A stretch of 64,000 nt of DNA, taken from Candidatus Poriferihabitaceae bacterium (GTDB lineage: Bacteria; Pseudomonadota; Gammaproteobacteria; Arenicellales; Poriferihabitantaceae). Within the stretch, counting starts at the first letter, position 1; each line of letters begins with the position of its first letter. This document shows, in pieces, positions 1 to 64,000 of this stretch. The notes below the pieces were generated by a model that had not been told where the DNA came from, did not search any database, and was given only the letters and a program-made list of their open reading frames with translations. The position numbers and the translations under genes are program-made. The stretch covers positions 303,180 through 367,179 of the forward strand of contig OZ244914.1 of NCBI GenBank assembly GCA_965221795.1, given 5' to 3'.

Positions 1-662
1 GGAAACGGGTCAATGCTGCCATACTGGCAGGGGCCCTGTTCAATCGCGCCACGGATATCTTTAACACCATTGTCGACCTGGAACAGAAAGGCATCACTAT
101 CACCCGAGACAATGCCCTGATGGCGCAATGCTCCGAGTGCTTCATGGAGGCACTCGACCTATCCAAGAATGTCCGGCATCATAGCGGGGAGGAAGGGGTG
201 GATGAACTCTGGGGAGAGCCGGTCAAAGTCTTTACGATGTCCATTGGAGATTACTACACCAGCCGTTATCGCAAAATTGCCCAAGCCATGCGCGAAATCG
301 ACCTGATTGGAAAAACCTTGAGTTGCACCTTACGCATTCACGACAGCTTTACCGACAGCCACTGCCTGATTGACGACTTTGTTGCAATCGCGAAAAAGGA
401 ATGCGAAATCCTGCGCAGCGACAAGGATTACTATCAGGTCTGGCCGGAATTTGTCGCCGATGGCGAAAAACTGACCTCGTTCCTGGCCCCCATTCCCCGG
501 GGAGCCAGCAGTGAACTGGAACGACATATCAAACGTGGAACCCAATTGCTGCGCAAAGGGAAAAACCTTATCACCTGGATTGCCAATGTGCGGGTTCCCA
601 TGCCCGTGAGCACCCGTTCCTTCCTGGAAACCTGTGAACGCTACCGCGACAGCGCAGCCTGA
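1..662 (+). CDS. hypothetical protein, C-terminal part (gene starts upstream of the window)
   Basis: The frame of the 120..662 ORF stays open back to nt 3 with no stop, so the M at 120 is probably internal. No family recognised. Confidence 0.4.
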   Translation, partial: KRVNAAILAGALFNRATDIFNTIVDLEQKGITITRDNALMAQCSECFMEALDLSKNVRHHSGEEGVDELWGEPVKVFTMSIGDYYTSRYRKIAQAMREIDLIGKTLSCTLRIHDSFTDSHCLIDDFVAIAKKECEILRSDKDYYQVWPEFVADGEKLTSFLAPIPRGASSELERHIKRGTQLLRKGKNLITWIANVRVPMPVSTRSFLETCERYRDSAA

Positions 663-717
663 GACTGGCCCTGGAGCCTCTGTATCCCCAAGCGGGGGTG
701 GTCCTGAATCACTTAAT

Positions 718-1839
718 ATGAATCCGCCTCTTCGTCAAACCGCCCTCTACTCATGGCACTTGGCACGGCAAGCGAAAATGACCGCCTTTGCCGGTTATGC
801 AATGCCGACCCACTACCCGGCCGGCATTCTGACGGAGCATCGGCACACTCGTGGAAGTGCCGGCCTGTTTGATGTCTCCCATATGGGACAGATTGAAGTG
901 CATGGAAAGGAGATTGCCGCCCGACTGGAAACCGAACTGCCGGTGGATCTGGCCCAACTGATGCCAGGCCAGCAAAAATATGCTCTCCTGCTGAATGAAA
1001 ACGGCGGCATTCGGGATGACCTGATGGTCATGCATCTAGGCGAGTTTTTCCTGCTGGTAGTCAATGCCGCCGGCAAACAGTCTGACTTTGCTTACCTACA
1101 GGATCGTCTTGGCCGGTTCCTGGATTTTTCCTTACGCGATGATCGGGCATTACTGGCCTTACAGGGTCCAGCCGCTGCTGAGGTATTGGTCTTTGTCGGG
1201 GCTTCAGCGAAGAAACTCGACAGCATGAAATTCATGCATGTCCATGCTCTGTCTCTGGCCGGCATCGATTGCATCGTCTCACGGTCCGGCTATACCGGGG
1301 AAGACGGCTTCGAAATCTCAGTACCCGGAGACCAAGTCCACTCCCTGGCTGACGCCTTTCAGGCTCACCGCGCAGTTTTACCAGTGGGGCTGGGTGCCCG
1401 GGACACGCTGCGTCTGGAAGCCGGCCTTTGTCTACATGGCCAAGATATCACTCCCGACACTTCGCCGCCCGAGGCTGGCCTGCAATGGGCCATTTCCCCG
1501 GCCCGGCGAGTGGCTGGCATCCGTCCTGGAGGTTTTCCGGGAGCCGACCGGATCCTGATGGAATTGCAGCAGGGCACCGATCGCAAGCGGGTGGGGCTGT
1601 TGCCTGTAGGGCGAACTCCCATCCGGGCGGGTGCCCGGCTGTACGGAGAAACGGAGGAACCCTTGGGGGAGGTGACCAGTGGTGGCTTTGGCCCTTCCTT
1701 GCAGCGGCCAGTCAGTATGGGCTATGTCCCGACCGAATACGCCCGAGCCGGAACCCGCCTGTTTGGCAAAGTACGGGGGAAGTTGCTGCCGCTCACGGTT
1801 GCCCCGCTGCCTTTCCGACCCCATCGATATTACCGATAG
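718..1839 (+). CDS. gcvT: glycine cleavage system aminomethyltransferase (T protein)
   Basis: ORF 634..1839. The translation (AGLFDVSHMGQIEV, SRSGYTGEDGFEIS, ARDTLRLEAGL) is typical GcvT. I chose the internal ATG at 718 (MNPPLRQTALY) because the upstream extension overlaps the preceding ORF. Confidence 0.9.
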   Translation: MNPPLRQTALYSWHLARQAKMTAFAGYAMPTHYPAGILTEHRHTRGSAGLFDVSHMGQIEVHGKEIAARLETELPVDLAQLMPGQQKYALLLNENGGIRDDLMVMHLGEFFLLVVNAAGKQSDFAYLQDRLGRFLDFSLRDDRALLALQGPAAAEVLVFVGASAKKLDSMKFMHVHALSLAGIDCIVSRSGYTGEDGFEISVPGDQVHSLADAFQAHRAVLPVGLGARDTLRLEAGLCLHGQDITPDTSPPEAGLQWAISPARRVAGIRPGGFPGADRILMELQQGTDRKRVGLLPVGRTPIRAGARLYGETEEPLGEVTSGGFGPSLQRPVSMGYVPTEYARAGTRLFGKVRGKLLPLTVAPLPFRPHRYYR

Positions 1840-1881
1840 ACCATCTGCATTCCTCTCACCGACCTGTAAACGGAGCAAGTT

Positions 1882-2256
1882 ATGAGCATCAAATATACCC
1901 CTGATCACGAATGGGTCCTTCTGAACGGAAACCTGTTGACCGTTGGCATTACCAACTATGCCCAGGAGCAGCTGGGAGAGGTGGTCTATGTCGAACTCCC
2001 GGAAACCGGCCAAGACCTGACGTTGGGAGAAGAGGCGGCTGTTGTCGAATCGGTCAAGGCAGCCGGGGAAATCAAAACTCCTGCTTCCGGTGCAGTGGTG
2101 GAAACCAACTCGACACTGGCCGACGCCCCGGAAACAGTCAACGACGACCCGATGGGAGAGGGTTGGTTCTACCGGATCCAAATATCGAACCCGGCGGAAT
2201 TGGAAGATCTCATGGACGAGAATGCCTATCTGGAATTCCTGTCCACCTTGGAATAA
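1882..2256 (+). CDS. gcvH: glycine cleavage system H protein (lipoyl carrier)
   Basis: 124 aa with the lipoyl-lysine motif ESVKAAGEI. It lies between gcvT and gcvP. Confidence 0.95.
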   Translation: MSIKYTPDHEWVLLNGNLLTVGITNYAQEQLGEVVYVELPETGQDLTLGEEAAVVESVKAAGEIKTPASGAVVETNSTLADAPETVNDDPMGEGWFYRIQISNPAELEDLMDENAYLEFLSTLE

Positions 2257-2296
2257 GATCGGTTCTGTCGCCCATCCCTGTCCGGAACGGAGTTAA

Positions 2297-5152
2297 ATGC
2301 CCAGCGCCGACGATTTCACCCGACGTCATATCGGACCGAACCCAGAAGACATTGCGACCATGTTGGACGCACTGGGAGTGGAATCCATGGACCAACTGGT
2401 TGAGCAGACCATCCCGGCATCCATCCGGAGCCAAGACCCCTTTCAACTCCCCGAGCCGTTGGACGAAAACCGTCTCCATAAGCTGTCCCGGCAAATCTCT
2501 TCTGAAAACCGTCTGCAGATATCGATGATCGGCATGGGGTATTACGGTACGGTCACGCCGCCGGTGATTCGACGCAATGTGATGGAAAATCCCGACTGGT
2601 ATACGGCCTATACCCCATACCAGCCTGAAGTGAGCCAGGCACGACTGGAAGTCCTGGTCTCCTTTCAGCAGATGGTCATGGATCTGACCGGCTTCAGCCT
2701 GGCGAATGCGTCCTTGCTGGACGAAGCGACCGCAGCAGCAGAAGCCATGATGATGGCGCAACGGGTCGGAAAAAATCAAAGTCGGCGATTTTTTGTCGAT
2801 CAGGACTGCTTACCCCAGACCATTGCCGTAGTCCAAACCCGGGCAGAACCCATGGGAATGGAAGTCGTAGTAGGCGGGTCCGACGCCTTGGTGGATGGCG
2901 ATTATTTCGCCGGGTTGCTGCAATATCCGGGCTGTTCCGGCCAAATCCGTGACTTCCATGAGGAAATTCAACATCTCAAGGCCTCCCAAAGTCTGGTGAT
3001 CATGGCAGCTGATCCGCTCGCCCTGACCCAACTCAGGCCGCCAGCGGAGATGGGGGCCGACATCGCCATAGGCAATACACAACGGTTTGGGGTTCCGATG
3101 GGTTTTGGGGGTCCCCATGCGGCATATTTCGCCACCCATGAACGATACAAGCGATCCATTCCGGGGCGCTTGATCGGAGTCAGCGTGGATCACACTGGCC
3201 GGCCGGCCTACCGTATGGCTTTACAGACCCGGGAGCAACACATTCGACGGGAGCGGGCCAACAGCAACATCTGCACTTCCCAGGTTCTGCTTGCCATCAT
3301 GGCTGCTCTGTATGCACAGTATCATGGACCGGAGGGGCTTGACCGCATTGCCAAATCAGTCAATCGTCTGACCCGTGCCCTGGCAACGGGGTTGAAAGAG
3401 CTGGGTTTTCAGATAGCGCATGAGCACTACTTTGACACCATTGTCGTGCAGACGGAGGGCCGCGCCGACTATTTGATCGACAAGGCGGAGCAAGCCCGTT
3501 ACAACCTTCGACGGGTGGATGAAAACCGGATTGCCATCAGCCTGGATGAAACCCTGAATCGGGAAAAGGTCGAAGGGTTGATTCATGTCTTTGCCGGCAG
3601 CACCTCGCAACAGGTCAGCGGAATCCTTTTCGACCGTGACTTGGCGAGTTCAATTCCTGAACCTCTCTGTCGCACCCACGATTACCTGACCCACCCGGTC
3701 TTTCACCAGTATCGCTCTGAAACCGAGTTCATGCGATATCTTCGCAAGACAGCAGCAAAAGATATCACGCTCACCCGCTCCATGATTCCCTTGGGTTCCT
3801 GCACCATGAAACTCAACGCGGCCAGCGAGATGGAGTCCATTTCCAACCCCCGCTATGCCCATATCCATCCCTTTGCGCCGAGTCCACAGACCCGGGGCTA
3901 TCAGCGCATTCTCCGGGAATTGGACAAGATGCTGTGTGAACTGACAGGGTTCGCCGCGTTTTCCTTTCAGCCCAATGCGGGATCGCAAGGGGAGTATGCC
4001 GGACTGCTCTGCATCCGCGCACTGCATCATGCCCATGGGGAGGCACATCGCAACGTCTGCCTGATCCCCGCTTCCGCTCATGGAACCAACCCTGCGAGTG
4101 CAGTCATGGCGGGCATGCAAGTGGTGGTGGTCCAATGCGACTCCGATGGCAATATCGACCTGGAGGATTTTCGCAACCGCGCCACGGAACATGCCGACCA
4201 TCTAGCGGCGACAATGGTCACATACCCTTCTACCCACGGAGTATTCGAGGAATCCATCCGGGAAATCTGCGATATGGTGCATCATCATGGCGGGCAAGTA
4301 TACATGGACGGGGCCAATATGAATGCCATGGTGGGGGTCTGCCGACCTGCAGAGATTGGGGCTGATGTGATGCATTTGAACCTGCACAAGACCTTTGCAA
4401 TTCCCCATGGCGGAGGCGGGCCCGGCATGGGGCCAATCGGTGTCCGAGAACACCTGATACCGTTCCTGCCCGATCACCCGGTAGTGCGGTGCAATCCTCA
4501 TGGCTCTTCGCCCTTGGGCACCGTGTCGGCGGCTCCGTGGGGATCGCCCTTGGTCCTGATCATTTCCTGGTCCTACCTCAAATTGTTGGGTACCTATGGC
4601 CTCACGCGCTCCACCCGGGTGGCGATTCTCAACGCCAACTACATCGCCCATCGGCTTGACCCTCACTATCCGGTCGTCTACCGGGGCCACCACGGACGGG
4701 TGGCGCACGAGTGTGTGGTGAACCTGGCACCGCTCAAGGCAACGAGTGGCGTGACTGTCGAGGATGTGGCCAAACGGCTCGTGGATTATGGCTTCCATGC
4801 TCCGACCATGTCGTGGCCAGTGCCCGATTCCCTCATGATCGAACCCACAGAAAGTGAGTCCCTGAGAGAAATCGATCACTTTTGTGAAGCCCTGATTCAT
4901 ATCCGCGAAGAAATCCGGGCAATCGAAACGGGTCAGGCAGATCGGGAAAACAATCTGCTCAAAAACGCCCCCCACAGTTATCATCTGCTGACGAAGGACG
5001 AATGGAATCTCCCATACACTCGCCAACAGGCATTCTTTCCGACCCGAGAGACTCAGGAAAACAAGTATTGGCCACCGATCGGCCGGGTCAACAACGCCCA
5101 GGGAGACCGCCATCTGGTGTGTACCTGCCCGCCACTCTCCGATTATGGGTGA
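2297..5152 (+). CDS. gcvP: glycine dehydrogenase (decarboxylating), single-chain P protein
   Basis: 951 aa. Full-length GcvP-type translation including the PLP region HLNLHKTFAIPHGGGGPG. Confidence 0.95.
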   Translation: MPSADDFTRRHIGPNPEDIATMLDALGVESMDQLVEQTIPASIRSQDPFQLPEPLDENRLHKLSRQISSENRLQISMIGMGYYGTVTPPVIRRNVMENPDWYTAYTPYQPEVSQARLEVLVSFQQMVMDLTGFSLANASLLDEATAAAEAMMMAQRVGKNQSRRFFVDQDCLPQTIAVVQTRAEPMGMEVVVGGSDALVDGDYFAGLLQYPGCSGQIRDFHEEIQHLKASQSLVIMAADPLALTQLRPPAEMGADIAIGNTQRFGVPMGFGGPHAAYFATHERYKRSIPGRLIGVSVDHTGRPAYRMALQTREQHIRRERANSNICTSQVLLAIMAALYAQYHGPEGLDRIAKSVNRLTRALATGLKELGFQIAHEHYFDTIVVQTEGRADYLIDKAEQARYNLRRVDENRIAISLDETLNREKVEGLIHVFAGSTSQQVSGILFDRDLASSIPEPLCRTHDYLTHPVFHQYRSETEFMRYLRKTAAKDITLTRSMIPLGSCTMKLNAASEMESISNPRYAHIHPFAPSPQTRGYQRILRELDKMLCELTGFAAFSFQPNAGSQGEYAGLLCIRALHHAHGEAHRNVCLIPASAHGTNPASAVMAGMQVVVVQCDSDGNIDLEDFRNRATEHADHLAATMVTYPSTHGVFEESIREICDMVHHHGGQVYMDGANMNAMVGVCRPAEIGADVMHLNLHKTFAIPHGGGGPGMGPIGVREHLIPFLPDHPVVRCNPHGSSPLGTVSAAPWGSPLVLIISWSYLKLLGTYGLTRSTRVAILNANYIAHRLDPHYPVVYRGHHGRVAHECVVNLAPLKATSGVTVEDVAKRLVDYGFHAPTMSWPVPDSLMIEPTESESLREIDHFCEALIHIREEIRAIETGQADRENNLLKNAPHSYHLLTKDEWNLPYTRQQAFFPTRETQENKYWPPIGRVNNAQGDRHLVCTCPPLSDYG

Positions 5153-5158
5153 TTGGAT

Positions 5159-6217
5159 ATGAATAACCATCCGGACCGTTCCATGCCCGTCGACATCACT
5201 CCTTCGGACGATCTGCCACAGGCCACGAAAGCCAGTACTCTGACCCGTCGGCAGACCGTCATACAGGGAGAAAAGCTGCGCGGGGCCGACAAGACTGCCC
5301 GTATCCCGGTCAAGGTGGAAGTCAAACCCCGTTCGGAACGACTGCGGAAACCGCACTGGATCCGGGCCAGTTTCCCCGGGACTCCGGCGGTGGCAGATCT
5401 CAAGAAAATTCTCCGTACTCAAGGGCTGCATACGGTTTGTGAAGAAGCCGCCTGCCCCAATCTCGGGGAATGCTTTGGGCGGGGAACTGCAACCTTCCTG
5501 ATTATGGGAGACATCTGTACCCGGCGCTGTCCCTTCTGTGACGTAGGCCACGGCCGGCCCAACCCCCTGAATCCGGATGAACCGGAAAAGCTGGCCGAAA
5601 CTATTGCCCGGATGCAACTGAACTATGTCGTCCTCACGTCCGTAGACCGCGATGACCTGCGAGATGGCGGTGCTGCCCATTTCCGTGCCTGTATCGCCTC
5701 CGTTCGCCGACACTGCCCCACTACCCGCATCGAAATCCTGACCCCAGACTTCCGGGGTCGCATGGAGGTGGCACTGGACATCCTGACTCAGGAACCCCCG
5801 GATGTCTTCAACCACAACCTGGAAACGGTCCCTCGCCTGTATCGCAAGGTCCGTCCTGGTTCGGATTACCAATTCTCCCTGGATTTGCTACAACAGGCCG
5901 GTCGTCTGATGCCAGGGATGCCCACCAAGTCCGGCCTGATGCTGGGGTTGGGCGAATCCCGGGAGGAAGTCGTGGCCGTCCTGCAGGACCTGAAAGCCCA
6001 TGGTGTCCGCATGCTGACCCTGGGCCAGTACCTGCAACCCAGCCCCCACCATCTGAACGTCGAGCGGTATTGGACGCCTGCCGAGTTTGACGCGCTGCGG
6101 GCGCACGGCGAGGACATGGGATTTGACCATGTGGCCTCCGCCCCCATGGTCCGTTCTTCCTATCATGCCGATCGGCAGGCCGAAGGGAGTGAACCAGGGC
6201 GGGTTGCGAACCCCTGA
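5159..6217 (+). CDS. lipA: lipoyl synthase
   Basis: Radical-SAM and auxiliary cluster motifs are present ([22 protein letters not shown]). The ORF-track start at 5153 is TTG; the ATG at 5159 is taken as the start. It begins 7 nt after the gcvP stop. Confidence 0.9.
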
Positions 6218-6230
6218 CCCCCCCCCCCCC
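6218..6230. repeat. homopolymeric C13 tract immediately after the lipA stop codon
   Basis: Counted directly: TGA at 6215-6217, followed by 13 consecutive C. Confidence 0.95.
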
Positions 6231-6528
6231 ACCCGCAGAGGGCGGTGGCGAATCAAGCAGAAACCCGGATCCCTTGTACCATCGGGTCGAATCAATCGGT
6301 ATCCATACGCAATCGCCAAGTTGGGGATGGAGCATGCCCCTCACCTTTCTATCGTCTCAGCGGAAGGCCGCCTTGACAGAATATGGTATTTGCGCCCGGG
6401 CAAAAATCGGATTATCATAGTGCAACATTATTGTGGGTAGGCTATATGTCTGCACTGGGCGGTTTTGGACTCGGTCCGGCCCGTCATTTCATTCATAACG
6501 ATTATTTCTTAATTCTTGAGGATACCCC

Positions 6529-7548
6529 ATGAATATGACGAAAGCTGCAGCGATTGCTGCAACTCTCTCCCTTGCGGCCACGACCGCGCAGGCCGGAACA
6601 TTGGAAGATGTACAGGCCAGAGGCACCCTGAATTGTGTGGTGACCACTGGTGTGGCGGGTTTCGCGGCCCCGGACGAAAACGGTCGTTGGGAAGGCTTTG
6701 ATGTCGATTTTTGTCGTGCCGTCGCGGCAGCCGTACTGGGAGATGGCGACAAAGTCAAATTCATCCCCACCACCGGCAAGACCCGTTTTACGGTGTTGAA
6801 TTCGGGTGAGGGAGACATCCTGTTCCGGAATACCACGGAAACCATGAGCCGGGATGCGGACCTGAAACTGACTTTCCTCCCGGTCAACTATTATGACGGA
6901 CAGGGCTTTATGATTCGAAAGGGCATGGGCATCACCTCGGCCAAGGAATTGGATGGGGCCTCAGTGTGCATCCAGACCGGCACCACCACCGAACTGAACC
7001 TGGCAGACTTCTTCCGCATCAACAACATTTCCTACGAACCGGTCGCCCTGGAAACCAACGAGGAAAGTATTGCCAACTACGAAGCCAATCGTTGTGACGT
7101 CTACACCACAGATGCCTCCGGGCTGGCTTCTACTCGCGCCGCGCTACAAGACCCGTCTGCGCACATCATTCTGCCGGAAATCATCTCCAAAGAGCCTCTG
7201 GCCGGTGCTGTCCGCCATGGAGACGACGAGTGGGCCGATGTTGGCAAGTGGGTGGTCAATGCCATTATCTCTGCCGAGGAACTGGGCATCACCCAAGCCA
7301 ATGTGTCCCAAATGGCGTCTGCGGCCGGTGACAACCCGAGTGTCAACCGCCTGTTGGGAACCGAAGGCAATATGGGCGAAATGATTGGCCTCGACGGCCA
7401 ATGGGCCGTTCGTGCGATTTCCGCAATTGGGAACTATGGGGAGAGCTTCGAACGCCACATCGGTCCCAATACCCCTATCGGATTGGAACGTGGCCTGAAC
7501 GCTCAATGGTACAATGGCGGTATCCTGTATGCCGCGCCGATTCGCTGA
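6529..7548 (+). CDS. aapJ: general L-amino-acid ABC transporter, periplasmic substrate-binding protein
   Basis: 339 aa with a signal peptide (AATLSLAATTAQA). AapJ/BztA-like translation. First gene of a four-gene ABC cluster. Confidence 0.8.
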   Translation: MNMTKAAAIAATLSLAATTAQAGTLEDVQARGTLNCVVTTGVAGFAAPDENGRWEGFDVDFCRAVAAAVLGDGDKVKFIPTTGKTRFTVLNSGEGDILFRNTTETMSRDADLKLTFLPVNYYDGQGFMIRKGMGITSAKELDGASVCIQTGTTTELNLADFFRINNISYEPVALETNEESIANYEANRCDVYTTDASGLASTRAALQDPSAHIILPEIISKEPLAGAVRHGDDEWADVGKWVVNAIISAEELGITQANVSQMASAAGDNPSVNRLLGTEGNMGEMIGLDGQWAVRAISAIGNYGESFERHIGPNTPIGLERGLNAQWYNGGILYAAPIR

Positions 7549-7872
7549 TCGGCTAGAGGGATGTTGGGGTGTTTCAGGCACCCCAATATCGCTTTTTGTA
7601 TCCCAAGCGGCCACCTCGCGGTTTGCTCGCATGCGTCACGCTAGTGGCGACTGCGCCATCTCTCTTCGTTGCACCCCCCTGTGGACCCGGTTGGCATCAA
7701 GCCAACATCTTTTTCAGAAAACCGGGCCTATGACTCCTGCTCAGGCCCATTCCAATGGCCTCCGTCCCCATGGCCTAGCCGGTATGGAACGGTCTCTCGG
7801 CAGGGGACCCAGCTGGGCCAGAAGCATCCGGCAGCACATCTCGACCCAAGATCGATCCGATGGAGGTTTTTC

Positions 7873-9078
7873 ATGAATGAAGCCTCCACTACCCAGCCGC
7901 CCGTACAGCCCCAGCGTCATGTACTATCCCGCTTGTGGAACGACAAGGAATTGCGGAGTGTCATCATCCAGATCATTACGTTCGCAGCCATTTTCGCATT
8001 CTTTTTCTTCATGGTCCGGAATGCGATCATCAATCTGGAAGCCATCGGTAAAGATCTCAGCCTCGACTTTTTGTGGCAACCCGCCAGTTACGATATCAGC
8101 CAGTCACTGATTGAATACAATTCCCGCAGCAGTCACTTCCGGGCCATGATAGTTGGCATCCTGAATACCTTGGTGGTGGCCATTTCCGGAATTATCCTGG
8201 CAACCGTCGTGGGATTCCTTTTGGGCGTATTCCGGCTTTCGAAAAATATCATCGTCAACCGGTTGGCCTATGTCTACATCGAATATGTACGGAATGTGCC
8301 GGTATTGTTACATATTCTGCTGGTGCATGGACTGATCGTGCATACCCTGCCATTACCGAAAAATGCGGTGAGTGTGGGGGATACTGCGTTTCTTACCAAC
8401 CGCGGCTTTTTTATGCCTGCACCCTCAATGGAGCCGATATTCTGGCTGGTGATCGGTCTGTTCCTGCTGGGCATCGGCTTTGCCGTCTGGTTTCGCCGAT
8501 TTGCCAAGCGAGTCCAGGATGCAACTGGACAACAATATCCAGTTTTCTGGATCTGTACCGGAGCGGTTGTGGGCTTACCGCTGGCCGCCTTTCTGCTTAC
8601 TGGCATGCCACTGACTTGGGAAATCCCCGAACTTCAGGGGTTCAACTTCCGCGGTGGCATGGTCATCCGGCCTGAATTCATTGCCCTTTGGCTCGCATTG
8701 TCCCTCTATACCGCCGCATTTATTGGTGAAAATGTCCGTTCCGGCATTATCGCGGTGAACTGGGGACAGTCCGAAGCGGCCTATGCCCTCGGCATCAATC
8801 GCGGAAAGACCCTGAGCCTGGTAGTGATTCCGCAAGCACTGCGGGTCATCATCCCGCCGCTGACCAGCCAATATCTCAATCTCACCAAGAATTCCTCGCT
8901 GGCCATTGCCATTGGCTATATGGATATCGTTGCCACCATCGGCGGAATCTCCCTGAACCAGACCGGACGGGAAATGGAATGCATGACCATTGTGCTCATG
9001 TTGTATCTGAGCTTCTCGCTGGTCATTTCAGCATTCATGAATTGGTATAACAAGCGTATCAAGCTGGTCGAGCGATAG
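7873..9078 (+). CDS. aapQ: amino-acid ABC transporter permease (AapQ/BztB type)
   Basis: ORF 7669..9078. The internal ATG at 7873 is preceded by GGAGG (7863-7867) and gives about 401 aa. Polytopic membrane protein with the EAA-loop region (GQSEAAYALGI). Confidence 0.8.
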   Translation: MNEASTTQPPVQPQRHVLSRLWNDKELRSVIIQIITFAAIFAFFFFMVRNAIINLEAIGKDLSLDFLWQPASYDISQSLIEYNSRSSHFRAMIVGILNTLVVAISGIILATVVGFLLGVFRLSKNIIVNRLAYVYIEYVRNVPVLLHILLVHGLIVHTLPLPKNAVSVGDTAFLTNRGFFMPAPSMEPIFWLVIGLFLLGIGFAVWFRRFAKRVQDATGQQYPVFWICTGAVVGLPLAAFLLTGMPLTWEIPELQGFNFRGGMVIRPEFIALWLALSLYTAAFIGENVRSGIIAVNWGQSEAAYALGINRGKTLSLVVIPQALRVIIPPLTSQYLNLTKNSSLAIAIGYMDIVATIGGISLNQTGREMECMTIVLMLYLSFSLVISAFMNWYNKRIKLVER

Positions 9079-9084
9079 AGGTCC

Positions 9085-10215
9085 ATGGTGAACGAAGCCC
9101 CGCAATCCTATAAGCCAGGCGAACATCCCGATTTGCCGCCACCGAAAAACCTGGTGGGGCCGGTCGCATGGATCCGTGAAAACCTGTTGTCATCGCCCGC
9201 CAATGTGGTGCTCACCATGCTTTCGGTCTGGCTTCTGATCGAAATCGTTCCACCGGCTCTGGACTGGATATTTTTCGATGCCGTCTTTATTGCCGAAGAC
9301 CGCAATGCCTGTCGCGCCATCAGCGACGGAGCCTGCTGGGCTTTCATCAACGAACGGTTCCTTCTGTTTACGTATGGCTGGTATCCGGAGCCAGAACGCT
9401 GGCGGGTGAACCTCTGCTTCGTACTGCTGCTGCTAGCCCTGATCCCGGTGCTGTTTGACAAGGTTCCACTGCGCAAGCCCGGTCTGTACTTTACGGCAGT
9501 ATTCCCCTTTCTGGCTGCGTATCTTCTCGTCGGCGGGGACTTTCTGTTCCTGAGCCTTCCGCCCGTCTCCACCGATCAGTTCGGCGGCTTCATGCTGACC
9601 ATGGTGGTAGGGGTCACCGGGATTGCGTTCTCCCTGCCACTGGGCATTCTGCTGGCGTTGGGTCGTCAATCCGAACTTCCGGTGGTCAGGGCATTCTGTG
9701 TCTCGTTTATCGAGTTTATTCGTGGAGTGCCGCTGATTACCCTGCTGTTCGTGGCCTCCACCATGCTAAGCTATTTTCTTCCTCCGGGTACGAACTTTGA
9801 CTTGCTGTTGCGGGTACTGATCATGGTCACCCTTTTTGCTTCCGGATATATGGCAGAGGTCATCCGGGGGGGGCTGCAAGCGATTCCCAAGGGACAAATT
9901 GAAGCCGCCGATTCCATGGGGCTCAAATACTGGCAGTCCATGCGACTCATTGTACTGCCGCAGGCACTCAAGATCTCCATCCCGGGCATCGTGAACACAT
10001 TCATTTCCCTGTACAAGGATACCACTCTGGTCATCATCATTGGCCTGTTCGACCCCTTGGGTATCGGCCGATCTTCCCTGTCGGACACCAAATGGACGGG
10101 GCTGTCCAACGAGGTGTACCTGTTTGTTGCCATCTTTTTCTTCATTTCCTGCTTTGCCATGTCCAAGTACTCGCTCTACCTGGAACGAAAACTGGAAACC
10201 GGGCACAAGCGATAA
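9085..10215 (+). CDS. aapM: amino-acid ABC transporter permease (AapM/BztC type)
   Basis: 376 aa membrane protein with the permease signature ([26 protein letters not shown]). Confidence 0.8.
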
Positions 10216-10229
10216 GTGAGAATGAGCAC

Positions 10230-11003
10230 ATGAATATCGAAACCCACCTCGACAGCCAAGCTTCCCAGGAGAAAGTCATTACCATTGCTCATATGAACAA
10301 GTGGTATGGACAGTTCCATGTGCTGAAGAATATCAACCTTGAAGTCTCACGGGGAGAGCGGATCGTGATCTGCGGCCCCTCTGGCTCCGGTAAATCCACC
10401 ATGATCCGATGCATCAATCGACTGGAGGAACATCAGGACGGCAGTATCATCGTTGATGGGGTGGAACTGACCAACGACCTCAAAAATATTGAAACCATTC
10501 GCCGGGAAGTGGGGATGGTGTTCCAGCACTTTAATCTGTTTCCTCACCTGACGGTACTCGAAAACTGTGTTCTTGCTCCGATCTGGGTACGAAAGACCCC
10601 TCGCAAAGAGGCCGAGGAAGCCGCCATGAAATACCTTGAACGGGTAAAAATCCCAGAACAGGCGAAGAAGTTTCCCGGCCAACTGTCCGGCGGGCAACAA
10701 CAACGCGTCGCTATCGCCCGCAGCTTATGCATGAACCCCAGGATCATGCTGTTTGACGAACCGACTTCGGCACTGGATCCCGAAATGATCAAGGAAGTTC
10801 TGGAAGTCATGATTGAACTGGCGCGGGAAGGCATGACCATGCTCTGCGTCACTCACGAAATGGGATTTGCCAAAACCGTTGCCGATCGGGTCATTTTCAT
10901 GGATGAGGGAGAGATTATCGAACAAAACAATCCTACGGATTTTTTCGCCAATCCGCAGCATGATCGTACCAAGCTGTTTCTCAGCCAGATACTGGGACAC
11001 TGA
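10230..11003 (+). CDS. aapP: amino-acid ABC transporter ATP-binding protein
   Basis: Walker [10 protein letters not shown], signature [13 protein letters not shown] and Walker [12 protein letters not shown] are present. The ATG at 10230 (MNIETH) avoids overlap with aapM. Confidence 0.9.
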
Positions 11004-11218
11004 TGCGGTAAGCCGACGGATTTTCCCGCTTCTGCCGGCAGGTTCCTCGCCACCAGACTGCCCGTTCCTGTGGCAGCTTGCCCTCACCATCCGACCGACA
11101 AGGTATGCGATTCGATGAACGTTGCGAATCATACTGCAGATCACACCGTTCCGATGCAAACTGAACCCTTCTTTCTGAACGGGGGAAAGTCGGCAGTCTG
11201 GATTGGCAATTCGCTGCG

Positions 11219-11686
11219 ATGATCCAAAGTGACATCGATATTCGTTCTGGGGGGCTGGGAGACCCTGCCGTACAATCCCTGTTGCAGGAACACTGGAACC
11301 ATATGAGACAAGCCTCGGCCAGCTGCCATGCCCTGGACCGGTCACAACTGTATGCTCCAGACATTACCTTCTGGAGTGCCTGGCAAGGAACCCGGATTGC
11401 CGGATGCGGGGCGCTCAAGGAGTTGGATCCCTCACATGGAGAAATCAAATCCATGCGGACTGCACCCGCCTTTCAGCGCCAAGGGATCGCTGCACAGATT
11501 CTGGAAACTATTATGGAAACGGCCCGAACACGCGGGTACCAGAGATTGAGCCTGGAAACTGGCTCCATGGAAGATTTTTTGCCTGCTCGGGCCTTCTACC
11601 GAAAGTACGGTTTCCATCCCTGCCCTCCCTTCGGGGATTATGTGCTGGATCCAGAGTCGATCTTCATGACCCAGCTGCTGTTATGA
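11219..11686 (+). CDS. GNAT family N-acetyltransferase
   Basis: 155 aa with an acetyl-CoA-binding-type segment (FQRQGIAAQILETIMETARTRGY) and a FYRKYGF tail. Confidence 0.75.
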   Translation: MIQSDIDIRSGGLGDPAVQSLLQEHWNHMRQASASCHALDRSQLYAPDITFWSAWQGTRIAGCGALKELDPSHGEIKSMRTAPAFQRQGIAAQILETIMETARTRGYQRLSLETGSMEDFLPARAFYRKYGFHPCPPFGDYVLDPESIFMTQLLL

Positions 11687-11866
11687 CCGGCCACTAGTGA
11701 ACAAGAGAACATGCAACAGGTTTTTTGAGAACCCTCCCGTGCCACCTTGTCAGCTGCAAACCGCCCGCTACCGACTCCGATGCTTTGCATTCCCGCCCGA
11801 CTCCGCAGATGTCATCCCGAAAATAGCTCGCATTCACCTTCTTTTGCAAACGCCGTACCCAGGGAT

Positions 11867-13138
11867 TCAAAAAGATACCAACAGGGTGTCGGCCAACAGG
11901 AAGCCCCGTTCCACGGTCCAGTATGAGGCCATGACGATGCAGGGGAGCGCCACGGTCCATTGCACAGCGGTCACCATGCGCCGGTCGTTCATCCGGGCAA
12001 CAAACCAAAGCGTGAGCCATACACAAACCACGATCAGGACCTGACCGATTTCTACTCCGAGATTAAAGGCGAGCAGGGATTTCCAGAGATGAGCCCCGCC
12101 TGGTACCAGCATTTCATGGAGCATGAACGAAAAACCGAGTCCATGGATCAACCCAATACCCGTCGTGATCACATACGAAACCACGGAATCCGTCATCTTG
12201 TGTCGGGACAGGAGAATCATGCTGGCGGCGTACAGGATTGTCAGTGAAATCGCGGTTTCTACTGCAGGCACGAACCACACTCCGCTCGGTACATAACCGA
12301 AGAATCCCAGGATGAGGGTTATGGTATGGCCCAGGGTAAAGCCGGTAACGCGCCACAGCAAACCAAACAGTCCCGTCGCACCGACCGTGAGACAGAGAAT
12401 ATACAGGACATGGTCAAGGCCTTCGAGAATATGAATGATTCCCTGGCCGGCAAAAGTGGAAACCGCTGCCCATTGTGAGTTCCTGATCTGGACCGGGTCG
12501 TTCAGAAGACCTGTCAGCCGGTGGACCTGGACGTTACCCGGGAAATGATCCAGCACCAGGTTCGCTGTATCTTCCTGGCCTTCCAATCCCGGGTCAAACG
12601 TACTCTGGAAATCGTAGGTATCAATGGGACTGTCGTACCGATAGTGCAGCAAGAGATCGGTGACCGTAGCCCCGACGTATACCTCTGGATAGTCATAGGG
12701 GAAGATCTGCCCTTCCAACGAACGCTTCGCCTCCTCCAGAGTGGAGAAGGGCGGTTGCTCCAGGCCAGGATGCAACCCGACATCGAGAATGTCCGCCTTC
12801 AGCAAAGTGCCATCTACGGAAAAACGATGCCCTCTTTCCGCTAATGAAGCGAAGTCGAGAGGTGCCTCTCGTATAGCGCCCAGATCCAAATAGTGCAGAA
12901 ACCTTCCGGACTCGATACGGTTATAGGTGAAGGGTGCTGGTGCCGGAATACCGTCTTCATCCACTTCACCTACGAGGTGCGCCAGAAACAGCGGTGTGGG
13001 CAGACGCAGATAAACTTCCAGCCCCGTATCGGTATGGACAACATGGATGGTGCGGATGTTCAGGTCCAAGTTGAAATGACCTTGAGCAAAGGGCGACACC
13101 AGGACCAAAAAGAACGACAGGGCCAGACGAATCGACAT
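11867..13138 (-). CDS. membrane protein with C-terminal HupE/UreJ_2-like domain
   Basis: ORF 11867..13273. The internal start MSIRLALSFFLVLVSPFAQG gives a signal peptide. The C-terminal half has the GxxHIxxGxDHxL motif (GIIHILEGLDHVLYIL) and several TM helices. Confidence 0.6.
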   Translation of the reverse strand: MSIRLALSFFLVLVSPFAQGHFNLDLNIRTIHVVHTDTGLEVYLRLPTPLFLAHLVGEVDEDGIPAPAPFTYNRIESGRFLHYLDLGAIREAPLDFASLAERGHRFSVDGTLLKADILDVGLHPGLEQPPFSTLEEAKRSLEGQIFPYDYPEVYVGATVTDLLLHYRYDSPIDTYDFQSTFDPGLEGQEDTANLVLDHFPGNVQVHRLTGLLNDPVQIRNSQWAAVSTFAGQGIIHILEGLDHVLYILCLTVGATGLFGLLWRVTGFTLGHTITLILGFFGYVPSGVWFVPAVETAISLTILYAASMILLSRHKMTDSVVSYVITTGIGLIHGLGFSFMLHEMLVPGGAHLWKSLLAFNLGVEIGQVLIVVCVWLTLWFVARMNDRRMVTAVQWTVALPCIVMASYWTVERGFLLADTLLVSF

Positions 13139-13291
13139 GAACAGAGTCTGGGGTACCAGTGGGCGGAGCGATCCGCTGGCGGACTCTGGCCCATGCCGAA
13201 AGGTCAAGGGACCACTCCGCCATTTGCACACAACGGGCAAACTGGGGCCAGGTGCCCCAGCTTGCCCAATCATTCCAATCCAGAAAAGTTC

Positions 13292-14233
13292 CTAGCCGGA
13301 GCCCCCTTCGGCAGTCACCATATTGTGCGAACCGAAGTACATCACATGTCCTTTCATATCCTGGATCGACGCCGCACTCAACTGGACAGTGGGCCCTTCC
13401 AGAATGGTGTTGGGGTGGCGTTGGGTCCACTCCAGTGCAGGCATCAACGTGGAGGTGACAAACGTCGTCTCCGGAACCAGGTAGTGGTGCGGTATGGCCA
13501 CTTTGGCACCAGTCATGGCGACCACCTGATCTGCCTGCCTGTAATCCAGAATATGCTTTGAACCGTCTACCGGCACGAATATCACATCCACTTGACCGAC
13601 TTGTTCCATCACTTCAGGCGGCGGGTCAGCCCGGTTGTCTCCCCACATAAGAAGGCGCATTCCACCCGTCTCAATGACATACAGGTTGTTATCCAGATGT
13701 CGCATGTTAGTGGGTGGACAAGGGTCATCCCGACCTTCAAACTGCTTGACGGCATCCGTCCAGGGAATGATCCCGGGAGCCACGCATACATGCTTGTCCG
13801 CAACCCCGATGATCTTCACGTCACCAAGTTCAAAAGTGCCACCCATACGATCCAGCAGCATATTGGCATCCAGTCGGTCGAGGGCATCATGGTCGAAGTG
13901 GGCGTGCGTGGAAAGGCCAATATCGACCTCGGTCATCGGGAATTCCATCCGGTACCATAGTCCCCAGGCACCCGAAGGATCATTGCGCCAAGGGTCGACG
14001 ATCATGGTAATCCCTTTGGGGGAGGTGATCTTGAACGACGAGTTGCTGTAGTAGGAGATTTCGACCATTCCGGTGGAGTCCCGTACGCCGCCCTCATTCT
14101 GTATCTGCACGACCCGGTTGTGATTCTTACCGGACATCCAGGCATTCATCTGACCGACCGCCTTGTCACCGATGGCTACAATTCCCCCAAGGCCCATGGC
14201 AAGTGCAATCGAAAGCAGTGGCATTCTCTTCAT
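13292..14233 (-). CDS. secreted MBL-fold metallo-hydrolase
   Basis: 313 aa with an N-terminal signal peptide and the HxHxDH motif (STHAHFDHD). Confidence 0.7.
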   Translation of the reverse strand: MKRMPLLSIALAMGLGGIVAIGDKAVGQMNAWMSGKNHNRVVQIQNEGGVRDSTGMVEISYYSNSSFKITSPKGITMIVDPWRNDPSGAWGLWYRMEFPMTEVDIGLSTHAHFDHDALDRLDANMLLDRMGGTFELGDVKIIGVADKHVCVAPGIIPWTDAVKQFEGRDDPCPPTNMRHLDNNLYVIETGGMRLLMWGDNRADPPPEVMEQVGQVDVIFVPVDGSKHILDYRQADQVVAMTGAKVAIPHHYLVPETTFVTSTLMPALEWTQRHPNTILEGPTVQLSAASIQDMKGHVMYFGSHNMVTAEGGSG

Positions 14234-15303
14234 GCCCCTTTTCCTCCAAAAGTAATATTGTTACGTATACAATACCATACACGGCAGCCGAAAGTACACG
14301 AAGGGCTCTCGGTTCCACTCATGCAGGGGGAATCAAATGCAATGGCCTAATCGATATGCAGGATACGCATCTCTTACCATGGACTCAAAAACCCTGCCCT
14401 CTCTCACTTCCACTTCGTCAGCAGCGGTATTGGTCATGGCAAGATCTCGGGCAGGCCTTCCGGTTTCCGCTGTAACTATCGGCAACCCATGCGTTCGAAA
14501 GTCCATGCCGAAACGGTACCGAAATCTCTGGTTCGCCGATTGAATATGGTCACCGATACATACCGGTCGTCTGAAAACTGGGCGTCATAACGGTAGAACG
14601 CCCCTGCTATCGCACCAGTCCGATCTCATATACAGCAGTTGTCTGGTCCCTTTCCGCATGCATGGGTACCGTAGCGACTCCCTGCAATACTCCCTGTTCA
14701 ATCACTATATTCTGGAATCGTAGCTGCCAAGGGCCTCCTGCCCGGATGGCATGTGCACTTTTCTCCGAACTGACTCCATGGATCGGGTTCCCGCCGAATA
14801 GCCTGCCACGCCAGATTCGCTGGCAGGGCGCGGAAGTCCACCGTCAGAGTGCATGCGCATGAATTGTGAGGGTGCCATAGGGTCGATCCTCCCGGCCTCA
14901 TATCCATTCCCGGGACCTCCAAAGACCGCGCGGGATTCGTATACCCGTTTTACCTAGTTTCCCATAAGCCACAGGAACCGTATATGGCTTGGCTCCTGGT
15001 GTCAAGAGGCCGTACTGGCATCAAAGTCCAGCATGCCCTCAACCTACCGGGAACTCGCCCCTGCCCTTTCCATACTTTCTTGACGAGAGTGACCAACCGA
15101 ACTCGCTACTCAACGCTGCGGGAAAGCCTCTTCTCCAGTCCATTCCACCTCTGTGAAACCATATGCTGACCGATTTCTACCGCGTCCCTGCACTCACTCT
15201 GGTTCTCGGGGGAGAAGCTCAAGCACGATCAACACCGCCATTCTGGCTGGCAAGGTTTTCGATTACAATAGGCATCAAACTGCGGATAAGTGAACACTTG
15301 CAA

Positions 15304-15987
15304 ATGATGCAACTGCTGATTGTTGAAGATGATTCTGCCACCGCTGCCTATATCCAGAAAGGTCTTTCGGAAGCAGGTCACCACTCTGATGTTGCGTTCA
15401 CTGGGGACCAAGGACTTACCATGGCCTTACACAGCAGCTACGACGCACTGGTTGTGGACTGGATGCTGCCCAACATGGATGGACTGGAACTGATCTCCGA
15501 GCTGCGGAGCAAGGGACTGAAAGTGCCAGTACTTATCCTGAGCGCCCTGGGTGAGGTCCAGAACCGGGTTGAAGGATTAAAGCGGGGAGGGGACGACTAC
15601 CTGACCAAGCCGTTTGCCTTTTCGGAGTTGCTGGCCAGGCTGGAAGCGTTGGTTCGGCGCCATTCCGCCGAGACCCAGGAGACCACATTGACGGTCGGGG
15701 AGTTGCGCATGGACCTCCTGACCCGGGAAGCCTGGCGCGGTGAAACTCCTATTGACCTGCAACCAAGGGAATTCCGTCTGCTGGAATACCTGATGCGACA
15801 CAGCAACCAGGTCGTCACCCGGACCATGCTCCTGGAAAATGTCTGGGACTATCATTTTGATCCGCAAACCAACGTCATTGACGTGCATATCAGCCGATTG
15901 CGCGGCAAGATCGACAAGAACTTTGACACCCAGATGCTGAATACCATCCGCGGTGCGGGCTATATATTGCGTGAAAGTCAAACGTAA
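15304..15987 (+). CDS. OmpR-family two-component response regulator
   Basis: Receiver domain (LLIVEDD, DALVVDWMLPNMDG, KP) followed by a winged-helix output domain (LQPREFRLLEYLM). I use the ATG at 15304 rather than the ORF-track start at 15163. Confidence 0.9.
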   Translation: MMQLLIVEDDSATAAYIQKGLSEAGHHSDVAFTGDQGLTMALHSSYDALVVDWMLPNMDGLELISELRSKGLKVPVLILSALGEVQNRVEGLKRGGDDYLTKPFAFSELLARLEALVRRHSAETQETTLTVGELRMDLLTREAWRGETPIDLQPREFRLLEYLMRHSNQVVTRTMLLENVWDYHFDPQTNVIDVHISRLRGKIDKNFDTQMLNTIRGAGYILRESQT

Positions 15988-17395
15988 ACTGTTCCATAGC
16001 TACACCTTCCGGTTGGCGTTGTTGTACGCTTTGATTTTCAGTGTCTCGACCCTGATTCTGTTTAACTTCTTCTATCTGTTTACCGCATCCTACATGTCCC
16101 AGCAGATGGACAACACCATCGTAGCCGAGATTCAGGGATTGGCGGAACAATACGACCGGACCGGCTTGAATGGCCTGAGTCGTTTGATTGCCGAACGAAT
16201 CAACCGGTCACAAAATACCGGCAATTCTCTCTATCTGCTGACCAACTATACACTCGATCCTCTGATCGGCAATCTGGATAGCTGGCCACGGGATGCCATC
16301 ATCGAAGACGAAAAGTGGCTGGAGTTCTCCCTGGAGGTAGGTGAGGATACCACCCAAACCCACTTGGCCCGAGCAAGAATCTTTCGCTTGGCCGATGGTC
16401 AATATGGACTGCTGGTCGGCCGGGATATCCAACAACTGATCGACACGAAACGGCGCATCATTCAGGCCTTAACCTGGGGCTTGGTGATTATGGTCATCTT
16501 GGCTTTTGTCGGTGGATTGTTCCTGAGCCGGCGAACGGTACGAAAGATTGAGCGGATCAATCAGACAGCCCGCAGTATCATGTCCGGAGACCTTTCGCGA
16601 CGAGTGGAGATCAGCAACCGTAATGATGATTTTGACCAACTGGCGGGAAACCTGAATGAGATGCTGGACCGCATCCAGGCACTCATGGAAGATATCCGGC
16701 GCGTGTCGGATAATATTGCCCATGACCTGCGCACCCCCCTGACCCGATTGCGACAACATATGGAACAGACACGCCGAGAAATGGAGGCCCAATTCCTGCC
16801 GGCGGCCAGCCTGGAGGGGGCCATCCAGGAAGCCGATTCCCTGCTTACCACATTCAATGCATTGTTACGCATCGCCAAGATCGAAGCGGGGCAGTTAGCC
16901 CGCGATTTTGTGGAGTTGGACTGGCGAACCCTGGTCGAAGACGTCGCCGAATTCTACGAACCACTCGCCGAAGAAAAGCAACAACAGCTGACGGTCGAGC
17001 CCTGTCATCCCCTTCAGGCAATGGGGGACCGGGATCTTCTTTTCCAGGCTTTGGCGAATGTCATCGAAAACGCCATCAAGTATACCCCCGCAGATGGCCG
17101 GATCACGGTCACCCTGTCCCAAGAGGACAACGATGCGGTGATTGTCATTGCCGATGATGGCCCTGGCATTCCAGATGAGGAGCGAGAGAAAGTCTTCCGC
17201 CGGTTCTATCGCCTGGACCGTAGTCGATCCACCTCCGGCAATGGCCTCGGGCTCAGCATGGTCTCCGCCATCGTATCCATCCACCAGGGCAGTATCCAGC
17301 TGATGAACAACCAGCCCGGCCTTCAGACCGTGATGCGATTTCCATTGCGCATGGATACACATCGAGTCTCACTGCCGCTGGCAGAAGCAGCCTGA
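15953..17395 (+). CDS. sensor histidine kinase (HAMP-HisKA-HATPase)
   Basis: H-box SDNIAHDLRTPLT, N-box and G-boxes (DDGPGIP, GNGLGLS), and two N-terminal TM segments. It overlaps the regulator stop, which fits an operon. The exact start is uncertain. Confidence 0.85.
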   Translation: MRAIYCVKVKRKLFHSYTFRLALLYALIFSVSTLILFNFFYLFTASYMSQQMDNTIVAEIQGLAEQYDRTGLNGLSRLIAERINRSQNTGNSLYLLTNYTLDPLIGNLDSWPRDAIIEDEKWLEFSLEVGEDTTQTHLARARIFRLADGQYGLLVGRDIQQLIDTKRRIIQALTWGLVIMVILAFVGGLFLSRRTVRKIERINQTARSIMSGDLSRRVEISNRNDDFDQLAGNLNEMLDRIQALMEDIRRVSDNIAHDLRTPLTRLRQHMEQTRREMEAQFLPAASLEGAIQEADSLLTTFNALLRIAKIEAGQLARDFVELDWRTLVEDVAEFYEPLAEEKQQQLTVEPCHPLQAMGDRDLLFQALANVIENAIKYTPADGRITVTLSQEDNDAVIVIADDGPGIPDEEREKVFRRFYRLDRSRSTSGNGLGLSMVSAIVSIHQGSIQLMNNQPGLQTVMRFPLRMDTHRVSLPLAEAA

Positions 17396-17423
17396 CACGC
17401 CGGTTCGCCATTGAGCGTATATC

Positions 17424-18470
17424 ATGAAATTATCTGATACAGTCACTTCCACCAGCCGGATCCTTGTAGTCTGTGCAGCAATCGTAGTGGTCATCGCCGG
17501 GATGCGCGCCGCCACCGACATTCTCGCCCCACTGCTCATGGCAGGCTTTATTTCCATCGTCTGTTCCGCCCCCCTGTTCTGGCTCAAGCGCCATGGATGG
17601 TCCAATCTGACCGCCCTGGTCGTCGTGATGGCCGCAATCGGGCTGACCGGTGCAGCCATCGTGGGCCTGATCGCCACATCACTGAATGAATTCAGTTCGT
17701 CCCTGATCCATTACCGGGAAAACCTGGTCGAGACGTATGACCAACTGACCGCATTCCTGGAACGATGGGGATATGTCATCCCTCTGGATGGATTCCGTGA
17801 CCAGTTCGACCCCAATATGCTGATCCAGCTCCTCAATTACATGTTGAACGGTCTCAGCAATCTCATCGGCAACGGGCTGATTGTCTTTCTGGCAGTACTG
17901 TTCATTCTGGTGGAAGTCTCGGCTCTACCGGAAAAGCTGCGCAGTTCACTGGCCAATCCAGATCAGTCGATGCCCCACTTCCGGACCTTCATCCACAAGG
18001 TCGTTCAGTATCTTGCACTCAAAGCGGCCACCAGTCTCCTCACCGCTTTCTGTGTCGCTATTGTCCTGTGGGTGCTTGAGATTGACTATGTCATTCTCTG
18101 GGCCGTCTTCGCATTTTTTCTGAACTTTATTCCTTATATTGGCTCTTTTCTCGCCGGCCTGCCGGCCGTCTTGCTCGGACTCATTGATCATGGTCTTGGC
18201 GTGGCACTCTGGGCATCTGCTGGCTACATTGTCATCAACATCCTGATCGGCAATGTGATTGAAACCCGCTTGATGGGGGAGGGTCTGGACCTGTCCTCAT
18301 TCGTGGTATTCGTTTCCCTGATCTTCTGGGGTTGGGTGCTTGGGCCTACCGGCATGCTGCTCTCGATCCCTCTGACCATGCTGATCACCATCGCCCTGGA
18401 AAGCAATCCCGAAACCCGCCCGATTGCACGCCTGATGCGAAACACGCCCAGGGAATCCAGATCAGAGTAG
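17424..18470 (+). CDS. AI-2E family transporter (PerM-like permease)
   Basis: 348 aa polytopic membrane protein with a typical AI-2E/UPF0118-type C-terminal region (LNFIPYIGSFLAG...IFWGWVLGPTGMLLSIPLT). Confidence 0.75.
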   Translation: MKLSDTVTSTSRILVVCAAIVVVIAGMRAATDILAPLLMAGFISIVCSAPLFWLKRHGWSNLTALVVVMAAIGLTGAAIVGLIATSLNEFSSSLIHYRENLVETYDQLTAFLERWGYVIPLDGFRDQFDPNMLIQLLNYMLNGLSNLIGNGLIVFLAVLFILVEVSALPEKLRSSLANPDQSMPHFRTFIHKVVQYLALKAATSLLTAFCVAIVLWVLEIDYVILWAVFAFFLNFIPYIGSFLAGLPAVLLGLIDHGLGVALWASAGYIVINILIGNVIETRLMGEGLDLSSFVVFVSLIFWGWVLGPTGMLLSIPLTMLITIALESNPETRPIARLMRNTPRESRSE

Positions 18471-18554
18471 AAGCCGCAATGGCGGTTGGATCGGTGCCAT
18501 CAAACTGCCCCGTCAAGATCACTTGAGTGGACCAATGACCATGTCGCTCAGCAG

Positions 18555-19178
18555 TTACTCAAGCCGGATCGTTCCACTCTGGGCGGCGTTGACATCGTCT
18601 GCACCGCTGCCCACACTCAAGGCGGACGGTGTAACCGGCGTGGGCCGGTACTCTTCATCCTGCGGCAAAGGGGTCTGGATCTGGTCGGTCAATTGTCGAA
18701 AACCTATCCAATCCGAAAGCATGCTGGAAATTTCCGACACAGAGAATCGGAAGGACAAGACTACTGAGCCCACGACTCCGGCCAGTAGGATCAAGGCCAG
18801 TACCCGAAAAAGGCGGCGTTTCCAGGACGGTTTTCTGCGTGGCCGGAGAATCTTTTTGCGACTTGTGTTTCTCGGAGTAACCAGTATTCCCTGAATATTG
18901 GCGATCGTTTCCGGCTGTATCGCCAAGGAGTGAACCAATCTCTCCGGGTCCAGACTCAACAACCTTGCATAGGAACGAACATATCCTTGCACAAAGGTTG
19001 ATCCCGGTAATGCTGCATAGTCGTCCCTTTCCAGGGCTTCGATCACATGACGCCCCAAATGCAGTGCATTCGCCGCCTCTTCGACTGAGCAATCCAACTC
19101 TTCCCGTTTGGCTTTGAGCACTTGCCCCGGTGACGGAACAGCTTGAGAGTCGTGCTCAGTCTGTGGCCGCTCGGTCAT
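18555..19178 (-). CDS. RodZ-like HTH domain membrane protein (short form)
   Basis: The N-terminal HTH resembles RodZ (LKAKREELDCSVEEAANALHL...FVQGYVRSYARLL) and is followed by one TM segment. At 207 aa it is shorter than canonical RodZ. Confidence 0.55.
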   Translation of the reverse strand: MTERPQTEHDSQAVPSPGQVLKAKREELDCSVEEAANALHLGRHVIEALERDDYAALPGSTFVQGYVRSYARLLSLDPERLVHSLAIQPETIANIQGILVTPRNTSRKKILRPRRKPSWKRRLFRVLALILLAGVVGSVVLSFRFSVSEISSMLSDWIGFRQLTDQIQTPLPQDEEYRPTPVTPSALSVGSGADDVNAAQSGTIRLE

Positions 19179-19325
19179 GAACCTGTTTCATTGCTGCTGC
19201 ATGTCACCTCTTTCAGGACAAGAACCTGCGCACAAATCATTCGATATGCTTGGCCGAAAACCGTGTCTTGGTCTCACCGGTATAACCTGAGACCCCCCTT
19301 CCATCCACATCAAATAGAGGGTCAG

Positions 19326-21413
19326 TCAGGAGGAAGCCACGGCCTTCATGCTGAGACGAACCCGCCCCTGCTTGTCCACTTCCAGCACTTTGACGGTCAC
19401 CATATCGCCTTCCTTGAGCACATCACTGACCTGGTCCACCCGATCATGGGAAATCTGTGAGATGTGTACCAAGCCATCGCGACCGGGCAGAATATTCACG
19501 AAAGCACCAAAATCCATCAGTCGGACAACCTTACCGGTATAGACCCCATTGACCTCCACATCCGCCGTCAGCTGCTGAATACGGCGAATCGCTTCTTGGG
19601 CGGCGGAATTGTCCGTGGAGGCAATTTTCACCGTACCATCATCATCAATATCAATGGTCACTCCGGTTTCTTCTGACAGTGCACGGATCGTCGAACCGCC
19701 TTTGCCGATCACATCCCGGATCTTTTCCGGATGAATGGAAATCGTAACGATCCGGGGCGCATAGTCAGACATTTCCGACCGCGGACTATCGATCTCCCGG
19801 TTCATTTCCTGCAGGATATGCAACCGTCCTTCCCGTGCCTGGGAAAGGGCCTGCTGCATGATTTCCCGGGTAATCCCGTCAATCTTGATGTCCATTTGCA
19901 GTGCCGTAATGCCGCGTTCCGTGCCCGCCACCTTGAAATCCATATCCCCCAAGTGGTCCTCATCCCCAAGGATGTCGGTGAGCACCGTAAACCGATCCCC
20001 TTCCTTGATCAGGCCCATGGCCACCCCCGCCACCGCCGAAGCCACCGGCACTCCCGCGTCCATCAACGCCAGACTCGTGCCACAGACACTGGCCATCGAA
20101 CTGGACCCATTGGATTCGGTGATCTCGGACACCACCCGGATCGTATAGGGAAATTTCTCCTGATCCGGGATCACCGCCAGAATTCCTCGCTTGGCGAGTC
20201 GACCATGGCCAACTTCCCGACGCTTGGGGCTGCCCACCCGACCGGTTTCCCCCACACAGTACGGTGGGAAGTTATAGTGCAGCATGAAATTGTCCCGGTA
20301 CTCCCCGTCCAGGGCATCGACAATCTGGGCATCCCGCTCCGTACCCAAGGTCGCCACCACAATCGCTTGCGTTTCGCCCCGAGTGAATTTTGCGGATCCA
20401 TGAGTTCGCGGCAAAACACCAGTCTCAATGTGAATCGGGCGTACCGTTCGGGTATCACGACCATCAATACGGACTTGCCCATCCAGAATTTGCTCCCGTA
20501 CGACCTGTTTCTGGAGGGACTTGAATTCCGTCAGGATTTCAGCGGTCTTTTCATCGTCTGTGTCATCAGTACACAGATTGGCCAACAGGGTTTCCTTGGC
20601 GATGGACAGGGCGTCTTGCCGTTCCACCTTATCGTGGACCCGAAAGGCGTCCACAACTGCTTCTCTCGCCACATCCGCTACCCGGGCTGCCAGCGAATGA
20701 TCTTTTTCCGGTGACTGCCAATCCCACTTGGGTTTGCCGGCTTCCTGTCCTAGTTCACGGGCAGCCCGAATAACAGCCTGAAGAGACTCATGGCCGAACA
20801 TGACGGCACCGAGCATTTCCTCTTCCGAAAGAATCTTGGCTTCAGACTCCACCATCAGAACGGCACTCTCGGTCCCGGCCACCACAAGATCCAAACCGGA
20901 CTGTTGCTGCAATTGGGTACGGGTGGGGTTCAGTACATACTCCCCATCAATATATCCCACCCGAGCCGCACCGATCGGGCCATTGAACGGCAACCCGGAA
21001 ATTTCCAGTGCGGCCGAAGCACCGATCATGGCAACCACATCAGGATTGATTTCCGGGTCTACAGACAGCACTGTCGCAATGATCTGGACTTCATTCATAA
21101 AGCCATCCGGAAACAGCGGACGAATGGGACGATCAATCAACCGACAGGTCAGGACGGCATTCTCGGAAGGACGCCCTTCACGCTTGAAAAACCCTCCGGG
21201 AATACGACCTACCGCATAGTTCCGTTCTTCATACTCCACAGTCAGTGGGAAAAAGTCCCGGGTACTGGCTTCCCTTCGTCCAACAACCGTCACCAGAACC
21301 ACTGTGTCTCCCATACTGACGAGGACAGCACCATCTGCCTGCCTTGCAACTGCACCAGTTTCCAGGCGCACCTTGGTTTGACCATACTGAAAGGTCTTGA
21401 TTACTTTGTTCAC
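19326..21413 (-). CDS. pnp: polyribonucleotide nucleotidyltransferase (PNPase)
   Basis: Full PNPase architecture: two RNase PH domains, a KH domain and an S1 domain. The ORF-track start (21428) is TTG. The GTG at 21413 ([12 protein letters not shown]) is preceded by GGAG and matches the canonical N-terminus. Confidence 0.95.
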
Positions 21414-21440
21414 TTGATGTGTCTCCAACGCTTGACGCGA

Positions 21441-21466
21441 AATAAGCCTTGATCACGCGGCTTATT
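21441..21466 (-). terminator. hairpin at the rpsO 3' end (rpsO-pnp intergenic attenuator/terminator candidate)
   Basis: On the minus strand, AATAAGCC-9 nt-GGCTTATT forms a perfect 8-bp stem that overlaps the rpsO stop codon. Its position matches the known rpsO-pnp regulatory hairpin region in enterobacteria. Confidence 0.45.
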
Positions 21467-21731
21467 TTCTGAGGCCAAGCTTTGTGATGAGCGCACGATA
21501 ACGCTCGATATCGGTTTTGCGCAAATAACTCAGCAGCTTGCGCCGATGATTTACCAAGCGCAGCAACCCCTGACGGGAATGATGATCATGGATATGCGTC
21601 CGGAAATGGTCAGAAAGGTCTTGAATCCGTGCCGTCATCAGTGCAATCTGGACCTCTGGGGAGCCTGTGTCCCCTTCGCTGCGCTGGTGCTCTTTCACCA
21701 CAGCAGCCTTATCTTCGGCAGTCAAAGCCAT
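21462..21731 (-). CDS. rpsO: 30S ribosomal protein S15
   Basis: 89 aa with a canonical S15 translation ([17 protein letters not shown]...[10 protein letters not shown]). Confidence 0.97.
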
Positions 21732-21976
21732 TGATTGTCTCTGAATTAAAGTGATTACCTGTGCCGAAGTAAGGGAGCATGGCCCAAACCTCGAACACCG
21801 TAGGCCCGCAAGGAGACACTCCGAACGGGGGTGGCTATTCTAGCGGCAAGCCCGGCCTGCCTCAACCCGAAATCTGCCAGAAATCGGGAAAAATTGAGCC
21901 CGAATCGATATAATCACACCTTGTTCGCTAATAAGCGGTTGTATTCTTCATCCATTTTTCCCTGATTGCGACCCTA

Positions 21977-23155
21977 ATGAACCTGAATAGAGTTGGCTTT
22001 GTCGGTTGGCGCGGGATGGTCGGCTCGGTCCTGCTGGAGCGAATGCGGCAGGAAAATGATTTCTCACGGATTCGGGAAGCGGAATTTTTTACCACTTCCC
22101 AACCCGGCCAAGCAGGGCCTGAAATTGGATGCGAAAGCGGCCCGCTGGTGGATGCTTTTGACCTGGATGCACTGCAGGCATGTGATGCAATCGTAACCTG
22201 TCAGGGAGGGGATTACACAGCCGATGTTCATCCTCGTTTGCGCACCAATGGATGGAATGGATACTGGATTGATGCGGCATCTACCCTGCGCATGAATGAA
22301 GATGCCGTCATCGTTCTGGACCCTGTCAACCGGTCCATGATCCAGTCCAGGATACAACAGGGAGCGAAGGATTTTATCGGTGGGAACTGTACTGTCAGCC
22401 TGATGATGATGGCAATCAATGGACTGTTACAGGCTAATCTCATAGACTGGATTTCAGTCGCCACCTACCAGGCCATTTCTGGTGCCGGTGCCCAGCAAAT
22501 GCGGGAATTCATCCAACAGATGGGAGCGGTATACCAAGCGGTTCAATCCCCACTGCATCATACGGACAGCAATATCCTGGAAATTGACCAGCAAGTGCTT
22601 GCGGCCATGCATGCCGCCGATTTCCCGACTCAGGTCATCGGGTATCCTCTGACCGGGAACCTGCTCCCCTGGATTGACGCGGACCTGGATTCCGGCATCA
22701 GCCGAGAGGAATGGAAAGGTTCAGTGGAAACCAACAAGATCCTGGGGCGCACCGATCACCCCATCCCAATCGAAAGCACATGCGTCCGTATCGGCACCAT
22801 GCGCTGTCACAGCCAGGCACTCACCCTGAAGCTGAACCGCGACTTGCCACTGAAGGACATCGAGTCGATATTGGAAGATGCGCATGAATGGATCCATGTG
22901 ATACCCAATCACCGGGACGCATCACTCCATGACCTGACGCCGGCGAACGTAACCGGAACCCTCAAGATCCCGGTTGGCCGCCTCCGCAAGCTTTCCATGG
23001 GACCGAAATACATCTCCCTGTTCACGTTGGGTGACCAGTTGCTCTGGGGAGCTGCGGAACCACTCCGGCGCATGTTGGTCATGCTGATGGACCAGGAAAA
23101 CCAGGGAACTGCCCCACCCTTTTCGTTCGTATCCGACCAAGGAGCGGCAGCCTGA
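21977..23155 (+). CDS. asd: aspartate-semialdehyde dehydrogenase
   Basis: 392 aa with N-terminal VGFVGWRGMVGSVL and the active-site region GGNCTVSLMMMA. Confidence 0.9.
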   Translation: MNLNRVGFVGWRGMVGSVLLERMRQENDFSRIREAEFFTTSQPGQAGPEIGCESGPLVDAFDLDALQACDAIVTCQGGDYTADVHPRLRTNGWNGYWIDAASTLRMNEDAVIVLDPVNRSMIQSRIQQGAKDFIGGNCTVSLMMMAINGLLQANLIDWISVATYQAISGAGAQQMREFIQQMGAVYQAVQSPLHHTDSNILEIDQQVLAAMHAADFPTQVIGYPLTGNLLPWIDADLDSGISREEWKGSVETNKILGRTDHPIPIESTCVRIGTMRCHSQALTLKLNRDLPLKDIESILEDAHEWIHVIPNHRDASLHDLTPANVTGTLKIPVGRLRKLSMGPKYISLFTLGDQLLWGAAEPLRRMLVMLMDQENQGTAPPFSFVSDQGAAA

Positions 23156-23535
23156 GAGTTTTCTAGCCCATCCTGCCATGGGACTGGCATAAGTCCAGTT
23201 CTTGTACCTTCCACATGCATTCGTAATCTCGTTGTCCTTTATGGTCTTCAGACTGCATGCCAGTCCAGGGCATGCTGACACTACGTAGTCGACCTTGGAA
23301 AACTCCAAGAAGGGCAACGGGTTGGCTGCCCAAATTGGATCGGATCACGCCGCCTGTTTCTCTGGCGGCGGTAGCAGGAGTTTCTGGTGTGCCGGGGGAT
23401 ACCCTAAAAGCAGGGATCGGCGGTCGAGGTTAGGAGAAGGTTCATTGCGGTGATGGCCGGGATGGCAGGTCCCGGAACGAAATTTGCTTTCACAATATGC
23501 CCGATTCATTGTTGCAGGGCATGTCGAGTAAGTCG

Positions 23536-25119
23536 TCAAAATTTTTCAGTCCGAATCTCCAGAAGATTCCGTTGTGTTTGGTCAAACACCATGCTGATCA
23601 GGTGGATTGGTTCGCCACGACCCTGATACTTCTTTGCATAGCTCTTCTCCCGAATCTGGGTAATTGCACTGTCGAGAATTTCTTCAACCGTCGAGTTTTT
23701 CTCCAGCATCTTGAATTCAAGGACGAAAATCTGACCTTCATGCAGCAGCACCATGTCTGACCGACCATGGCTTGTACTTTCCTCTGCCCGGAGATCAACC
23801 TCCATGGTTTTAAAACACGTATACACCAGACTCGCATACCAGGACTCGTAATAACCAAGATCACCGCTTTGATACCAGAAATAAGGAATGCTGGAGAAAA
23901 GTCTCTGAATCTGCTCTTTCAATGCCGGAAAGTTGTTTTCGCCCAGATACTGAACCAGTTTCCTACCCGTATATTCAGCCATCCGGCCGTTCCCCGTCAG
24001 ATGCTGGATAAATCCTTTATTGAACCGTTTCTGAATTTCGAGATTCGGATAGTCCAGTTGGTATACCGTTTGATCCTCATCTTCCATCTCCCGGGCAATC
24101 GTCAAATATCCAGACTGAAACAAAAGGGCATCAATGCTGAAAGAATCCAACTCGAAATTCGCAATATCTTCCTCATCCACTTCGCGGTTTTCCAGTTGCA
24201 TGGAACTGATCTTTCTCTCCAGTAACAACCGATACAGGTAGCCAGGCTGTCCAGACCTGAACCAGTGAGCCTGAAACTGACGTTTTTTAAAAAGATGAAG
24301 AATGTCGTGTGGATTGTAGAGTTTCTCCTCACCGAGCCAGTGGTAGCCGTTATACCAAGCTCGGATCCTGTCCCGGTCCAGTCCTTCAAGCTCCGGAGCG
24401 AACACTGTCTCCAAATCATGACCCGTGTATCCGCAAATCGATGCCATGGGAGGGTAAAGGCTGATATCGTCGAGATTGTTCAGACCCGAAGAAAAACTGG
24501 TTTTGGAAAACATCGTGATGCCGGTGACGAAGACAAAGCGGATATGTTTTTCGGCATCCTTCAGAATACTATACAGATTGCGTAATTTATCCCTGTTTGT
24601 CCGGGCTTGCTCGCGGTTCTCCAGCACATTCAGGACAGGACGGTCATATTCATCAATCAGTACTACTATCTGATGACCCGTCGCCTGGTGGAGACGAATC
24701 AGGATACTCCTGAGCCGCTCGGGAGCAGATGTTACCGGGGGCAAAGATTTCAGCTCAAACGCCAACTCGATTTCGTATAACTGGTTAAGAACCGTATTTT
24801 GTATCTCATCAGGCGTATCAATGTCCCCACCGAAACTCAAGCGGACTACGGGATATTTGACCGACCAGTCCCAATGAGGGTGAATATGCAGACCCCGAAA
24901 CAGGGACTCGTTTCCTTCAAATAACTCCTGCAAGGTATCGACCAGAAGGCTCTTGCCAAAACGGCGGGGGCGTGAGAGAAAGTAGTGTCGCCCGCTACGA
25001 ATGAGCTCTCGAATCAGCGGTGTCTTGTCGACATAGTAACAACCCTCTTCGCGGAGGATGGAAAATGTCTGAATCCCCATTGGCAGGGGACGCCGCTCTG
25101 TCCGGGTTTCTGTATTCAT
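23536..25119 (-). CDS. AAA-ATPase-like (PF09820-type) protein with C-terminal PD-(D/E)XK (PDDEXK_9-type) domain
   Basis: The N-terminus FSILREEGCYYVDKTPLIRELI...YFLSRPRRFGKSLLVDTL is characteristic of this family. The C-terminus (GRSDMVLLHEGQIFVLEFK) is a PD-(D/E)XK-like core. The start is taken at MNTETR (25119). Confidence 0.7.
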   Translation of the reverse strand: MNTETRTERRPLPMGIQTFSILREEGCYYVDKTPLIRELIRSGRHYFLSRPRRFGKSLLVDTLQELFEGNESLFRGLHIHPHWDWSVKYPVVRLSFGGDIDTPDEIQNTVLNQLYEIELAFELKSLPPVTSAPERLRSILIRLHQATGHQIVVLIDEYDRPVLNVLENREQARTNRDKLRNLYSILKDAEKHIRFVFVTGITMFSKTSFSSGLNNLDDISLYPPMASICGYTGHDLETVFAPELEGLDRDRIRAWYNGYHWLGEEKLYNPHDILHLFKKRQFQAHWFRSGQPGYLYRLLLERKISSMQLENREVDEEDIANFELDSFSIDALLFQSGYLTIAREMEDEDQTVYQLDYPNLEIQKRFNKGFIQHLTGNGRMAEYTGRKLVQYLGENNFPALKEQIQRLFSSIPYFWYQSGDLGYYESWYASLVYTCFKTMEVDLRAEESTSHGRSDMVLLHEGQIFVLEFKMLEKNSTVEEILDSAITQIREKSYAKKYQGRGEPIHLISMVFDQTQRNLLEIRTEKF

Positions 25120-25269
25120 GATCCAGCTATCATAGCATGATGATATGGTTGCATATTCAGCCTCCGCATGACTATGCAGGAGCAGAAATCGCAATCGCCT
25201 GCTTTACGGGCACGCGAATTGAATTCGACTTGTTGCTCGACATTGTCGTCAACAGGAATGCGTTCATAT

Positions 25270-25430
25270 GGCTCTCTGTATCGCATTGATGAGCCAGAGA
25301 TTCATCTGAACACAAAAGTACAAAGGACACTTCTGAGAGAGCTATTTCGGCTCATTCCGGAGAACTCGCAACTCTGGCTTGCGACCCATTCCATAGGGAT
25401 GGTGCGTGCAGCCCAGGAGATACTTACAGA
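25270..25430 (+). pseudogene. C-terminal remnant of an ABC/OLD-type AAA ATPase
   Basis: Only the Walker B and H-loop part is present (YRIDEPEIHLN...QLWLATHSIGMVRAAQEI). There is no Walker A upstream, and the 3' side runs into the high-GC insertion. Confidence 0.4.
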
Positions 25431-25660
25431 ACCCCCTGGCGTGTCAGGAATACGCAAAAGTCGGAACATGGTGGAGTGTTCCTGGTTCTGTCAGGCCATT
25501 CGGGACCGGTTCGGAGTGGAGCCGGCTGCCGGAGGGGTCGGTCAGGCGGGACTTCCCGGCTCCACCCGCCGGGATTCATCCGCTCGCGGGCGCGGCGACA
25601 CCTGGCGGGCGCACCGGGCCGGTCCCCGGCCGGAGACGAGGTGGCCGGGGCGGTCGTGGA

Positions 25661-27447
25661 TCAGCGCGGCGGGAGCAGCGGGTGGAGGATGGCGTCGCCG
25701 GCGGCTTGGGGTTCGCGGGCGTAGTCGCGGTTCGCGGGCGGGAGGTATGGGAACTGGCCTGGGTGCCGGAAGATGGCGATCGCCAGGTGGGTGATCGCGG
25801 AGAGGTTGCGGGGCGTGTGCCCGGTCCGGACCCGACACCGATCCTCATCGTCGGTGAAGTCCTGGGCGGAATGCTGCCGGTTTTCCATGCTCCCGTGGTT
25901 GCGGACCAGGGCATTGAGGTCCCCGGCATCGGCCCGCTCCGCCGCCAGCGAAGTCAAGCCGTCGGCGCATTCCGCGGTGCGCTCCCCGATCCGGGTGTTG
26001 GTGCGCAGGTGCTGGATCCGGAAGGCCTGCCGACAGCCGGGAGACGGCAGCATCCGTCCCACTGCGGGCCGCTGACGTCGACCACGGTACCGTGCCGGGA
26101 CACTCGATCCGCCCATGCCCCTGGTCCAAGGTCTGGTGGACGTTTGCCGACGCTTCCCAGTCGATCGTCCGGAGGTCCTCCCGCAGGGTTTCCTGATGAT
26201 CCTGGACCGCGGTCATCCCATAGTCCGCCCCGCATGGCCCAGTCAGCAGCCGGGCCGTTTCGGTCTGGGTATGCAGGGTATGCAGGGGGACGATCCGGCC
26301 CCGCAGGTCGAGTTCCCCGAGCAGGGTCCGCACGGCCGTGATCTCGTGGGTGCCGTTCGCAACTCCCGTCTGCCCCGGGGCGATGCCGGTGCCATGCTCG
26401 AAGGTCGAGACCAGGATGAACCGGCGTTCTGCATTCTGCCGCGCGGCACCGCGGATGGTCTTGTCGTCCCGCGCCACCGGGGCCTGCTGGCCCTGTTCCC
26501 GCTGCCACCCGCGTTCTCGGTCGAGTCAGGCGGCATCGCCGACCGGAAGTAACGGAATGTCGACTCGGTGGGCACGGTATAGCGTCTCTTGCTCGGACGG
26601 CAGAAGCAGCCAATGGCCCGGCGCTGCTCCTGGTTGAGGGCGGCGGCAAACTCCGCGATCGCCGTGACCCCGCGGTCTCCGGCCCGGTGCGCCGCCACAG
26701 CCATCGTCAGGTCGTCCGCGATGGCATACCGCCGGCCGCGCGGCTGGCGGACATCCTCGGCACCGGCCAGATGCTCGTACCGACTCGACCGCCGCCGGAC
26801 ACTCGGTGGTTCCTGCCGGACGGGCGGCCGGCAAGGTGCCGGTCGTGGTCCAGCGCTCAGGATGCGGCCGGCATCCGGGGACCGTTCGTACCCGAAACCC
26901 TCCTTTGGTTGACCATGATATGGCCAGTCGGGCACCCCGCCCCGCACCCTGAAAAACCCCGAGGTGGAGCCCAGGTGCCGCCCGTTCGCGGCCCGGTAGC
27001 AGGTTCCGGAAAGCCGGGCTCCGTCCACGAAGGTCTCGGCCCGCAGCACCGGATCGCCATGCCGGTTCTGCAACTCCTGCGAGAGACGGCGCAGGCTCCG
27101 GCCCCGCACCGCGAGGCCCGGTTCGGCCGCAGCGCGGATGCGAGCACCAGGAGCCGGGCATGGTTGGCGATCCGATACAAGCGCTGCTGCCGCTGCGCAT
27201 CGGTCCAGCCGATCCAGCGGTCCCGGACGCCCACCCGGAACGCCCCCGCCGACCAGCCGATCCGCGCCAGCCACGACTCGCCGCAGACCGCGACATGGCG
27301 CAGGGCGCGATCGTAGAAGCACCGGAACGAGAGATCGTGCTGCGCCGCCATCAGCCGGTCCCAGCGCCGTTGCTCGTGCGTGTCGCGAACCGGCCGTACC
27401 CGAACCTCACTCAGATTCCAGTGATCCTCTTTCATGGCCGCGATCAT
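25661..27447 (-). mobile_element. high-GC DUF4338-ISAs1-family transposase gene, frameshifted (degraded IS)
   Basis: Three overlapping minus-strand ORFs in different frames together span one protein. ORF 26857..27447 has the DUF4338-type N-terminus (RDRWIGWTDAQRQQRLYRIANHARLLVL). ORF 26243..27322 has ETFVDGARLSGTCYRAANG plus a DDE_Tnp_1_assoc-like IAEFAAAL segment. ORFs 25845..26477 and 25661..26116 carry the ISAs1 DDE core (THEITAVRTLLGELDL...HGRIE and LVRNHGSMENRQHSAQDFTDDEDRCRVRTGHTPRN). GC is visibly much higher than in the flanks. Confidence 0.65.
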
Positions 27448-27612
27448 AACCGGGGGGAATTTGCTTGCTCATACCCGAACGGGAAAAATCGACGAAAAAG
27501 GTGCCCGCCTCCCTCCAGTTCAACCATAACTGCGAAATACGGCTTTTGCGGTGTCCTGGCCCGCGACGCTCCAGGCTTGCAGTTCTGCGATGCCTGACGG
27601 TACAATCGCCGC

Positions 27613-28302
27613 ATGATGGAAGTGCTCCACTTTGACACTCACCGCTTTGTCAAGAACCTGACCGAAAGCGGCTTTACCGAACTTCAGGCCGAAGCCCTGG
27701 CTGAGGCCCAGATCACGTTTCTCAACGAAAACCTGGCCACCAAGGCCAGCATTGACACCCTGCGCCTGGAAACCCAGGCCGATATCGCTCGACTGGAAGC
27801 CAGTGTCGAATCCCTGCGCCTGGAAACCAAGGCCGATATTGCTCGAGTGGAAGCCAGTGTCGAATCCCTGCGCCTGGAAACCAAGGCCGATATTGCTCGA
27901 GTGGAGGCCAGTGTCGAATCCCTGCGCCTGGAAACCAAGGCCGATATCGTTCGACTTGAGGGCGGCATTGAAACCCTGAGCCAGGAAACCAAGGCCGATA
28001 TCGCTCGAGTGGAAGCCAGTGTCGAATCCCTGCGCCAGGAAACCCAGGCCGATATCGCTCGAGTGGAGGCCAGTGTCGAATCCCTGCGCCAGGAAACCAA
28101 GGCCGATATCGCTCGAGTGGAGGCCAGTGTCGAATCCCTGCGCCAAGAAACCAAGGCCAGCATTGACACCCTGCGTCAGGAAACCCAGGCCAGTATTCTG
28201 TCGGCCAAGTACAGCCTCATGAAATGGATGACCGGAACGATGTTCGCCATGACCGGGCTGTTTGCCGCGATCGTCAAGCTGCTCCCTGGCATCGCTTCGT
28301 GA
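27613..28302 (+). CDS. DUF1640-like coiled-coil membrane-anchored protein with expanded internal repeats
   Basis: The N-terminus FDTHRFVKNLTESGFTELQAEALAEA is DUF1640-like. It is followed by repeated 18-aa units and a C-terminal TM segment (WMTGTMFAMTGLFAAIV). Confidence 0.6.
   Translation: MMEVLHFDTHRFVKNLTESGFTELQAEALAEAQITFLNENLATKASIDTLRLETQADIARLEASVESLRLETKADIARVEASVESLRLETKADIARVEASVESLRLETKADIVRLEGGIETLSQETKADIARVEASVESLRQETQADIARVEASVESLRQETKADIARVEASVESLRQETKASIDTLRQETQASILSAKYSLMKWMTGTMFAMTGLFAAIVKLLPGIAS
27751..28191 (+). repeat. tandem repeat, 54-bp period, about 8 copies, in frame within the DUF1640-like gene
   Basis: The unit gaaaccaaggccgatattgctcgagtggaagccagtgtcgaatccctgcgcctg (ETKADIARVEASVESLRL) recurs head-to-tail with few substitutions. 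Confidence 0.9.
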
Positions 28303-28587
28303 GCGTCATGTACATCGATTTCCTTCCCGGTGTCGAACCATGTTCTTGCATATGAGGTTCATCGCAGCTCCCCGCACGGACCAACCTCTACTGTCTGTGC
28401 CCACTCACTTCCCTGGGCGGTCGAAATGATGCTTGCCCAGACACGGGAAGGAATCAGCAATGAGTGCGGTCGACAGCAGGCCAATGGGTTGGGCAGTCTG
28501 TGCCCGGATGCGGGATGCCACAGCTCCATCCCCGGAGTAAAGTGAATTGGCGCACGTAGCCCGTGCATATCTTGAGAGACCGCTACC

Positions 28588-28809
28588 ATGCTCGGAACCC
28601 GGCTCACCAGCGAAAATATCGCCGCGCATATCCAAGAGGCGGGAGAGACCTGTCTCCTCATCGCGCCCGGGGTGGACGCGACCGTGGCCAAGGCGCTTCT
28701 GGAGCGTGCGCAACGCACGGCGAATAAGGCCAGGATCGTCATCGACGGCACGCACCACGCTGAGCGCAGCGGTTACGGCGAGACGGATACTTGGCGTGAG
28801 CTGATGTAA
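28588..28809 (+). CDS. hypothetical protein (possible fragment; a second short ORF at 28829 follows and runs into the CRISPR array)
   Basis: 73-aa ORF. No family recognised with confidence. Confidence 0.25.
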   Translation: MLGTRLTSENIAAHIQEAGETCLLIAPGVDATVAKALLERAQRTANKARIVIDGTHHAERSGYGETDTWRELM

Positions 28810-29025
28810 GGAGACGGAGCTCAGGAAGATGCCCTGCACCCGGCTTGGCCTGCTGGTGACCGATCGCGGTGCCTGGCTCTTTGCACCGCGTGCAGGTAAG
28901 CTTGATCCTCGTGGCGAGGCGGGGCTGAGTGCGGTAGAGCTTATGACGCACCGTGAGGCCGCTCTTGCTCTCTCCGAACGCATCTTGGGACAGCGTAAAC
29001 AACCTTTCCCTGCCTTGGTATTTCG

Positions 29026-32000
29026 GCTGCGGATTGCGGCCGTTTCTCGATTTGCTACACTCCCAAGTAAATTGACCGAACAACCCGCCTTGCTGCGGAT
29101 TGCGGCCGTTTCTCGATTTGCTACACTAGCACGATTACCGGCCTGCAATTGAGCTTGGCTGCGGATTGCGGCCGTTTCTCGATTTGCTACACTGCCGGAT
29201 CGATCGCACAGATTGATCATGGCGCTGCGGATTGCGGCCGTTTCTCGATTTGCTACACTTATGATACTCACCTAAATCGTCGCTAGGACGCTGCGGATTG
29301 CGGCCGTTTCTCGATTTGCTACACTCTGCGGGCAACGATAACCAGCGAAAGACGGGCTGCGGATTGCGGCCGTTTCTCGATTTGCTACACTCTTTGCCCG
29401 TGCCGATGCCGCCTTGATCCAGCTGCGGATTGCGGCCGTTTCTCGATTTGCTACACTGCGCTTGCGCAGGATACTCTTCGGAGCGGCGCTGCGGATTGCG
29501 GCCGTTTCTCGATTTGCTACACTTCCGAGCGATGCGCCAATTGAGACGCAAATGCTGCGGATTGCGGCCGTTTCTCGATTTGCTACACTTTGCCGCTTAG
29601 ACTGCCGGTACGCAATATCGCTGCGGATTGCGGCCGTTTCTCGATTTGCTACACTGTGGATACGTATTCGTTCTACGTCCCCATGGCTGCGGATTGCGGC
29701 CGTTTCTCGATTTGCTACACTGATACGCTGCATGATGTCATGTTCGCGACCGCTGCGGATTGCGGCCGTTTCTCGATTTGCTACACTTTTCTGCACCAGT
29801 TTGATCCTCGGAGCAGAGCTGCGGATTGCGGCCGTTTCTCGATTTGCTACACTCTCTCGCCAAGAGTCGCTACAATGGTCCACGCTGCGGATTGCGGCCG
29901 TTTCTCGATTTGCTACACTCGACCTCTGAAAGTTGACGCCTAGAAGTCGGCTGCGGATTGCGGCCGTTTCTCGATTTGCTACACTGCACAGAACTAGGTG
30001 GAATTGTGTCGACGAGCTGCGGATTGCGGCCGTTTCTCGATTTGCTACACTCTTCGGTTACATCACCTGATAACCCTCCTCGCTGCGGATTGCGGCCGTT
30101 TCTCGATTTGCTACACTCCCATTGATTGCGCTAGTCAGTTCAGAGGCGCTGCGGATTGCGGCCGTTTCTCGATTTGCTACACTGCGATCTAGGATGTCCT
30201 TAGTTATATACTTGCTGCGGATTGCGGCCGTTTCTCGATTTGCTACACTCGGTTTTACCGCGAATATGGCCGCTATCCCGCTGCGGATTGCGGCCGTTTC
30301 TCGATTTGCTACACTCGGTTTTACCGCGAATATGGCCGCTATCCCGCTGCGGATTGCGGCCGTTTCTCGATTTGCTACACTAAACTGGACAAAAAGCAAC
30401 CTCCGAAATCCGCTGCGGATTGCGGCCGTTTCTCGATTTGCTACACTCACGAACTGGAGACTGCGATTCGGGAGTCCGCTGCGGATTGCGGCCGTTTCTC
30501 GATTTGCTACACTTCTGGTTCTAACGAGGTCGATCAGGTCCCCGCTGCGGATTGCGGCCGTTTCTCGATTTGCTACACTTTCTTGCACCTCGATATATTT
30601 TGCTTCGCCGCTGCGGATTGCGGCCGTTTCTCGATTTGCTACACTAGATAATGACCTTATTACTTCACAGCTCAAGCTGCGGATTGCGGCCGTTTCTCGA
30701 TTTGCTACACTCGGCTTGCTCACGATTGGATAAAGACTCGTGCTGCGGATTGCGGCCGTTTCTCGATTTGCTACACTATGGGCTGCCGCTGTTGAGTACA
30801 TCCTGAAGCTGCGGATTGCGGCCGTTTCTCGATTTGCTACACTAATGTGCATGCCTCCACCGTACATGTGGATGCTGCGGATTGCGGCCGTTTCTCGATT
30901 TGCTACACTTCAGGCAAAAGCGAATCTCCAGCAGCGCATGCTGCGGATTGCGGCCGTTTCTCGATTTGCTACACTCTTACTGCGATTGAGTTGAGTTCGA
31001 GGAATGCTGCGGATTGCGGCCGTTTCTCGATTTGCTACACTCAACTCGGACAGGGTCAGATGGTCCTGACTGCTGCGGATTGCGGCCGTTTCTCGATTTG
31101 CTACACTAGTTCTGTGGCGCCAACCGAAAGGGAGATAGCTGCGGATTGCGGCCGTTTCTCGATTTGCTACACTTCTCGTCGGACACGACATGAGGAGGGT
31201 AACGCTGCGGATTGCGGCCGTTTCTCGATTTGCTACACTTTAGGCAGCACGACGCCAATCAAAGCAGACGCTGCGGATTGCGGCCGTTTCTCGATTTGCT
31301 ACACTGTCCGTACCAGTGTAGTCAATTCCTTCTTCGCTGCGGATTGCGGCCGTTTCTCGATTTGCTACACTTGAGGATTCTCATGTTATCGCTGTTCAAT
31401 AGCTGCGGATTGCGGCCGTTTCTCGATTTGCTACACTGAATACTAGAATACATCGCATCATAGTCGGGCTGCGGATTGCGGCCGTTTCTCGATTTGCTAC
31501 ACTACTACACCTTGAGGCTTGACCCTCGCGTCGGCTGCGGATTGCGGCCGTTTCTCGATTTGCTACACTTATCAACTGGTCTCCCTCACCACTCTTTCCG
31601 CTGCGGATTGCGGCCGTTTCTCGATTTGCTACACTGTGTGACGTGCGGAGATAAAGCCGACTGCAGCTGCGGATTGCGGCCGTTTCTCGATTTGCTACAC
31701 TAGCTCGGGCGGTGGGCATCGAGGGGCGACCGCTGCGGATTGCGGCCGTTTCTCGATTTGCTACACTATGAGTGTAAAGCTCGACAATTTCAGACATGCT
31801 GCGGATTGCGGCCGTTTCTCGATTTGCTACACTGTTAAGTAGCTCCGTCAAAGCGCCTTCGGCGCTGCGGATTGCGGCCGTTTCTCGATTTGCTACACTA
31901 TATGAGTATATATATATATATGAGTCCGAGCTGCGGATTGCGGCCGTTTCTCGATTTGCTACACTTTGCAGAACAGGAAGGTCTGCGGTTGGACTGCTGC

Positions 32001-32624
32001 GGATTGCGGCCGTTTCTCGATTTGCTACACTCTCGCGAAGCATGGGGATCCAACGTTCGAAGCTGCGGATTGCGGCCGTTTCTCGATTTGCTACACTTTT
32101 CGCCTCCTGTAGCGTCTTTATATCCTCGCTGCGGATTGCGGCCGTTTCTCGATTTGCTACACTGTGCTCCAGATTTGCCATGCTCCAAGACAGGCTGCGG
32201 ATTGCGGCCGTTTCTCGATTTGCTACACTCCCCCCTTAACGGAGCCCCGGACTCCCCGGGCTGCGGATTGCGGCCGTTTCTCGATTTGCTACACTAATGG
32301 GTTGACCGCGAAAGTCGACGTTGAAGCTGCGGATTGCGGCCGTTTCTCGATTTGCTACACTTTCCATCTGCTGCTTTCTTTCGATTGTCCTGCTGCGGAT
32401 TGCGGCCGTTTCTCGATTTGCTACACTGGACAAGGCGCAAGGACTTATTAGTGTCCAGCTGCGGATTGCGGCCGTTTCTCGATTTGCTACACTCTCCTGC
32501 ACTTCAATGTATTTCGCCTCTCCGCTGCGGATTGCGGCCGTTTCTCGATTTGCTACACTTTAAGTAGCTCCGTGAGAGCACCTTCCGCGCTGCGGATTGC
32601 GGCCGTTTCTCGATTTGCTACACT
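29026..32624 (+). CRISPR. CRISPR array, part 1: 55 copies of 36-bp repeat GCTGCGGATTGCGGCCGTTTCTCGATTTGCTACACT with 30-nt spacers (one of 29 nt)
   Basis: The period is 66 bp from 29026, and all inspected repeats are identical. The last repeat is 32589-32624. The + strand is the predicted crRNA sense (see the tracrRNA and promoter findings). Confidence 0.97.
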
Positions 32625-32671
32625 AAATAACAAAAGGGAATTATATCGAATAGTAACATTGGCCCTTTGAT

Positions 32672-32839
32672 CTAGGGCTTTTTGGACTTCTGAAAAAAGG
32701 CCCGTTGCAGCGTAGCCAGGTCCGCTCCGGGCATCTCATATTCCCGTTCCAGTTCCGCTTTGCTGGGCTGGTAGTGGACGTCAAAGGGATCAGGTGTGGG
32801 TCGGGTCTTTCTGTGTGATGTATTGGACCTTGTTTTCAT
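32672..32839 (-). CDS. small hypothetical protein (about 55 aa) inside the IS
   Basis: ORF 32672..32896. The internal ATG (MKTRSNTSH) is preceded by GAGGA. No family recognised. Confidence 0.25.
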   Translation of the reverse strand: MKTRSNTSHRKTRPTPDPFDVHYQPSKAELEREYEMPGADLATLQRAFFQKSKKP

Positions 32840-33024
32840 AGCAGATCCTCGGAAAGTCGGGGAATTATCTGTAATAATAACCCAACCACACAACAATACA
32901 GCACATTCATGACAGGTACAACGAAATCTGCTAGTCTGAAGAGAGGCAGACCGCAGACCGCAATTTAAGTGTCGGCCCGAACTGGGCTAACCAGACCATC
33001 TGGACAGGGGACAATCTCCCCATC

Positions 33025-34203
33025 ATGCGGGGGATGAATTCGGAGTCTGTGGACCTGATCTATCTGGATCCCCCGTTCAACTCCAAAGCCGATTATGCGG
33101 CTCCGATCGGCAGCCGGGCTGCCGGTGCCGAATTCAAGGATACCTGGACCTTGCAGGACGTGGATATCGCCTGGCTGGACCTGATCGAAAACAAACACCC
33201 GAAATGATGGCGGGTCATACAGGCTGCCATGACCAACAGCGATAAGTCCTATTTGATTTACATGGCAGTACGGTTGTTGGAAATGCAGCGGCTGCTGAAA
33301 CCAACAGGAAGCATTTATCTTCATTGTGATCCGACGATGAGCCACTATTTGAAACTGGTTATGGATGCCATCTTTGGACGGGAAAATTTCAAGAATGATA
33401 TTATTTGGAATCGCTCAGGAGGATTCAAACGGAAAACGGCTCGCCTTTTTCCCACCAAAAACGACAATATTCTCTTTTATGCACTGGACAGTAAAATCCA
33501 TACATTTTCTACCCAATACAGACCTCACAGGCCGGAATACATAAAGCGGTTTAAGGCCGACGCTTCTGGAAGGCTGTTTCGTTCTGATGTCAATCCAACT
33601 GGCGGCGGTCGCCGTACCATTTATCTGGATGAAACTTTAGGAGATATTGTCGACTCTGTTTGGATAGATATTCCTCCTGCAAATCCGGCGGCAAAAGAAC
33701 GTGTGGGTTATCCAACACAGAAACCGATTGCTTTGTTGCGACGCATCCTGAAAGCTTCCTGTCCCGAAAACGGGGTTGTGCTGGATCCTTTTTGTGGATG
33801 TGCTACCACGTGCGTTGCAGCGGAAGAATTAAGCAGGCAATGGGTGGGAATTGATATCAGTTCCAAAGCCTATGATCTGGTCAAGGATCGAATGGACCGG
33901 GAAATCGGCTTCTCTACCTATACTTGCCCCCATCGCACGGATATTCCCCAGAGAACGGATATCCAGCCATTAAAGCGGTATAACCACCCGGACAACCGGA
34001 AATACCTGTACGGCGAACAGGGAGGGATCTGTAACGGCTGCCGGGAACATTTTCTGATCCAGAATTTTACGGTAGATCACATCATTTCTCGCAAGCAAGG
34101 AGGGACCGATCATCTGGACAATCTGCAATTGCTCTGTGCCCGATGCAACTCGGTCAAGGGAGACCGAGGGCAGGAGTATCTTATAACAAGACTGGCTGCG
34201 TGA
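33025..34203 (+). pseudogene. beta-class N6A/N4C DNA methyltransferase fused to a C-terminal HNH nuclease domain, interrupted by an in-frame TGA
   Basis: Motif IV DLIYLDPPFNS lies upstream of motif I (VLDPFCGCATT). The HNH motif is CNGC...DHIISRKQGGTDHLDNLQLLCARCNSVKG. ORFs 33025..33207 and 33229..34203 are in the same frame and are separated by TGA at 33205-33207. Homology (ANQTIWTGDNLPIM) extends upstream of 33025 without a canonical start. Confidence 0.75.
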
Positions 34204-34211
34204 CCTGTCGA

Positions 34212-35156
34212 CTACGCCTGGATCAAATCCACATAACGCAACCGCTTCCCCTCCATTCGCCTGACCATCCAGTCCATCTGGTCCATGGTGTCCAGTTCGC
34301 GGTCATTGAACCGCCCGGAAAATTCATGGACATAACGGTTCAAGTGCTTCTCGCTCATATGGTGGTAAGTGCCATGGTAGCCCCGCTTCAGTAACGCCCA
34401 AAACGACTCAATGCCGTTGGTGTGGGCTTGGTCGTTCACCCACTCACTAACCGAATGTTTCACCGTTTCATGGGGATTCGGGAGCCCTTGGTAGCCCTTC
34501 CATTCGTCGCTGTAAATCGTGGTCGTGTATTCGGTGACCTCGCCCAGGAATTCGTGCAGGCAGGTTCTGCTGGCCGAAGGAATGACCTTGGCTTGGATGG
34601 TGTTGGTTTCCCGATCCTTGGCTCCGACCACCGTCGCTTTCCCCACGGCTCCCCGACCCGCATGTAGTTTCTTGTGGGCATGCTTGTTGATCTCCTTGCC
34701 GCCGATGTAAGTCTCATCTACTTCTACCGGCCCCGGGAACTGACCCGTTTCGGATTGGAAAACATCCCGGAGCCGATGCAGCATAAACCAGGCCGCTTTC
34801 TGTCCAATGCCCAATTCCCGGTGCAGTTTCATCGAACTGATGCCTTTCAGGTTCGTAGTGAACAGGTAAATGCCCACGGCCCAATGACGATACTTGATCT
34901 TGGAGCCTTCCATCACCGAGCCTTTCTTTACGCTGAACATCGGCTTGCCCTTACACTCCCGGCAACGATGGGTCATGGTGGGATGCGTAATATCACTTTG
35001 CACATTGTGGGTTCCACAATGAGGGCAGACCGGACCATCCGGCCACCGCCATTCCTCAATCCATTTGCGGGCGCTTTCCTCGGTGCCAAACATTTCCGCA
35101 ATTTCCAGAAGCGTTAATCCTTTCCTTTTGTACTTACCGGGTGCTGACTGGGCCAT
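34212..35156 (-). CDS. IS1595-family (ISXO2-like) DDE transposase
   Basis: 314 aa with an N-terminal zinc ribbon (CPHCG...CRECK) and a DDE_Tnp_IS1595-type core (VEVDETYIGGK...IYSDEWKGY...HTNGIESFWALLKRG). Confidence 0.9.
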   Translation of the reverse strand: MAQSAPGKYKRKGLTLLEIAEMFGTEESARKWIEEWRWPDGPVCPHCGTHNVQSDITHPTMTHRCRECKGKPMFSVKKGSVMEGSKIKYRHWAVGIYLFTTNLKGISSMKLHRELGIGQKAAWFMLHRLRDVFQSETGQFPGPVEVDETYIGGKEINKHAHKKLHAGRGAVGKATVVGAKDRETNTIQAKVIPSASRTCLHEFLGEVTEYTTTIYSDEWKGYQGLPNPHETVKHSVSEWVNDQAHTNGIESFWALLKRGYHGTYHHMSEKHLNRYVHEFSGRFNDRELDTMDQMDWMVRRMEGKRLRYVDLIQA

Positions 35157-35269
35157 GATTCTGTCTCGGTTACGATTTACTGAATAGTAACATTATGGTC
35201 AATTTGTGTCAACTGAAAATGTTACTTTTCGATATAATTCCCTAACAAAAAAATAATCGTATTGGGCGG

Positions 35270-36955
35270 GCTGCGGATTGCGGCCGTTTCTCGATTTGCT
35301 ACACTGACACGGAGAACTGTGTCACGCCAGTATTTGCTGCGGATTGCGGCCGTTTCTCGATTTGCTACACTTCCAGCGGGTGCGATGGCGCCAGCCAAAG
35401 GGCTGCGGATTGCGGCCGTTTCTCGATTTGCTACACTTCCATCAAGGATATCGAGAGCATCCATACGCTGCGGATTGCGGCCGTTTCTCGATTTGCTACA
35501 CTACGCTTACGAAGGATGCTCCGCGAAGCGGCGCTGCGGATTGCGGCCGTTTCTCGATTTGCTACACTCCCAAACAGTATCTGCCTTCTCAAGCCGAAGC
35601 TGCGGATTGCGGCCGTTTCTCGATTTGCTACACTACGCTTACGAAGGATGCTCCGCGAAGCGGCGCTGCGGATTGCGGCCGTTTCTCGATTTGCTACACT
35701 AGCTTGGCCCTTATTAGCCAGTGCCTGTAAGCTGCGGATTGCGGCCGTTTCTCGATTTGCTACACTTCCATACTAAGCGACTCCTAAAGAAGATAAGCTG
35801 CGGATTGCGGCCGTTTCTCGATTTGCTACACTGAGAAGGGCCATCCATGGCGGCCATCTCGCGGCTGCGGATTGCGGCCGTTTCTCGATTTGCTACACTG
35901 AAGTAAAATCTCGACAAATCATGAATTTGGCTGCGGATTGCGGCCGTTTCTCGATTTGCTACACTACCGCCGCCTAAGTACTCACGATTGGCAGAGCTGC
36001 GGATTGCGGCCGTTTCTCGATTTGCTACACTTTTTGAGGTGATTAGCCCGAACACCGTAAAGCTGCGGATTGCGGCCGTTTCTCGATTTGCTACACTAGT
36101 AATATGTGGACGGATTGTCTCGCCCGGGCTGCGGATTGCGGCCGTTTCTCGATTTGCTACACTCGCAAGCGTTTGTTTAAGTCTCGCGCAGACGCTGCGG
36201 ATTGCGGCCGTTTCTCGATTTGCTACACTCTCACGAAGCATGGGAATCCATCTCTCGAAGCTGCGGATTGCGGCCGTTTCTCGATTTGCTACACTAGCAG
36301 CCAAGGCGCCTTGCGTTTGCATAGAGCTGCGGATTGCGGCCGTTTCTCGATTTGCTACACTCACCTCGTGTTGCTCCTGCTGCTGTTTCATGCTGCGGAT
36401 TGCGGCCGTTTCTCGATTTGCTACACTACCAAAGAGTGTCCTGTGTCAAGAGAGACCGCTGCGGATTGCGGCCGTTTCTCGATTTGCTACACTCTCACGC
36501 AACATCGGAATCCAGCGCTCGAAGCTGCGGATTGCGGCCGTTTCTCGATTTGCTACACTCCGTCCTTAGTCGTGGCTAGACTCGCTCAGGCTGCGGATTG
36601 CGGCCGTTTCTCGATTTGCTACACTACAGGTTAGTCAACAAAACGCTCGTTCTGCGCTGCGGATTGCGGCCGTTTCTCGATTTGCTACACTCCATCAGGC
36701 GACTCCAAGTGAGGATAAAGGGCTGCGGATTGCGGCCGTTTCTCGATTTGCTACACTTTGCTCTGTAACGTGGGGTGAAAGCGCAGAGCTGCGGATTGCG
36801 GCCGTTTCTCGATTTGCTACACTTACCACCAAGGGCAGTGCCGATGCCGAGAAGCTGCGGATTGCGGCCGTTTCTCGATTTGCTACACTGGAATTCTGAC
36901 TGATCGCCCACGCCTCATCGCTGCGGATTGCGGCCGTTTCTCGATTTGCTACACT
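35270..36955 (+). CRISPR. CRISPR array, part 2: 26 copies of the same 36-bp repeat with 30-nt spacers
   Basis: The 66-bp period is exact from 35270 to the last repeat at 36920-36955. The repeat is identical to that of part 1. Confidence 0.97.
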
Positions 36956-37005
36956 TGCCCATGATGTAGGGCATTGAAAAAAAGCCGATTTTGCCCGCCC
37001 ACTGG

Positions 37006-37341
37006 TCAAAAAAGTTCCAGTTGGGCGGGCGGGTTCGGCAATGTCTGTCGTTTTTTTCCGACATGGATCTCTATCCGACCGAACTGTTTGTCGGTGATTG
37101 TCAGGAATCGGACTTCCCCTGCGAAAGGTACCCGGTGACCCATCCTTGCAGTGTGAACCTTGGCGTTTTCAATAGATGCGCAGTGCCGTATGTAAACGGA
37201 ATACTGCATCATCGTAAAACCGTCTTTTATTAGCTCTTTCCGAAATCTGGCATAGGCCTTACGGGCTGTTGGCGTGTCTGTGGGAAGGTCGAACATTGCA
37301 ATTACCCACATCGAACGCCAACCCCATGGGATTGCTTTCAC
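37006..37341 (-). CDS. cas2: CRISPR-associated endoribonuclease Cas2
   Basis: 111 aa with a Cas2-type translation (IAMFDLPTDTPTARKAYARFRKELIKDGFTMMQYSVYIRHC). It lies directly downstream of cas1. Confidence 0.9.
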   Translation of the reverse strand: MKAIPWGWRSMWVIAMFDLPTDTPTARKAYARFRKELIKDGFTMMQYSVYIRHCASIENAKVHTARMGHRVPFAGEVRFLTITDKQFGRIEIHVGKKRQTLPNPPAQLELF

Positions 37342-37367
37342 CCTTTCTGCCTTCGTCAGAGGATATA

Positions 37368-38303
37368 TCAGCCTGCGTCTGTGATATCAGACTGCCCGGG
37401 TTCCACCGGCAGACCCTCGGGTAAGGAAAGCTTCTGTTCTCCGCCAGTCAGAACTTGGCAAAGGGAAACCGCACTGGTATGCAAGGCTAGCAGCAATGGT
37501 TCCTTACGGCCTCCAACAAGAATGGTTTCGTTGAGTAATGCGAGGAGTTCAGCGCGATTTTTCCGTATCGATAGATCGGGTACTGGCTCGCCTTCATCCT
37601 CTGTCAACTGCCGGACACGCCAGTCAACGTATGGCCGATACGGCTCCAACAGATCGTCCGCCAGACAGAAAGGGTTGCTCCGGTGGCGGTGATGTACACC
37701 CAGAGATGGGATCAGTCCCACTGCGACCACGGCCCGGGCGATTGCAGCACGAACAACAGCATAGCCGTAATTCAGTAGTGCATTCACGCCTCCAGCACTC
37801 CGGTCCCGACGGAAATCCTTGCCGAACAGGCGAGGCCAGTATCTCTGTGCAGCCTGTGCCTCAAGATTTTCCGGATCGCCAGAACGTACTCGGCGAGCCA
37901 TGGCGGTGAGGCCTCCATGACTATCGGTGAAATGCGACAGTACGGCAGCCTGCTGCCTGATCTTGGCTTGTACGATCTCCTGCCATGCACGTTTTGAGGT
38001 CGGCTTACTGGCACCGACCTGCGCACGATGCCGTTCCGTCTGAATATGATGCGCATCAAGAGGCAACATCATTCCGACGGGTAAATGGTCGTGGCCGGTG
38101 ACCAGCACGGTTGCACCGGCCTCCAAAAGCGAAAGAAAGACAGACTGCGTGTAGGTCGCCTGGATGTCGTCGACAATCACTACACCCAAGTCTTCGATCG
38201 GGAGCGTCGCCTTTGGCAGGTCGAGCCGCTCGATCACAAGCTGTGAATTCGCAACGGAAAGGCGAGTTCCGGGAGTTGAGAATTCCACGGTCTTGCGGAT
38301 CAT
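37368..38303 (-). CDS. cas1: CRISPR-associated endonuclease Cas1 (type II)
   Basis: 311 aa with a Cas1-type translation (NALLNYGYAVVRAAIARAVVAVGLIPSLGVHHRHRSNPFCLADDLLEPYRP). Confidence 0.92.
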   Translation of the reverse strand: MIRKTVEFSTPGTRLSVANSQLVIERLDLPKATLPIEDLGVVIVDDIQATYTQSVFLSLLEAGATVLVTGHDHLPVGMMLPLDAHHIQTERHRAQVGASKPTSKRAWQEIVQAKIRQQAAVLSHFTDSHGGLTAMARRVRSGDPENLEAQAAQRYWPRLFGKDFRRDRSAGGVNALLNYGYAVVRAAIARAVVAVGLIPSLGVHHRHRSNPFCLADDLLEPYRPYVDWRVRQLTEDEGEPVPDLSIRKNRAELLALLNETILVGGRKEPLLLALHTSAVSLCQVLTGGEQKLSLPEGLPVEPGQSDITDAG

Positions 38304-38315
38304 GATGGTATGGTT

Positions 38316-41300
38316 TCAGTCGTTTGCCGGACGGACCCGGCCAGCTGGGTCGACGGAAACCTTCCTTCCGCCGCCTTTGACGATTGCAGTTGCTTTAGGA
38401 CGAAACTCGGAAGTTCCGGTCGCATCATCATGATCAACCATAACAACTTGGCCCGATGTCCAGACACCTTTGACAATTCGAATTTTCTCTTCACCATTCT
38501 TGGCAAATTGCAACGAATCACCGGGAGATAACGACATGACAAATTTCGCACCATCTCCACGGTCACGGCAAACTACCGGTTGCCGTCGTCCAATACGTCG
38601 GGAGGCTTCCAGCAAGCTCACCACCTCATAATCGACGGTGTTATCCGGCAAACTATAGATGGCGATATGGTGGTTGTTGCCCAAGTCGGCATGACCCGTA
38701 GAAACGGATGCCATCAGATCCATTTGCCGTTTAATACGCAGGCGAACCTTCCGGATTTCCGGACCCTTTCGACCTCGCTTCGGATAGGGTGGGAAAGCCT
38801 TCTTCGGCTCTCCACCGTGCTGGTCAACCCAGCCTTTGATGATATCCCGTACCTTTTGGTCGGGCCACAGGTCCCTGTTCTTTTCCTGCAGGGTGTCCTT
38901 GCTCAGCTCCTCGACATTCTTGCGTGTTACGAAATATCGGTAAGTTGGCCGGCCCTTGGAAGCATCGTCCTCACCTGTATTGCCGTAAACTGTCTCTTTA
39001 TGCAGGGGGCCGGAAACCTTTTTTCGTACGCGATGGGATACAACAATGGTCATGACTTCCTTTTCGGCATCGCGTCGAATCGTCCCCCACGGTAGTTCAA
39101 GGCGTGGGGCTATGGAGTGGAAGTTATCCTCGTCCTGCCAGTAGCGTGAGAGTTGCTGGGTCATCCTAGGGTGACAGCACGCGACCGTCAGGGCATCAAT
39201 TGCGTGGTGCCGGTGGTCAGCACGGTTTTTTTCACCATTATCAGCCAGTATGTTGCTGAGTCCCCATAACCGGCGGAGATGTGCGGTGACCCGTCCCGAA
39301 ACAGCATGAACCTTGACAGAGGACTCTGGACCAACGTCTGGCCAAAGTTTCTTCAGATAGGTAACAGCCTCACGGGCCGCATAGCCTGTGTCGTTCAACT
39401 GTCGAGCGGCAAAATCTTCCGGAATGGACATCGCCAGGAATCTCCTGATCTTGCCATGGGACATACCAATCCCCCCACTTTTCGGTGCCTTCATTCCATA
39501 GAGTCTGGTAACCAGAGCCTCCCATCCTGCGGAATCGTCGCGAAAGAATTCATATGGAATCCGATTGCTCTTTTGGAGGTTCACATCCTTGCGGCATAGA
39601 GTCTTGTTCTTGAAACTATCATCAAGGGAGCGCGAGCGCGGCCAGATATGCTCCACTTCGAATTTTCCGGATTTGAACAAATCATCAAATGAAATGGAAT
39701 CTCCTGTGTACGGACAGAAATATCGACTCTCTTCCCACAGCATCCACTTCTCAACATCTGCCCGAGAAGGCGTAGGAATACCTTTTTCCTGAAGCTTCTC
39801 GCGTGCTGCCTTCCGGCGACGTTCCTGCCGCTTGATTCCAGCTGCCCTTTCCTCACGTTGACGTTTCGAATTACCCACATCACGCGCCATCTCGACGCGA
39901 ATCAGGTCTGGCTTTCCGAACATGTCGATCAGATTGTTAACTACCTTCCGCAGTTCATTGCGAGTGCGTGCTACCGTAGGGTTCCGCAGCTTCTTGACAT
40001 GCTCACACTCTTCCCGGTCTGCGGGACTGGGAAGGCGATCAAACACCTCGCCGGTAGGTTGCTCACGACCCGGGAAAGTGTCGGTTCGCCATGGTTCCCA
40101 GGCGGGACCGTTGATGATTTCACCAAATCGGACGCCAGCTTCAAGATGCGGCAGCATCGCCTGCAGCGCATCAATGGAATAGGGCTCCCACCCGGGTGAG
40201 AATTTCAGGATCTCGATTGCAGATGCCTGATCATCGGATAGATCAAATTCCGCGGCCAAACGGCGTACGGTTTCCGACCTGCGGGACTGACGCTCGGATG
40301 CAGGGAGAATAGTCACGCGCTGGCCGCCGACTTCATCGTAGTCCGCCTGCCTGATCCTGTCCGGCAGTGCATCCCTGATTTCCTGTTTGCATGGATGATC
40401 TTGCCAAGCATCCCCGAAGATTCCCGCCAGCTTTGATTCAATAGCATTGCCGAGCAGATTTCTCTCGCCGCCCTCTTCCAGATTGAATTTCAGTGCTCTC
40501 TCCTCACCAGCTTGACCACGCGCCCTGTATAGAGGTGCAAGCGCTCTCTGAACGCCTTTCCACGTCATTGATGCTTGGGTTTGAAGTCTTGCAAGTATGG
40601 CCGCTCTCTCTTCTTCATCCAGATGCCGCTGGTTTCTGCCGGTGATCGAGAGATTGTTGAGCTTTTCCAGCATACGCCTTTGCTGTGACAGCCAGGACCC
40701 CTTCGGGCAGAGACGCGCATCGGGGACAAATGGACATGTGCCAAGGGTGTTCAATCGCCAGAAAACGGGGCGCTGGAAGAAGATCGCATCCCGGATGGAA
40801 GAGCAGAATGATTCCGGCAGAAGCGGTGACCAAACGGAATCGAATTCATGCGCGACGATGTAACGTGTGGCATGTTCGCCTCTCTTGCGTTCATGCGAAC
40901 CACGCCCGGCCAGCCAGGCACCAAGGGTCTTTTCTTCACGCTTGATTTCCTTGATTGTTTTTTCGCGTGCAGAAGAGGCCTTCTTATCGTCATCACCGTC
41001 ATCAGAGGACTCGGCTCCATCCACAATCTCGTCGAGATCACGACCCTTGAAATGTCGACGCTGTGCTAGATGGTAGATGGCCCGGCCAATTTCATGCGGA
41101 GACAGGGGATACCCCTCAAATCCTCGCCTCCGCAGATCATAGGGATCCCACTTCATCACTTCGTTCCATTCCGTGGACCCTCGTTGCGGAAGGAATCCGG
41201 CCTGGAACAGTTGTTCACCGAGAATACGGCGACGCTCCCGGCGGCGGCGCAATTGACGTCGCCGCAGGCGTGCCTGCCGTCGTTCCTGATTTAATGGAAC

Positions 41301-41438
41301 ACCCCTAGGGTCCCGGGCTTCGGGAAAAATGCGGACACCAAGGCGATGGATTTTTCCTGTAGCTCTCTTCGGGTCGTGTTCTATTACGGCAAATCCGATT
41401 GATGTCGTTCCGATATCGAATCCGAAAGTCAGTGGCAT
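38316..41438 (-). CDS. cas9: type II-C Cas9 (about 1,040 aa)
   Basis: It has RuvC-I FGFDIGTTSIGFAV, an Arg-rich bridge helix RQARLRRRQLRRRRERRRIL, RuvC-II IRVEMARD, HNH FEVEHIWPRS...NKTLC...NLQKSNRIPYEF and RuvC-III DHRHHAIDAL. No csn2 or cas4 is present, hence II-C. The start is set at MPLTFGF (41438). The ORF-track extension to 41534 covers the predicted tracrRNA anti-repeat and is rejected. Confidence 0.93.
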   Translation of the reverse strand: MPLTFGFDIGTTSIGFAVIEHDPKRATGKIHRLGVRIFPEARDPRGVPLNQERRQARLRRRQLRRRRERRRILGEQLFQAGFLPQRGSTEWNEVMKWDPYDLRRRGFEGYPLSPHEIGRAIYHLAQRRHFKGRDLDEIVDGAESSDDGDDDKKASSAREKTIKEIKREEKTLGAWLAGRGSHERKRGEHATRYIVAHEFDSVWSPLLPESFCSSIRDAIFFQRPVFWRLNTLGTCPFVPDARLCPKGSWLSQQRRMLEKLNNLSITGRNQRHLDEEERAAILARLQTQASMTWKGVQRALAPLYRARGQAGEERALKFNLEEGGERNLLGNAIESKLAGIFGDAWQDHPCKQEIRDALPDRIRQADYDEVGGQRVTILPASERQSRRSETVRRLAAEFDLSDDQASAIEILKFSPGWEPYSIDALQAMLPHLEAGVRFGEIINGPAWEPWRTDTFPGREQPTGEVFDRLPSPADREECEHVKKLRNPTVARTRNELRKVVNNLIDMFGKPDLIRVEMARDVGNSKRQREERAAGIKRQERRRKAAREKLQEKGIPTPSRADVEKWMLWEESRYFCPYTGDSISFDDLFKSGKFEVEHIWPRSRSLDDSFKNKTLCRKDVNLQKSNRIPYEFFRDDSAGWEALVTRLYGMKAPKSGGIGMSHGKIRRFLAMSIPEDFAARQLNDTGYAAREAVTYLKKLWPDVGPESSVKVHAVSGRVTAHLRRLWGLSNILADNGEKNRADHRHHAIDALTVACCHPRMTQQLSRYWQDEDNFHSIAPRLELPWGTIRRDAEKEVMTIVVSHRVRKKVSGPLHKETVYGNTGEDDASKGRPTYRYFVTRKNVEELSKDTLQEKNRDLWPDQKVRDIIKGWVDQHGGEPKKAFPPYPKRGRKGPEIRKVRLRIKRQMDLMASVSTGHADLGNNHHIAIYSLPDNTVDYEVVSLLEASRRIGRRQPVVCRDRGDGAKFVMSLSPGDSLQFAKNGEEKIRIVKGVWTSGQVVMVDHDDATGTSEFRPKATAIVKGGGRKVSVDPAGRVRPAND

Positions 41439-41458
41439 GCGTGATCTTCTGTTTCTTG

Positions 41459-41486
41459 TTGCTTTATACGAATCATATGCTAATAT
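41459..41486 (+). promoter_or_regulatory. sigma70-type promoter for the predicted tracrRNA
   Basis: The promoter is TTGCTT (41459-41464), a 16-nt spacer and TAATAT (41481-41486), with an extended -10 TG at 41478-41479 (TGCTAATAT). Confidence 0.5.
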
Positions 41487-41493
41487 CGTTTCC

Positions 41494-41620
41494 ATAGCAA
41501 ATCGAGAAGCGGTCGATTTCCTTTTCGCAAGCAAATTGACCCTTTGTGCGGGCTCGGTGTCCCAAGGTCATCCACCGGTTTTCTAAAGCCGCCGTTTCCA
41601 TTCGGAGGCTTTATTGCTTG
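41494..41620 (+). ncRNA. predicted tracrRNA (divergent from cas9)
   Basis: The anti-repeat at 41495-41532 (TAGCAAATCGAGAAGCGGTCGATTTCCTTTTCGCAAGC) is complementary to the +-strand repeat: 21 consecutive pairs including 2 G:U, then a bulged continuation to repeat position 1. Downstream lie hairpins CGGTG-13 nt-CACCG followed by GTTTTCT, and AAAGCCGCCG-8 nt-CGGAGGCTTT followed by ATT. The ends are approximate. Confidence 0.6.
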
Positions 41621-41799
41621 TGTGCTGGAAATCAGTTTGCAAGCTGAATGGTTACTGATTGGCAAGCGGTGTGTACACCACAGGACTTCGGCTGGCGTCT
41701 GGTGTAAGAATGCCAGAGTGACCGCGCATCGGTTTCCGGGGCCGGATTACCCAGCGATGGCTTCGGACGCAGTCTTGAGATAGCCGGGGGCAGGCCGGA

Positions 41800-42285
41800 T
41801 TACCCTGCCATTTTCCTGTGGCCGGTCCGGCGTCCCCGGCACCGAGGATAGTTCACGCACCCAAGAAACGGGCCGTACTTGCCTGTCCGCTCGACCAGCC
41901 AGCCGTCGGGGCATGCCGGGCAGGACCGAAAGGTCGCCCCGCAGGCGCATTTGCTGGTGTCCGACACGGCTTCGTTTCGGAGCGGCAGTCCGGCACCGCA
42001 GGCCGCGCACACGGGCAGGCTCGCGCCGCAATGATGCCTATGCTCGCAGGCATACCGGAATCTGCCGTCCGGCACCAGATGCCCTTCACATCTTGGACAG
42101 CGATACCGGCGACGCCTGTTCTGCCCCGTTTTCATCATGTCTGTCATTTCCGCTACCTCATACTCCCCGTCCTCCAGCAGTTCGTTCACGAAGTCCGACG
42201 GCTGATCCGGCCTGGCGATGATCGTGACCGACCTGCGCACCCGGATGTTCGACCCTGGAAGAAGGCGTAACAAGACGACATTCAC
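41800..42285 (-). pseudogene. 3' remnant of a helicase-type gene with Cys-rich zinc ribbons and a topoisomerase-type C4 zinc finger
   Basis: The N-terminus VRRSVTIIARPDQPSDFVNELL resembles the extreme C-terminus of UvrD-like helicase cores. It is followed by CPRC/CxxC clusters and GKYGPFLGCVNYPRC (zf-C4_Topoisom-like). No helicase body lies upstream. Confidence 0.4.
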
Positions 42286-42552
42286 TTTCTTTGCTTCCGC
42301 TCAATAAACTACAACAAAGTTGTCAGCTTCCAGAAACCCGAATGGAGATAAAGGGTAGCGATGCGGGACAAGGATGAGGGCCGCAGCAGGTTGGTTGGCG
42401 AGAAATAAATACCTGGAGCCCGACATCCGGTTGAAGTCGCCACTACGACGGGGCTGCATCCATTGGGAAGAATCGAATAAAATTCCACCTCCGCTGGTCG
42501 ACGGAACACCGTACCAGTGTACTTTCCAAGAGACCACAATTCTTTTCCGACA

Positions 42553-43515
42553 ATGAACATTCTGATCGCCGATAAATTCCCGGACTCACACCGGACTGAA
42601 CTGGAAAATCTGGGACATCGCATTCGTCTCGACCCTGCCCTGACAGAAGATACCCTCGCATCAGCCATTGGGGATCATGATGTTTTGATCGTACGCAGCA
42701 CCCGTGTGAATGCCACCACGCTGGATGCCGGCAACCATCTGAAACTCGTCATTCGTGCGGGGGCCGGTACCAATACCATTGACTGTGATCATGCAGCGAG
42801 CCGCAACATCCGAGTCTGCAATGTGCCCGGCGCGAATGCCCTGGCCGTGGCCGAACTCGTATTCGGATTGATCATTTGCATCAATCGCCTTCTGCCTGAC
42901 AATGTGGCTGACCTCCGAAACGGAGTCTGGAACAAGAAGAAATACAGCCAATCAGTTGGGTTGCATGGACAAAGTCTGGGGTTGCTCGGAATGGGTTCCA
43001 TCGGCCTGGCCGTGGCCGAACGTGCCCATGCCTTTGGCATCCAGGTCCTTGCGGTTCACAAGCAAGAACGTCACGAATCGACCCAAAAACGAATGGCTGC
43101 AGCCGAGGTGATTGAAGTCGACGATCAGGGCTCGCTGCTGACCCAATCGGATATCGTCTCCCTACACCTCCCGGCAACCGAGAATACCCGGGGCATGGTC
43201 AACGGAGACTTCCTGGCCAACATGAAACCGGGGGCTATCCTGATCAATACGTCCCGCGGAGAGCTGGTCGACGAAACCGCCTTGCTGAGTGCTCTGGAAA
43301 ACCGCGGCCTCCGGGCTGGGCTGGATGTCTACCAGAACGAGCCAACCGGTGCCGAAGGAACTTTCCAATCGGCACTTGCCCAGCATCCATCTGTGTATGG
43401 CACACACCATATTGGGGCCTCCACCCGTCAGGCCCAGACCGCCGTAGCCGACGGTGTGATCCACATTATCCGGGCATTTGGAGAAGGCCGTATTCTCAAC
43501 TGTGTCAATCAGTGA
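42553..43515 (+). CDS. serA: D-3-phosphoglycerate dehydrogenase-like 2-hydroxyacid dehydrogenase (short form, no ACT domain)
   Basis: NAD-binding GLLGMGSIGLAVA and catalytic residues (INTSRGELVDE...HIGAST). It is adjacent to serC. The ATG at 42553 (MNILIADKF) is used. Confidence 0.75.
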   Translation: MNILIADKFPDSHRTELENLGHRIRLDPALTEDTLASAIGDHDVLIVRSTRVNATTLDAGNHLKLVIRAGAGTNTIDCDHAASRNIRVCNVPGANALAVAELVFGLIICINRLLPDNVADLRNGVWNKKKYSQSVGLHGQSLGLLGMGSIGLAVAERAHAFGIQVLAVHKQERHESTQKRMAAAEVIEVDDQGSLLTQSDIVSLHLPATENTRGMVNGDFLANMKPGAILINTSRGELVDETALLSALENRGLRAGLDVYQNEPTGAEGTFQSALAQHPSVYGTHHIGASTRQAQTAVADGVIHIIRAFGEGRILNCVNQ

Positions 43516-43609
43516 ATACTGAGCGTACATTCCGGCTATGGTCCACTCACTGCTTCCGAGGCCCGACGAACCCGTACCCGACCCACAATTACCCTATCCG
43601 AAGATCCAT

Positions 43610-44695
43610 ATGACCATCCGCAAACATAATTTCAGTGCAGGGCCCTGCATATTGCCCCTCCCGGTTCTGCAAGAAGCCCAAGAAGAGTTCGTTGACTACC
43701 ATGGCACTGGCATGTCACTGATTGAAATGAGCCACCGTGGCAAGCATTTTGATGCCGTAGCCAATGAAGCGATCACTCTGGCGATGGAAGTATCGGGAGC
43801 CCCGGATGAGTTCAGCGTGCTGTTTCTTCAAGGCGGAGCCCTGCTGCAGTTTGCCATGGTTCCCATGAACCTGCTCAAACCGGGAACACGGGCTGGCTAC
43901 CTGCACACCGGTACCTGGGCCAAGGGAGCCATCACAGATGCCCGTGAATACGGGGACACATACATCGCCTGGGATGGCGAGGAAGGAAATTTTACCCGCA
44001 TGCCCACCAGCGGGGAAATTCGCCTGCAAGACAACACTCGCTACCTGCATGTCACCAGCAACGAAACCATTGGTGGAATTCGCCTCCACGAATGGCCGGA
44101 AGTGGATGTTCCCATGGTCGGGGATATGTCATCGGACTACCTGTCCCGACCGATTCCCTGGCACAAGTTCGATATCGTTTATGGCGGCGTTCAAAAAAAC
44201 CTCGGCCCGGCGGGAATGGCAGTCGTCTTCATTCGCAAATCAATCCTGGAAGAGACCAATCGGAATATCGGACGCTACCTCCGTTATGATATCCAGGAGT
44301 CCAAGCATTCCATGTTCAACACCCCACCGGTATTCACCATTTACATGTTGGGCAAGGTGCTCAAATGGATGAAAGCCGAAGGAGGGATTCTCGCGATGGA
44401 AGCTCGTGCCGCCGCCAAATCCAACTTGCTGTACGACACTATTGATCAAAGCGGGGGATTTTACCAGTGTCCGGTGGATGTTGCTTCCCGCTCACACATG
44501 AATGTGGTGTTCCGTCTGCCGAGTGCAGAGCTGGAAGTGGACTTTCTGCAAAAAGCGGCGCAGGCGGACTTGTTGAACCTGAAGGGACATCGCAGTGTTG
44601 GGGGTTGTCGCGCCAGCCTGTATAACGCCCTACCCCACAAAAGTGTGGTCGCTCTGACCGAATTCATGCAATCTTTCCAGTCCGATCACGGCTGA
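43610..44695 (+). CDS. serC: phosphoserine aminotransferase
   Basis: N-terminal FSAGPCILPLPVLQEAQEEF, the PLP-lysine region GGVQKNLGPAG and a C-terminal RASLYNALP. The ATG at 43610 is used. Confidence 0.9.
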   Translation: MTIRKHNFSAGPCILPLPVLQEAQEEFVDYHGTGMSLIEMSHRGKHFDAVANEAITLAMEVSGAPDEFSVLFLQGGALLQFAMVPMNLLKPGTRAGYLHTGTWAKGAITDAREYGDTYIAWDGEEGNFTRMPTSGEIRLQDNTRYLHVTSNETIGGIRLHEWPEVDVPMVGDMSSDYLSRPIPWHKFDIVYGGVQKNLGPAGMAVVFIRKSILEETNRNIGRYLRYDIQESKHSMFNTPPVFTIYMLGKVLKWMKAEGGILAMEARAAAKSNLLYDTIDQSGGFYQCPVDVASRSHMNVVFRLPSAELEVDFLQKAAQADLLNLKGHRSVGGCRASLYNALPHKSVVALTEFMQSFQSDHG

Positions 44696-44713
44696 CACGC
44701 CCTCCTTATCTCC

Positions 44714-45952
44714 ATGCCGAAGATCAAGCCATTTGATGGATACCTTGTCAAGGATGAATTTGCCGCTTCCGTGGTCGCACCGGAATACGATACCGTACCG
44801 GCGGCAACGCGACGTATGTTTGCCGACAACAATCCCCAAAATTTCCTCAATACTATCCGGTTGATGGAGGACTTTGATCCGGACAATCCACCTTCGCATG
44901 AAGAACTGATCGAGTTCAATCGCAAAAACCTCCGTCGCCTGCTGGATCAGGGCCTGTTCCACCGCGTCCAGAAGCCTTGTATCTTCATTTATGAACTCGG
45001 CCATCTCGACCACATTCAGGCCGGGATTGTTTGCGAAATTCCTGCGGATGAATACCAACAGGGCCATATCAAAAAACATGAGAATACCCGACGGAACCAG
45101 GAAGACCTGCTGACCCAATACCAGCAAGCGATCGGCGTTGCTTCCTGCCCGATTTCTCTGGCCTACCCGGCCAACGCCGCCATTGACCGGTTTATCCACC
45201 AACAGAAAGCCCTGCCACCGGCCCTGGATTTCACCACCGGAGATGGAGTACACCAGCGAGTGTGGTGTATTGAAGACGTGGCACTGCAACAGGAGTTGTC
45301 GCGCCTGTTCGAAACCGTTACCGATACCTATCTGACAGACGGACACCATCGTGCCGCTTCCGGCTGGCGCTATACCGAACTCATGCGTTCACAAAAGGGA
45401 GGCGACGGCAACCAGCCACATGAACATCTGCTGGTCGCCCTGTTTTCTGATCATGCACTGCAGCTGTTACCCTACCATCGCTGTGTGCGGGACCTCGGCA
45501 CATTGAGCGTCAGAGATTTCCTGACCGCACTACAGAAGGATTTCTCCGTATCGGAGGTAGAAGAGGCATCCGACATTGTGCCCAAGGCCCATGGGGAATT
45601 CGGTATGTATCTGGGCGACAGGTGGTATCGGCTCGTGATCAAAACGGGGCGTATTCACCCGAACGATCCGGTCCTTTCCCTGGATGTCTCGCTGTTGCAA
45701 GACTATATTCTGGGTCCCATTTGCAACATCCAGGATTTCCGCACCGACACCCGACTCGGCTACGTGCCGGGCCCTGCAGGATTGTCCGGTCTGGAGCAAA
45801 AAGTGCATGAAGGTTGGGCAATCGCATTTGCCTGCCACGCCACCTCCATGGAACAGCTGTTCCATGTTGCAGACAACGGCTGCCTGATGCCGCCGAAATC
45901 CACCTATTTTGACCCCAAGACCCGTTCCGGAATCTGGATACGGTTCAAATAG
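44714..45952 (+). CDS. DUF1015 domain-containing protein
   Basis: 412 aa with N-terminal MPKIKPF and a central YLTDGHHRAAS segment typical of DUF1015. It lies 18 nt downstream of serC. Confidence 0.7.
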   Translation: MPKIKPFDGYLVKDEFAASVVAPEYDTVPAATRRMFADNNPQNFLNTIRLMEDFDPDNPPSHEELIEFNRKNLRRLLDQGLFHRVQKPCIFIYELGHLDHIQAGIVCEIPADEYQQGHIKKHENTRRNQEDLLTQYQQAIGVASCPISLAYPANAAIDRFIHQQKALPPALDFTTGDGVHQRVWCIEDVALQQELSRLFETVTDTYLTDGHHRAASGWRYTELMRSQKGGDGNQPHEHLLVALFSDHALQLLPYHRCVRDLGTLSVRDFLTALQKDFSVSEVEEASDIVPKAHGEFGMYLGDRWYRLVIKTGRIHPNDPVLSLDVSLLQDYILGPICNIQDFRTDTRLGYVPGPAGLSGLEQKVHEGWAIAFACHATSMEQLFHVADNGCLMPPKSTYFDPKTRSGIWIRFK

Positions 45953-46102
45953 CGGTTCGTGCCATCGTGTTCAAACGTCTGGCATGGTCGCTGGGATTGC
46001 TGCGGACCGGCAACACCGGAATCGACGCTCCAAGCCAGAGAGAAAACCCGCCCAATATATCTATCGTCAAACCACGACGTAATACGGTCATTCTCCTTCC
46101 GT

Positions 46103-46942
46103 CTATTGCATCGTACCGCTGGCGACCCGAGGGATTCCTGCCAAATCAGCAAGGGTTTCAACCTGAGAAAAGCCCGCGACCTGGAGCATCTTTTGTACGG
46201 CTTCCGCTTGATCAAAGCCATGCTCCAGCATCAAACGGCCATTTGGCAACAGGGATGACGGAGCACCCGAGACAATGGTCTGGAGATCCGCCAGTCCACT
46301 CTCCCCGGAGACCAATGCCTCCCGAGGTTCGTATCGGACTTCACCGGACAGATACGGATGATCGGTGGCGACATAGGGCGGATTGGCCAGAATCAGGTCA
46401 AACCTTCCTCCCCGGATTTCCGAATACCAATCGGAAACCAAAAACCGGACATTATCGATTTCCAGTTGCTTGGCATTTTCCTGCGCAATCTCAATAGCAT
46501 GGGGTGACCGGTCCACGGCCACAATCTGGACATCCGGACGTTCACTGGCCAAAGCCAGGGCAATGGGGCCACAACCAGTGCCGAGATCCAGCACCTGACC
46601 GGCTTTCTCGGGCAGGCACTGCAGCCCCCGCTCCACCAGCAGTTCCGTCTCCGGACGAGGAATCAGTACCCGAGGCGTCACCCGCAGACGCAGAGACCAA
46701 AATTCCTTTTCTCCCGTCAGATAAGCCACCGGGACACCCCGTGAACGCGCTTTGATCCAGCGGAAATATTGTTTCAGCAACGAGTCTTCCAGCTTCCATT
46801 CCGGATGCGCCAATAACCAGGCTCGCTGCTGCCGCACCAAATGGGACATCAGGACTTCGGCATCGAGTCGAGGGGAATGGGTCAAACCTTGCCGCAGCAT
46901 TTCGGTCGCTTTGCCGAGTAACGATGCAATATCGCGTTTCAT
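46103..46942 (-). CDS. prmC: peptide chain release factor N5-glutamine methyltransferase
   Basis: SAM motif [14 protein letters not shown] and catalytic NPPY (ILANPPYV). It overlaps the prfA stop by 4 nt. Confidence 0.9.
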
Positions 46943-48027
46943 CTATCCAAGGCCAATTCTGCCAATAGATGGGCCTGATGCTCGGTCATCAAGGGCCCAA
47001 TCACCGGATCAAGATCCCCTCCCAGAATATCGTCCAACTTGTACAATGTCAGATTAATGCGATGATCGGTCACTCGACCCTGAGGGAAATTATACGTCCG
47101 AATCCGTTCAGAGCGGTCACCGCTCCCGACCAGGGATTTTCGAGTCATGGCCGTCGCTTCTCGTTGCTGGCGCTGTTCCGCTTCCAGTAACCGGGAGGCC
47201 AGTATGGACAGGGCACGGGCACGATTCTTATGCTGGGAGCGTTCGTCCTGGCATTCCACTACAATGCCACTGGGCAGATGGGTGATGCGAATGGCGGAGT
47301 CCGTTTTGTTGACGTGCTGGCCACCAGCGCCGGAAGCACGAAAGGTGTCCACCCGAATCTCTTCCGGACTGATATCGACCGAATCCACCTCCTCCACCTC
47401 CGGCAGGATAGCCACAGTGCAGGCGGAGGTATGGATCCGTCCCTGGGATTCGGTTTCCGGGACTCGTTGCACCCGATGTGCTCCGGATTCGAACTTAAGA
47501 CGGGAATACGCCCCCTGACCTGCAATGCGACAAATGATTTCCTTGTATCCACCATGATCCCCCTCACTGCGGGTCAACACCTCCACCGCCCAGCCCTGGC
47601 GGGCCGCATAACCATGGTACATCCGGTACAGATCCCCGGAAAACAGGGCCGCTTCATCTCCCCCCGTTCCGGCCCGGATCTCCAGAAAGAGGTTACGGCG
47701 ATCATTGGGGTCCTTGGGCAAAAGCAGGGTTCGCAGGATTTCTTCATACTGGGTCAGGGATTGCTCCAGTATGGGCAATTCTTCTCGGGCCAGGGCGCGA
47801 ATCTGCGGATCGTTATCCTCAAGCATCTCCCGCATCTCCGCAACTTCCCGTTCTAGACGACAGAAAACTGCGAACGGCTCGACCACCACATCAAGATCCG
47901 ACAATTCGATGGTCAGCTGACGGTATTCTTCCTGACGTGCAATCACCTCAGGATCCGACAACAGCATCTGGATTTCCTCATGCCGGTCCCGGATTCGTTG
48001 TAACTTTTGCAATGTCGAGGGATTCAT
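46939..48027 (-). CDS. prfA: peptide chain release factor 1
   Basis: GGQ motif ([19 protein letters not shown]) and the RF1-type PxT region. The ORF-track start at 48036 is GTG. The ATG at 48027 (MNPSTLQKL) matches the canonical N-terminus. Confidence 0.93.
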
Positions 48028-48104
48028 CGTGGCCACAAGTGCATGGATGGCAGGAACAGGCTACGTATGGGAGCCACCCCGGCCATACACAGGCCGGGAC
48101 GGAG

Positions 48105-49352
48105 CTACAGCCCGAACAGCTTGCGGGCTGCCGACAACAGCCCGGGAGAGTCATCCAGATCCGCCTGTTTCAGTTGTTGACTCGGGTGATGAGCAAACTT
48201 GTGGGTCAGGTCCCGTGCCAGTTGTTCAATGACCTGATCCGGGTCCATGCCGCGTGCCAGACGGGTCCGGGCTTTGCTCAGTTCTGCCTTGCGAATGTCA
48301 TCCATCTTGCCACGAAATGTTCGGATGAACGGCTCGGATTGCAGCGAGCGCATCCAACGCATGAAGCGGATCACCTGCAGGTCAATGATGGTCTCGGCTT
48401 CTCGGGCAGCCTGTTGTCGCATATACTGGTTTTGCTTCACCACCGATTGAAGATCGTCTACCGTGTAGAGATAGACATCCGCCAGGTCCCCCACTTGGGG
48501 TTCCACATCTCTCGGCACGGCGAGATCCAGTATCAGCATGGGACGACGACGACGCTGGCGGATCGCCCATTCCACCGCACCCTTCCCCAGAATGGGGAGG
48601 GTACTGGCTGTGGACGATACGACTATATCGGCCTGGTGAAGGCAATGCGGAATTTCCGCCAGGGAAATGGCCTTGCATTGGACCGCCTGCACCAGTCGTT
48701 TGGCGCGATCAATCGAACGGTTGGCCACCATCAGGTTGTGCACCTGCTTCTCTTTCAAGTGACGGGCTACCAATTCGATGGTTTCTCCGGCACCAATGAG
48801 CAGTACGGTGAGGGTCGACAAATCCGAAAACACCCGCTCTGCCAGACTGACCCCGGCATACGCAACTGAAACCGGATTGGAACCGATGGACGTATCGGTG
48901 CGTATTTGCTTGGCCACATGGAAGGTGTGCTGGAACAACCGATGGAAAATCTTCCCGGTCGTGCCTGCTTCGTTCGCCCGACAGAACGCGTCCTTCATCT
49001 GCCCCAGTATCTGCGATTCTCCCAGTACCATCGAATCGAGACCTGAGGCCACACGAAACGCATGTTTCACCGCCCGGTCATTCGGATGCACATACAGACT
49101 GTGTTGCAGGTCCCGGTGGTTGAGATGCGTCTGCGCAGACAGCCAATCGATCACCCGTTGTGGGTCCAGGGTCTCATGCCCGCAATAGACCTCCGTCCGA
49201 TTGCAGGTTGACAAAATGGCCGCTTCTGCCGCGATTCTCGATTTCGCAAGATCTTCCAGTGCATCGCCCATGATGTCCGGGCCAAAGGCTACCCGTTCGC
49301 GCAGCTCCAAAGGCGCAGTTTCATGGTTCAGACCCAAAGCGATCAGTTGCAC
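48105..49352 (-). CDS. hemA: glutamyl-tRNA reductase
   Basis: 415 aa with N-terminal LGLNHETAPLELRERV and the active-site region STCNRTEVY. Confidence 0.93.
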   Translation of the reverse strand: MQLIALGLNHETAPLELRERVAFGPDIMGDALEDLAKSRIAAEAAILSTCNRTEVYCGHETLDPQRVIDWLSAQTHLNHRDLQHSLYVHPNDRAVKHAFRVASGLDSMVLGESQILGQMKDAFCRANEAGTTGKIFHRLFQHTFHVAKQIRTDTSIGSNPVSVAYAGVSLAERVFSDLSTLTVLLIGAGETIELVARHLKEKQVHNLMVANRSIDRAKRLVQAVQCKAISLAEIPHCLHQADIVVSSTASTLPILGKGAVEWAIRQRRRRPMLILDLAVPRDVEPQVGDLADVYLYTVDDLQSVVKQNQYMRQQAAREAETIIDLQVIRFMRWMRSLQSEPFIRTFRGKMDDIRKAELSKARTRLARGMDPDQVIEQLARDLTHKFAHHPSQQLKQADLDDSPGLLSAARKLFGL

Positions 49353-49542
49353 AGTACGAAATTCATAAGGTACGGGATATACCTTTGTTTTGTATTATAA
49401 TCCGTCTTCAACCTGATTTCCTTATCCCGTCCAACTGCGGTCCTCCGGAGCCGCTCGGACGGGAATCCCGGTTTTCCGGCCGGTCCTCTGTGCAATGACT
49501 TTCTGACCGGCCAAGGCCACCTCACAATTCACCGGTTTCACC

Positions 49543-51480
49543 ATGATCCCTTTGCGTGACGCCAACCCATCGATTCTGCCCGAAAAGCGGCTTTCCGTAC
49601 CGTATCGGTACGGACCGATCTCTCGTTCGGCAACACTCGCTACTCGCGTCCAGCGGGTCGCAATCGGGTCGATTCTGGTTTTGGTCATGATGTTGGGTGC
49701 CTGTACGACTGCCGAGTTCACAGACGAGCCCGCACTCCCGACAACCGTCGGATCCATTCCCCCGTCCGAGCAATCTGAAGACCACACTGGTACCGAGCCA
49801 TCCGGAACGAAAACCGTCCATACCAACCTGGCCCCGGAACTCCTGTATGATTTGCTGCTGGCTTCGGTCGCCAATCAGCGCGACCAGCCGGAAACGGCAT
49901 TGGAGGCTTTGGTTCGTGCCGCCTATCAATCCAGAGACAGCGAAGTCACCGTCCAAGCCATTCTGCTTGCGTTGCGCCTCCATGACAGTCTCCAGGCCAT
50001 TGAGCTGTCCCGGTTGCTGTTGGACCTGAAACCGGACGACCCCGACGCAATGATTCTGCTGGCGACTGCCCAGATCGACGGCCAGCTCGTCGATTTCGCT
50101 GCGGATACCCTGTTGGAATTGATCGAAACACAGGACATCGACAACGAAGACGTACTGCAGGAAGTTGCAGAGCTGATCGTCCGCCAACCGGAATCTCCCC
50201 GAACGCAACTCCGGTCCCGCCTGGAACAGGCTGTCGAGGGAGGCAACCTCATGGTACTCTATACTACCGCACTCGTTGCTTTCCAGCTGGACGAGGCAGA
50301 ACGTGCCAACGCCCTGTTGGAACGAGTCCTGGACCAACAACCCCGCTGGGAGACAGCCGCGATCCTGAAGCTCTTGTATCTCGCGGAAAGTGCACCGGAA
50401 GAACTGGATACCTGGGCGAAAGAATTTCTCCGCTCCGAACCGGCGGCAGAGCGTTTTCAAATTCGATTGGGGCAGGTACTACTCCAGAAAGAACGTCTGG
50501 ACGATGCCTTGGCGCAGTTCAATGCCGTGCTGGATTTGAACCCGGATTCAGCAGATGCACTTTTTGCGGCAGCTGTCATTTACATGGAACGCGAAGAGGT
50601 CGAGCCGGCAGAACGGCTATTTCTGCACTACCTTGAGCATCACACACGGGAAGGAGACCAAGCCAGAATCTATCTGGCACAACTGCTGGAGGACCAGGAA
50701 CGGTATCAAGAAGCCTCGACTCTGTTGCGCCAGGTAGAGTCCTACCCCTATTACCTGGAAGCACAAATCATGTTGTCCGGTATCCTTGCGGAAAAAAAAG
50801 GTGTGGAAGCCGGGCTCAGTTCTCTTCGCGGCATTATCGCTCACAATGAACCCGATGCGGTACGCCTGATTCTGGAACAGAGTATCCTCCTTCGGGAGTT
50901 TGATCTCATGGAACGCTCGCTGGCATTGCTCACAGAAGCCCTCGTGGCACGACCCGAGCACCCCCAGTTACTCTACAGTCGGGGTTTGCTGGCCGCACAG
51001 ATGGAGCGGATTGGTATCGTCGAGGAGGATATGCGGCGGCTGATCCAACTCCAACCAGACAATGCCCATGCCTATAATGCACTGGGATACACACTGGCAG
51101 ACATTACCGACCGCTACGATGAGGCATCCGAACTCCTCATCCGAGCTTTGGAAATCCGCCCGGAAGACCCCTATATACTGGACAGCATGGGTTGGTTGCT
51201 ATACCGAACTGGCAATCTGGACCAGTCGCTGGAATACCTTGAAAAAGCCTGGGGTTACATGAAAGACTCAGAGATTGCGGCCCATTTGGGGGAAGTGCTT
51301 TGGCAACTGGGCCGCCGCTCCGAGGCAAAAAAAATCTGGCAGCAAGGCCAGCAATCTGATCCGGACAATACCACACTGCTGGAAACCATGGGCCGATTCC
51401 TTGGTACCCCATCCGACCGTCCATCCATCCGCTCCCAATCGACCGAGTATCAGTTCCCGGGAGCACTGTACCCGGCCTGA
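49543..51480 (+). CDS. TPR-repeat lipoprotein-like protein
   Basis: Multiple TPR units (e.g. AHAYNALGYTLAD...EDPYILDSMGWLLYRTG) and a lipobox-like LVMMLGAC. The start is uncertain because the lipobox lies about 50 aa into the ORF. Confidence 0.65.
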   Translation: MIPLRDANPSILPEKRLSVPYRYGPISRSATLATRVQRVAIGSILVLVMMLGACTTAEFTDEPALPTTVGSIPPSEQSEDHTGTEPSGTKTVHTNLAPELLYDLLLASVANQRDQPETALEALVRAAYQSRDSEVTVQAILLALRLHDSLQAIELSRLLLDLKPDDPDAMILLATAQIDGQLVDFAADTLLELIETQDIDNEDVLQEVAELIVRQPESPRTQLRSRLEQAVEGGNLMVLYTTALVAFQLDEAERANALLERVLDQQPRWETAAILKLLYLAESAPEELDTWAKEFLRSEPAAERFQIRLGQVLLQKERLDDALAQFNAVLDLNPDSADALFAAAVIYMEREEVEPAERLFLHYLEHHTREGDQARIYLAQLLEDQERYQEASTLLRQVESYPYYLEAQIMLSGILAEKKGVEAGLSSLRGIIAHNEPDAVRLILEQSILLREFDLMERSLALLTEALVARPEHPQLLYSRGLLAAQMERIGIVEEDMRRLIQLQPDNAHAYNALGYTLADITDRYDEASELLIRALEIRPEDPYILDSMGWLLYRTGNLDQSLEYLEKAWGYMKDSEIAAHLGEVLWQLGRRSEAKKIWQQGQQSDPDNTTLLETMGRFLGTPSDRPSIRSQSTEYQFPGALYPA

Positions 51481-51505
51481 AGATTGCATCTCTTCCCCTG
51501 AAGCC

Positions 51506-52219
51506 TTGTTCATTCCGCTCCGCCGTCTGCCAACGATTCTCCCCTTTCTTGGCCTGGCATTCCTGTCGGCCTGTACCCCGCCACCTCCGCTTCCCGGGAA
51601 AACTGGGTTTTTGGAAGACGGGGCACGGGAACAAGCGTTGGTCTTGTGGGACACCAACCAGAAAGCATTGGCTTCCATCAGTCACTGGCACCTCCGGGGC
51701 AAAATGGGTGTAAAGACCGGCTCCAAGGGCGGTAGTGCCACGATTCAGTGGCAATATGCTCCAGACCGGCAGAGAATCGAGCTCTATGGTCCATTTGGAG
51801 GAGGGCGAATCATCATCGATGTGGACCATCGGGGGGCCGTCCTGAAAGATACCAAGGGTATGGTGATCGAAGGCGATACGGCGGCTGATGTTCTGCACCA
51901 ACGTCTCGGCTGGCAGGTTCCATTTGACCACCTTGCGAATTGGGCCCGGGGCATCCCCGGGGAAGGTGCCAAAGATCTGACCATTGACCGCATTGGACGG
52001 CTCCAGCGGATGGTGCAGAAAAACTGGCAGGTGGAATACCAGCAGTTTGAAGCCATGGGCAATACTCTGCCCGGTTATTCCCTACCCCGCAAATTGACGG
52101 TGTCGGCGTTGCCAGGGACGATGGAGTTCTACTCGGAAGAGGGCAAGCCTCTCGGCGATGAACTGCGTGTTCGGATCATTCTCAAGCACTGGGGAAACAT
52201 TGAACGCACCCAACTCTGA
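51506..52219 (+). CDS. lolB: outer-membrane lipoprotein LolB
   Basis: The TTG at 51506 gives MFIPLRRLPTILPFLGLAFLSAC, a lipoprotein signal peptide. It sits at the canonical position upstream of ispE, and the body is LolB-like (HWHLRGKMGVKTGSKGGSATIQW). Confidence 0.7.
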   Translation: MFIPLRRLPTILPFLGLAFLSACTPPPPLPGKTGFLEDGAREQALVLWDTNQKALASISHWHLRGKMGVKTGSKGGSATIQWQYAPDRQRIELYGPFGGGRIIIDVDHRGAVLKDTKGMVIEGDTAADVLHQRLGWQVPFDHLANWARGIPGEGAKDLTIDRIGRLQRMVQKNWQVEYQQFEAMGNTLPGYSLPRKLTVSALPGTMEFYSEEGKPLGDELRVRIILKHWGNIERTQL

Positions 52220-53111
52220 GGTCCGCCTCCTCTCTCCTGCCAAAATCAACCTGTTCTTGCATGTCACCGGCCAGCGGGCAGATGGATACCATCTCCTGCA
52301 AAGCTGGATGCAATATCTGGACTGGGGGGATCAGATGACCTTTCGGGTGCATCGCCAGGGACAGATCTGCCGGCACGATGCGCACCCGTATTCCCTTCCT
52401 GAGGAAGACCTTTGCATCCGTGCAGCCAACTTGCTGAAGGCCTCTGCTGCCAGGACTGAATTGGGCGTGGAGATCACGCTGGAAAAGAATATTCCGCCCG
52501 GTACCGGGCTGGGCGGTGGCAGCAGCAATGCGGCGACGACCCTGATGGTACTGAACCGGCTCTGGAATCTGCATCTGCCCCATGCCAACTTGCTGGAGAT
52601 GGGAACACAGCTTGGGGCCGATGTCCCGATATTCCTGGATGGCGTCGCTTCCTGGGTGGAAGGTATTGGCGATCAGTTGACCGCCGAGCCCGCCCCCACC
52701 GGCTGGATCCTGTTAGCGGTGCCAAATGCCACCGTGTCAACCGCCCGAATCTTCCAGGATCCAGCACTCTACCGGGCACATCCTACGGTGACTCGCCGGG
52801 ATTATGACAATGGCTTGACCGGGAATGATCTGGAAGCTGTAACCTTTCGCCAGTTTCCGGCAGTAGCAAATCTCCACCAATGGCTGTCCGGCTTTGGGCC
52901 GGCGAGGATGAGTGGCAGCGGCTGCGCAGTTTTCGTGCCGGTATCGAGCCGCTCGGAAGCCGAACAGATCCGGCAACAATTGCCAAAGGACATTACCAGC
53001 GTCATCGCCCAAAGGCTCAATCAAAGCCCCGTGCGGCAATGGGTATTGGACCGGACTTCCTCGGCAGGAAGGTCGGCAGCGGGAACCAGGGATTGCGACA
53101 GGACTACATGA
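52200..53111 (+). CDS. ispE: 4-diphosphocytidyl-2-C-methyl-D-erythritol kinase
   Basis: N-terminal SPAKINLFLHVTGQRADGYH and the GHMP kinase motif PPGTGLGGGSSNAA. The start is either TTG 52200 or ATG 52158, both in frame. Confidence 0.88.
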   Translation: MNAPNSEVRLLSPAKINLFLHVTGQRADGYHLLQSWMQYLDWGDQMTFRVHRQGQICRHDAHPYSLPEEDLCIRAANLLKASAARTELGVEITLEKNIPPGTGLGGGSSNAATTLMVLNRLWNLHLPHANLLEMGTQLGADVPIFLDGVASWVEGIGDQLTAEPAPTGWILLAVPNATVSTARIFQDPALYRAHPTVTRRDYDNGLTGNDLEAVTFRQFPAVANLHQWLSGFGPARMSGSGCAVFVPVSSRSEAEQIRQQLPKDITSVIAQRLNQSPVRQWVLDRTSSAGRSAAGTRDCDRTT

Positions 53112-53175
53112 CCCTCGGACTTCAACAGGTTGGCTACAGGAACCATTGCGAAGCCACGGTAAACCAGAAAAATCG

Positions 53176-53204
53176 TTGACATGGAGCAACCGTAACTTGA
53201 CAAT
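53176..53204 (+). promoter_or_regulatory. candidate sigma70 promoter upstream of tRNA-Gln/prs
   Basis: The promoter is TTGACA (53176-53181), a 17-nt spacer and GACAAT (53199-53204). It lies about 185 nt upstream of the tRNA, so the assignment is tentative. Confidence 0.3.
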
Positions 53205-53388
53205 ACTGCGCTTTGCAGCTTGCCCTGCCCTGCGTGTGCTGGTTGCTGGCCGGAATCCGGTGGATCCAAGCGCGACAAGGTCTGAAAAGTAACCGGAAAT
53301 ACGGTAAGATTACGGTCATTGGATTCCTGTTCAATGGGAAGCGGTTTCATACCCTCAGAATTTCCACACTCAACCTTAATTCAGAATT

Positions 53389-53465
53389 TGGGGTGTAGCC
53401 AAGCGGCCTAAGGCACCGGGTTTTGATCCCGGCATTCGGAGGTTCGAATCCTCCCACCCCAGCCA
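53389..53465 (+). tRNA. tRNA-Gln (anticodon UUG)
   Basis: The sequence TGGGGTGTAGCCAAGCGG...CCGGGTTTTGATCCCGG...GGTTCGAATCC...CCCCAGCCA folds as a cloverleaf. The anticodon loop is TTTTGAT, with TTG as the anticodon. It is close to E. coli tRNA-Gln and ends in an encoded CCA. Confidence 0.9.
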
Positions 53466-53486
53466 TTGATTGTGAGAGGAATTTTC

Positions 53487-54437
53487 GTGTCGCTGGAAAA
53501 CCTGTCAGTATTTGCGGGTAACGCAAATCCTGAACTGGCGCATGAAGTGGTTCAGTCGCTTGGCCTACCACTCGGCAGGGCCATGGCCGGCACCTTCAGC
53601 GACGGTGAAGTCAACATTGAAATCATGGAGAATGTTCGTGGCCGGGATGTGTTTGTCATTCAGCCCACCTGTGCCCCGACCAATGACAACCTGATGGAGT
53701 TGTTGGTGCTGACGGATGCACTGAACCGTGCTTCAGCCGGCCGGATCACTGCTGTCATCCCCTACATGGGATACTCCCGCCAGGACCGCAGGCCACGGAC
53801 AGCCCGGGTAGCGATCACGGCCAAACTGGTCGCCAATATGATCCAGTCTGCCGGGGCGGATCGGGTTCTGACGATGGATCTGCACGCAGACCAGATTCAG
53901 GGATTTTTCGACATTCCCTGCGATAACATATATGGCTCTCCTGTGTTGATGGGAGAGATCTGGCGCAAACGCCTGACCAACCCTACGGTGGTCTCCCCGG
54001 ATGTGGGGGGGGTAGTTCGGGCACGTGCCATGGCCAAACAACTGGAAACCGACCTTGCCATCATTGACAAACGACGGCCGAAAGCGAATGAGGCCAAGGT
54101 GATGCATATCATCGGGGAAGTGGAAAACCGTTCCTGTATCCTGATTGATGACATTGTGGATACCGCCAATACCCTCTGTCAGGCCGCGGAGGCACTGAAA
54201 GACCGCGGGGCACTCAAGGTCGTGGCAGCCTGCACCCATCCGGTACTGTCCGGCAATGCGACCCAACGCATCCGAGAGTCGGCATTGGATGAGTTGCTGG
54301 TCACGAATTCGATCCCGCTGAACGAAGAATCTGCCAGCTGCCCCATGATCACCCAACTCAGCATCGCCGAATTACTGGCCGAATCCATTCGTCGGATTGC
54401 CAGCGGGGATTCCATCAGTAATCTGTTTATCGAATAA
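53487..54437 (+). CDS. prs: ribose-phosphate pyrophosphokinase
   Basis: The GTG at 53487 is preceded by GAGAGGA. Motifs include N-terminal [12 protein letters not shown] and the PRPP-binding loop [12 protein letters not shown]. Confidence 0.93.
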
Positions 54438-54527
54438 CCGCATACCCTGCCGAATAACGAACCAATCTTGCCGAATCCCATTCACTGACACCCCCTTCGG
54501 GGCCATGAAACCAAGAGCTACGATCCA

Positions 54528-55175
54528 ATGAGTGAAGAAGTTATCCTGAAAGCCCGTGTCCGGGCCAGAACTGGCACCAGCCTTGTCCGACGATTGCGCA
54601 GGGAAGGCGAAGTGCCGGCCATCCTCTATGGTGCCGGCAAGGAAAACCTGAGTATCGCCGTGAACCACGACCTCCTCTACCACAACCTGGAGCGTGAGGA
54701 GTTTTTCTCCCAAGTGATTACTATCGAAACCGATGGCCAGGCGGAACAGGCGATCTTGCGAGATTTGCAACGCCACCCGCATCAAACCAAAATCCTGCAT
54801 GCGGATTTTCAGCGGGTCGAAGAGAACCGGCAGATCCACCTTTCCTTGCCGATCCATTTTATCGGTGAAGAAGAATGCGTGGGAGTGCGAGTCGATGGCG
54901 GCATGATTTCGCACTTGATGAATGAAGTGGAAGTGACCTGTCTGCCCAAAGATCTGCCGGAAAATATCCAGTTGGATGTAAGCCAACTGCGCATAGGGGA
55001 ATCACTGCATCTTTCCGATATTCAGCTGCCCGAAGGGGTCCAGATCACGGCCTTTACACATGGCGACCTCCACGAACATGACAACGCGGTCATTGCGGTT
55101 CAGGCCACCCGCCTGACTCGAACTGCCGAGGAAGTGGAAGAAGAGGAGTCCGAGGAGCCGGACAGCAGCGAATAG
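54528..55175 (+). CDS. rplY: 50S ribosomal protein L25 / general stress protein Ctc
   Basis: 215 aa long-form L25 (LRREGEVPAILYG...) with an acidic C-terminal tail. Confidence 0.9.
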   Translation: MSEEVILKARVRARTGTSLVRRLRREGEVPAILYGAGKENLSIAVNHDLLYHNLEREEFFSQVITIETDGQAEQAILRDLQRHPHQTKILHADFQRVEENRQIHLSLPIHFIGEEECVGVRVDGGMISHLMNEVEVTCLPKDLPENIQLDVSQLRIGESLHLSDIQLPEGVQITAFTHGDLHEHDNAVIAVQATRLTRTAEEVEEEESEEPDSSE

Positions 55176-55261
55176 CACGACGTGGCCGATTACCCGAGCG
55201 TGGGCATCGTCTGGAAGGAGATGAAAGCGGCAGGCATCACTCCGTTACGCCTGGTGCCTTG

Positions 55262-55843
55262 ATGCCTGTACCTGCTATTGCCCTGGTTGTCGGTCTTGGC
55301 AACCCGGGGCCCCAATATCGAGAAAGCCGGCATAATGCAGGAGTGTGGTTTGTGGACGCACTGCAAGTTGCCTGGGAATTCCGTCTGCGGGAAAGCAGCC
55401 GGTACAAGGGGCTTATTGGCGACTTCTCCTTTGCGGGGCACACCATCCGGGTACTGGCCCCGCAGACCTTCATGAATCGGAGTGGTGACAGCGTGACTCC
55501 ACTGGTCCGGTTTTTCCGGATTCCCGCCGAGCAGGTACTGATTGCCCACGACGAACTGGACCTGCCTGCGGGCGTGGTTCGGTTCAAGCATACCGGAGGT
55601 CACGGCGGGCACAAAGGCCTTCAGGATATCATCCGACAATCCGCGACGCAGGACATGAAACGTCTTCGATTTGGCATTGGTCATCCCGGCCATCGTCATC
55701 AGGTCAGCGATTATGTATTGACCCAGCCGTCCCCGGAGGATCGAGTAAACATCCATGCGTCCATTGATCGTGCGGTCGCAATTTTCCCGGATCTTCTGGT
55801 GGGCAATTTTTCCCGAGCCATGCAATTGCTGCATACCGCCTGA
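55262..55843 (+). CDS. pth: peptidyl-tRNA hydrolase
   Basis: Motifs [23 protein letters not shown] and [12 protein letters not shown]. The ATG at 55262 lies directly after the ORF-track TTG at 55259. Confidence 0.93.
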
Positions 55844-55845
55844 CC

Positions 55846-56940
55846 ATGGGATTCAAATGTGGCATTGTCGGATTGCCCAATGTGGGCAAATCCACCCTGT
55901 TCAATGCGCTGACCCATTCCTCTGCCGCGCAGGCCGCCAACTACGCCTTCTGCACGATTGAGCCGAATGTTGGTATGGTCGCCGTACCAGATTCCCGACT
56001 GGATCGAATCGGCGCACTCGTCCACCCCCAGAAGATCATTCCCACCACCATGGAATTTGTCGATATTGCCGGCCTGGTGGCTGGAGCCTCTCAAGGGGAA
56101 GGGCTGGGCAACCAGTTTCTGTCCCACATCCGTGAGGTCGACGCCATCGCTCATGTGGTGCGCACCTTTGAAGACGACCGGATCACACATGTGGCGAACC
56201 GGGTGGACCCGCTTGCGGATATCGAAACCGTCCACACCGAACTTATCCTTGCGGATCTGGAAACGGCGGCACGGGCACGACACAAAGCGGAAAAAAACAG
56301 CAAGGCCGGCGACAAGAGGCAAAAAGACATGGCCAGCCTGTTACACCGGGTCGAATCTCATCTGGATACGGGAAAACCATTACGCCTCCTGGCATTGCAG
56401 CCGGCAGATCAATGCCGCCTCCAGACTCTGTGTTTCCTGACCCTGAAACCCGCCTTCTATATTGCCAATGTCGACGAGGATGGCTTTCGAAATAATCCTC
56501 ATCTGGATACGATGCGGGCTCTCGCAGAATCGGAAGGATCCGAAACGGTACCAGTCTGCGCGACGATTGAAGCGGAACTGGACCAACTGGCAGCGGATGA
56601 AATGGCCGCCTTTCTGATGGAAATGGGACTCCGGGAAACCGGGCTGCATCGCGTCATCCGCGCTGGATATCGTCTGCTCGGACTGCGGACCTATTTTACG
56701 GCCGGGAAGAAGGAAGTCCGCGCATGGACCGTGCGGGATGGGACCACAGCACCCGGAGCCGCGGGAGTGATTCATACCGATTTTGAGCGTGGGTTCATCC
56801 GCGCCGAGACCATTGGATATGACGACTTCATCGAATGCGGGGGGGAACATCGCGCTCGGGAAGCAGGAAAACTCCGTCTGGAAGGTCGTGATTACATAGT
56901 CCAGGATGGCGACATCATGCACTTCCGATTTAATATTTGA
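55846..56940 (+). CDS. ychF: redox-regulated ATPase YchF
   Basis: N-terminal [18 protein letters not shown] and the C-terminal TGS-like region, ending FRFN. Confidence 0.95.
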
Positions 56941-57076
56941 AATGGCAGGCCGGGAACGACCGAAGGGTCCATGAAATGGCTCAAAGACTGCCTCACATGA
57001 CTACAGTTGGGGAACTTTACCCATCAACACCCTACTCGACAGCCTGACCGCCCGGCTCAACGAATACCTGGACCCG

Positions 57077-59131
57077 GTGCTTTCCACCCGTCGCACAGCA
57101 CGGGGACCGGCCAGAGGCTTGTTATCCCTGGACAAAAAGGAGCAGGAGTTTGCCTTGCAATGGACTGACATCATTCGTCGCTCCAATTCGGAAATGGCCT
57201 TCCAGTTCGTCCACCGTGCGCCCCGTGCCATTCGCCTGATGGGACTGGAAGGAACCCGGCAATGGCTGTTGCATGCCATGGATGTCTATGACCGGGAGGG
57301 CTTGTATCCCGGCAGCCATGCCCTGGAAAACCTTGCCGCTTTCGCCACAGAATTTCGTCGGGATCACATCACGGTTCGCCTGGAAGACATCCGTCCGGTC
57401 CTGGAAACCTTCCTGGCGGGCCTGGCCGGACGCCTATTGAAACTGGAGAGCGGGAAGAGCATCTACACCGACACCCATACCCTCTACCTGCCGGATCGGA
57501 TCAGTCGATTCCCGGATTCCGAGCGAAATACCCGTCTCTACAAGATCATGACCGTGCACCTGTGGGGGCAAACCCGGTACGGAACCTTTCGGCGCCCGAC
57601 CCCGGACTCCCCGCACCTGGTTGAACTCCTGGCCGAATTTCCCGACAGCGGACGGGCCCTGCAGTTATTCAACCTGCTGGAAACCACTCGCATCAATGCC
57701 TGCATTCGCCGCGACCTGCCGGGACTCGCCCGCGAAATCTTCGGGCTACAGCCGCCAGTACCGGTGCAAGATGCTACCTGGCACCATTTTTTCCACCTGC
57801 TGGAATCCCATGAAGCTACGGTGGCTGATACGTTGGCGGCCACAGCCGCTCTCTATCCCCTGCAGCACCCCTGGCCACCAGCCCTGGTCTATCAGGGAGA
57901 ATTAGACCTGGAAGCCACCAGGGCCGGTATCGAACGGCGTCTGGAACAGGAGAAAGATGCTCTTCAGTCTGCCCTTGCGGAACTGTTGCGTTCTACTGGA
58001 GATGGCCAGGATGAGATTCCGGCCAGCGAACCTGCGAATATTCGTTTACAGCAGGATACGGACGCCAACCAAGAACCGGAACTGGCGATGGACGGGGAAC
58101 CCATCACGACCCCGGAAGCACTCCGCTCTCTCCTGGACTCCCTGCTTCAGGATCTGGATCAGATTCCAGATGATTGGCTCATCCCCAAGGGCGATGACCG
58201 GTATGATGACCGGGAAGTTGGCCAGGATCCGGATTCCTTTCATCGGAGCATGGAGTCTTCCGAAGTGTTTCTGTACGATGAATGGGACTATCGCCGTCAA
58301 ACCTACCGCAAGCAATGGTGCGCACTGCGGGAAGTAACCGCACCGCCCGTACACGATGATTTCCATGCGCAGACCCTGAATCGGTATGCTCCTCTGGTGG
58401 GAGAGATCCGACGTCACTTCGAAGCCTTGCGGGAGGAGGAGCGAGTGCTCAAGGCCGAACCGTCAGGCGACAATGTCGACCTGGATGCGCTGATCATGGC
58501 TTATGCCGATATGCAGGCCGGCATGGAACTCAGCGATCGGGTGTATACACGCCGGCAAAAGGCGGAACGGGACCTGGCCGTCCTGTTCATGGTCGATGTC
58601 AGTGGTTCGACCAAGGGATGGATCAATGATGCCGAACGCGAAAGCTTGATCCTGCTGTGCGAGGCACTGGAAGTGCTGGATGACCGATATGCCATTTACG
58701 GTTTTTCCGGGATGACCCGGAACCGTTGTGAAATCTACTGTGTCAAGTCGTTTGCCCAATCATACAATGCCGAGGTTCGTGCTCGCATCAGCGGACTTCG
58801 CCCCAAAGACTATACCCGGATGGGCGTCACCATTCGACACCTGACCCGGATCTTGAATCAAATGGAGGCAAGAACCCGGGTGCTGATCACACTGTCCGAT
58901 GGCAAACCGGATGATTACGATGGGTATCGGGGGGAGTATGGCATCGAAGATACCCGCCAAGCCTTGCTGGAGGCACGCAACACCGGAATTTTCCCGTTCT
59001 GTATCACCATTGACACCGAAGCCAGGGAATATCTCCCTCATATGTACGGGCCGGCGGGTTTTGTCATGGTAGACCAGGTGCGCAAGTTGCCCCTGAAAGT
59101 GGCCGACATCTACCGTCGACTCACCACCTGA
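57077..59131 (+). CDS. von Willebrand factor A domain protein of the NorD/CbbO type
   Basis: The C-terminal vWA domain has the MIDAS motif (FMVDVSGST...TLSDGKPDDYDGYRGEYGIEDTRQAL). The start is GTG at 57077 and is uncertain. No MoxR/CbbQ/NorQ partner is adjacent. Confidence 0.65.
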   Translation: MLSTRRTARGPARGLLSLDKKEQEFALQWTDIIRRSNSEMAFQFVHRAPRAIRLMGLEGTRQWLLHAMDVYDREGLYPGSHALENLAAFATEFRRDHITVRLEDIRPVLETFLAGLAGRLLKLESGKSIYTDTHTLYLPDRISRFPDSERNTRLYKIMTVHLWGQTRYGTFRRPTPDSPHLVELLAEFPDSGRALQLFNLLETTRINACIRRDLPGLAREIFGLQPPVPVQDATWHHFFHLLESHEATVADTLAATAALYPLQHPWPPALVYQGELDLEATRAGIERRLEQEKDALQSALAELLRSTGDGQDEIPASEPANIRLQQDTDANQEPELAMDGEPITTPEALRSLLDSLLQDLDQIPDDWLIPKGDDRYDDREVGQDPDSFHRSMESSEVFLYDEWDYRRQTYRKQWCALREVTAPPVHDDFHAQTLNRYAPLVGEIRRHFEALREEERVLKAEPSGDNVDLDALIMAYADMQAGMELSDRVYTRRQKAERDLAVLFMVDVSGSTKGWINDAERESLILLCEALEVLDDRYAIYGFSGMTRNRCEIYCVKSFAQSYNAEVRARISGLRPKDYTRMGVTIRHLTRILNQMEARTRVLITLSDGKPDDYDGYRGEYGIEDTRQALLEARNTGIFPFCITIDTEAREYLPHMYGPAGFVMVDQVRKLPLKVADIYRRLTT

Positions 59132-59270
59132 TCCGACCTGCCGACCATGCCCCTTTTGCCAACCCCGAACCAACTGCCGGTTGCCGATGGCTTGCCCCCG
59201 ACCCGTCATGACAGTTTCCCATCCAACGGATCTGCCGCAGTCGTCTTCATCCCATCCGGCCGATAGGATC

Positions 59271-60218
59271 ATGTCGTCAGTTCATGGCTCCCGGAAGGTG
59301 ATTTTCGCTGCTATGGGCGGAAACGCCCTGATTGCGATTACGAAGTTTATCGCGGCCAGCATTACCGGCAGTTCCGCGATGTTCAGCGAGGCCATCCATT
59401 CGGTGGTGGATACTGGCAACCAGTGCCTGTTGCTGTACGGTCTGAAACGATCTGACAAGCCCGCAGATGCACAACATCCGTTTGGTTACAGCATGGAGCT
59501 CTATTTCTGGACGTTTGTGGTCGCCATTCTGATTTTTTCCCTCGGCTCTGGCCTTTCTATTTATGACGGTATCAGCAAGATCCAGGAGCCGCATGAAATT
59601 CAAAAGCCCGTAGTGAATTACATTGTCCTGGGATTGGCCATGTTATTTGAGGGGGCAGCCTGGTTAGTCGCCTTTCATGAATTCCGCAAAACCAAGGGTA
59701 CACTGAGTTATATCAAGGCAGTACAACGCAGCAAGGATCCGACCGTGTTTACAGTGCTGTTTGAGGACAGTGCGGCCATGCTGGGCCTGTGTGCGGCCAT
59801 GATCGGTATCAGCCTGGCCCAGTGGACCGGCCTGCCGGTCTTTGATGCCATCGCTTCCATTGTCATCGGGATTATTTTGGCCTGCACCGCAGCCTTGCTG
59901 GCCTATGAAAGCAAAGGCCTACTGATTGGGGAAGCGGCGCGGCCGCGTGTCATTGGCAGTATTCGGAAAATTATCAACGACCATGACAGCATCATCAGCA
60001 TCAATGAACTGCTGACCATGCATTTCGGTCCCCGCGATATCCTGCTCTGCCTCAGCGTGGATTTCGTCGATGGCATTTCCGCCAGTGAGGTCGAATCCAC
60101 CATTTCCAACCTGGAAGCCACTATCAAGTCCACCCATCCGGAAATCAAGCGGGTTTTTATTGAGGCCCAGAGCTGGCGTGGGCACGATGACAACCTGCGT
60201 ACCCGCTACTCCATATGA
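59271..60218 (+). CDS. cation diffusion facilitator (CDF) family transporter
   Basis: It has a six-TM core with SAMFSEAIHSVVDTGNQ and a C-terminal cytoplasmic domain. The ATG at 59271 is used. Confidence 0.8.
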   Translation: MSSVHGSRKVIFAAMGGNALIAITKFIAASITGSSAMFSEAIHSVVDTGNQCLLLYGLKRSDKPADAQHPFGYSMELYFWTFVVAILIFSLGSGLSIYDGISKIQEPHEIQKPVVNYIVLGLAMLFEGAAWLVAFHEFRKTKGTLSYIKAVQRSKDPTVFTVLFEDSAAMLGLCAAMIGISLAQWTGLPVFDAIASIVIGIILACTAALLAYESKGLLIGEAARPRVIGSIRKIINDHDSIISINELLTMHFGPRDILLCLSVDFVDGISASEVESTISNLEATIKSTHPEIKRVFIEAQSWRGHDDNLRTRYSI

Positions 60219-60279
60219 GCACACCGGCCCCGGCATCCCCTGGCCGACCGCCCCAGAATACCAGAGGCCTTTGATTCTA

Positions 60280-60295
60280 CCCCCCCCCCCCCCCC
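60280..60295. repeat. homopolymeric C16 tract followed by TCTCGCTAAACTAG
   Basis: Counted directly. The downstream 12 nt, TCGCTAAACTAG, are shared with the sequence after the C23 tract. Confidence 0.95.
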
Positions 60296-60305
60296 TCTCG
60301 CTAAA

Positions 60306-60716
60306 CTAGTACATCGTATCATTGATTCGCTGACATACATTCTGGCATCGGCCTGTCGAAGCTCTTCCAGTGGAACGGTGCCGGTTCCGCGTTCATTTCC
60401 CCGATGCCCCGGAGGATGCACTGGCGGAGCCCGTCCAGCGAGCCGAACCGGATGTGCCGCAGGAAGGTGCGGGCCATCTTCGGGAACACGACCTCGAGCC
60501 GGTTCAGCCAAGAGGCACGCACGTACTGGAACCGGCCCGGGGCTCCTCGAGACGTGCGAGGAGTGATTGTCCAGTATGATGCGGATGGTTGCGCCTTCCG
60601 GCCAGCACCGGTTTTTCCGTCTTTCGAGCCATCATGGCTTCCGTCATTGATTCAGGGATGACCACCATAGGCCAATCCCCCTGTAATATCAATGTATTAA
60701 TGTTACCATGTACTAG
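60306..60716 (-). mobile_element. non-autonomous, internally deleted IS630-family derivative (MITE-like, 411 bp)
   Basis: Both ends align with the full copy at 61822-63085. The left 290 bp align with substitutions and small indels, and the right 110 bp also align, so about 830 bp of transposase gene are missing. The termini are CTAGTACATCG...CATGTACTAG with flanking TA. Confidence 0.8.
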
Positions 60717-60770
60717 GCGCAAATTATTGGTACTGGATCAGTTTGAAAATCACCTCATTCTGCATGAAAT

Positions 60771-60779
60771 TGGTATAAT
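60771..60779 (+). promoter_or_regulatory. extended -10 promoter element TGGTATAAT upstream of the poly-C gene
   Basis: A perfect TATAAT at 60774-60779 has TG at 60771-60772. GGAGAC (60802-60807) and the ATG at 60812 follow at appropriate spacing. Confidence 0.45.
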
Positions 60780-60811
60780 TGCCGGAACATCATTCGACAT
60801 TGGAGACCACA

Positions 60812-61521
60812 ATGAAACATTACCCTAATTCATCCCCCCCCCCCCCCCCCCCCCCCTCGCTAAACTAGCGACTCTTCTACTGCTGGCGGTGCTAACTGCG
60901 CCGTCCATGGCGCAGGTGGATTACTCCTTCATTGATGGTGCATCAGGCGCGAGTACCTGCCCGCCAGGCCAGACCATACGTAACGGAATATCCCTTGTCG
61001 ACGGATCCCTGACAAAAAACGCGGTCCGGCTGTCGTATTCGCAAGTTAATTTTCAGAACATCAGAGTTCTAATTCCAGGAACGAGTACACTTCAAAGTGC
61101 CACCGTGTATCTCAGCGTGCTGGAAAATGGCAGGGAAGAGGCTAGCAGGCAGACTCTTGGAACTGCTTCAACTGGCACGGACACGACGGGAGGAGCGAAA
61201 ACTTTCAGCAACCTGAAGCAGAACAGGCAGTACACCGCAGTCACGCATATTGGGGACGTCACCAAGATCATTTCAAGATTCTGCTTCCGGACCGCGGCCG
61301 ACCTGGAGATCCCCTTTATGTCGGGTCGCGGCGGCGACGGTCCCGGCGATTCGTGGTCAAGCGGGTGCTACGCCTTCAGCAAGGACGTGAATCAGATCCG
61401 GGCTTGCTTCTGCGGAGCCCGGAACTCGTCGGGCAGCTGGGCGCGCACGGATGCCGAAGACGGCTACGAATATATGATGGACGCCACCTGGAGATCACAG
61501 GTGGGCTGCACGACCAACTGA
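60812..61521 (+). CDS. candidate phase-variable secreted protein (currently frame-shifted OFF at the C23 tract)
   Basis: The ATG at 60812 reads MKHYPNSS, then poly-Pro, and stops at 60866-60868. The 60889..61521 ORF frame is open back through the tract and encodes LAKLATLLLLAVLTAPSMA/QVD, a signal peptide. One extra C (C24) or two fewer (C21) fuses the two. Confidence 0.6.
60834..60856. repeat. homopolymeric C23 tract inside the 5' coding region
   Basis: Counted directly (7+10+6 C). Confidence 0.95.
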
Positions 61522-61821
61522 CGAAACCGGAGCGGCCACCGCCATTTGGCTTGCAGCCTCGTCCGGAAAACCCGGAACACGGGGCGGCCTGCGGGCCGCC
61601 TCCTCCCGGCCAGGTCCTGCAATGTTCAAACTGGGCCACAGCCCATTCTCCGGATTCCCTCTCTTCAACCCAAGGCCGGGAACTGGCTCACTGATTATTT
61701 TTTGGCGTGCGGAAAACCACAGCCGCAAGAACCAGGCAATACCTCGACAAAAGCTCTCACCGGGCTGTACGAGAACATGGGGTAGGACATGATTCATGCA
61801 ACCAGCCGATTGACCAGCCAT

Positions 61822-63085
61822 CTAGTACATCGTATCATTGATTCGCTGACATATATTCCGGCATCGGCCTGTCGCAGGGCTTCCAGCGGAACGGCACCGG
61901 TTCCGCGTTCATTTCCTCGATGCCCAGGAGGATGCGCCGGCGCAGCTCGTCCAGCGAGCCGACCCGGATGTGCCGCAGGAAGGTCCGGGCCATCTTCGAG
62001 AACGCGACCTCGACCAGGTTCAGCCACGAGGCATGCACGGGCGTGTGCACATACTGGAACCGGCCTGGCCGGGCGGCCAGCCAGGCCCGGGTCTCCCTCG
62101 AGACATGCGAGGAGTGGTTGTCGAGGATGATGCGGATGGTCGCGCCTTCCGGATAGTGGGCATCGAGGCGCTCCAGGAGCCCGATGAACTCCCGGCTGCG
62201 GTGCCGTCTCTCGACATTGGCGATGATCTCCCCGGTGTGCAGGTCCAGCGCGGCCAGGATCGACAGGGTGCCGTGGCGCCGGTACTCGCAGTCCCGGGCC
62301 ATCTGCGGATGCCGGCCGGGAACCGGAGGCCGGTCCGGGGCGCAGGTGCCCAGCGCCTGGATGCCGGGCTTCTCGTCGACGCTGACGCGGTACACTTCGG
62401 GTTCGCCGGCAGCACCGGGCGATCCGGGGCTTTCCGCCTGCAGGGCGACCTCCCGGTAGACCATCAGCACCTCCGCTTTCTTCTCCTCGAAGTCCGGATC
62501 CCGCTTCGGAAGGGAGTAGCGGACCCGGTGCGGCTTCAGTTCATGTTCGTCCAGGATCCGCCACACCGTCATCTTCCCGGCCTTCGACAGGCGCGGAAAG
62601 CCCGCCTCCTGCGCCTGCTCCCGGACCTGCCGGGCCAGCGCCGACAGCGTCCACATCTCGGCCGCCAGCCCCAGCTCCTTTGGCTGCCGGCAGGCCAGCC
62701 CCGCCACCCAGGCCTTCGCCTCGTCTCCAATCTCGGGCTCCCGGCCGCGCCGCGGCCGGTCACGAAGCGCCGCCTCCACGCCCGTGTCCACGGCCTTGTC
62801 GATGCACTGGTACACCGTCGGACGCGACACGCCAACCCTCCGGGCAATCTCCGCCAGCGGCATGCCCTCCTCATGGCGCAGCAGGATCCGCGCACGCTGC
62901 ACCTCGCGCATCGGGGCCGTCTGCGACCCCGCCAGGGTGCGCAGCATCGCACGCTGCTCCCCGCTCACGGCCAGGGCCGGCTTTTCCGTCTTTCGAGCCA
63001 TCCTGGCCTCCATCATTGATTCAGGGATGATCACCATAGGCGAAAACCCCTTTAATGTCAATGCATTCATGTTACTCTGTGTTAG
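61822..63085 (-). mobile_element. IS630-family insertion sequence, full length (about 1.26 kb), high GC
   Basis: It contains an intact transposase ORF. The left terminus CTAGTACATCGTATC is shared with the MITE-like copy, and the right terminus is diverged (..CTCTGTGTTAG). TA is present at both junctions. Confidence 0.8.
61835..63001 (-). CDS. IS630-family DDE transposase
   Basis: HTH region (MREVQRARILLRHEEGMPLAEIARRVGVSRPTVYQ) and DDE core (VSVDEKPGIQAL...ILDNHSSHVS...HASWLNLVEVAF). The start is taken at MARKTEKP, because the ORF-track start at 63112 lies outside the element. Confidence 0.85.
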   Translation of the reverse strand: MARKTEKPALAVSGEQRAMLRTLAGSQTAPMREVQRARILLRHEEGMPLAEIARRVGVSRPTVYQCIDKAVDTGVEAALRDRPRRGREPEIGDEAKAWVAGLACRQPKELGLAAEMWTLSALARQVREQAQEAGFPRLSKAGKMTVWRILDEHELKPHRVRYSLPKRDPDFEEKKAEVLMVYREVALQAESPGSPGAAGEPEVYRVSVDEKPGIQALGTCAPDRPPVPGRHPQMARDCEYRRHGTLSILAALDLHTGEIIANVERRHRSREFIGLLERLDAHYPEGATIRIILDNHSSHVSRETRAWLAARPGRFQYVHTPVHASWLNLVEVAFSKMARTFLRHIRVGSLDELRRRILLGIEEMNAEPVPFRWKPCDRPMPEYMSANQ

Positions 63086-63116
63086 TGTCACGTCACACAT
63101 GATATGTCGCATATAG

Positions 63117-64000
63117 TATGATAAATTCCCCGTCTGGTGGCAAGACGAGGGTCAACACAGGAAGCGCTATGCGGTGACGTTGGACGAATCGGAACGGAAC
63201 GAACTGACGGCGATCACGAGCCAAGGCTCGCATCGATCCCAGCAGGTGATCAACGCCCGGATCCTGCTCAACTGCGATGAGGGGGATGGCAATGACCGGC
63301 AGTTCACCGGGGAAGCCATCGCCGACATCCTGCGCATCAGCCTGCGCAAGGTGGACCGGGTGAAGAAGCGGTTCGTGGCGGAAGGTCTGGAGGCGGCGCT
63401 GGGCGGCCGCCCGGGGCGCCGGCCCACGTCTATCCGCAAGGCCGACGGCGAATTCGAGGCGCGCCTGGTGGCCCTGGCTTGCGGCGAGCCGCCGGCGGGT
63501 CACGGGCCATGGTCGTGGCGGCTGCTGGCCGACCGGGTGGTGGCACTCGGCTACCTCGACGCGGGATCCCATGAGACGGTGCGGCGGGTTCTCAAAAAAC
63601 GAACTCAAGCCCTGGCGGCGGGTCGGTGGGGTGATTCCGCCCCAAGGGAACGCCGAGTTGGTCGCCGCGATGGAGAAGGTACTGGATGGATACCGGCGCC
63701 CCGACGATGCCGCTTTCCCGGTGGTGTGCAGGGACGAGACCCGGCGCCAGTGGATCCACCAGACCCGGGCGCCGGTTCCCATGGGCCCGGGACGGCCGGC
63801 CGGCCACGACGACGAGTACCGGCGCGGTGGAACCGGCAATGTCTTCATGGCCACCGAACCCCTGGCCGGCCGGCGGATGACCCAGGTGACCGCACGCAGG
63901 ACCCGGACCGACTGGGCGCAGTTCCTGGCCGACCTCGCCGCACGCTACCGGGACGCCACTCGCCTCCCCCGGGTGATGGACCATCTCAACCCCCACCGGC
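63117..64000 (+). mobile_element. second, distinct IS630-family transposase gene, frameshifted and running off the window
   Basis: My manual translation gives RKRYAVTLDESERNELTAI...RRVLKK, then in the +1 frame NELKPWRR...VVCRDETR...GNVFMATEPLAGRR. The break is at the A6 run 63594-63599. No canonical start codon lies at the expected N-terminus, and the gene directly abuts the first IS630. Confidence 0.65.

What the first reader, a model, noticed from the sequence alone, without database searches (positions are those of the whole stretch)
29458..36523. Spacer families that differ only at synonymous codon positions of the same peptide
Three spacers (32032-32061, 36230-36259, 36494-36523) differ from each other at 5-6 of 30 nt, yet all translate on the minus strand to FERWIPMLRE. 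Two spacers (30580-30609, 32494-32523) differ at 8 nt, all at positions 1 mod 3, and both encode GEAKYIEVQE. Spacer 31834-31863 and the 29-nt spacer 32560-32588 both encode AEGALTELL. A fourth family (29458-29487 versus 35504-35533 and 35636-35665) encodes AAPKSILRKR and AASRSILRKR. The plus-strand frames of these families are not conserved. The array therefore sampled the same protospacer positions in conserved protein-coding genes of several diverged variants of an invader. That is a sequence record of an arms race with escape variants, and of strong PAM or site preference. In all four families the predicted crRNA (+ sense) is antisense to the coding strand. Four cases are too few to call a bias, but it is worth noting because some II-C Cas9s can act on RNA.
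Basis: seen in the sequence. Interest (0 to 1): 0.65.

Follow-up and report, generated by a model that had tools for sequence, protein, structure and literature searches.

The report
CRISPR spacers re-sampled from diverged gene variants
One long type II-C CRISPR array holds four small groups of spacers copied from the same spot of a protein-coding gene in deeply diverged relatives of an unidentified invader, a clear but unsurprising record of repeated immunisation.

Summary
Families A, B and C (22-25 of 30 nt identical) differ only by changes that are synonymous on the minus strand. Family D has two amino-acid changes and is not significant on its own. The best unrelated spacer pair shares 18 of 27 nt.

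The two arrays are one array of 81 identical repeats, split by an IS1595-family insertion inside a spacer. It belongs to a cas9-cas1-cas2 (type II-C, Neisseria-like) locus.

The best explanation is independent, PAM-anchored acquisition of the same protospacer from homologous genes. The donors' synonymous sites are saturated (pS about 0.8, pN about 0.05). They are therefore old relatives, not fresh CRISPR-escape mutants. The mismatches lie at every third base, not in the seed.

The antisense orientation of all four families is not significant (two-sided p = 0.125). The other 69 spacers split about evenly, and a related array has a family in the opposite sense.

No target turned up in phage, plasmid, IMG/VR, JGI metagenome or GTDB collections. 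So the PAM, the invader's identity and any site preference remain untested. Terminase is only a weak lead.

This is ordinary CRISPR biology, nicely recorded.

The parts
29026..32624 (+). CRISPR array, cas-distal segment: 55 identical 36-nt repeats (GCTGCGGATTGCGGCCGTTTCTCGATTTGCTACACT) and 54 spacers
32636..35242 (.). IS1595-family element inserted inside spacer 55. It has 24-nt inverted ends (23 of 24 matching) and an 8-bp target duplication, TAACAAAA (32628-32635 and 35243-35250). It carries a transposase (34212-35156, -) and a DNA methylase-HNH passenger gene (33229-34203, +). Joining the flanks 32625-32635 and 35251-35269 rebuilds a 30-nt spacer.
35270..36955 (+). CRISPR array, cas2-proximal segment: 26 identical repeats and 25 spacers
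32032..32061 (+). Family A member 1. The reverse complement reads FERWIPMLRE.
36230..36259 (+). Family A member 2, FERWIPMLRE. It differs from member 1 at 5 nt.
36494..36523 (+). Family A member 3, FERWIPMLRE. It differs from members 1 and 2 at 7 and 5 nt.
30580..30609 (+). Family B member 1, GEAKYIEVQE on the minus strand
32494..32523 (+). Family B member 2, GEAKYIEVQE. All 8 differences are at wobble positions.
31834..31863 (+). Family C member 1, AEGALTELLN on the minus strand
32560..32588 (+). Family C member 2 (29 nt), AEGALTELL. It is in register with member 1 at the 3' (repeat/PAM-proximal) end and differs at 4 nt.
29458..29487 (+). Family D member 1, AAPKSILRKR on the minus strand
35503..35532 (+). 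Family D member 2, AASRSILRKR. The coordinates are corrected by -1 from the finding.
35635..35664 (+). Family D member 3, identical to 35503-35532 and separated from it by one unrelated spacer
30250..30345 (+). Two adjacent identical spacers (30250-30279 and 30316-30345)
36956..37005 (.). Stretch between the last repeat and the cas2 stop codon, conserved in relatives. It is the candidate leader, and part of it is the terminator hairpin of the cas operon.
   Evidence: read
37006..37311 (-). cas2
37368..38303 (-). cas1 (NMENI/type II subtype)
38316..41438 (-). cas9, 1040 aa counted from MPLTFGFDIG, with RuvC and HNH domains. The closest solved relatives are Neisseria-type II-C Cas9s.
41495..41619 (+). 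tracrRNA: anti-repeat TAGCAAATCGAGAAGCGGTCGATTTCC, internal hairpins, then a terminator hairpin and a T-rich tail. It is divergent from cas9.

Best explanation
The four families are independent spacer acquisitions by one type II-C CRISPR-Cas9 system. Each was taken from the same PAM-anchored 30-nt site of a conserved protein-coding gene, carried by deeply diverged relatives of a mobile element. The element is probably a tailed phage, but it is not identified.

Cas9 together with Cas1-Cas2 measures the spacer from the PAM. Homologous sites therefore give spacers in exact register at the repeat-proximal end.

The donors differ at most wobble positions, including in the seed, so no family member can guide cleavage of another member's target. 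Each variant needs its own spacer, and all of them are kept.

We see such families only in conserved coding sequence because only there do homologous spacers stay recognisable. We also see them only where the PAM itself survives synonymous divergence. That may explain why all four share one codon phase.

Shown: the families, their synonymous pattern, the locus type, the crRNA sense and the single-array structure.

Inferred: the PAM anchoring, the phage origin, retention by selection, and the codon-phase argument.
For: - Families stand clear of chance: 22-25 of 30 matches against 18 of 27 at most.
- All members are in register at the 3' end, including the 29-nt spacer.
- Changes are synonymous on the minus strand, with two-step Arg and Leu codon switches.
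- Random-substitution nulls give 1.5e-4 to 1.4e-2 per pair for A, B and C.
- Pooled pS is about 0.8 and pN about 0.05.
- Flanking spacers are unrelated and all 81 repeats are identical.
- No further families appear at peptide level.
- The locus is cas9-cas1-cas2 with a conserved + strand tracrRNA.
- In Neisseria type II-C, Cas9 selects PAM-flanked prespacers and crRNAs start from promoters inside the repeats (PMC12477760).
- Repeated acquisition of one protospacer through biased sampling is an accepted scenario (PMC4524480).
- Related arrays of the same Cas9 clade also hold same-register duplicates and near-duplicates.
- One of their spacers matches a roseophage terminase gene at 28 of 30 nt.
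Against: - No protospacer was found for any of the 79 spacers or for the degenerate family patterns. The donor, the PAM and the coding status rest on the spacers alone.
- Family D is not significant by the synonymous test.
- For B and C, the + frame that shares the wobble positions is almost as well conserved.
- A site 'hotspot' is not required. If most spacers came from one phage family of about 35 kb and the PAM had 4 informative bases (about 300 sites), uniform sampling of 79 spacers would give several same-site pairs. This is my own estimate.
- The absence of partly overlapping spacers argues only weakly against that.
Confidence: 0.8

Rival explanations
1. The donors are not variants of one invader. 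They are one conserved gene carried by otherwise unrelated elements (terminase, relaxase or transposase, for example), or paralogues within one element. The acquisition mechanism is the same, but the ecological reading differs.
For: - Synonymous sites are saturated, so the donor genomes need share little beyond conserved genes.
- The only database leads point to terminase large subunit, the most widely conserved phage gene.
- Splitting every family with one cut of the array, as two infection 'epochs' would, is not significant (P = 0.17-0.40).
Against: - Nothing direct. The families show similar divergence (14-27%), which fits one pair of genomes just as well.
- Two members of different families (32494 and 32560) are adjacent in the array.
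Confidence: 0.25
2. Duplication or recombination of repeat-spacer units inside the array, followed by point mutation, produced the similar spacers.
For: - Exact duplicates exist here: 30250/30316 are adjacent, and 35503/35635 are one unit apart.
- A two-unit block duplication exists in a related array, L018. Unit duplication therefore does happen in these arrays.
Against: - Mutation in an array has no reason to respect a reading frame, and the observed pattern is very unlikely under random substitution.
- 4-8 changes per spacer contrast with zero changes in 81 repeats.
- No flanking spacers are shared.
Confidence: 0.03
3. Guided re-acquisition. Cas9 carrying an outdated crRNA binds the diverged protospacer without cutting and passes exactly that site to Cas1-Cas2, updating the spacer. 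A variant of this idea is that the system favours guides complementary to mRNA because the Cas9 also acts on RNA.
For: - This array has four diverged families in 79 spacers. Related arrays have about four in 515.
- All four families are antisense to the inferred coding strand.
Against: - Mismatches occur at positions 3, 6 and 9 from the PAM end, inside the seed that Cas9 needs for binding (established knowledge of Cas9).
- Known type II priming yields spacers near the cut site, not at it (from memory).
- The strand split of the other spacers is 35:34 here and 269:246 in relatives.
- The L016 family is in the opposite sense.
Confidence: 0.05

Closest known systems
Neisseria meningitidis type II-C CRISPR-Cas9 (cas9-cas1-cas2, tracrRNA, repeats that carry their own promoters)
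   Same: - Same gene set and order.
- 36-nt repeats and 30-nt spacers.
- The repeat ends in TGCTACACT, like the Neisseria extended -10 (that comparison is from memory; PMC12477760 states that the promoters are embedded in the repeats).
- crRNA is transcribed towards the cas genes.
- Cas1 matches the NMENI model, and Neisseria-type Cas9s are the best solved matches.
   Different: - The Cas9 is only distantly related to the solved ones (E about 1e-54 over the HNH/RuvC core).
- The tracrRNA lies upstream of cas9 and divergent from it.
- The array is much longer (80 spacers).
- The PAM is unknown.
Repeated independent acquisition of one protospacer through biased sampling (Kupczok et al. 2015, PMC4524480; acquisition-bias studies in Streptococcus type II-A, from memory)
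   Same: The same PAM-flanked site enters an array more than once. Here it enters as exact duplicates and as diverged versions.
   Different: The copies here come from donors whose synonymous sites are saturated, so they record different lineages rather than repeated hits on one genome.
Spacer and protospacer variation among related phages, with synonymous and non-synonymous differences (C. difficile, PMC4173771; community studies of acid-mine and hot-spring arrays, from memory)
   Same: Related viruses differ within protospacers, often silently, and arrays track those variants.
   Different: Those studies compare spacers with sequenced viruses. Here the variation is seen only among spacers of one array, and the viruses are unknown.

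Membership tests
Type II-C CRISPR-Cas | Cas9 with RuvC and HNH nuclease domains | tested here: met
   Pfam RuvC_III, HNH_4 and Cas9_a. TIGR01865 scores 577 bits. Neisseria-type Cas9 structures are the best matches.
Type II-C CRISPR-Cas | cas1 and cas2 present; no csn2 (II-A) or cas4 (II-B) | tested here: met
   Cas1 matches TIGR03639 and Cas2 matches TIGR01573. The only other ORF next to the operon (41800-42285) is a zinc-ribbon protein. The array follows cas2 directly.
Type II-C CRISPR-Cas | tracrRNA with an anti-repeat complementary to the repeat | tested here: met
   There is a 14-nt exact core and about 27 nt of imperfect complementarity at 41495-41521 on the + strand. A terminator follows. 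The element is conserved, with compensatory changes in the terminator stem, in 21 related loci.
Type II-C CRISPR-Cas | crRNAs transcribed from promoters inside each repeat | tested here: inconclusive
   The repeat ends in TTGCTACACT (TACAAT or TACAGT in relatives), which resembles an extended -10. No transcript data are available.
Type II-C CRISPR-Cas | PAM 3' of the protospacer | not testable with these tools
   No protospacer was found for this array.
IS1595-family insertion sequence | DDE_Tnp_IS1595 transposase with an N-terminal zinc ribbon, terminal inverted repeats and an 8-bp target duplication | tested here: met
   Pfam PF12762 and PF12760. The inverted ends and the TAACAAAA duplication were read. 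Four more copies at 99.9% identity occur in the same metagenome.
Primed (guide-dependent) spacer acquisition | New spacers depend on a pre-existing, partly matching spacer | not testable with these tools
   This needs acquisition experiments. The seed mismatches make it unlikely.
Target = phage terminase large subunit | The family peptides map to a TerL family at more than chance level | tested here: inconclusive
   The family D pattern hit one IMG/VR contig, in frame in a TerL (AAFASILRKR). The motif AAxxxILRKR is conserved in 120 homologues. About 0.6 in-frame chance hits were expected (my estimate). Families A, B and C do not map to that TerL or to the roseophage TerL.

The most novel reading that the evidence does not exclude
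Same-site capture from diverged donors may be more than hotspot sampling. An outdated crRNA could direct Cas9 to the diverged protospacer and hand exactly that site to the integrase, updating the spacer. Alternatively, the system could favour guides complementary to mRNA. Either would be a new adaptation rule for type II systems.
Probability: 0.05. Interest if true: 0.75.

Novelty: new member of a known kind. Interest (0 to 1): 0.3.

Why it matters
This is a clean natural example of one array storing several versions of the same protospacer from deeply diverged relatives. It shows three things.
- Immunity is variant-specific.
- Conserved genes are hit repeatedly.
- Spacer sequences alone can reveal the reading frame, the strand and possibly the informative PAM positions of an unknown target.

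It has practical uses. The family peptides and degenerate patterns are ready-made probes for finding the invader in the source metagenome. The codon-phase argument gives a testable prediction about the PAM. It does not change how type II-C systems are understood.

Tried and rejected
Target searches. All came back empty or uninformative.
- blastn of all 79 spacers against INPHARED phages and PLSDB plasmids.
- Fully degenerate back-translated patterns: family A in IMG/VR, GTDB genomes and JGI metagenomes; family B in IMG/VR and JGI; family C in IMG/VR.
- Eight-residue peptide patterns in IMG/VR.
- One further spacer with wobble positions set to N.
- A 40-residue concatenation of the four peptides against the 5.8-billion protein set found 'no candidate sharing three words'. 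I regard this as uninformative. A 10-residue match probably cannot reach three indexed words, and chance alone should otherwise have produced thousands of candidates.
- Self-targets in the window and in all fetched loci: only chance matches of 14-18 nt.
- The window's own Cas1, Cas2 and Cas9 are not on record, so the source contig could not be fetched.

Terminase lead.
- It holds for family D only and is about as likely as not to be chance.
- Fitting families A, B and C into the same TerL by eye was not borne out by scoring.
- hmmsearch on 10-residue targets gave nothing usable.

Other tests.
- Two infection epochs inferred from the order of family members: not significant.
- A general codon-phase or wobble-class bias among ordinary spacers: absent (25:22:21).
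- Strand bias in 515 spacers of related arrays: 269:246, but the classifier was weak.
- Hits of related arrays to a sewage phage and a Pseudomonas phage are probably chance. They passed the threshold only because the alignment ran a few bases into the repeat.
- The organism name could not be obtained.
Full report
**What is there**

Tandem-repeat and exact-match parsing find 81 identical copies of a 36-nt repeat, GCTGCGGATTGCGGCCGTTTCTCGATTTGCTACACT. They lie in two blocks, 29026-32624 and 35270-36955, and hold 79 intact spacers: 75 of 30 nt, three of 29 nt and one of 31 nt.

The 2.6 kb between the blocks is an IS1595-family element. It has 24-nt inverted ends and an 8-bp target duplication, TAACAAAA. 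Joining the sequence on either side of it rebuilds a 30-nt spacer. The two 'arrays' are therefore one array of 80 spacers with an insertion in spacer 55. Four more copies of the element, at 99.9% identity, occur in one public metagenome assembly.

To the right of the array, on the minus strand, lie cas2, cas1 and cas9. There is no csn2 or cas4. The closest solved Cas9s are Neisseria-type II-C enzymes.

**crRNA sense**

Just upstream of cas9 and divergent from it, the + strand carries an anti-repeat (TAGCAAATCGAGAAGCGGTCGATTTCC, from 41495). Hairpins, a terminator stem and a T-rich tail follow. The same element sits at the same place in 21 related loci, with compensatory changes in the terminator stem.

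The repeat ends in TTGCTACACT (TACAAT or TACAGT in relatives). This resembles the promoters embedded in the repeats of Neisseria type II-C arrays (PMC12477760). No transcript data were available to confirm it.

The stretch between the last repeat and cas2 is conserved among relatives, while the cas-distal flank is not. Several relatives also have degenerate repeats at the cas-distal end. I therefore infer that new spacers enter at the cas2-proximal end. This inference is not needed for the main conclusion.

**The observation**

In an all-against-all comparison, unrelated spacers share at most 18 of 27 positions. The reported groups share 22-25 of 30. All are on the same strand and in register at the 3' end, including the 29-nt member of family C.

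On the minus strand, frame 0:
- Family A reads FERWIPMLRE three times.
- Family B reads GEAKYIEVQE twice.
- Family C reads AEGALTELL twice.
- Family D reads AAPKSILRKR and AASRSILRKR.

Small corrections apply. Family A pairs differ at 5, 5 and 7 nt. The two identical family D spacers are one base lower than stated.

**Is the synonymous pattern more than chance?**

I placed the observed number of substitutions at random and asked how often some open frame keeps its peptide unchanged.

| Pair | Probability |
|---|---|
| A pairs | 0.010, 0.0007, 0.005 |
| B | 0.00015 |
| C | 0.014 |

Family A also contains two-step synonymous switches (Arg CGT/AGA, Leu CTT/TTG), and family C has TTG/CTC. These make sense only in the minus-strand frame.

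Family D has two amino-acid changes and is not significant alone (P of 2 or fewer changes = 0.26).

The + frame that starts one base in has its wobble positions at the same nucleotides as the minus-strand frame. In that + frame, B differs by only I/M and C by only K/R. For those two families the strand call rests on that one residue plus codon likelihood, which favours the minus strand by about 4.5 and 5.9 natural-log units summed over members. The strand is firm for A, good for C, moderate for B and weak for D.

**What kind of divergence is it?**

Pooled over families, the proportion of synonymous differences is about 0.8 and of non-synonymous differences about 0.05. Synonymous sites are therefore saturated while the peptides are held constant.

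The mismatches fall at positions 3, 6, 9 and so on from the PAM-proximal end, along the whole spacer. They are not concentrated in the seed.

This is the signature of old, neutral divergence under purifying selection. It is not the signature of mutants selected to escape Cas9. With 4-8 mismatches, including in the seed, no member should cross-protect against another member's target. That statement rests on established knowledge of Cas9 and was not tested here.

**Rival: copying inside the array**

Exact duplicates do occur. Spacers 30250 and 30316 are adjacent, and 35503 and 35635 are one unit apart. A related array, L018, has a two-unit block duplication.

This cannot explain the diverged families, for three reasons:
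- Drift in an array would not respect codons.
- 81 repeats carry no change at all.
- No neighbouring spacers are shared.

**Strand and phase**

Four of four families antisense to the crRNA gives a two-sided p of 0.125, and that is before allowing for the uncertain strand calls.

A codon-usage classifier trained on the window's genes is 65% accurate on host 30-mers. It puts the other 69 spacers at 35 minus to 34 plus. Across 515 spacers from related arrays the split is 269:246, with a weak classifier. A family in L016 is synonymous in the crRNA-sense frame. I see no support for a preference for mRNA-complementary guides.

All four families do share one codon phase (p = 0.037). So do a near-duplicate pair in L019 and the L019 spacer that matches a phage gene. 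Ordinary spacers are spread evenly over the three wobble classes (25:22:21).

My reading, which is an inference, is an ascertainment effect. A site can be re-sampled from donors with saturated wobble positions only if the PAM's informative bases sit on codon positions 1-2. The observed phase places PAM positions 1, 4 and 7 on the wobble. This fits an N4-type PAM read at positions 5-6 and/or 8, as in Neisseria Cas9s (those PAMs are from memory).

**Targets**

None was found. The searches were:
- spacer blastn against phages and plasmids;
- degenerate family patterns in IMG/VR, JGI metagenomes and GTDB genomes;
- peptide patterns in IMG/VR;
- one further spacer in IMG/VR;
- the window and all fetched loci.

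A peptide search of the large protein set returned no candidates, but I judge it unable to find 10-residue matches.

A relaxed pattern for family D hit one IMG/VR contig, in frame in a terminase large subunit (AAFASILRKR). The motif AAxxxILRKR is conserved in 120 homologues. I estimate about 0.6 in-frame chance hits for that pattern, and the site is only 20 of 30 nt identical to the spacer. This is a weak lead. Families A, B and C do not map to that protein or its neighbours.

**Relatives**

Cas9 proteins 60-73% identical occur in metagenome-assembled genomes labelled Alpha- and Gammaproteobacteria, Paracoccaceae, Thalassobaculaceae and Synechococcus. They have near-identical repeats and arrays of up to 131 repeats.

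None of their 515 distinct spacers belongs to families A-D. They contain many exact duplicates, mostly adjacent, and only about four diverged same-register pairs. This array is therefore several-fold richer in such families.

One L019 spacer matches the terminase gene of Dinoroseobacter phage R26L at 28 of 30 nt. It is antisense to the gene and has a codon boundary at the spacer/PAM junction. Host and phage are taxonomically compatible, so I take this hit as probably real. Two other hits look like chance.

A sister strain with 99% identical flanks has lost cas9-cas1-cas2 and all but one repeat-spacer unit.

**How it most likely works**

Cas9 picks PAM-flanked DNA, and Cas1-Cas2 integrates a fragment measured from the PAM (PMC12477760). 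Homologous, PAM-conserving sites in related invaders therefore yield spacers in the same register.

Repeated capture of one site is expected either from biased protospacer sampling (PMC4524480) or simply from many spacers being drawn from one small genome family. By my estimate, about 300 candidate sites and 79 spacers would already give several coincidences. The absence of partly overlapping spacers argues only weakly for true hotspots.

Whether the donors are variants of one element or different elements sharing a conserved gene cannot be decided without targets.

**Novelty and verdict**

The locus is a new member of the Neisseria-like type II-C group. The spacer families are a clear instance of phenomena already described: re-acquisition of the same protospacer, and arrays tracking silent variation among related viruses (PMC4173771, and community studies from memory).

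- The coding and independent-acquisition reading is well supported.
- The 'escape' and strand-bias readings are not supported.

Interest is modest.

Noticed in passing
window 32636-35242, with flanks 32625-32635 and 35243-35269: An IS1595-family element with an 8-bp target duplication splits one 30-nt spacer, so the two arrays are a single array. It carries a DNA methylase-HNH passenger gene whose N-terminal part (the DPPF motif near 33060) lies in another frame, upstream of the called start. A 473-aa version exists on L005.
   Followed up: partly
L001 6604-7530 (ERZ25070844 ctg10123), corresponding to window 29026-42243: A sister strain with 99% identical flanks lacks cas9, cas1, cas2 and the array. 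It keeps one repeat, a different spacer, a truncated repeat and what looks like a transposase remnant.
   Followed up: partly
window 41495-41619 (+): A tracrRNA lies divergent from cas9. It is conserved in 21 related loci, with compensatory changes in the terminator stem. The longest-ORF start of cas9 (41534) would overlap it, so the real start is probably 41438.
   Followed up: yes
window 30058-30867, 31396-32181, 35714-36391 (minus strand): The 66-nt unit is a multiple of three, and the repeat has no stop codon in one minus-strand frame (SVANRETAAIRS). Long false ORFs therefore run through the array, and gene callers could report them as proteins.
   Followed up: no
window 30250-30279 and 30316-30345; 35503-35532 and 35635-35664: There are exact duplicate spacers, one pair adjacent and one pair separated by an unrelated spacer. 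Adjacent duplicates are also common in related arrays (L016 has four such pairs).
   Followed up: partly
L019 spacer CTCTTCGATCACGCCAGGCGCGAGGTTCAC versus PP882867.1 1943-1972 (L031, L034): A spacer of a Paracoccaceae genome matches the terminase large subunit gene of Dinoroseobacter phage vB_DshS_R26L at 28 of 30 nt. It is antisense to the gene, and the 3' flank is GCTGTTGCGTTC.
   Followed up: partly
families A-D in the window, plus the L019 pair (18902/16328) and the L019 phage hit: Six of seven coding same-site cases in this Cas9 clade put the wobble at spacer positions 3, 6, 9 and so on from the PAM end. Ordinary spacers show no such preference (25:22:21). This may be a footprint of which PAM positions matter.
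   Followed up: partly
L006-L029: Nearly the same repeat, tracrRNA and Cas9 (60-73% identity) occur in genomes labelled Alphaproteobacteria, Gammaproteobacteria and Synechococcus. That suggests horizontal spread of this system within one kind of habitat. One isolate carries three cas9 loci, and another carries two.
   Followed up: no
window 36956-37005: The short stretch between the last repeat and the cas2 stop codon is conserved among relatives (motif GTAGGGCATTGAA next to the repeat). It overlaps a hairpin that spans the cas2 stop. It is likely a leader plus the operon terminator.
   Followed up: partly
window 27758-28158: There are 7.4 copies of a 54-nt in-frame tandem repeat inside a coiled-coil (CCDC90-like) ORF at 27613-28302. 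The copies vary between the window and the sister strain.
   Followed up: no
window 31900-31929 and 32230-32259: Two spacers have odd composition: ATATGAGTATATATATATATATGAGTCCGA, with an internal AT run and a repeated ATATGAGT, and CCCCCCTTAACGGAGCCCCGGACTCCCCGG.
   Followed up: no
window 26001-28000 and 62001-64000: Two segments have 66-68% G+C, against about 55% elsewhere.
   Followed up: no

Follow-up and report, generated by a model that had tools for sequence, protein, structure and literature searches.

A CRISPR array whose repeats are all identical but whose regular spacing breaks down at a single place raises the questions of what the intervening DNA is, how it came to lie there and what it did to the array. 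In the stretch analysed here (the window: 64,000 nt of contig OZ244914.1 from a Candidatus Poriferihabitaceae bacterium), the 36-nt repeat GCTGCGGATTGCGGCCGTTTCTCGATTTGCTACACT occurs 81 times with no mismatch between 29026 and 36955, separated by spacers of 30 nt (76 cases), 29 nt (two) or 31 nt (one) and by one interval of 2,645 nt (32625-35269), which contains a 2,607-bp element at 32636-35242 (Table 1). With a probability of about 0.92, we consider this element to be an active, multi-copy transporter IS (tIS) of the IS1595 family that inserted in an A/T-rich spacer and carries dead cargo.

Table 1. Coordinates of the interrupted array, the inserted element and the neighbouring CRISPR-Cas genes (window numbering).
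Feature	Position	Strand	Details
CRISPR array, cas-distal block	29026..32624	+	55 identical 36-nt repeats, 54 spacers
Split spacer, 5' 11 nt	32625..32635	+	last 8 nt (32628-32635, TAACAAAA) are the left duplication copy
Left terminal inverted repeat (IRL)	32636..32660	+	GGGAATTATATCGAATAGTAACATT
Hairpin and five-T run directly inside IRL	32661..32683	+	fold
Small ORF, divergent from methylase gene	32672..32839	-	55 aa (at most 74 aa with TTG start)
Internal IRL-like sequence	32860..32884	+	GGGAATTATCTGTAATAATAACCCA, 49 bp upstream of methylase ATG
Beta-class N6/N4 DNA methyltransferase-HNH nuclease fusion, pseudogene	32909..34203	+	
IS1595-family transposase, 314 aa	34212..35156	-	zinc ribbon (C44, C47, C65, C68) and DDE domain (D147, D217, E250-x6-K257)
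Sigma-70-like promoter	35184..35212	-	TTGACA, 17 nt, TG-n-TACTAT (10/12 matches); points inward to transposase gene
Right terminal inverted repeat (IRR)	35218..35242	-	
Right duplication copy (35243-35250) and split spacer, 3' 19 nt	35243..35269	+	
CRISPR array, cas-proximal block	35270..36955	+	26 identical repeats, 25 spacers
cas2	37006..37341	-	NCBIfam TIGR01573
cas1	37368..38303	-	PF01867
cas9, type II-C	38316..41438	-	1040 aa from ATG at 41438; TIGR01865, 576.6 bits
Putative tracrRNA	41494..41615	+	anti-repeat (TAGCAAATCGAGAAGCGGTCGATTTCC, ~41494-41530), then terminator hairpin

The left end of the element and the reverse complement of its right end are identical at 24 of 25 positions, with the likeness ending at 25 nt, and this end sequence was found in the window at these two places only (0.00 occurrences expected from 100 shuffles). 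Both ends are bordered by the 8-bp target-site duplication TAACAAAA, and joining 32625-32635 to 35251-35269 yields AAATAACAAAAAAATAATCGTATTGGGCGG, a 30-nt spacer between perfect repeats. An earlier reading made from the letters alone (the sequence-only reading) had proposed these coordinates, inverted ends, duplication and 30-nt reconstruction, all of which proved exact on recheck. The empty CRISPR site is nonetheless a reconstruction rather than a direct observation: the uninterrupted spacer, for which that reading had recommended a search, did not surface, with an exact 30-nt query for the spacer or a protospacer giving no matches in JGI metagenomes or IMG/VR. A close strain (L014; Cas9 99% identical, same repeat) shares none of its 29 spacers with the window and therefore cannot reveal the empty site.

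Four further copies of the element (at loci L001-L004), 2606/2607 identical, were identified in the same metagenome assembly, so that there are at least five in all. Their ends are identical to those of the window copy, and each has a duplication of its own (TAACTTTA, TTTTCTTT, AAAAGAAA and TATTATAG), so that an 8-bp duplication is present in all five copies. The sequence-only reading, which had called this duplication a hallmark of IS1595-family transposition and had named copies with other ends or without it as its refutation, thus withstands its own test. These four copies occupy unrelated, non-CRISPR sites, namely A/T-rich DNA between genes, a DAO gene and a further IS; at L003, precise excision turns a 330-aa truncation back into a 411-aa DAO-family ORF. 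The presence of two repeat blocks is all that would recommend viewing the locus as two independent arrays flanking unrelated DNA that merely resembles an IS, and the chance of this is negligible, given that the repeats are identical on both sides, the half-spacers sum to 30 nt and the intervening DNA is a discrete unit with the same boundaries elsewhere. We regard it as refuted by the 30-nt reconstruction, the same-ended copies and the ORF restored at L003.

An assembly artefact, with a multi-copy repeat misplaced in the array or two arrays fused through a collapsed IS, could be imagined where a single metagenome assembly contains the element at least five times in near-identical form, but we judge it very improbable. 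A perfect 8-bp duplication combined with spacer halves that sum to exactly 30 nt between perfect repeats is not a product of assembler error. Moreover, the window copy carries a private substitution (33680 C) that specifies Ala in place of the Val encoded by the other copies and by the intact homologues P0122 and P0124. Cluster data place the Ala-variant protein on a single contig, 3.64 Mb long, of this assembly, and the contig names suggest ~75x long-read coverage.

Relatives at L009/L010 (transposase 72% identical) and L012/L013 (39%) likewise have GGGAATTAT tips and A/T-rich 8-bp duplications; these 9 nt, with which IRL begins, are invariant in all aligned ends of the clade. All eight duplications across the clade are A/T-rich (seven scored together, the eighth being CAAATATG), and six of the seven scored have at most one G/C, whereas such 8-mers account for 1.07% of those in the window. 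Measured over 16-mers and over 20-mers, the insertion site shares the lowest G+C in the array, and the hit spacer ranks among its two most A/T-rich stretches. The site can thus be explained by a preference of the element for A/T-rich targets, as the sequence-only reading had surmised, and the insertion is ordinary transposition into a preferred site. The analogous ISApl4 of Actinobacillus pleuropneumoniae (IS1595 family, IS1016 subgroup) is also multi-copy and generates 8-bp direct repeats that are preferentially A/T-rich, but is only 712 bp long, with 14-bp ends (GGGGCTGTACTAGA) and no passenger genes (PMC12561309). A scan of GTDB genomes with the end sequence retrieved only elements in two alphaproteobacterial MAGs, with an identical 25-bp end and transposases 56-64% identical; the same scan of JGI metagenomes gave no matches.

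That the element instead targets CRISPR arrays on purpose, as an anti-immunity or safe-harbour strategy comparable to that of Tn7-like transposons or array-integrating phages, is suggested by its position within a spacer with both flanking repeats intact, which is the geometry of the array-targeting Tn7-like elements of cyanobacteria (PMC11837452). Those, however, are array-specific and recognise the repeat via dedicated targeting proteins (PMC11837452), whereas the present element has a single IS1595 transposase, with no TnsABC, TniQ or guide-RNA components, and shows an A/T-rich preference only. Four of its five copies lie outside arrays in unrelated sites that have A/T richness as their sole common feature, and no spacer matches the element. 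Purposeful targeting is accordingly highly unlikely, with nothing in the element to suggest it. Rather, the element entered the spacer for its A/T richness, not by seeking CRISPR DNA, which illustrates that long CRISPR arrays collect such insertions simply where a spacer is A/T-rich.

The transposase passed the IS1595 models of both Pfam (PF12762 DDE_Tnp_IS1595, 130.5 bits with a cut-off of 27; PF12760 Zn_ribbon_IS1595, 46.4 bits) and NCBIfam (NF033547 transpos_IS1595, 179.9 bits with a cut-off of 75), which bears out its initial description as IS1595-like. The DDE-domain residues listed in Table 1 are invariant in 12 relatives, as are the four zinc-ribbon cysteines in the alignment with relatives; no solved structure matched the transposase. 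Its best match in a set of 72,556 annotated plasmids shows 42% identity; in metagenomes, the nearest relatives beyond its own cluster show 73%. The element therefore combines the DDE domain, zinc ribbon, bounding inverted repeats, 8-bp duplication and signs of mobility that define the IS1595 family. Within that family, ISfinder recognises an ISNwi1 subgroup with passenger genes (ISNwi1+), to which the element probably belongs: 2.6 kb falls inside the ISNwi1+ size range of ~1.75-4.75 kb, the GGGAATTAT tips would fit the subgroup consensus 'ggnnatTAT', and the D, D, E-x6-K arrangement would correspond to its DDEK motif.

Between IRL and IRR, the element also holds the methyltransferase-HNH pseudogene and the small ORF, both unrelated to transposition, which makes it a tIS, a type of element known in the IS1595 and IS66 families (bioRxiv 10.1101/2021.05.26.445724). 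It shares with the IS1595-family tIS a zinc-ribbon and DDE(K) transposase, short inverted ends, an 8-bp duplication and internal passenger genes, but is a new, previously unnamed member, whose passenger is a methyltransferase-HNH fusion and is dead. With its ends and A/T-rich preference defined by five copies, eight clade duplications and one restored gene, it provides a clean, fully bounded tIS. Its transposase would be expressed from the promoter just inside the right end, an arrangement also seen at the transposase-proximal ends of relatives, would recognise the 25-bp inverted ends and would insert the element in A/T-rich DNA by an 8-bp staggered cut, repair of which would leave the 8-bp duplication.

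Several smaller features lie towards the left end. The hairpin and five-T run directly inside IRL (32661-32683), which a terminator scan did not flag, looks like a terminator for transcripts entering from the array. The internal IRL-like sequence (32860-32884) is probably a relic left end. The small ORF had no family match in Pfam, NCBIfam, PADLOC or PHROGs, and a related element in L004 has an ORF in an equivalent position. Rfam models gave no matches in 28000-42500.

The sequence-only reading had the element delivering a defence or epigenetic module by way of a methyltransferase-HNH gene and a small ORF. Both genes do lie inside the element, but the former is not intact and the delivery of a working module does not hold, its frame being broken by a 1-nt deletion (32937/32938) and an in-frame TGA (33205-33207), each identical in all five copies. 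What is left are ORFs of 60 aa (33025-33207) and 324 aa (33229-34203), and the TGA severs catalytic motif IV (DPPF) from the rest of the protein, such that no unbroken frame combines DPPF with the SAM-binding motif. The domains are still recognisable (PF01555, 146 bits; PF01844, 53 bits; PADLOC MTase_II), and the element contains no restriction partner gene. We conclude that the methyltransferase-HNH gene had already been inactivated before the element multiplied in this genome; tIS passenger genes can thus be dead weight and still be copied.

Were the cargo functional after all, whether by recoding (a frameshift combined with read-through of the TGA) or in the form of two fragments that interact, the element would deliver an epigenetic or nuclease module. 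Lesions aside, the gene keeps all residues that are invariant in intact homologues, including DPPF, FCGCAT and the HNH cysteines, the same 'lesions' occur in all five copies, and the 324-aa ORF has its own ATG and an intact HNH domain. We nevertheless find this improbable, as there is no slippery heptamer at the deletion and no SECIS-like evidence, the gene's own stop codon is TGA, the position of the premature stop is Leu or Val in intact homologues, and the 324-aa product lacks motif IV and so cannot methylate. Furthermore, five copies with one base different in 2,607 are too young for more decay, which makes intactness elsewhere in the cargo uninformative. Independently of its state in this dead cargo, the methyltransferase-HNH fusion rides intact in two related IS1595 elements and is found in a Mu-like prophage as well; an intact paralogue lies at L004:913-2334. 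A literature search on such fusions returned nothing specific, and we see in them a more promising subject than the insertion itself.

The CRISPR-Cas system that received the insertion has intact cas9, cas1 and cas2 genes, no csn2 or cas4 and an empty gap between cas2 and the array. This gene set, also carried by L014 and L015, and the putative tracrRNA with its anti-repeat identify it as type II-C. No Rfam model matched the tracrRNA region, which is conserved in L015; the terminator stem there has another sequence but, by eye, can still pair. All repeats end in TGCTACACT, which has the appearance of an extended -10 box and may be promoter-like; the repeats of a relative with a 75% identical Cas9 end in TGCTACAGT. 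The counterpart at the Neisseria repeat end is TGCTACAAT. Not every II-C system has a repeat-embedded promoter, which is characteristic of the Neisseria/Campylobacter subgroup. In the II-C systems of Neisseria meningitidis and Campylobacter jejuni, promoters are located within the repeats (PMC5965381), and the present locus has in common with these the cas9-cas1-cas2 gene set, 36-nt repeats ending in an extended -10-like box, 30-nt spacers and crRNAs that would be read towards the cas genes, here on the + strand; its Cas9 is only distantly related to theirs, and its repeat promoters are predicted.

Because each repeat carries its own promoter-like box, the insertion would silence at most the split crRNA, the other 79 being transcribed independently. 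Judging from the repeat sequence, then, probably only this one crRNA is affected, and the damage to immunity implied by the sequence-only reading appears overstated. A precedent is provided by Flavobacterium psychrophilum CN46 (PMC10309648), where an IS256 element with target duplications lies inside a II-C array that has promoter elements in its repeats and is transcribed, according to RNA-seq, on both sides of the split. CN46 differs from the present case in IS family and host phylum, and its repeat promoter is of the Bacteroidetes type; its evidence is RNA-seq, that presented here sequence. Similarly, IS6110 splits one ancestral array in two at the direct-repeat (CRISPR) locus of the Mycobacterium tuberculosis complex, and that array is likewise rebuilt by deleting the IS and one duplication copy (PMC7820667). 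Unlike our element, however, IS6110 is an IS3-family member that duplicates 3 bp and lands in a repeat, not a spacer. Its locus is a type III-A array with a leader-driven transcript and is known as an IS6110 hot spot in which secondary deletions occur (PMC7820667).

The literature thus already contains IS1595 elements with cargo as well as CRISPR arrays split by an IS, one of them a II-C array with transcription on either side, and the element leaves the current understanding of CRISPR or transposition unchanged. For annotation, two "arrays" around an IS should be joined into one and the spacer concealed between them restored. As to self-targeting, the spacers share with the element and with the other loci retrieved nothing more than 11-14-mers expected by chance.

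The split spacer itself may, though we think it rather unlikely, have stayed alive. Since 8 bp of it were duplicated, a run of 27 of the original 30 nt (35243-35269) remains contiguous with the downstream repeat and covers the whole of the ~24-nt guide portion that characterised II-C systems use. On the + strand, facing outward, IRR presents a TATAAT at 35233-35238, 4 nt from the tip, which might replace the displaced promoter: the start predicted from this box lies at about spacer nt 6, compared with about nt 7 from the repeat-borne -10 box, and a crRNA with a ~25-nt guide would still be made. If the TATAAT box does fire, the GGGAATTAT ends, which are invariant across the clade, would be portable outward promoters.

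The 2,645-nt interval at 32625–35269 is a spacer of a type II-C CRISPR array split by a new IS1595-family transporter IS, the cargo of which is dead. The array comprises 81 copies of the repeat GCTGCGGATTGCGGCCGTTTCTCGATTTGCTACACT with zero mismatches (29026–36955 of the window), separated, but for this odd interval, by spacers of 30 nt (76), 29 nt (two) or 31 nt (one). Positions 32636–32660 and the reverse complement of 35218–35242 are identical at 24 of 25 nt, with no similarity past 25 nt, and TAACAAAA occurs on either flank of the element (32628–32635 and 35243–35250). Removal of the element and one TAACAAAA copy yields the spacer AAATAACAAAAAAATAATCGTATTGGGCGG, precisely 30 nt long, so that coordinates and sequence bear out exactly the ends, duplication and reconstruction described in the sequence-only reading. 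Besides these two, no element-end sequences were found in the window, and chance alone would produce none.

The transposase ORF scored 180 bits with the NCBIfam model transpos_IS1595 (cut-off 75), and alignment with relatives as distant as 39% identity shows no change at D147, D217, E250 and K257 (E-x6-K) or at four cysteines of the zinc ribbon. A predicted sigma-70-type promoter (TTGACA, 17 nt, TG-n-TACTAT) lies just inside the right end, facing this gene. An exact-protein look-up located the same transposase at four additional sites in one metagenome assembly (ENA ERZ25070844); a 5-kb contig bears one of them and contigs of ~1 Mb, with coverage near 78x, the other three. All four copies measure 2,607 bp, differ from the window copy solely at base 33680 and end in the same 25-bp sequences, with private 8-bp duplications (TAACTTTA, TTTTCTTT, AAAAGAAA and TATTATAG). 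In one of them (L003) the element interrupts a DAO-family gene, and once it is excised along with one duplication copy, the ORF, truncated at 330 aa, becomes continuous over 411 aa. With family models matched and these ends and duplications recurring in four other copies, the insertion of an IS1595-family element into a CRISPR spacer, as first proposed from the sequence, is real. Since the window's variant of the 324-aa cargo ORF (Ala, not Val) also appears in cluster records, on a contig of 3.64 Mb with the same origin, the genome holds at least five near-identical copies, which indicates recent activity of the element.

Coding features of the element and the CRISPR-Cas locus (window positions)
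Feature	Positions	Strand	Remarks
Small ORF, 55 aa	32672–32839	minus	No family match; between left end and transposase gene
Transposase ORF, 314 aa	34212–35156	minus	Pfam DDE_Tnp_IS1595 and Zn_ribbon_IS1595
cas2	37006–37341	minus	Adjoins array
cas1	37368–38303	minus	Array side of cas9
cas9	38316–41438	minus	With cas1 and cas2 beside array

Related elements (L009 and L010, transposase 72% identical) are flanked by duplications AAAAATAG and CAATTTTG, a more distant one (L012/L013, 39%) by CAAATATG, and GGGAATTAT starts every end examined in the element and its relatives. Members of the ISNwi1 subgroup have ggnnatTAT at their ends, share a DDEK motif and 8-bp repeats, and range from 1.75 to 4.75 kb when they carry passengers; the present element appears to fit in each respect and probably belongs there. 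The element itself is new, its transposase being 42% identical to the best match among annotated plasmids and 73% identical to its nearest metagenomic relatives beyond the cluster to which it belongs. Passenger-carrying IS-like elements are called transporter IS and, according to a passage in bioRxiv 10.1101/2021.05.26.445724 that cites Siguier et al. (2009), have been described in the IS1595 and IS66 families. Insertions in CRISPR arrays are well documented for IS elements, as with IS6110 in M. tuberculosis (PMC7820667) and IS256 in F. psychrophilum (PMC10309648), and Tn7-like elements insert into spacers (PMC11837452).

Several further observations concern the element ends. A left-end-like internal sequence, GGGAATTATCTGTAATAATAACCCA (32860–32884), begins with the 9-mer invariant at the ends of this clade and is placed 49 bp ahead of the methylase ATG; the methylase gene of the distant relative at L013 has its element's true left end 55 bp ahead of it. 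The internal sequence looks like a relic left end, in which case the 224-bp left arm, small ORF included, may have been added later. The identical 25-bp end is also found on elements with transposases only 56–64% identical (L005 6372–6396, L006 2495–2519, L007 7788–7812), hosted by MAGs labelled Rhodobacter sp. and Rhizobiaceae (plasmid), so that end conservation far exceeds protein conservation; the L005 transposase has an apparent frameshift. At L008 (4915–8678; same metagenome), a 3.8-kb element with a 95% identical transposase, degenerate ends and no clear duplication carries different cargo (346-aa, 101-aa and 158-aa methylase-fragment ORFs).

The cargo, situated like the small ORF on the left-end side of the transposase gene, is a beta-class N6/N4 DNA methyltransferase–HNH nuclease fusion (PF01555, 146 bits; PF01844, 53 bits), with MboIIA, RsrI, CcrM and EcoP15I Mod as nearest solved relatives. 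Such fusions are very common (>8,000 homologues), with an intact length of 400–480 aa. Relative to the intact 473-aa paralogue at the copy locus L004 (913–2334), one G is absent at 32937/32938, shifting the frame after codon 10, and codon 104 of the reconstructed protein is a TGA (33205–33207) in place of the Leu or Val of intact homologues. The DPPF catalytic motif is thereby stranded on a 60-aa ORF and the SAM-binding motif, HNH domain and remainder on a 324-aa ORF. Because both lesions occur in all five element copies, the element multiplied after the death of its passenger, and the suggestion that a defence or epigenetic module had been delivered is not supported.

Intact methyltransferase–HNH proteins are a recurrent passenger of IS1595 elements (L004, L012/L013). 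At L004 (1–5119) the element copy is nested in another IS1595 element, a relative with a 64% identical transposase, which carries the 473-aa protein; compared with the window's, its central target-recognition region is unrelated and its flanks are ~85–90% identical, the specificity domain apparently having been swapped. At L013 (1988–2517), the 3,620-bp distant transporter IS flanked by CAAATATG carries a HicAB toxin–antitoxin pair as well as the intact gene. The closest intact cargo homologue (L011 4001–5233), which is 73% identical and has the same specificity region, belongs not to an IS but to a Mu-like prophage, where it adjoins a Mu-type transposase, a ParB-like protein and an S24 repressor.

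How the element came to lie in a spacer is most simply explained by its choice of target. Among seven duplications scored together, six contain at most one G/C and the seventh two, as does the eighth (CAAATATG), and 8-mers with at most one G/C make up 1.07% of the window (55% G+C). In the array, 62 of ~5,300 8-mer positions are of this kind, 15 of them within the hit spacer, and the insertion site ties for the lowest-G+C 16-mer and 20-mer in the entire array. A preference for A/T-rich 8-bp targets has been described for another IS1595-family element (PMC12561309). Given this preference, the location of the other copies outside CRISPR DNA, the lack of any array spacer matching the element and of any targeting machinery gene among its ORFs and domains, a chance hit in an A/T-rich spacer is the simplest account.

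Domain and family searches found neither csn2 nor cas4 at the CRISPR locus, and a cas9–cas1–cas2 set lacking both corresponds to type II-C. Upstream of cas9, the plus strand carries an anti-repeat and, after it, a terminator hairpin; crRNAs are thus probably read on that strand, in the direction of the cas genes. Anti-repeat and hairpin are both kept in a relative (L015) with a 75% identical Cas9, where the stem sequence differs but, read by eye, could still pair. On the plus strand an extended −10 box, TGCTACACT, ends each repeat (TGCTACAGT in that relative), and promoters of this kind within the repeats give rise to the II-C crRNAs of N. meningitidis and C. jejuni (PMC5965381). Both parts of a II-C array are transcribed in F. 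psychrophilum CN46, where IS256 has split it; II-C arrays, according to the same paper, are read towards their variable end (PMC10309648). A low-coverage strain from the same metagenome (L014, ctg4284_2x_l) has an identical repeat and a Cas9 99% identical but split by a frameshift; none of its 29 cas-proximal spacers recurs in the window, in keeping with a variable cas-proximal end.

The insertion would then cost at most one of 80 crRNAs, and its effect on immunity is probably minor. A transcript from the repeat at 32589–32624 would enter the left end, where folding predicts a hairpin with a run of five U after it (32661–32683). The duplication keeps 27 of the 30 spacer nt joined to the next repeat, and TATAAT faces outward at both element tips, 4 nt from the end (35233–35238, right; 32641–32646, minus strand, left); read outward, the left end also forms an extended −10 box, TGTTACTAT. 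The ends are thus possible outward promoters, the right one directed into the retained spacer and the left one antisense to the array. From the right tip a transcript would start at about spacer nt 6, and the split-spacer crRNA might in this way survive, an outcome we consider unlikely.

Elsewhere in the array, two pairs of spacers are identical, one adjacent (30250–30345) and one separated by a single unit (35503–35532 and 35635–35664), and several others (32032, 36230, 36494; 31834, 32560) have diverged from a common sequence, such as ctcgcgaagcatggggatccaacgttcgaa, ctcacgaagcatgggaatccatctctcgaa and ctcacgcaacatcggaatccagcgctcgaa, which suggests that variants of one target served repeatedly as spacer sources. 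Close to the array on its upstream side, a gene for a CCDC90-like coiled-coil protein (27613–28302) contains 7.4 tandem copies of a 54-bp unit (91% matches; 27758–28158). G+C reaches ~70% at 26001–27000 and 62001–63000, against the window mean, and a lower-G+C region (48–51%), 4 kb from the array, holds a predicted AAA-ATPase–PD-(D/E)XK nuclease fusion (PF09820 and PF08011; 23536–25194, minus strand).

Follow-up and report, generated by a model that had tools for sequence, protein, structure and literature searches.

A probably inactivated methyltransferase–HNH passenger gene of an IS1595-family element inserted in a CRISPR spacer

The locus

The window, that is, the whole stretch of 64,000 nucleotides analyzed here, contains a CRISPR array interrupted by an insertion sequence, which in turn carries a gene combining DNA methyltransferase and HNH nuclease domains. 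The insertion and its surroundings comprise the following features.

29026–36955: type II-C CRISPR array, the host context of the element, with 81 identical repeats of 36 nt
32628–32635: left copy of the 8-bp target-site duplication TAACAAAA, read directly and identical to 35243–35250
32636–35242: complete IS1595-family element with passenger gene ('transporter IS'), 2607 bp, delimited by terminal inverted repeats and the 8-bp target duplication and known from further copies
32636–32660, plus strand: left terminal inverted repeat GGGAATTATATCGAATAGTAACATT, 25 bp, of which 24 pair with the right end
32672–32839, minus strand: ORF of 55 aa in the left arm of the element (gene calls), present in all element copies
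32860–32881, plus strand: internal repeat that matches the left end at 18 of 22 bases and lies shortly before the cargo gene
32909–34203, plus strand: methyltransferase–HNH passenger gene, probably now a pseudogene (alignments with homologues and with P0004, the intact sister gene; Pfam)
34212–35156, minus strand: intact IS1595-family transposase, 314 aa, with zinc ribbon and DDE domain (Pfam, NCBIfam)
35184–35212, minus strand: promoter-like site upstream of the transposase (TTGACA, 17 nt, TG-TACTAT; consensus scan, 10 of 12 matches)
35218–35242, minus strand: right terminal inverted repeat, pairing with 32636–32660
35243–35250: right copy of the target-site duplication TAACAAAA, read directly
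37006–41534, minus strand: Cas2, Cas1 and Cas9

The element splits an array spacer between the repeats at 32589–32624 and 35270–35305; the restored spacer measures 30 nt. No match was found between the CRISPR spacers and either the element or related loci. An earlier, sequence-only reading of this DNA had proposed that the methyltransferase gene is cargo inside an insertion sequence, a view borne out by the inverted repeats, the TAACAAAA duplication and the IS1595 transposase. The agreement between the terminal repeats was not reproduced in any of 100 shuffles (no match being expected by chance), and the transposase is recognized by Pfam (PF12762, E 7e-38; PF12760, E 3.9e-12) as well as by the NCBIfam model transpos_IS1595 (NF033547; 180 bits, cut-off 75). 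With transporter elements of the IS1595 family, the element shares the combination of zinc ribbon and ISXO2-like DDE domain in the transposase, the short terminal inverted repeats, the 8-bp target duplication and mobility together with a passenger gene. Its ends, GGGAATTAT, fit what we take to be the ISNwi1 consensus, ggnnatTAT, its length of 2.6 kb falls within what is presumably the 1.75–4.75 kb range of the ISNwi1+ subgroup (ISfinder), and the D...D...E-x6-K pattern of its transposase fits the DDEK signature that we assume for ISNwi1(+). Judged from its intact transposase, its intact ends and several recent insertions, the element is alive.

The remaining features of the element are minor. 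The 55-aa ORF has no Pfam, NCBIfam or PADLOC match, and its tblastn matches are confined to copies of the same element; a sister element has a small ORF in the equivalent position, but the two are dissimilar. At the place that corresponds to the internal repeat at 32860–32881, a TATAAT box is found in the sister element; the repeat may represent a second transposase-binding site and/or the promoter region of the cargo gene. The promoter-like site of the transposase lies between a subterminal repeat (35182–35194) and the right end of the element.

Domain organization of the passenger gene

The passenger gene runs from an ancestral ATG at 32909 to a natural TGA stop at 34201–34203 and comprises about 430 codons. 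Its parts, all on the plus strand, are as follows.

33067–33078: methyltransferase motif IV, DPPF (catalytic), corresponding to the invariant D45, P46, P47 and F48
33415–33669: variable central region with low identity to P0004, presumed to be the target-recognition domain
33784–33810: methyltransferase motif I, DPFCGCATT (SAM binding), residues 284–292, with D284–T291 invariant
34030–34170: HNH nuclease domain (Pfam, homologue alignment) with CxxC...CxxC zinc site and intact DH...N...N catalytic residues

When the frame starting at 32935 is translated with its internal stop replaced, Pfam identifies an N6_N4_Mtase domain (PF01555, E 1.7e-42, residues 39–317) followed by an HNH domain (PF01844, E 3.2e-14, residues 366–411). 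Motif IV lies N-terminal to motif I with the recognition region between them, which is the order of the beta class, and the HNH core, C-x2-C...DH...N...C-x2-C-N at about 34030–34150, retains the invariant residues C366, C369, D381, H382, N396, C401, C404 and N405 of the homologue alignment. Pfam and the motif positions thus agree with the composition, the beta-class order and the complete HNH motif that had been read from the letters alone. The closest folds are those of the N6-adenine beta-class enzymes M.BceJIV, CcrM, M.RsrI and M.MboIIA, and N6-adenine is the probable target in view of these folds and the DPPF motif. Ancestrally, the passenger gene encoded a single polypeptide consisting of a beta-class, probably N6-adenine, methyltransferase, a presumably exchangeable recognition centre and a C-terminal zinc-binding HNH nuclease. 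The recognition centre stands out in comparisons between relatives: passenger gene and P0004 are only 27% identical there and 90% and 76–80% identical in the flanks, while the intact homologue P0002 displays the converse pattern of identity to the passenger gene in centre and flanks.

Two lesions interrupt the gene

Two lesions are found on the plus strand.

32938: one G where the sister gene has GG, a −1 frameshift after codon 10 (alignment with P0004)
33205–33207: nonsense TGA in place of Leu, encoded by TTA in the sister gene (ATTATGG in the sister, ATGATGG here)

The TGA is the only internal stop in the frame 32935–34203 and occupies a column at which Leu is present in 19 of 19 aligned homologues. 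It had been recognized in the sequence-only reading, which noted this one lesion and the lack of a start codon and took the gene to be probably inactivated. Translation and the Leu of the homologues uphold the stop and the probable inactivation, but comparison with the intact sister gene adds the −1 frameshift as a second lesion. Likewise, the frame indeed contains no ATG, GTG or TTG from 32935 to the ATG at 33025, yet the start codon is missing in appearance only, because the frameshift at 32938 puts the ancestral ATG at 32909 in another frame; the frame upstream of the lesion then stops at a TAA (32966–32968). Inactivation would have come about by a single-base deletion at 32938 that shifts the frame after codon 10 and by a TTA to TGA change that stops translation some 90 codons later. 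Where an active methyltransferase has an uninterrupted ORF, the largest one here (33229–34203) lacks DPPF.

The history of the lesions can be traced in other copies. The sister gene P0004 (473 aa), which has GG at 32938 and TTA at 33205, is intact and adjoins an element copy on the same contig (L005). Four further copies of the 2607-bp element, taken from a second assembly that is assumed to represent the same or a very close strain, are located at four other sites, where each is flanked by a separate AT-rich 8-bp duplication. They show a one-base difference from the window copy and keep both lesions as well as the split into ORFs of 60 and 324 aa. Since the lesions are shared by copies at different sites, they are real and older than the recent spread of the element. 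The idea that they are sequencing or assembly errors and that the gene is intact in the cell draws on the position of the frameshift in a GG dinucleotide and on the origin of the sequences from metagenome assemblies. It is extremely improbable given that both lesions recur in the four copies from the second assembly, whose contigs have about 78x coverage, and that the TGA is a substitution rather than a homopolymer-length error; we reject sequencing error on account of the identical lesions in other element copies. For the same reason, the resequencing of 33205–33207 that had been suggested earlier is unnecessary. Both lesions would precede the latest transposition burst, because every copy carries both, and the element would have stayed mobile afterwards.

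In the homologue alignment, the passenger protein departs from its relatives at none of 112 invariant and none of 37 near-invariant columns. As no conserved residue has changed, inactivation is recent, and the passenger gene of this element lineage is probably dead. The complete lack of missense decay also fits continued selection on some product.

A recoding mechanism, in which the TGA is read as selenocysteine, Trp or Gly and a programmed −1 shift restores a full-length enzyme, might be considered since both features are kept in all copies without missense decay. Such a mechanism is hardly credible, however: TGA ends 28 of the 38 ORFs of at least 300 aa in the window as well as the passenger gene itself, whose natural stop falls exactly where the homologues end, the homologues have Leu rather than Cys, Sec or Trp at the column in question, no slippery heptamer is found at 32930–32945, and the sister gene has neither feature. 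Reassignment of the genetic code or selenocysteine insertion at 33205 is rejected because TGA is the main stop of the window and the homologues have Leu.

It is also conceivable, though unlikely, that the gene works in pieces, with translation stopping at the TGA and restarting 21 nt downstream, or starting independently, at the ATG at 33229. The resulting 324-aa product, comprising the recognition region, the SAM-binding motif and the intact HNH domain, might function on its own, as a nuclease or a DNA-binding protein, or form a split methylase together with the 60-aa DPPF fragment. The two ORFs (33025–33207, 60 aa; 33229–34203, 324 aa) are both open and start with ATG, the conserved residues are unmutated, and gene calling reports the 324-aa product for each copy of the element. 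Nevertheless, the 60-aa piece is devoid of the conserved N-terminal strand (N16–L28 of the homologue alignment), no clear ribosome-binding site precedes 33229, and toxicity would be anticipated from a nuclease deprived of its protecting methylase, whereas the element has in fact multiplied. A recent origin accounts just as well for the missing decay, because the copies differ by one base. Finally, a single uninterrupted ORF is present in 83 of 85 related loci, and the split form is therefore not a habit of the family. With considerable confidence, we thus favor a recently disabled passenger gene of a live IS1595-family element that has transposed into a CRISPR spacer. The annotation accordingly becomes that of a recently inactivated passenger gene in an active IS1595-family element within a disrupted type II-C CRISPR spacer.

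A family of methylase–HNH fusion proteins

The check exposed a large family of one-polypeptide beta-class methylase–HNH proteins that are nearly always intact. Both domains are present in all 120 homologues among the matches listed (at least 8000 were scored), so that a separate HNH gene fused here by misassembly, an explanation that the sequence-only reading had put up against its own, is rejected: intact homologues carry the HNH domain in the same polypeptide. Linker and HNH domain are conserved family-wide in one ORF, the linker residues R334, D336, P338, R340 and D342 being invariant, and an internal stop occurs in only 2 of the 85 related loci, a count that leaves out copies of the window's own element.

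The judgment that such cargo is unusual does not hold either, in view of both the recurrence of the architecture and the 21 of 80 species-representative loci in which an IS1595 transposase adjoins the fusion gene. In at least eight loci, belonging to Gamma- and Alphaproteobacteria, Chloroflexota, Latescibacterota and Rhodothermales (at least four phyla), transposase and fusion gene are enclosed by 19–29-bp inverted repeats and flanked by 8-bp duplications. Many ends of these units begin with GGGAATTATA, as does the element in the window, and ends of this type are found in both orientations around the gene only in loci with a transposase. About 70% of the fusion-gene loci have no transposase nearby, and the protein is therefore kept without one. 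Around these solitary genes, no IS-type termini were found, other inverted repeats there being mostly weak, and no recurrent partner gene, such as a restriction enzyme or another transposase, lies beside them; the 113 ORFs neighboring solitary copies match 206 Pfam families, none of which occurs in more than three members. IS-borne copies do not form one clade but are scattered across a neighbor-joining tree of the family. A phage origin is likewise rejected, with three full-length matches in 2.9 million viral contigs (IMG/VR) and matches to the methylase domain only in 50,697 phage records, and none of 72,556 reference plasmid records contains a match that extends over 80% or more of the protein. 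The fusion is thus a widespread, recurrent IS1595 cargo whose carriers are uncultured bacteria of several phyla, largely associated with sponges.

Passenger genes, methyltransferases included, are recognized in such IS1595 elements according to a passage in PMC11891212 that cites Siguier 2009, whereas a literature search returned no paper on the methylase–HNH fusion or on IS1595 cargo such as that of the window's element, and no characterized member of the family. Neither a solved structure with the fused architecture nor an NCBIfam model for it was found, and the PADLOC matches of the fusion are to generic type II/III methylase models.

Comparison with known systems

The methylase part follows the pattern of the beta-class N6-adenine enzymes named above and of type III Mod, with which it shares the order of motif IV, recognition region and motif I as well as the DPPF and DPFxGxG motifs. 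A structural model of P0002 matches these enzymes with TMt values of 0.7–0.82 and Foldseek E-values of about 1e-16, in line with matches at the sequence level. These fold matches span only about residues 1–315 (TMq at most 0.51); in contrast to the beta-class enzymes, which have no nuclease domain, the fusion family has a linker of some 90 residues and an HNH domain appended.

Nuclease and methylase on a single chain, with one exchangeable recognition region and no partner gene, are also characteristic of type IIC/IIG enzymes such as BcgI, MmeI and Eco57I. Those enzymes consist of an N-terminal PD-(D/E)XK nuclease and a gamma-class methylase, whereas in the fusion family a beta-class methylase comes first and is followed by a C-terminal HNH domain. 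To our knowledge, known single-chain restriction–modification enzymes employ nuclease and methylase classes other than HNH and beta. Being single-chain proteins with an HNH nuclease and a beta-class methylase, the fusions depart from the canonical type and would therefore, if they are restriction–modification enzymes, constitute a different variant.

Mobile restriction–modification units that behave as selfish or addiction modules, exemplified by the PluTI element (PMC2875022), likewise move a methylase and a nuclease between genomes on a transposable unit; the fusion, whose occurrence spans phyla, differs in being a single gene in a simple IS and, in the window, an inactive copy. In the 'ShiLan' element (PMC11855218), too, a DNA methylase gene and an HNH nuclease are physically linked. 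There, however, the HNH sequence is an out-of-frame insertion within an actinophage methylase, while it is an in-frame C-terminal domain in the fusion family (120 of the 120 chromosomal homologues listed, with at least 8000 scored).

Possible function of intact relatives

A self-contained modification-plus-cleavage or addiction role, as contemplated in the sequence-only reading, is plausible for intact relatives only and cannot apply to the dead copy. Intact fusion proteins are most likely to be self-contained restriction–modification-like modules: the methylase would mark host sites, the HNH domain would cut DNA without the mark, and the carrier element would profit through defence and/or by keeping the host addicted. 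Both the mosaic centre relative to its flanks and the occurrence of solitary copies without a recurrent partner point to such a role.

Alternatively, rather than a restriction nuclease bound to the specificity of the methylase, the HNH domain might be a selfish homing-type or nicking endonuclease that has associated with a methylase gene, or a nuclease that assists the element in transposing or being retained, comparable to TnpB and IscB in IS200/IS605; the methylase would then be an orphan modification enzyme. This alternative, which we consider rather unlikely, can refer to the HNH part, for which NCBIfam ranks the HNH domains of IscB and Cas9d highest (E 3e-9 to 6e-10) and PDB sequence matches point to Cas9 and to the maturase of a group II intron, and to HNH genes on record as invaders of phage methylase genes (PMC11855218); moreover, homologues show no coupling between HNH identity and centre identity, and the gene is dispersed over unrelated neighborhoods. 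It is at odds with the family-wide retention of linker and HNH domain as one ORF with invariant linker residues, with the persistence of the protein at the many loci without a nearby transposase, and with the near absence of the family from viral contigs.

Returning to the restriction–modification-like role, a more specific proposal, offered here tentatively, is that intact fusions represent an undescribed one-gene restriction–modification or addiction module that has been repeatedly adopted as IS1595 cargo, the nuclease punishing loss of the element or attacking unmarked DNA and the methylase protecting the carrier. Should the fusions be one-gene restriction–modification modules, they would amount to a compact new type of enzyme, and a simple IS would carry its own defence or addiction function. 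If the proposal is correct, the module would enable elements to maintain themselves and to spread from phylum to phylum in dense communities associated with hosts, apparently sponges, and the lineage in the window would illustrate what follows its loss, with the bare transposon spreading on. An intact version of the fusion is also multi-copy, in a genome of 9.2 Mb.

The methyltransferase-HNH gene and its two lesions

Translation confirms that 32935-34203 (+) forms a single frame of 423 codons, closed by a terminal TGA (34201-34203) and interrupted by one internal stop, TGA 33205-33207, as the sequence-only reading had described. With the internal stop replaced, Pfam assigns N6_N4_Mtase (PF01555, E 1.7e-42, residues 39-317) and HNH (PF01844, E 3.2e-14, residues 366-411) to the protein; the beta-class motif order and the complete C-terminal HNH claimed earlier are accurate, the former because motif IV precedes motif I. 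As a motif IV, DPPF is of the adenine type. The motifs of the window gene are located as follows.

33067-33078 (+): motif IV, DPPF
33784-33810 (+): motif I, DPFCGCATT
about 34030-34150 (+): HNH core with two CxxC pairs

A start codon had been reported missing before the conserved N-terminal segment, and no ATG, GTG or TTG indeed occurs in the 32935 frame upstream of ATG 33025. This apparent absence arises from a second lesion. DNA alignment with the gene for P0004, the intact product of a sister gene, places the start at the ATG that corresponds to window 32909; at 32938 the window carries one G versus GG in the sister, a -1 frameshift after codon 10, upon which the ancestral frame terminates at 32966-32968. 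In the same alignment the TGA at 33205-33207 corresponds to TTA, and its column is leucine in 19/19 aligned homologues. The single lesion previously proposed is thus real, although it is one of two.

TGA is an ordinary stop codon in the window: it ends 28 of the 38 ORFs with 300 aa or more, and the terminal TGA of the gene is the exact end point of its homologues in the alignment. The sequence at the 32938 frameshift site contains no slippery sequence. Apart from its two lesions the gene appears undamaged, the window protein departing from its 19 homologues at 0/112 invariant and 0/37 nearly invariant columns, which points to a recent inactivation. A 324-aa ORF beginning at 33229 may still be made; its product would have an intact HNH and lack the catalytic DPPF. 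The earlier observation is confirmed, and its interpretation is supported in part only.

The insertion sequence and its copies

The gene had been placed inside an insertion sequence, and its surroundings bear this out. The 25-bp inverted repeats GGGAATTATATCGAATAGTAACATT, matching at 24/25 bases where none would be expected by chance, form the ends of an element flanked on both sides by the exact 8-bp duplication TAACAAAA.

32636-35242: IS1595-family element, 2607 bp, enclosing the methylase-HNH gene
34212-35156 (-): intact IS1595-family transposase, the only other long ORF of the element
32672-32839 (-): 55-aa basic ORF in the left arm
32860-32881 (+): second left-end-like sequence

The transposase combines a zinc ribbon (PF12760) with a DDE domain (PF12762); its score for NCBIfam transpos_IS1595 is 180 bits (cut-off 75). 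The 55-aa ORF has no family match in Pfam, NCBIfam or PADLOC. In ISfinder, the ISNwi1+ subgroup of IS1595 is characterized by ends reading ggnnatTAT, 8-bp duplications, and sizes of 1.75-4.75 kb; the window element would presumably fit there.

Exact look-up of the transposase retrieved four further copies of the element from a second assembly (ENA ERZ25070844): three are spread over two contigs of roughly 1 Mb with approximately 78x coverage, and the fourth lies on a 5-kb contig. Each copy is 2607 bp long, is flanked by its own AT-rich 8-bp duplication (TAAAGTTA, AAAGAAAA, TTTCTTTT, CTATAATA), and differs from the window copy solely at base 33680. At this position the window has C (Ala), a private mutation, and the four other copies have T (Val), the family consensus. 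The split into 60-aa and 324-aa ORFs is common to all copies. Both lesions, found in every copy across two assemblies, are therefore not errors, and they predate a recent burst of transposition. The gene, earlier judged probably inactivated, is a dead version of a common cargo, and the transposon that carries it is live.

L005 is the 5-kb contig, and here the element copy adjoins a sister element with the intact methylase-HNH gene for P0004 (473 aa). The copy, with the CTATAATA duplication, is inserted in a TATAAT-like box just upstream of this gene (L005 136-2746 / 2747-5119). The transposase after the P0004 gene is 64% identical to that of the window, and a small ORF of the sister element (L005 1-102) matches the 55-aa ORF in position and orientation but differs from it. 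Since the coverage of this contig is only about 5x, the arrangement represents a minor variant or is possibly chimeric.

A large family recurrently carried by IS1595 elements

The methylase-HNH fusion is a real, large family. A protein search returned at least 8000 matches; among the matches listed, 120/120 contain both Pfam domains and the length is 383-486 aa, except for the window's own truncated 324-aa product. Scanning one genome per species yielded at least 596 loci, and an internal stop occurs in only 2 of the 85 related loci fetched, copies of the window's element being left out. Among the named hosts, almost all uncultured, are Poribacteria, Dehalococcoidia, Caldilineaceae, Acidobacteriota, Latescibacterota, Rhodothermales, and Alpha- and Gammaproteobacteria; several of the names (Poribacteria, Poriferihabitaceae, Spongiihabitans), like the labels of isolates, hint at sponge microbiomes as a habitat. 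In 72,556 plasmid and 50,697 phage records, matches never reach 80% coverage of the protein and nearly all end at the methylase part; 2.9 million viral contigs gave three full-length matches. Some genomes carry two methylase-HNH genes a few kb apart, or an extra HNH-only fragment beside the gene, as in the following loci.

L039: 646-1998 and 5567-5998
L080: 139-1323 and 4001-5446
L076: 5817-6080

An IS1595-type transposase, 28-56% identical to that of the window, lies within 1.5 kb of the methylase-HNH gene in 21/80 genome loci, and in one further locus at 2.1 kb. In at least 12 loci, inverted repeats of 19-29 bp, many beginning GGGAATTATA or GGGGATTATA as the window's do, enclose transposase and methylase-HNH gene jointly in units of 2.1-3.4 kb. 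At least eight units (L006, L009, L010, L012, L030, L040, L042, L062) have 8-bp duplications at their borders, seven of these being exact and that of L030 matching at 7/8 bases; the seven of these loci whose phylum is clear belong to Gamma- and Alphaproteobacteria, Latescibacterota, Chloroflexota, and Rhodothermales. The order of the genes is not constant: in some loci the transposase precedes the methylase-HNH gene and points the same way, in others it follows and is convergent. An intact homologue, P0063, is present in three copies in one 9.2-Mb Marinacidobacterales chromosome (L092, L093, L094), so that spread does not require loss of cargo function. The gene call in L092 (4989-6872) joins the transposase to a type I specificity subunit (Methylase_S), suggesting that this copy lies within an hsdS gene of type I. 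A 150-bp miniature element (L002 2646-2795), whose inverted ends are of the GGGAATTATATACC type and which is flanked by an 8-bp duplication of its own, TATGGAAG, appears to be a non-autonomous form derived from a related IS1595 element of the same genome.

In the 59 loci that lack a transposase the neighbouring genes are heterogeneous, and neither a recurrent partner gene nor IS-type ends occur. IS-borne and solitary genes are intermixed in a neighbour-joining tree.

Probable function of the intact protein

The AlphaFold model of P0002, another intact homologue (pLDDT 84, pTM 0.83), resembles N6-adenine beta-class methylases across approximately its first 315 residues, with matches to M.BceJIV, CcrM, M.RsrI, M.MboIIA, and type III Mod subunits; no solved chain matched the whole architecture. 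Compared region by region with the window protein, the central region behaves as a recognition module that can be exchanged.

Identity of two homologues to the window protein, by region
Homologue; N part; centre; C-terminal methylase part; linker and HNH
P0004; 90%; 27%; 76%; 80%
P0002; 84%; 79%; 65%; 54%

Four features are best accommodated by a one-gene restriction-modification-like module, which the intact protein probably constitutes: the methylase is of a sequence-specific kind, the nuclease is conserved, the recognition region shuffles, and a partner gene is lacking. The main rival is that the HNH acts as a homing, nicking or transposon-helper nuclease, in keeping with its nearest profile matches, the HNH domains of IscB and Cas9d. 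A restriction-modification-like module on a transposon, if that is what the protein is, could serve defence, addiction or both.

Insertion sequences with passenger genes, including methyltransferases, form an established category (PMC11891212, citing Siguier 2009). Neither the methylase-HNH fusion nor its role as IS1595 cargo was found described in the literature searched, and the nearest item is the presence of an HNH gene as an insertion in methylase genes of actinophages (PMC11855218). In contrast to the fusion, that HNH gene is out-of-frame inside the methylase gene. Databases know the cargo family by its domains, and its function appears unexplored. While the window locus itself is of modest interest, the family pattern, a cross-phylum IS1595 cargo encoding methylase and HNH in one chain, nearly always intact and apparently uncharacterised, merits specialist attention.

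The CRISPR array hosting the element

The window's PNPase shares 79% identity with the enzyme of an Arenicellales genome and 77% with that of 'Candidatus Spongiihabitans', which places the host among gammaproteobacteria of this neighbourhood. The element sits within one spacer of a CRISPR array (29026-36955) of 81 identical 36-nt repeats, and removal of the element and one duplication copy restores a normal 30-nt spacer. The insertion leaves 26 repeats towards the cas genes and 55 on the far side. Cas2, Cas1, and a 1072-aa Cas9 come after the array (37006-41534, -); as no other cas genes are seen, the layout is that of type II-C. None of the array spacers matches the element. Two spacers are each present twice, one pair adjacent and the other two units apart (30250 and 30316; 35503 and 35635). 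A 14-nt perfect complement to part of the repeat at the 5′ end of the long cas9 ORF (41495-41508, -) is a candidate tracrRNA anti-repeat, whose position hints that the true cas9 start may lie downstream of TTG 41534. A few kb from the array, 23536-25194 (-) encodes a 552-aa protein with AAA-ATPase_like and PDDEXK_9 nuclease domains.

Follow-up and report, generated by a model that had tools for sequence, protein, structure and literature searches.

Organization of the CRISPR-Cas Locus

The window analysed here, a stretch of 64,000 nucleotides (GC content 56%) from a Candidatus Poriferihabitaceae bacterium (contig OZ244914.1), carries a complete type II-C CRISPR-Cas locus, in which a predicted tracrRNA gene is followed by cas9-cas1-cas2 (- strand) and by an array of 81 repeats. 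The cas9 gene (38316-41438, - strand) encodes a type II-C protein of 1040 aa (NCBIfam profile TIGR01865, E = 1e-172); cas1 (37368-38303, - strand) is of type II, NMENI subtype (TIGR03639, E = 1e-75), and cas2 (37006-37341, - strand) matches TIGR01573 (E = 7e-17). Neither csn2 nor cas4 was found among the genes neighbouring cas9-cas1-cas2 in the window, and it is this operon of cas9-cas1-cas2 without csn2 or cas4 that places the locus in type II-C. The ORFs flanking the cas operon are housekeeping genes (a dehydrogenase, an aminotransferase, a DUF1015 protein and a zinc-ribbon protein).

The CRISPR Array and Its Insertion Element

The repeats lie in two blocks on the + strand, one proximal to cas2 (35270-36955; 26 identical 36-nt repeats, GCUGCGGAUUGCGGCCGUUUCUCGAUUUGCUACACU) and one distal (29026-32624; 55 identical repeats), both of them parts of what was originally one array. 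The 81 repeats are all identical, 36 nt long and read GCTGCGGATTGCGGCCGTTTCTCGATTTGCTACACT on the + strand, with no degenerate terminal repeat, and each of them ends in TGCTACACT, an extended -10-like motif and putative promoter element. The array was split by an insertion of about 2.6 kb of the IS1595 family inside a spacer (window positions 32625-35269). The element itself (32637-35243) has terminal inverted repeats, GGGAATTATATCGAA(T/A)AGTAACATT, at 32637-32661 and 35219-35243 and is flanked by an 8-bp target duplication, TAACAAAA (32629-32636 and 35244-35251); removing it in silico restores a 30-nt spacer. If crRNAs come from promoters embedded in the repeats, the insertion would silence neither half of the array.

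Besides its transposase (34212-35156, - strand), the element carries a gene for an N6/N4 methyltransferase-HNH protein (33024-34203, + strand) with an in-frame TGA at 33205-33207. The region of the DPPF motif (DLIYLDPPFNS) lies upstream of this TGA, in frame with a 324-aa ORF that starts at 33229; the interrupted gene could be a pseudogene, a recoding site or the product of a sequencing error.

Two spacers occur in duplicate, CGGTTTTACCGCGAATATGGCCGCTATCCC in adjacent positions (30250-30279 and 30316-30345) and ACGCTTACGAAGGATGCTCCGCGAAGCGGC with one spacer between the copies (35503-35532 and 35635-35664). A protospacer search with the spacers, as a polarity test by way of the PAM side, gave no phage match, and among plasmids only three weak partial matches (82-90% identity). 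About 0.9 kb before the end of the distal block there is also a 54-nt tandem repeat (27758-28196; 7.4 copies, 91% identity), which is not CRISPR and, 54 being a multiple of three, may encode an 18-aa protein repeat.

An Anti-Repeat Next to cas9

Upstream of cas9, the + strand segment TAGCAAATCGAGAAGCGGTCG (41495-41515) is identical at 19 of 21 positions to the reverse complement of repeat positions 12-32, and so can pair with repeat positions 32-12 through 19 Watson-Crick and two G:U pairs, just as a sequence-only reading of this DNA had described for the upper stem of an anti-repeat. Both differences are transitions, which give G:U pairs if both RNAs are read from the + strand and A-C mismatches otherwise. 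Outside the arrays this segment is the top local match to the repeat (score 32, against 23 for the runner-up) and the sole match with three mismatches or fewer, where 100 dinucleotide shuffles led us to expect none. The RNAcofold duplex with the repeat reaches -45.6 kcal/mol in the + strand model, compared with -34.6 kcal/mol for the opposite strand and -18.5 +/- 2.6 kcal/mol for shuffled partners, and a scan of both strands placed the strongest duplex, at that same -45.6 kcal/mol, on the anti-repeat; unrelated sites in the window reach -40.1 kcal/mol, however, and we relied on the sequence matches and the comparative data because duplex energy discriminates poorly in a window this rich in GC. 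The sequence-only reading had also named a better anti-repeat elsewhere as a finding that would count against it, and within the window none turned up by local match, mismatch scan or duplex energy.

The upper stem is followed by an internal loop or bulge, AUUUCCUUUU (41516-41525, + strand), which varies in length between loci, is mostly unpaired in RNAcofold and is missing from many homologs (alignment columns 23-34 are gapped). A UCC within this segment had been proposed to pair with repeat positions 8-6; since the segment is absent from many homologs, such pairing is not conserved, a correction that leaves the main result untouched. Beyond the loop, the lower stem CGCAAGC (41526-41532, + strand) pairs with repeat positions 6-1 (GCUGCG) in RNAcofold, with one bulged A, and takes the form CGC(A)AGC or CGUAGC in all homologs aligned. 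The bulged A had been recognized correctly, but the extent of the stem had not: the pairing was given as GCAAGC with repeat positions 5-1, whereas both RNAcofold and the homologs extend it to CGCAAGC with positions 1-6. On the other side of the upper stem, A41494 mismatches repeat position C33, a place at which most homologs carry G. The segment thus has the extended complementarity to the repeat of its own locus by which we tested for a tracrRNA (a 21-bp upper and a 6-bp lower stem), and it is encoded next to cas9, starting 56 nt from the cas9 start codon and divergent from it.

Predicted Promoter, Terminator, and Transcript

The predicted transcript, delimited by the covariance model and by blastn homologs (both described below), runs over 41494-41620 on the + strand and would be about 120-127 nt long. 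We infer that it starts at 41492-41494, 6-8 nt past the -10 element, and that its 3' end falls in the U-rich tail at 41612-41620. Ahead of the anti-repeat stand a -35-like hexamer, TTGCTT (41459-41464, + strand), and, 16 nt after it, an extended -10 element, TGCTAATAT (41478-41486, + strand; hexamer TAATAT at 41481-41486), the arrangement that the sequence-only reading had picked out. Among 46 distinct homologs, TTG(C/A) is kept at a fixed distance from the anti-repeat and the consensus at the -10 position is GCTAnCAT, so that the hexamers are conserved at fixed spacing while the sequence between and after them varies. A generic promoter scan of the window did not report this + strand promoter, since TTGCTT matches TTGACA at only three of six positions; the case for the -35 element is its conservation across homologs. 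Between the extended -10 element, TGCTAATAT here and GCTAnCAT in homologs, and the 3' end of the repeat, TGCTACACT, there is a likeness that may reflect a shared type of promoter or a trace of common origin.

At the other end, AAAGCCGCCG (41585-41594) can pair with CGGAGGCUUU (41603-41612) across an 8-nt loop to form a putative intrinsic terminator (41585-41619, + strand) that continues into AUUGCUU. In the DNA, this corresponds to AAAGCCGCCG pairing with CGGAGGCTTT (41603-41612), followed by ATTGCTTG, and a terminator scan reported it on the + strand. It has two weaknesses, an interrupted U-tract (UUUAUUGCUU) and one G-A mismatch in the stem, but the hairpin is recovered in MFE folds and all nine of its counted pairs are changed on both sides across homologs. 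That a last hairpin followed by AUU closes the RNA had been claimed beforehand, and the terminator scan and the covariation agree with it. The RNA thus has a transcription unit of its own, with promoter and terminator, at the in silico level only.

Homologous Loci and Co-evolution with the Repeat

A profile search with one genome per species yielded 79 loci that encode relatives of the window Cas9. When these were searched by blastn with positions 41459-41640, a homolog was present in 49 of them, always ending about 50-60 nt upstream of cas9 and on the opposite strand; across these 49 loci the RNA element is 74-98% identical in DNA, as against 46-73% identity for the Cas9 proteins. Taking blastn and the covariance model together, a homologous element lies divergently upstream of cas9 in about 55 related loci. 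The homologs align in the order promoter hexamers, anti-repeat, variable loop, an invariant CGC(A)AGCAAA, a conserved core, and lastly a hairpin that leads into a U-rich tail.

The covariance model, R1, which was built on this alignment, has exactly one full-length hit in the window (41494-41622, + strand; 123.4 bits), its weak hits there being the CRISPR repeats themselves. With the same model the RNA is also recognized ahead of cas9 genes that are more distant (loci L036, L064, L039, L043, and L059), and it accompanies relatives of Cas9 whose identity falls to about 33-45%, in every case upstream of cas9 and divergent from it. In Rfam, neither at the gathering threshold nor with the cut-off relaxed to E = 10 does any family match the window RNA, apart from Phe_leader (E = 5.9), a match by chance; an Rfam match does not define the tracrRNA class, for which no single model spanning the different Cas9 clades is known.

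For 32 loci that have arrays, each anti-repeat was compared with the repeat of the same locus; the two change together (for example in L026, L028, L042, L020, and L037), which is the co-evolution across orthologous loci by which we also tested for a tracrRNA. The 22-bp stem contains 67 positions in these 32 loci that are not Watson-Crick pairs: read in the + strand model, 56 of them are G:U and 11 are mismatches, whereas in the opposite polarity four are G:U and 63 are mismatches. The G:U positions are spread over many columns of the repeat:anti-repeat stem, but since the loci are related by descent, neither these counts nor the counts of covarying cells given below represent independent events.

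The Cas9/tracrRNA relatives at 58-73% amino acid identity (loci L001-L050) are found in MAGs with widely differing labels: Alpha- and Gammaproteobacteria, Binatia, Entotheonella, Poriferihabitaceae, Rariloculaceae, Kiritimatiellia, and Candidatus Synechococcus spongiarum. Several of the labels denote sponge-associated lineages, and the distribution suggests that the Cas9/tracrRNA module spread horizontally across phyla in a shared habitat.

Predicted Structure of the Scaffold

Downstream of the anti-repeat, three helices can be drawn ahead of the terminator. Stem A (41538-41569, + strand) is nexus-like, with GACC at 41538-41541 opposite GGUC at 41566-41569, and it encloses stem B, an invariant GGG/CCC pairing (41550-41552 with 41561-41563, + strand); the MFE fold recovers both. 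Stem C (41555-41577, + strand), which pairs CGGUG (41555-41559) with CACCG (41573-41577), crosses stem A.

We counted pairs over 45 distinct sequences, with 500 shuffles and with partners slid by one column as controls. Pairing is seen in 89% of cells, and both partners have changed in 16 of 23 pairs; none of the 500 shuffles attains these values, and the pairing breaks down once the partners are displaced by one column. In stem A all four pairs have changes on both sides, while stem B, being invariant, is uninformative. In stem C, where 94.8% of cells are paired, double changes occur 20 times in one pair and 15 times in another. A conserved, structured 3' scaffold that tracks the Cas9 phylogeny is therefore present, with compensatory changes in stem A, stem C and the terminator.

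Stems A and C cross each other (41538 < 41555 < 41569 < 41577), and as each is backed by covariation, we predict a pseudoknotted scaffold. On the strength of the compensatory changes in 45 loci, we tentatively propose that Cas9 proteins of this clade may use a guide scaffold folded into a compact pseudoknot, not a series of hairpins, although we would put the chances of this at somewhat below even. Our literature search turned up no account of such a pseudoknot in the type II-C tracrRNA scaffold of the Parvibaculum-type clade, and our search for a solved structure of a close relative of this Cas9 found none; the nearest solved Cas9 structures (Nme1/Nme2 and Geo) match only at E ~1e-52 to ~1e-54, in the RuvC/HNH core.

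Alternative Readings of the Region Upstream of cas9

The mechanical cas9 ORF (38316-41534, - strand; TTG start, 1072 aa) exceeds the gene given above by 32 codons (41439-41534) and covers both the promoter and the anti-repeat of the predicted tracrRNA, and the region was also considered as coding sequence. The frame is indeed open from TTG 41534, and about ten public gene calls for Cas9 homologs have N-terminal extensions of 46-158 aa. The Cas9 profile, however, begins at ATG 41438, with position 2 of TIGR01865 aligned to residue 4 of the protein that starts there, and the offset of the RuvC-I motif from the N-terminus equals that of the window protein in 87 of the 109 database homologs in which the motif was located. 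Read upstream from the cas9 start, 22 of 30 homologous loci run into an in-frame stop within 40 codons, usually 7-16 codons away, and the conserved DNA upstream of cas9 falls in all three frames relative to the ATG, differing from locus to locus. The extended public calls are themselves antisense translations of the tracrRNA gene in two different frames (e.g., "...GSICYEKETDRFSICY..."). Judged by these comparisons, the true cas9 start is ATG 41438, with a protein that begins MPLTFGFDIGTTSIG, and we give virtually no credence to a genuine extension translated from TTG 41534. The sequence-only reading had called the extension an artefact and had granted that a real start at 41534 would undo its case; on the comparative evidence it was right about the artefact. 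False extensions of this kind are seen in the database proteins P0004, P0010, P0016, P0022, P0054, P0057, P0058, P0062, and P0075. Because the public calls share them, the masking of the tracrRNA gene by a false Cas9 N-terminus is both real and recurrent.

If the region is not coding, its repeat-like part might still be a decayed orphan repeat or array remnant, or the whole might be conserved as a promoter or 5' regulatory region of cas9, in either case without encoding a separate RNA. Degenerate repeats do often flank arrays, and with about 55 nt between the cas9 ATG and the predicted tracrRNA start, the promoter of cas9 has to be sought here or further out. But a remnant would not be expected to retain some 85 nt of covarying, structured tail including a terminator, nor promoter hexamers at fixed spacing, and its repeat-like portion would not change in step with the array repeat in such a way that pairing is preserved through G:U; we therefore consider this very unlikely. 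At least as improbable, in our view, is an RNA of the opposite polarity, in which a - strand anti-repeat would be part of a transcript running into cas9 (as a fused or processed 5' UTR) and the crRNAs would be - strand RNAs, co-directional with the cas operon. Complementarity alone favours neither strand, and the repeat read on the - strand (AGUGUAGC...) bears a superficial likeness to other type II repeats at their 5' ends; furthermore, the generic promoter scan flagged a sigma-70-like site on the - strand (TTGCTA, 17 nt, TATGAT at 41500-41472), the sole such site on that strand at 41439-41500, in which the anti-repeat itself serves as the -35. The TATGAT of this site is not conserved in homologs, however, and with the polarity reversed the two mismatches turn into A-C and C-A, the duplex is 11 kcal/mol weaker and G:U pairs account for only four of the 67 positions, as against 56. 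There is no terminator or conserved structure in the 56 nt between the anti-repeat and the cas9 ATG, a point that had been raised beforehand and that our analysis bears out, while a conserved scaffold and a terminator with a U-rich tail lie on the other side and on the other strand.

The orientation of the promoter and terminator agrees with the G:U asymmetry, which fixes the polarity, and the duplex energy points the same way; the original assignment of the RNA to the + strand, divergent from cas9, is thus upheld. The region at 41494-41620 (+ strand) is very probably the tracrRNA of this type II-C CRISPR-Cas9 locus, read away from cas9.

The distance from the cas9 ATG to the predicted tracrRNA start is about 55-56 nt, with the tracrRNA -35 element only 20 nt from the ATG. 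With a gap of only about 55 nt, the cas9 promoter must overlap the tracrRNA gene or lie beyond it, and a cas9 mRNA that started further upstream would be antisense to the tracrRNA. As a candidate for that promoter we considered the anti-repeat read on the - strand as an extended -10 element of the repeat type, and rejected it because the last base of the hexamer is not conserved among homologs.

Proposed Mode of Action

The tracrRNA would be transcribed from its own promoter, back-to-back with cas9, starting at the anti-repeat or 1-2 nt before it. Its 5' 39 nt (pairing over 41495-41532) would bind the repeat part of each + strand crRNA, which would in turn be synthesised from TGCTACACT, the extended -10-like motif in which every repeat ends, a mode of synthesis known from Neisseria and Campylobacter. 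The polarity of the tracrRNA and the G:U asymmetry assign the + strand as the crRNA sense, and since the 5' part of the tracrRNA pairs with + strand crRNAs, the array would be transcribed convergently with the cas operon. By analogy with established type II biology, RNase III would process the RNA duplex. The 3' scaffold (the nexus-like stem, GGG/CCC and the crossing helix) would bind Cas9, with a Rho-independent terminator closing the RNA, and the crRNA:tracrRNA duplex would then load into Cas9 and guide DNA cleavage, the target matching the spacer upstream of the repeat on the + strand and the PAM lying 3' of the protospacer.

Comparison with Known Systems

By sequence comparison, the window Cas9 falls in the Parvibaculum-type II-C clade, which makes the window tracrRNA an ordinary addition to a known class of RNA. 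The Cas9 of a Parvibaculum sp. MAG (L013) is 59% identical in amino acid sequence to that of the window, and the repeats of the two loci differ at two of 36 positions. The tracrRNAs of L013 and of locus L066 share 86% identity with the window RNA over 86 nt, and the covariance model described above gives them 116 bits; they also have the same position and orientation relative to cas9 as in the window. There are differences as well: the internal loop of the window RNA, AUUUCCUUUU, is longer than the Parvibaculum CUUUU, stem C is CGGUG/CACCG as opposed to CGGCA/UGCCG, and the window RNA has a shorter linker, followed by a different terminator hairpin. With about 40% divergence between the Cas9 proteins, the PAM of the window system may also differ from that of Parvibaculum.

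The published sgRNA of the Parvibaculum lavamentivorans enzyme (PlaCas9, also PlCas9) probably shares its repeat polarity and core scaffold with the window RNA. A full-text literature search for strings of the repeat and scaffold sequences did not find them, nor did they appear in the supplements of a Cas9 ortholog catalogue. PlaCas9 itself was validated in vitro, according to PMC6859307, which cites Ran et al. (2015). The window enzyme had been described as an uncharacterised II-C Cas9; the subtype is correct, but with a member of its clade validated in vitro, the enzyme is not entirely uncharacterised.

Convergent arrays and repeat-embedded promoters both have precedents in type II-C. The arrays of N. 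meningitidis and C. jejuni have been shown experimentally to be transcribed opposite to the cas operon (PMC3737331), and promoters embedded in the repeats occur in type II-C arrays (PMC5965381). N. meningitidis has the same minimal cas9-cas1-cas2 operon as the window, and its repeats carry promoter elements (PMC5965381), as does putatively the window repeat, with its -10-like end TGCTACACT; between the two tracrRNAs, however, we detected no similarity in sequence or by model, Rfam included. The guide RNA of CjCas9 forms a triple helix between its stem-loops (PMC7737000), so that the sgRNA of Campylobacter jejuni, like the window scaffold with its crossing helices, is not a simple series of hairpins; we offer this likeness of fold as a hint taken from the literature, and no sequence homology between the C. 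jejuni scaffold and the window RNA was shown. In the II-A system of Streptococcus pyogenes the tracrRNA likewise consists of anti-repeat, scaffold and terminator and is encoded upstream of cas9 on the opposite strand. The S. pyogenes locus differs from the window in being of the csn2 subtype and in its unrelated scaffold, and its array is co-directional with the cas genes (PMC3737331).

Implications

Taken as a whole, the biology of this locus is as expected for type II-C. What the analysis adds is a concrete and comparatively validated candidate guide RNA for an intact and heavily used II-C Cas9 of 1040 aa with 80 spacers. The sgRNA that we propose joins the spacer to GCUGCGGAUUGCGGCCGUUUCUCGAUUUGCUA, GAAA and window positions 41495-41615. 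With the strand of the crRNAs fixed, the PAM side of the protospacer is fixed as well. The locus also carries a warning for annotation, in that automatic ORF calling hides an RNA gene under a false N-terminus of Cas9. The only point that is possibly of specialist interest is the pair of crossing helices supported by covariation: if the pseudoknot is real and has not been described before, this Cas9 clade would have a distinct guide-RNA architecture, one that sgRNA design tools based on nested folds would misdraw.
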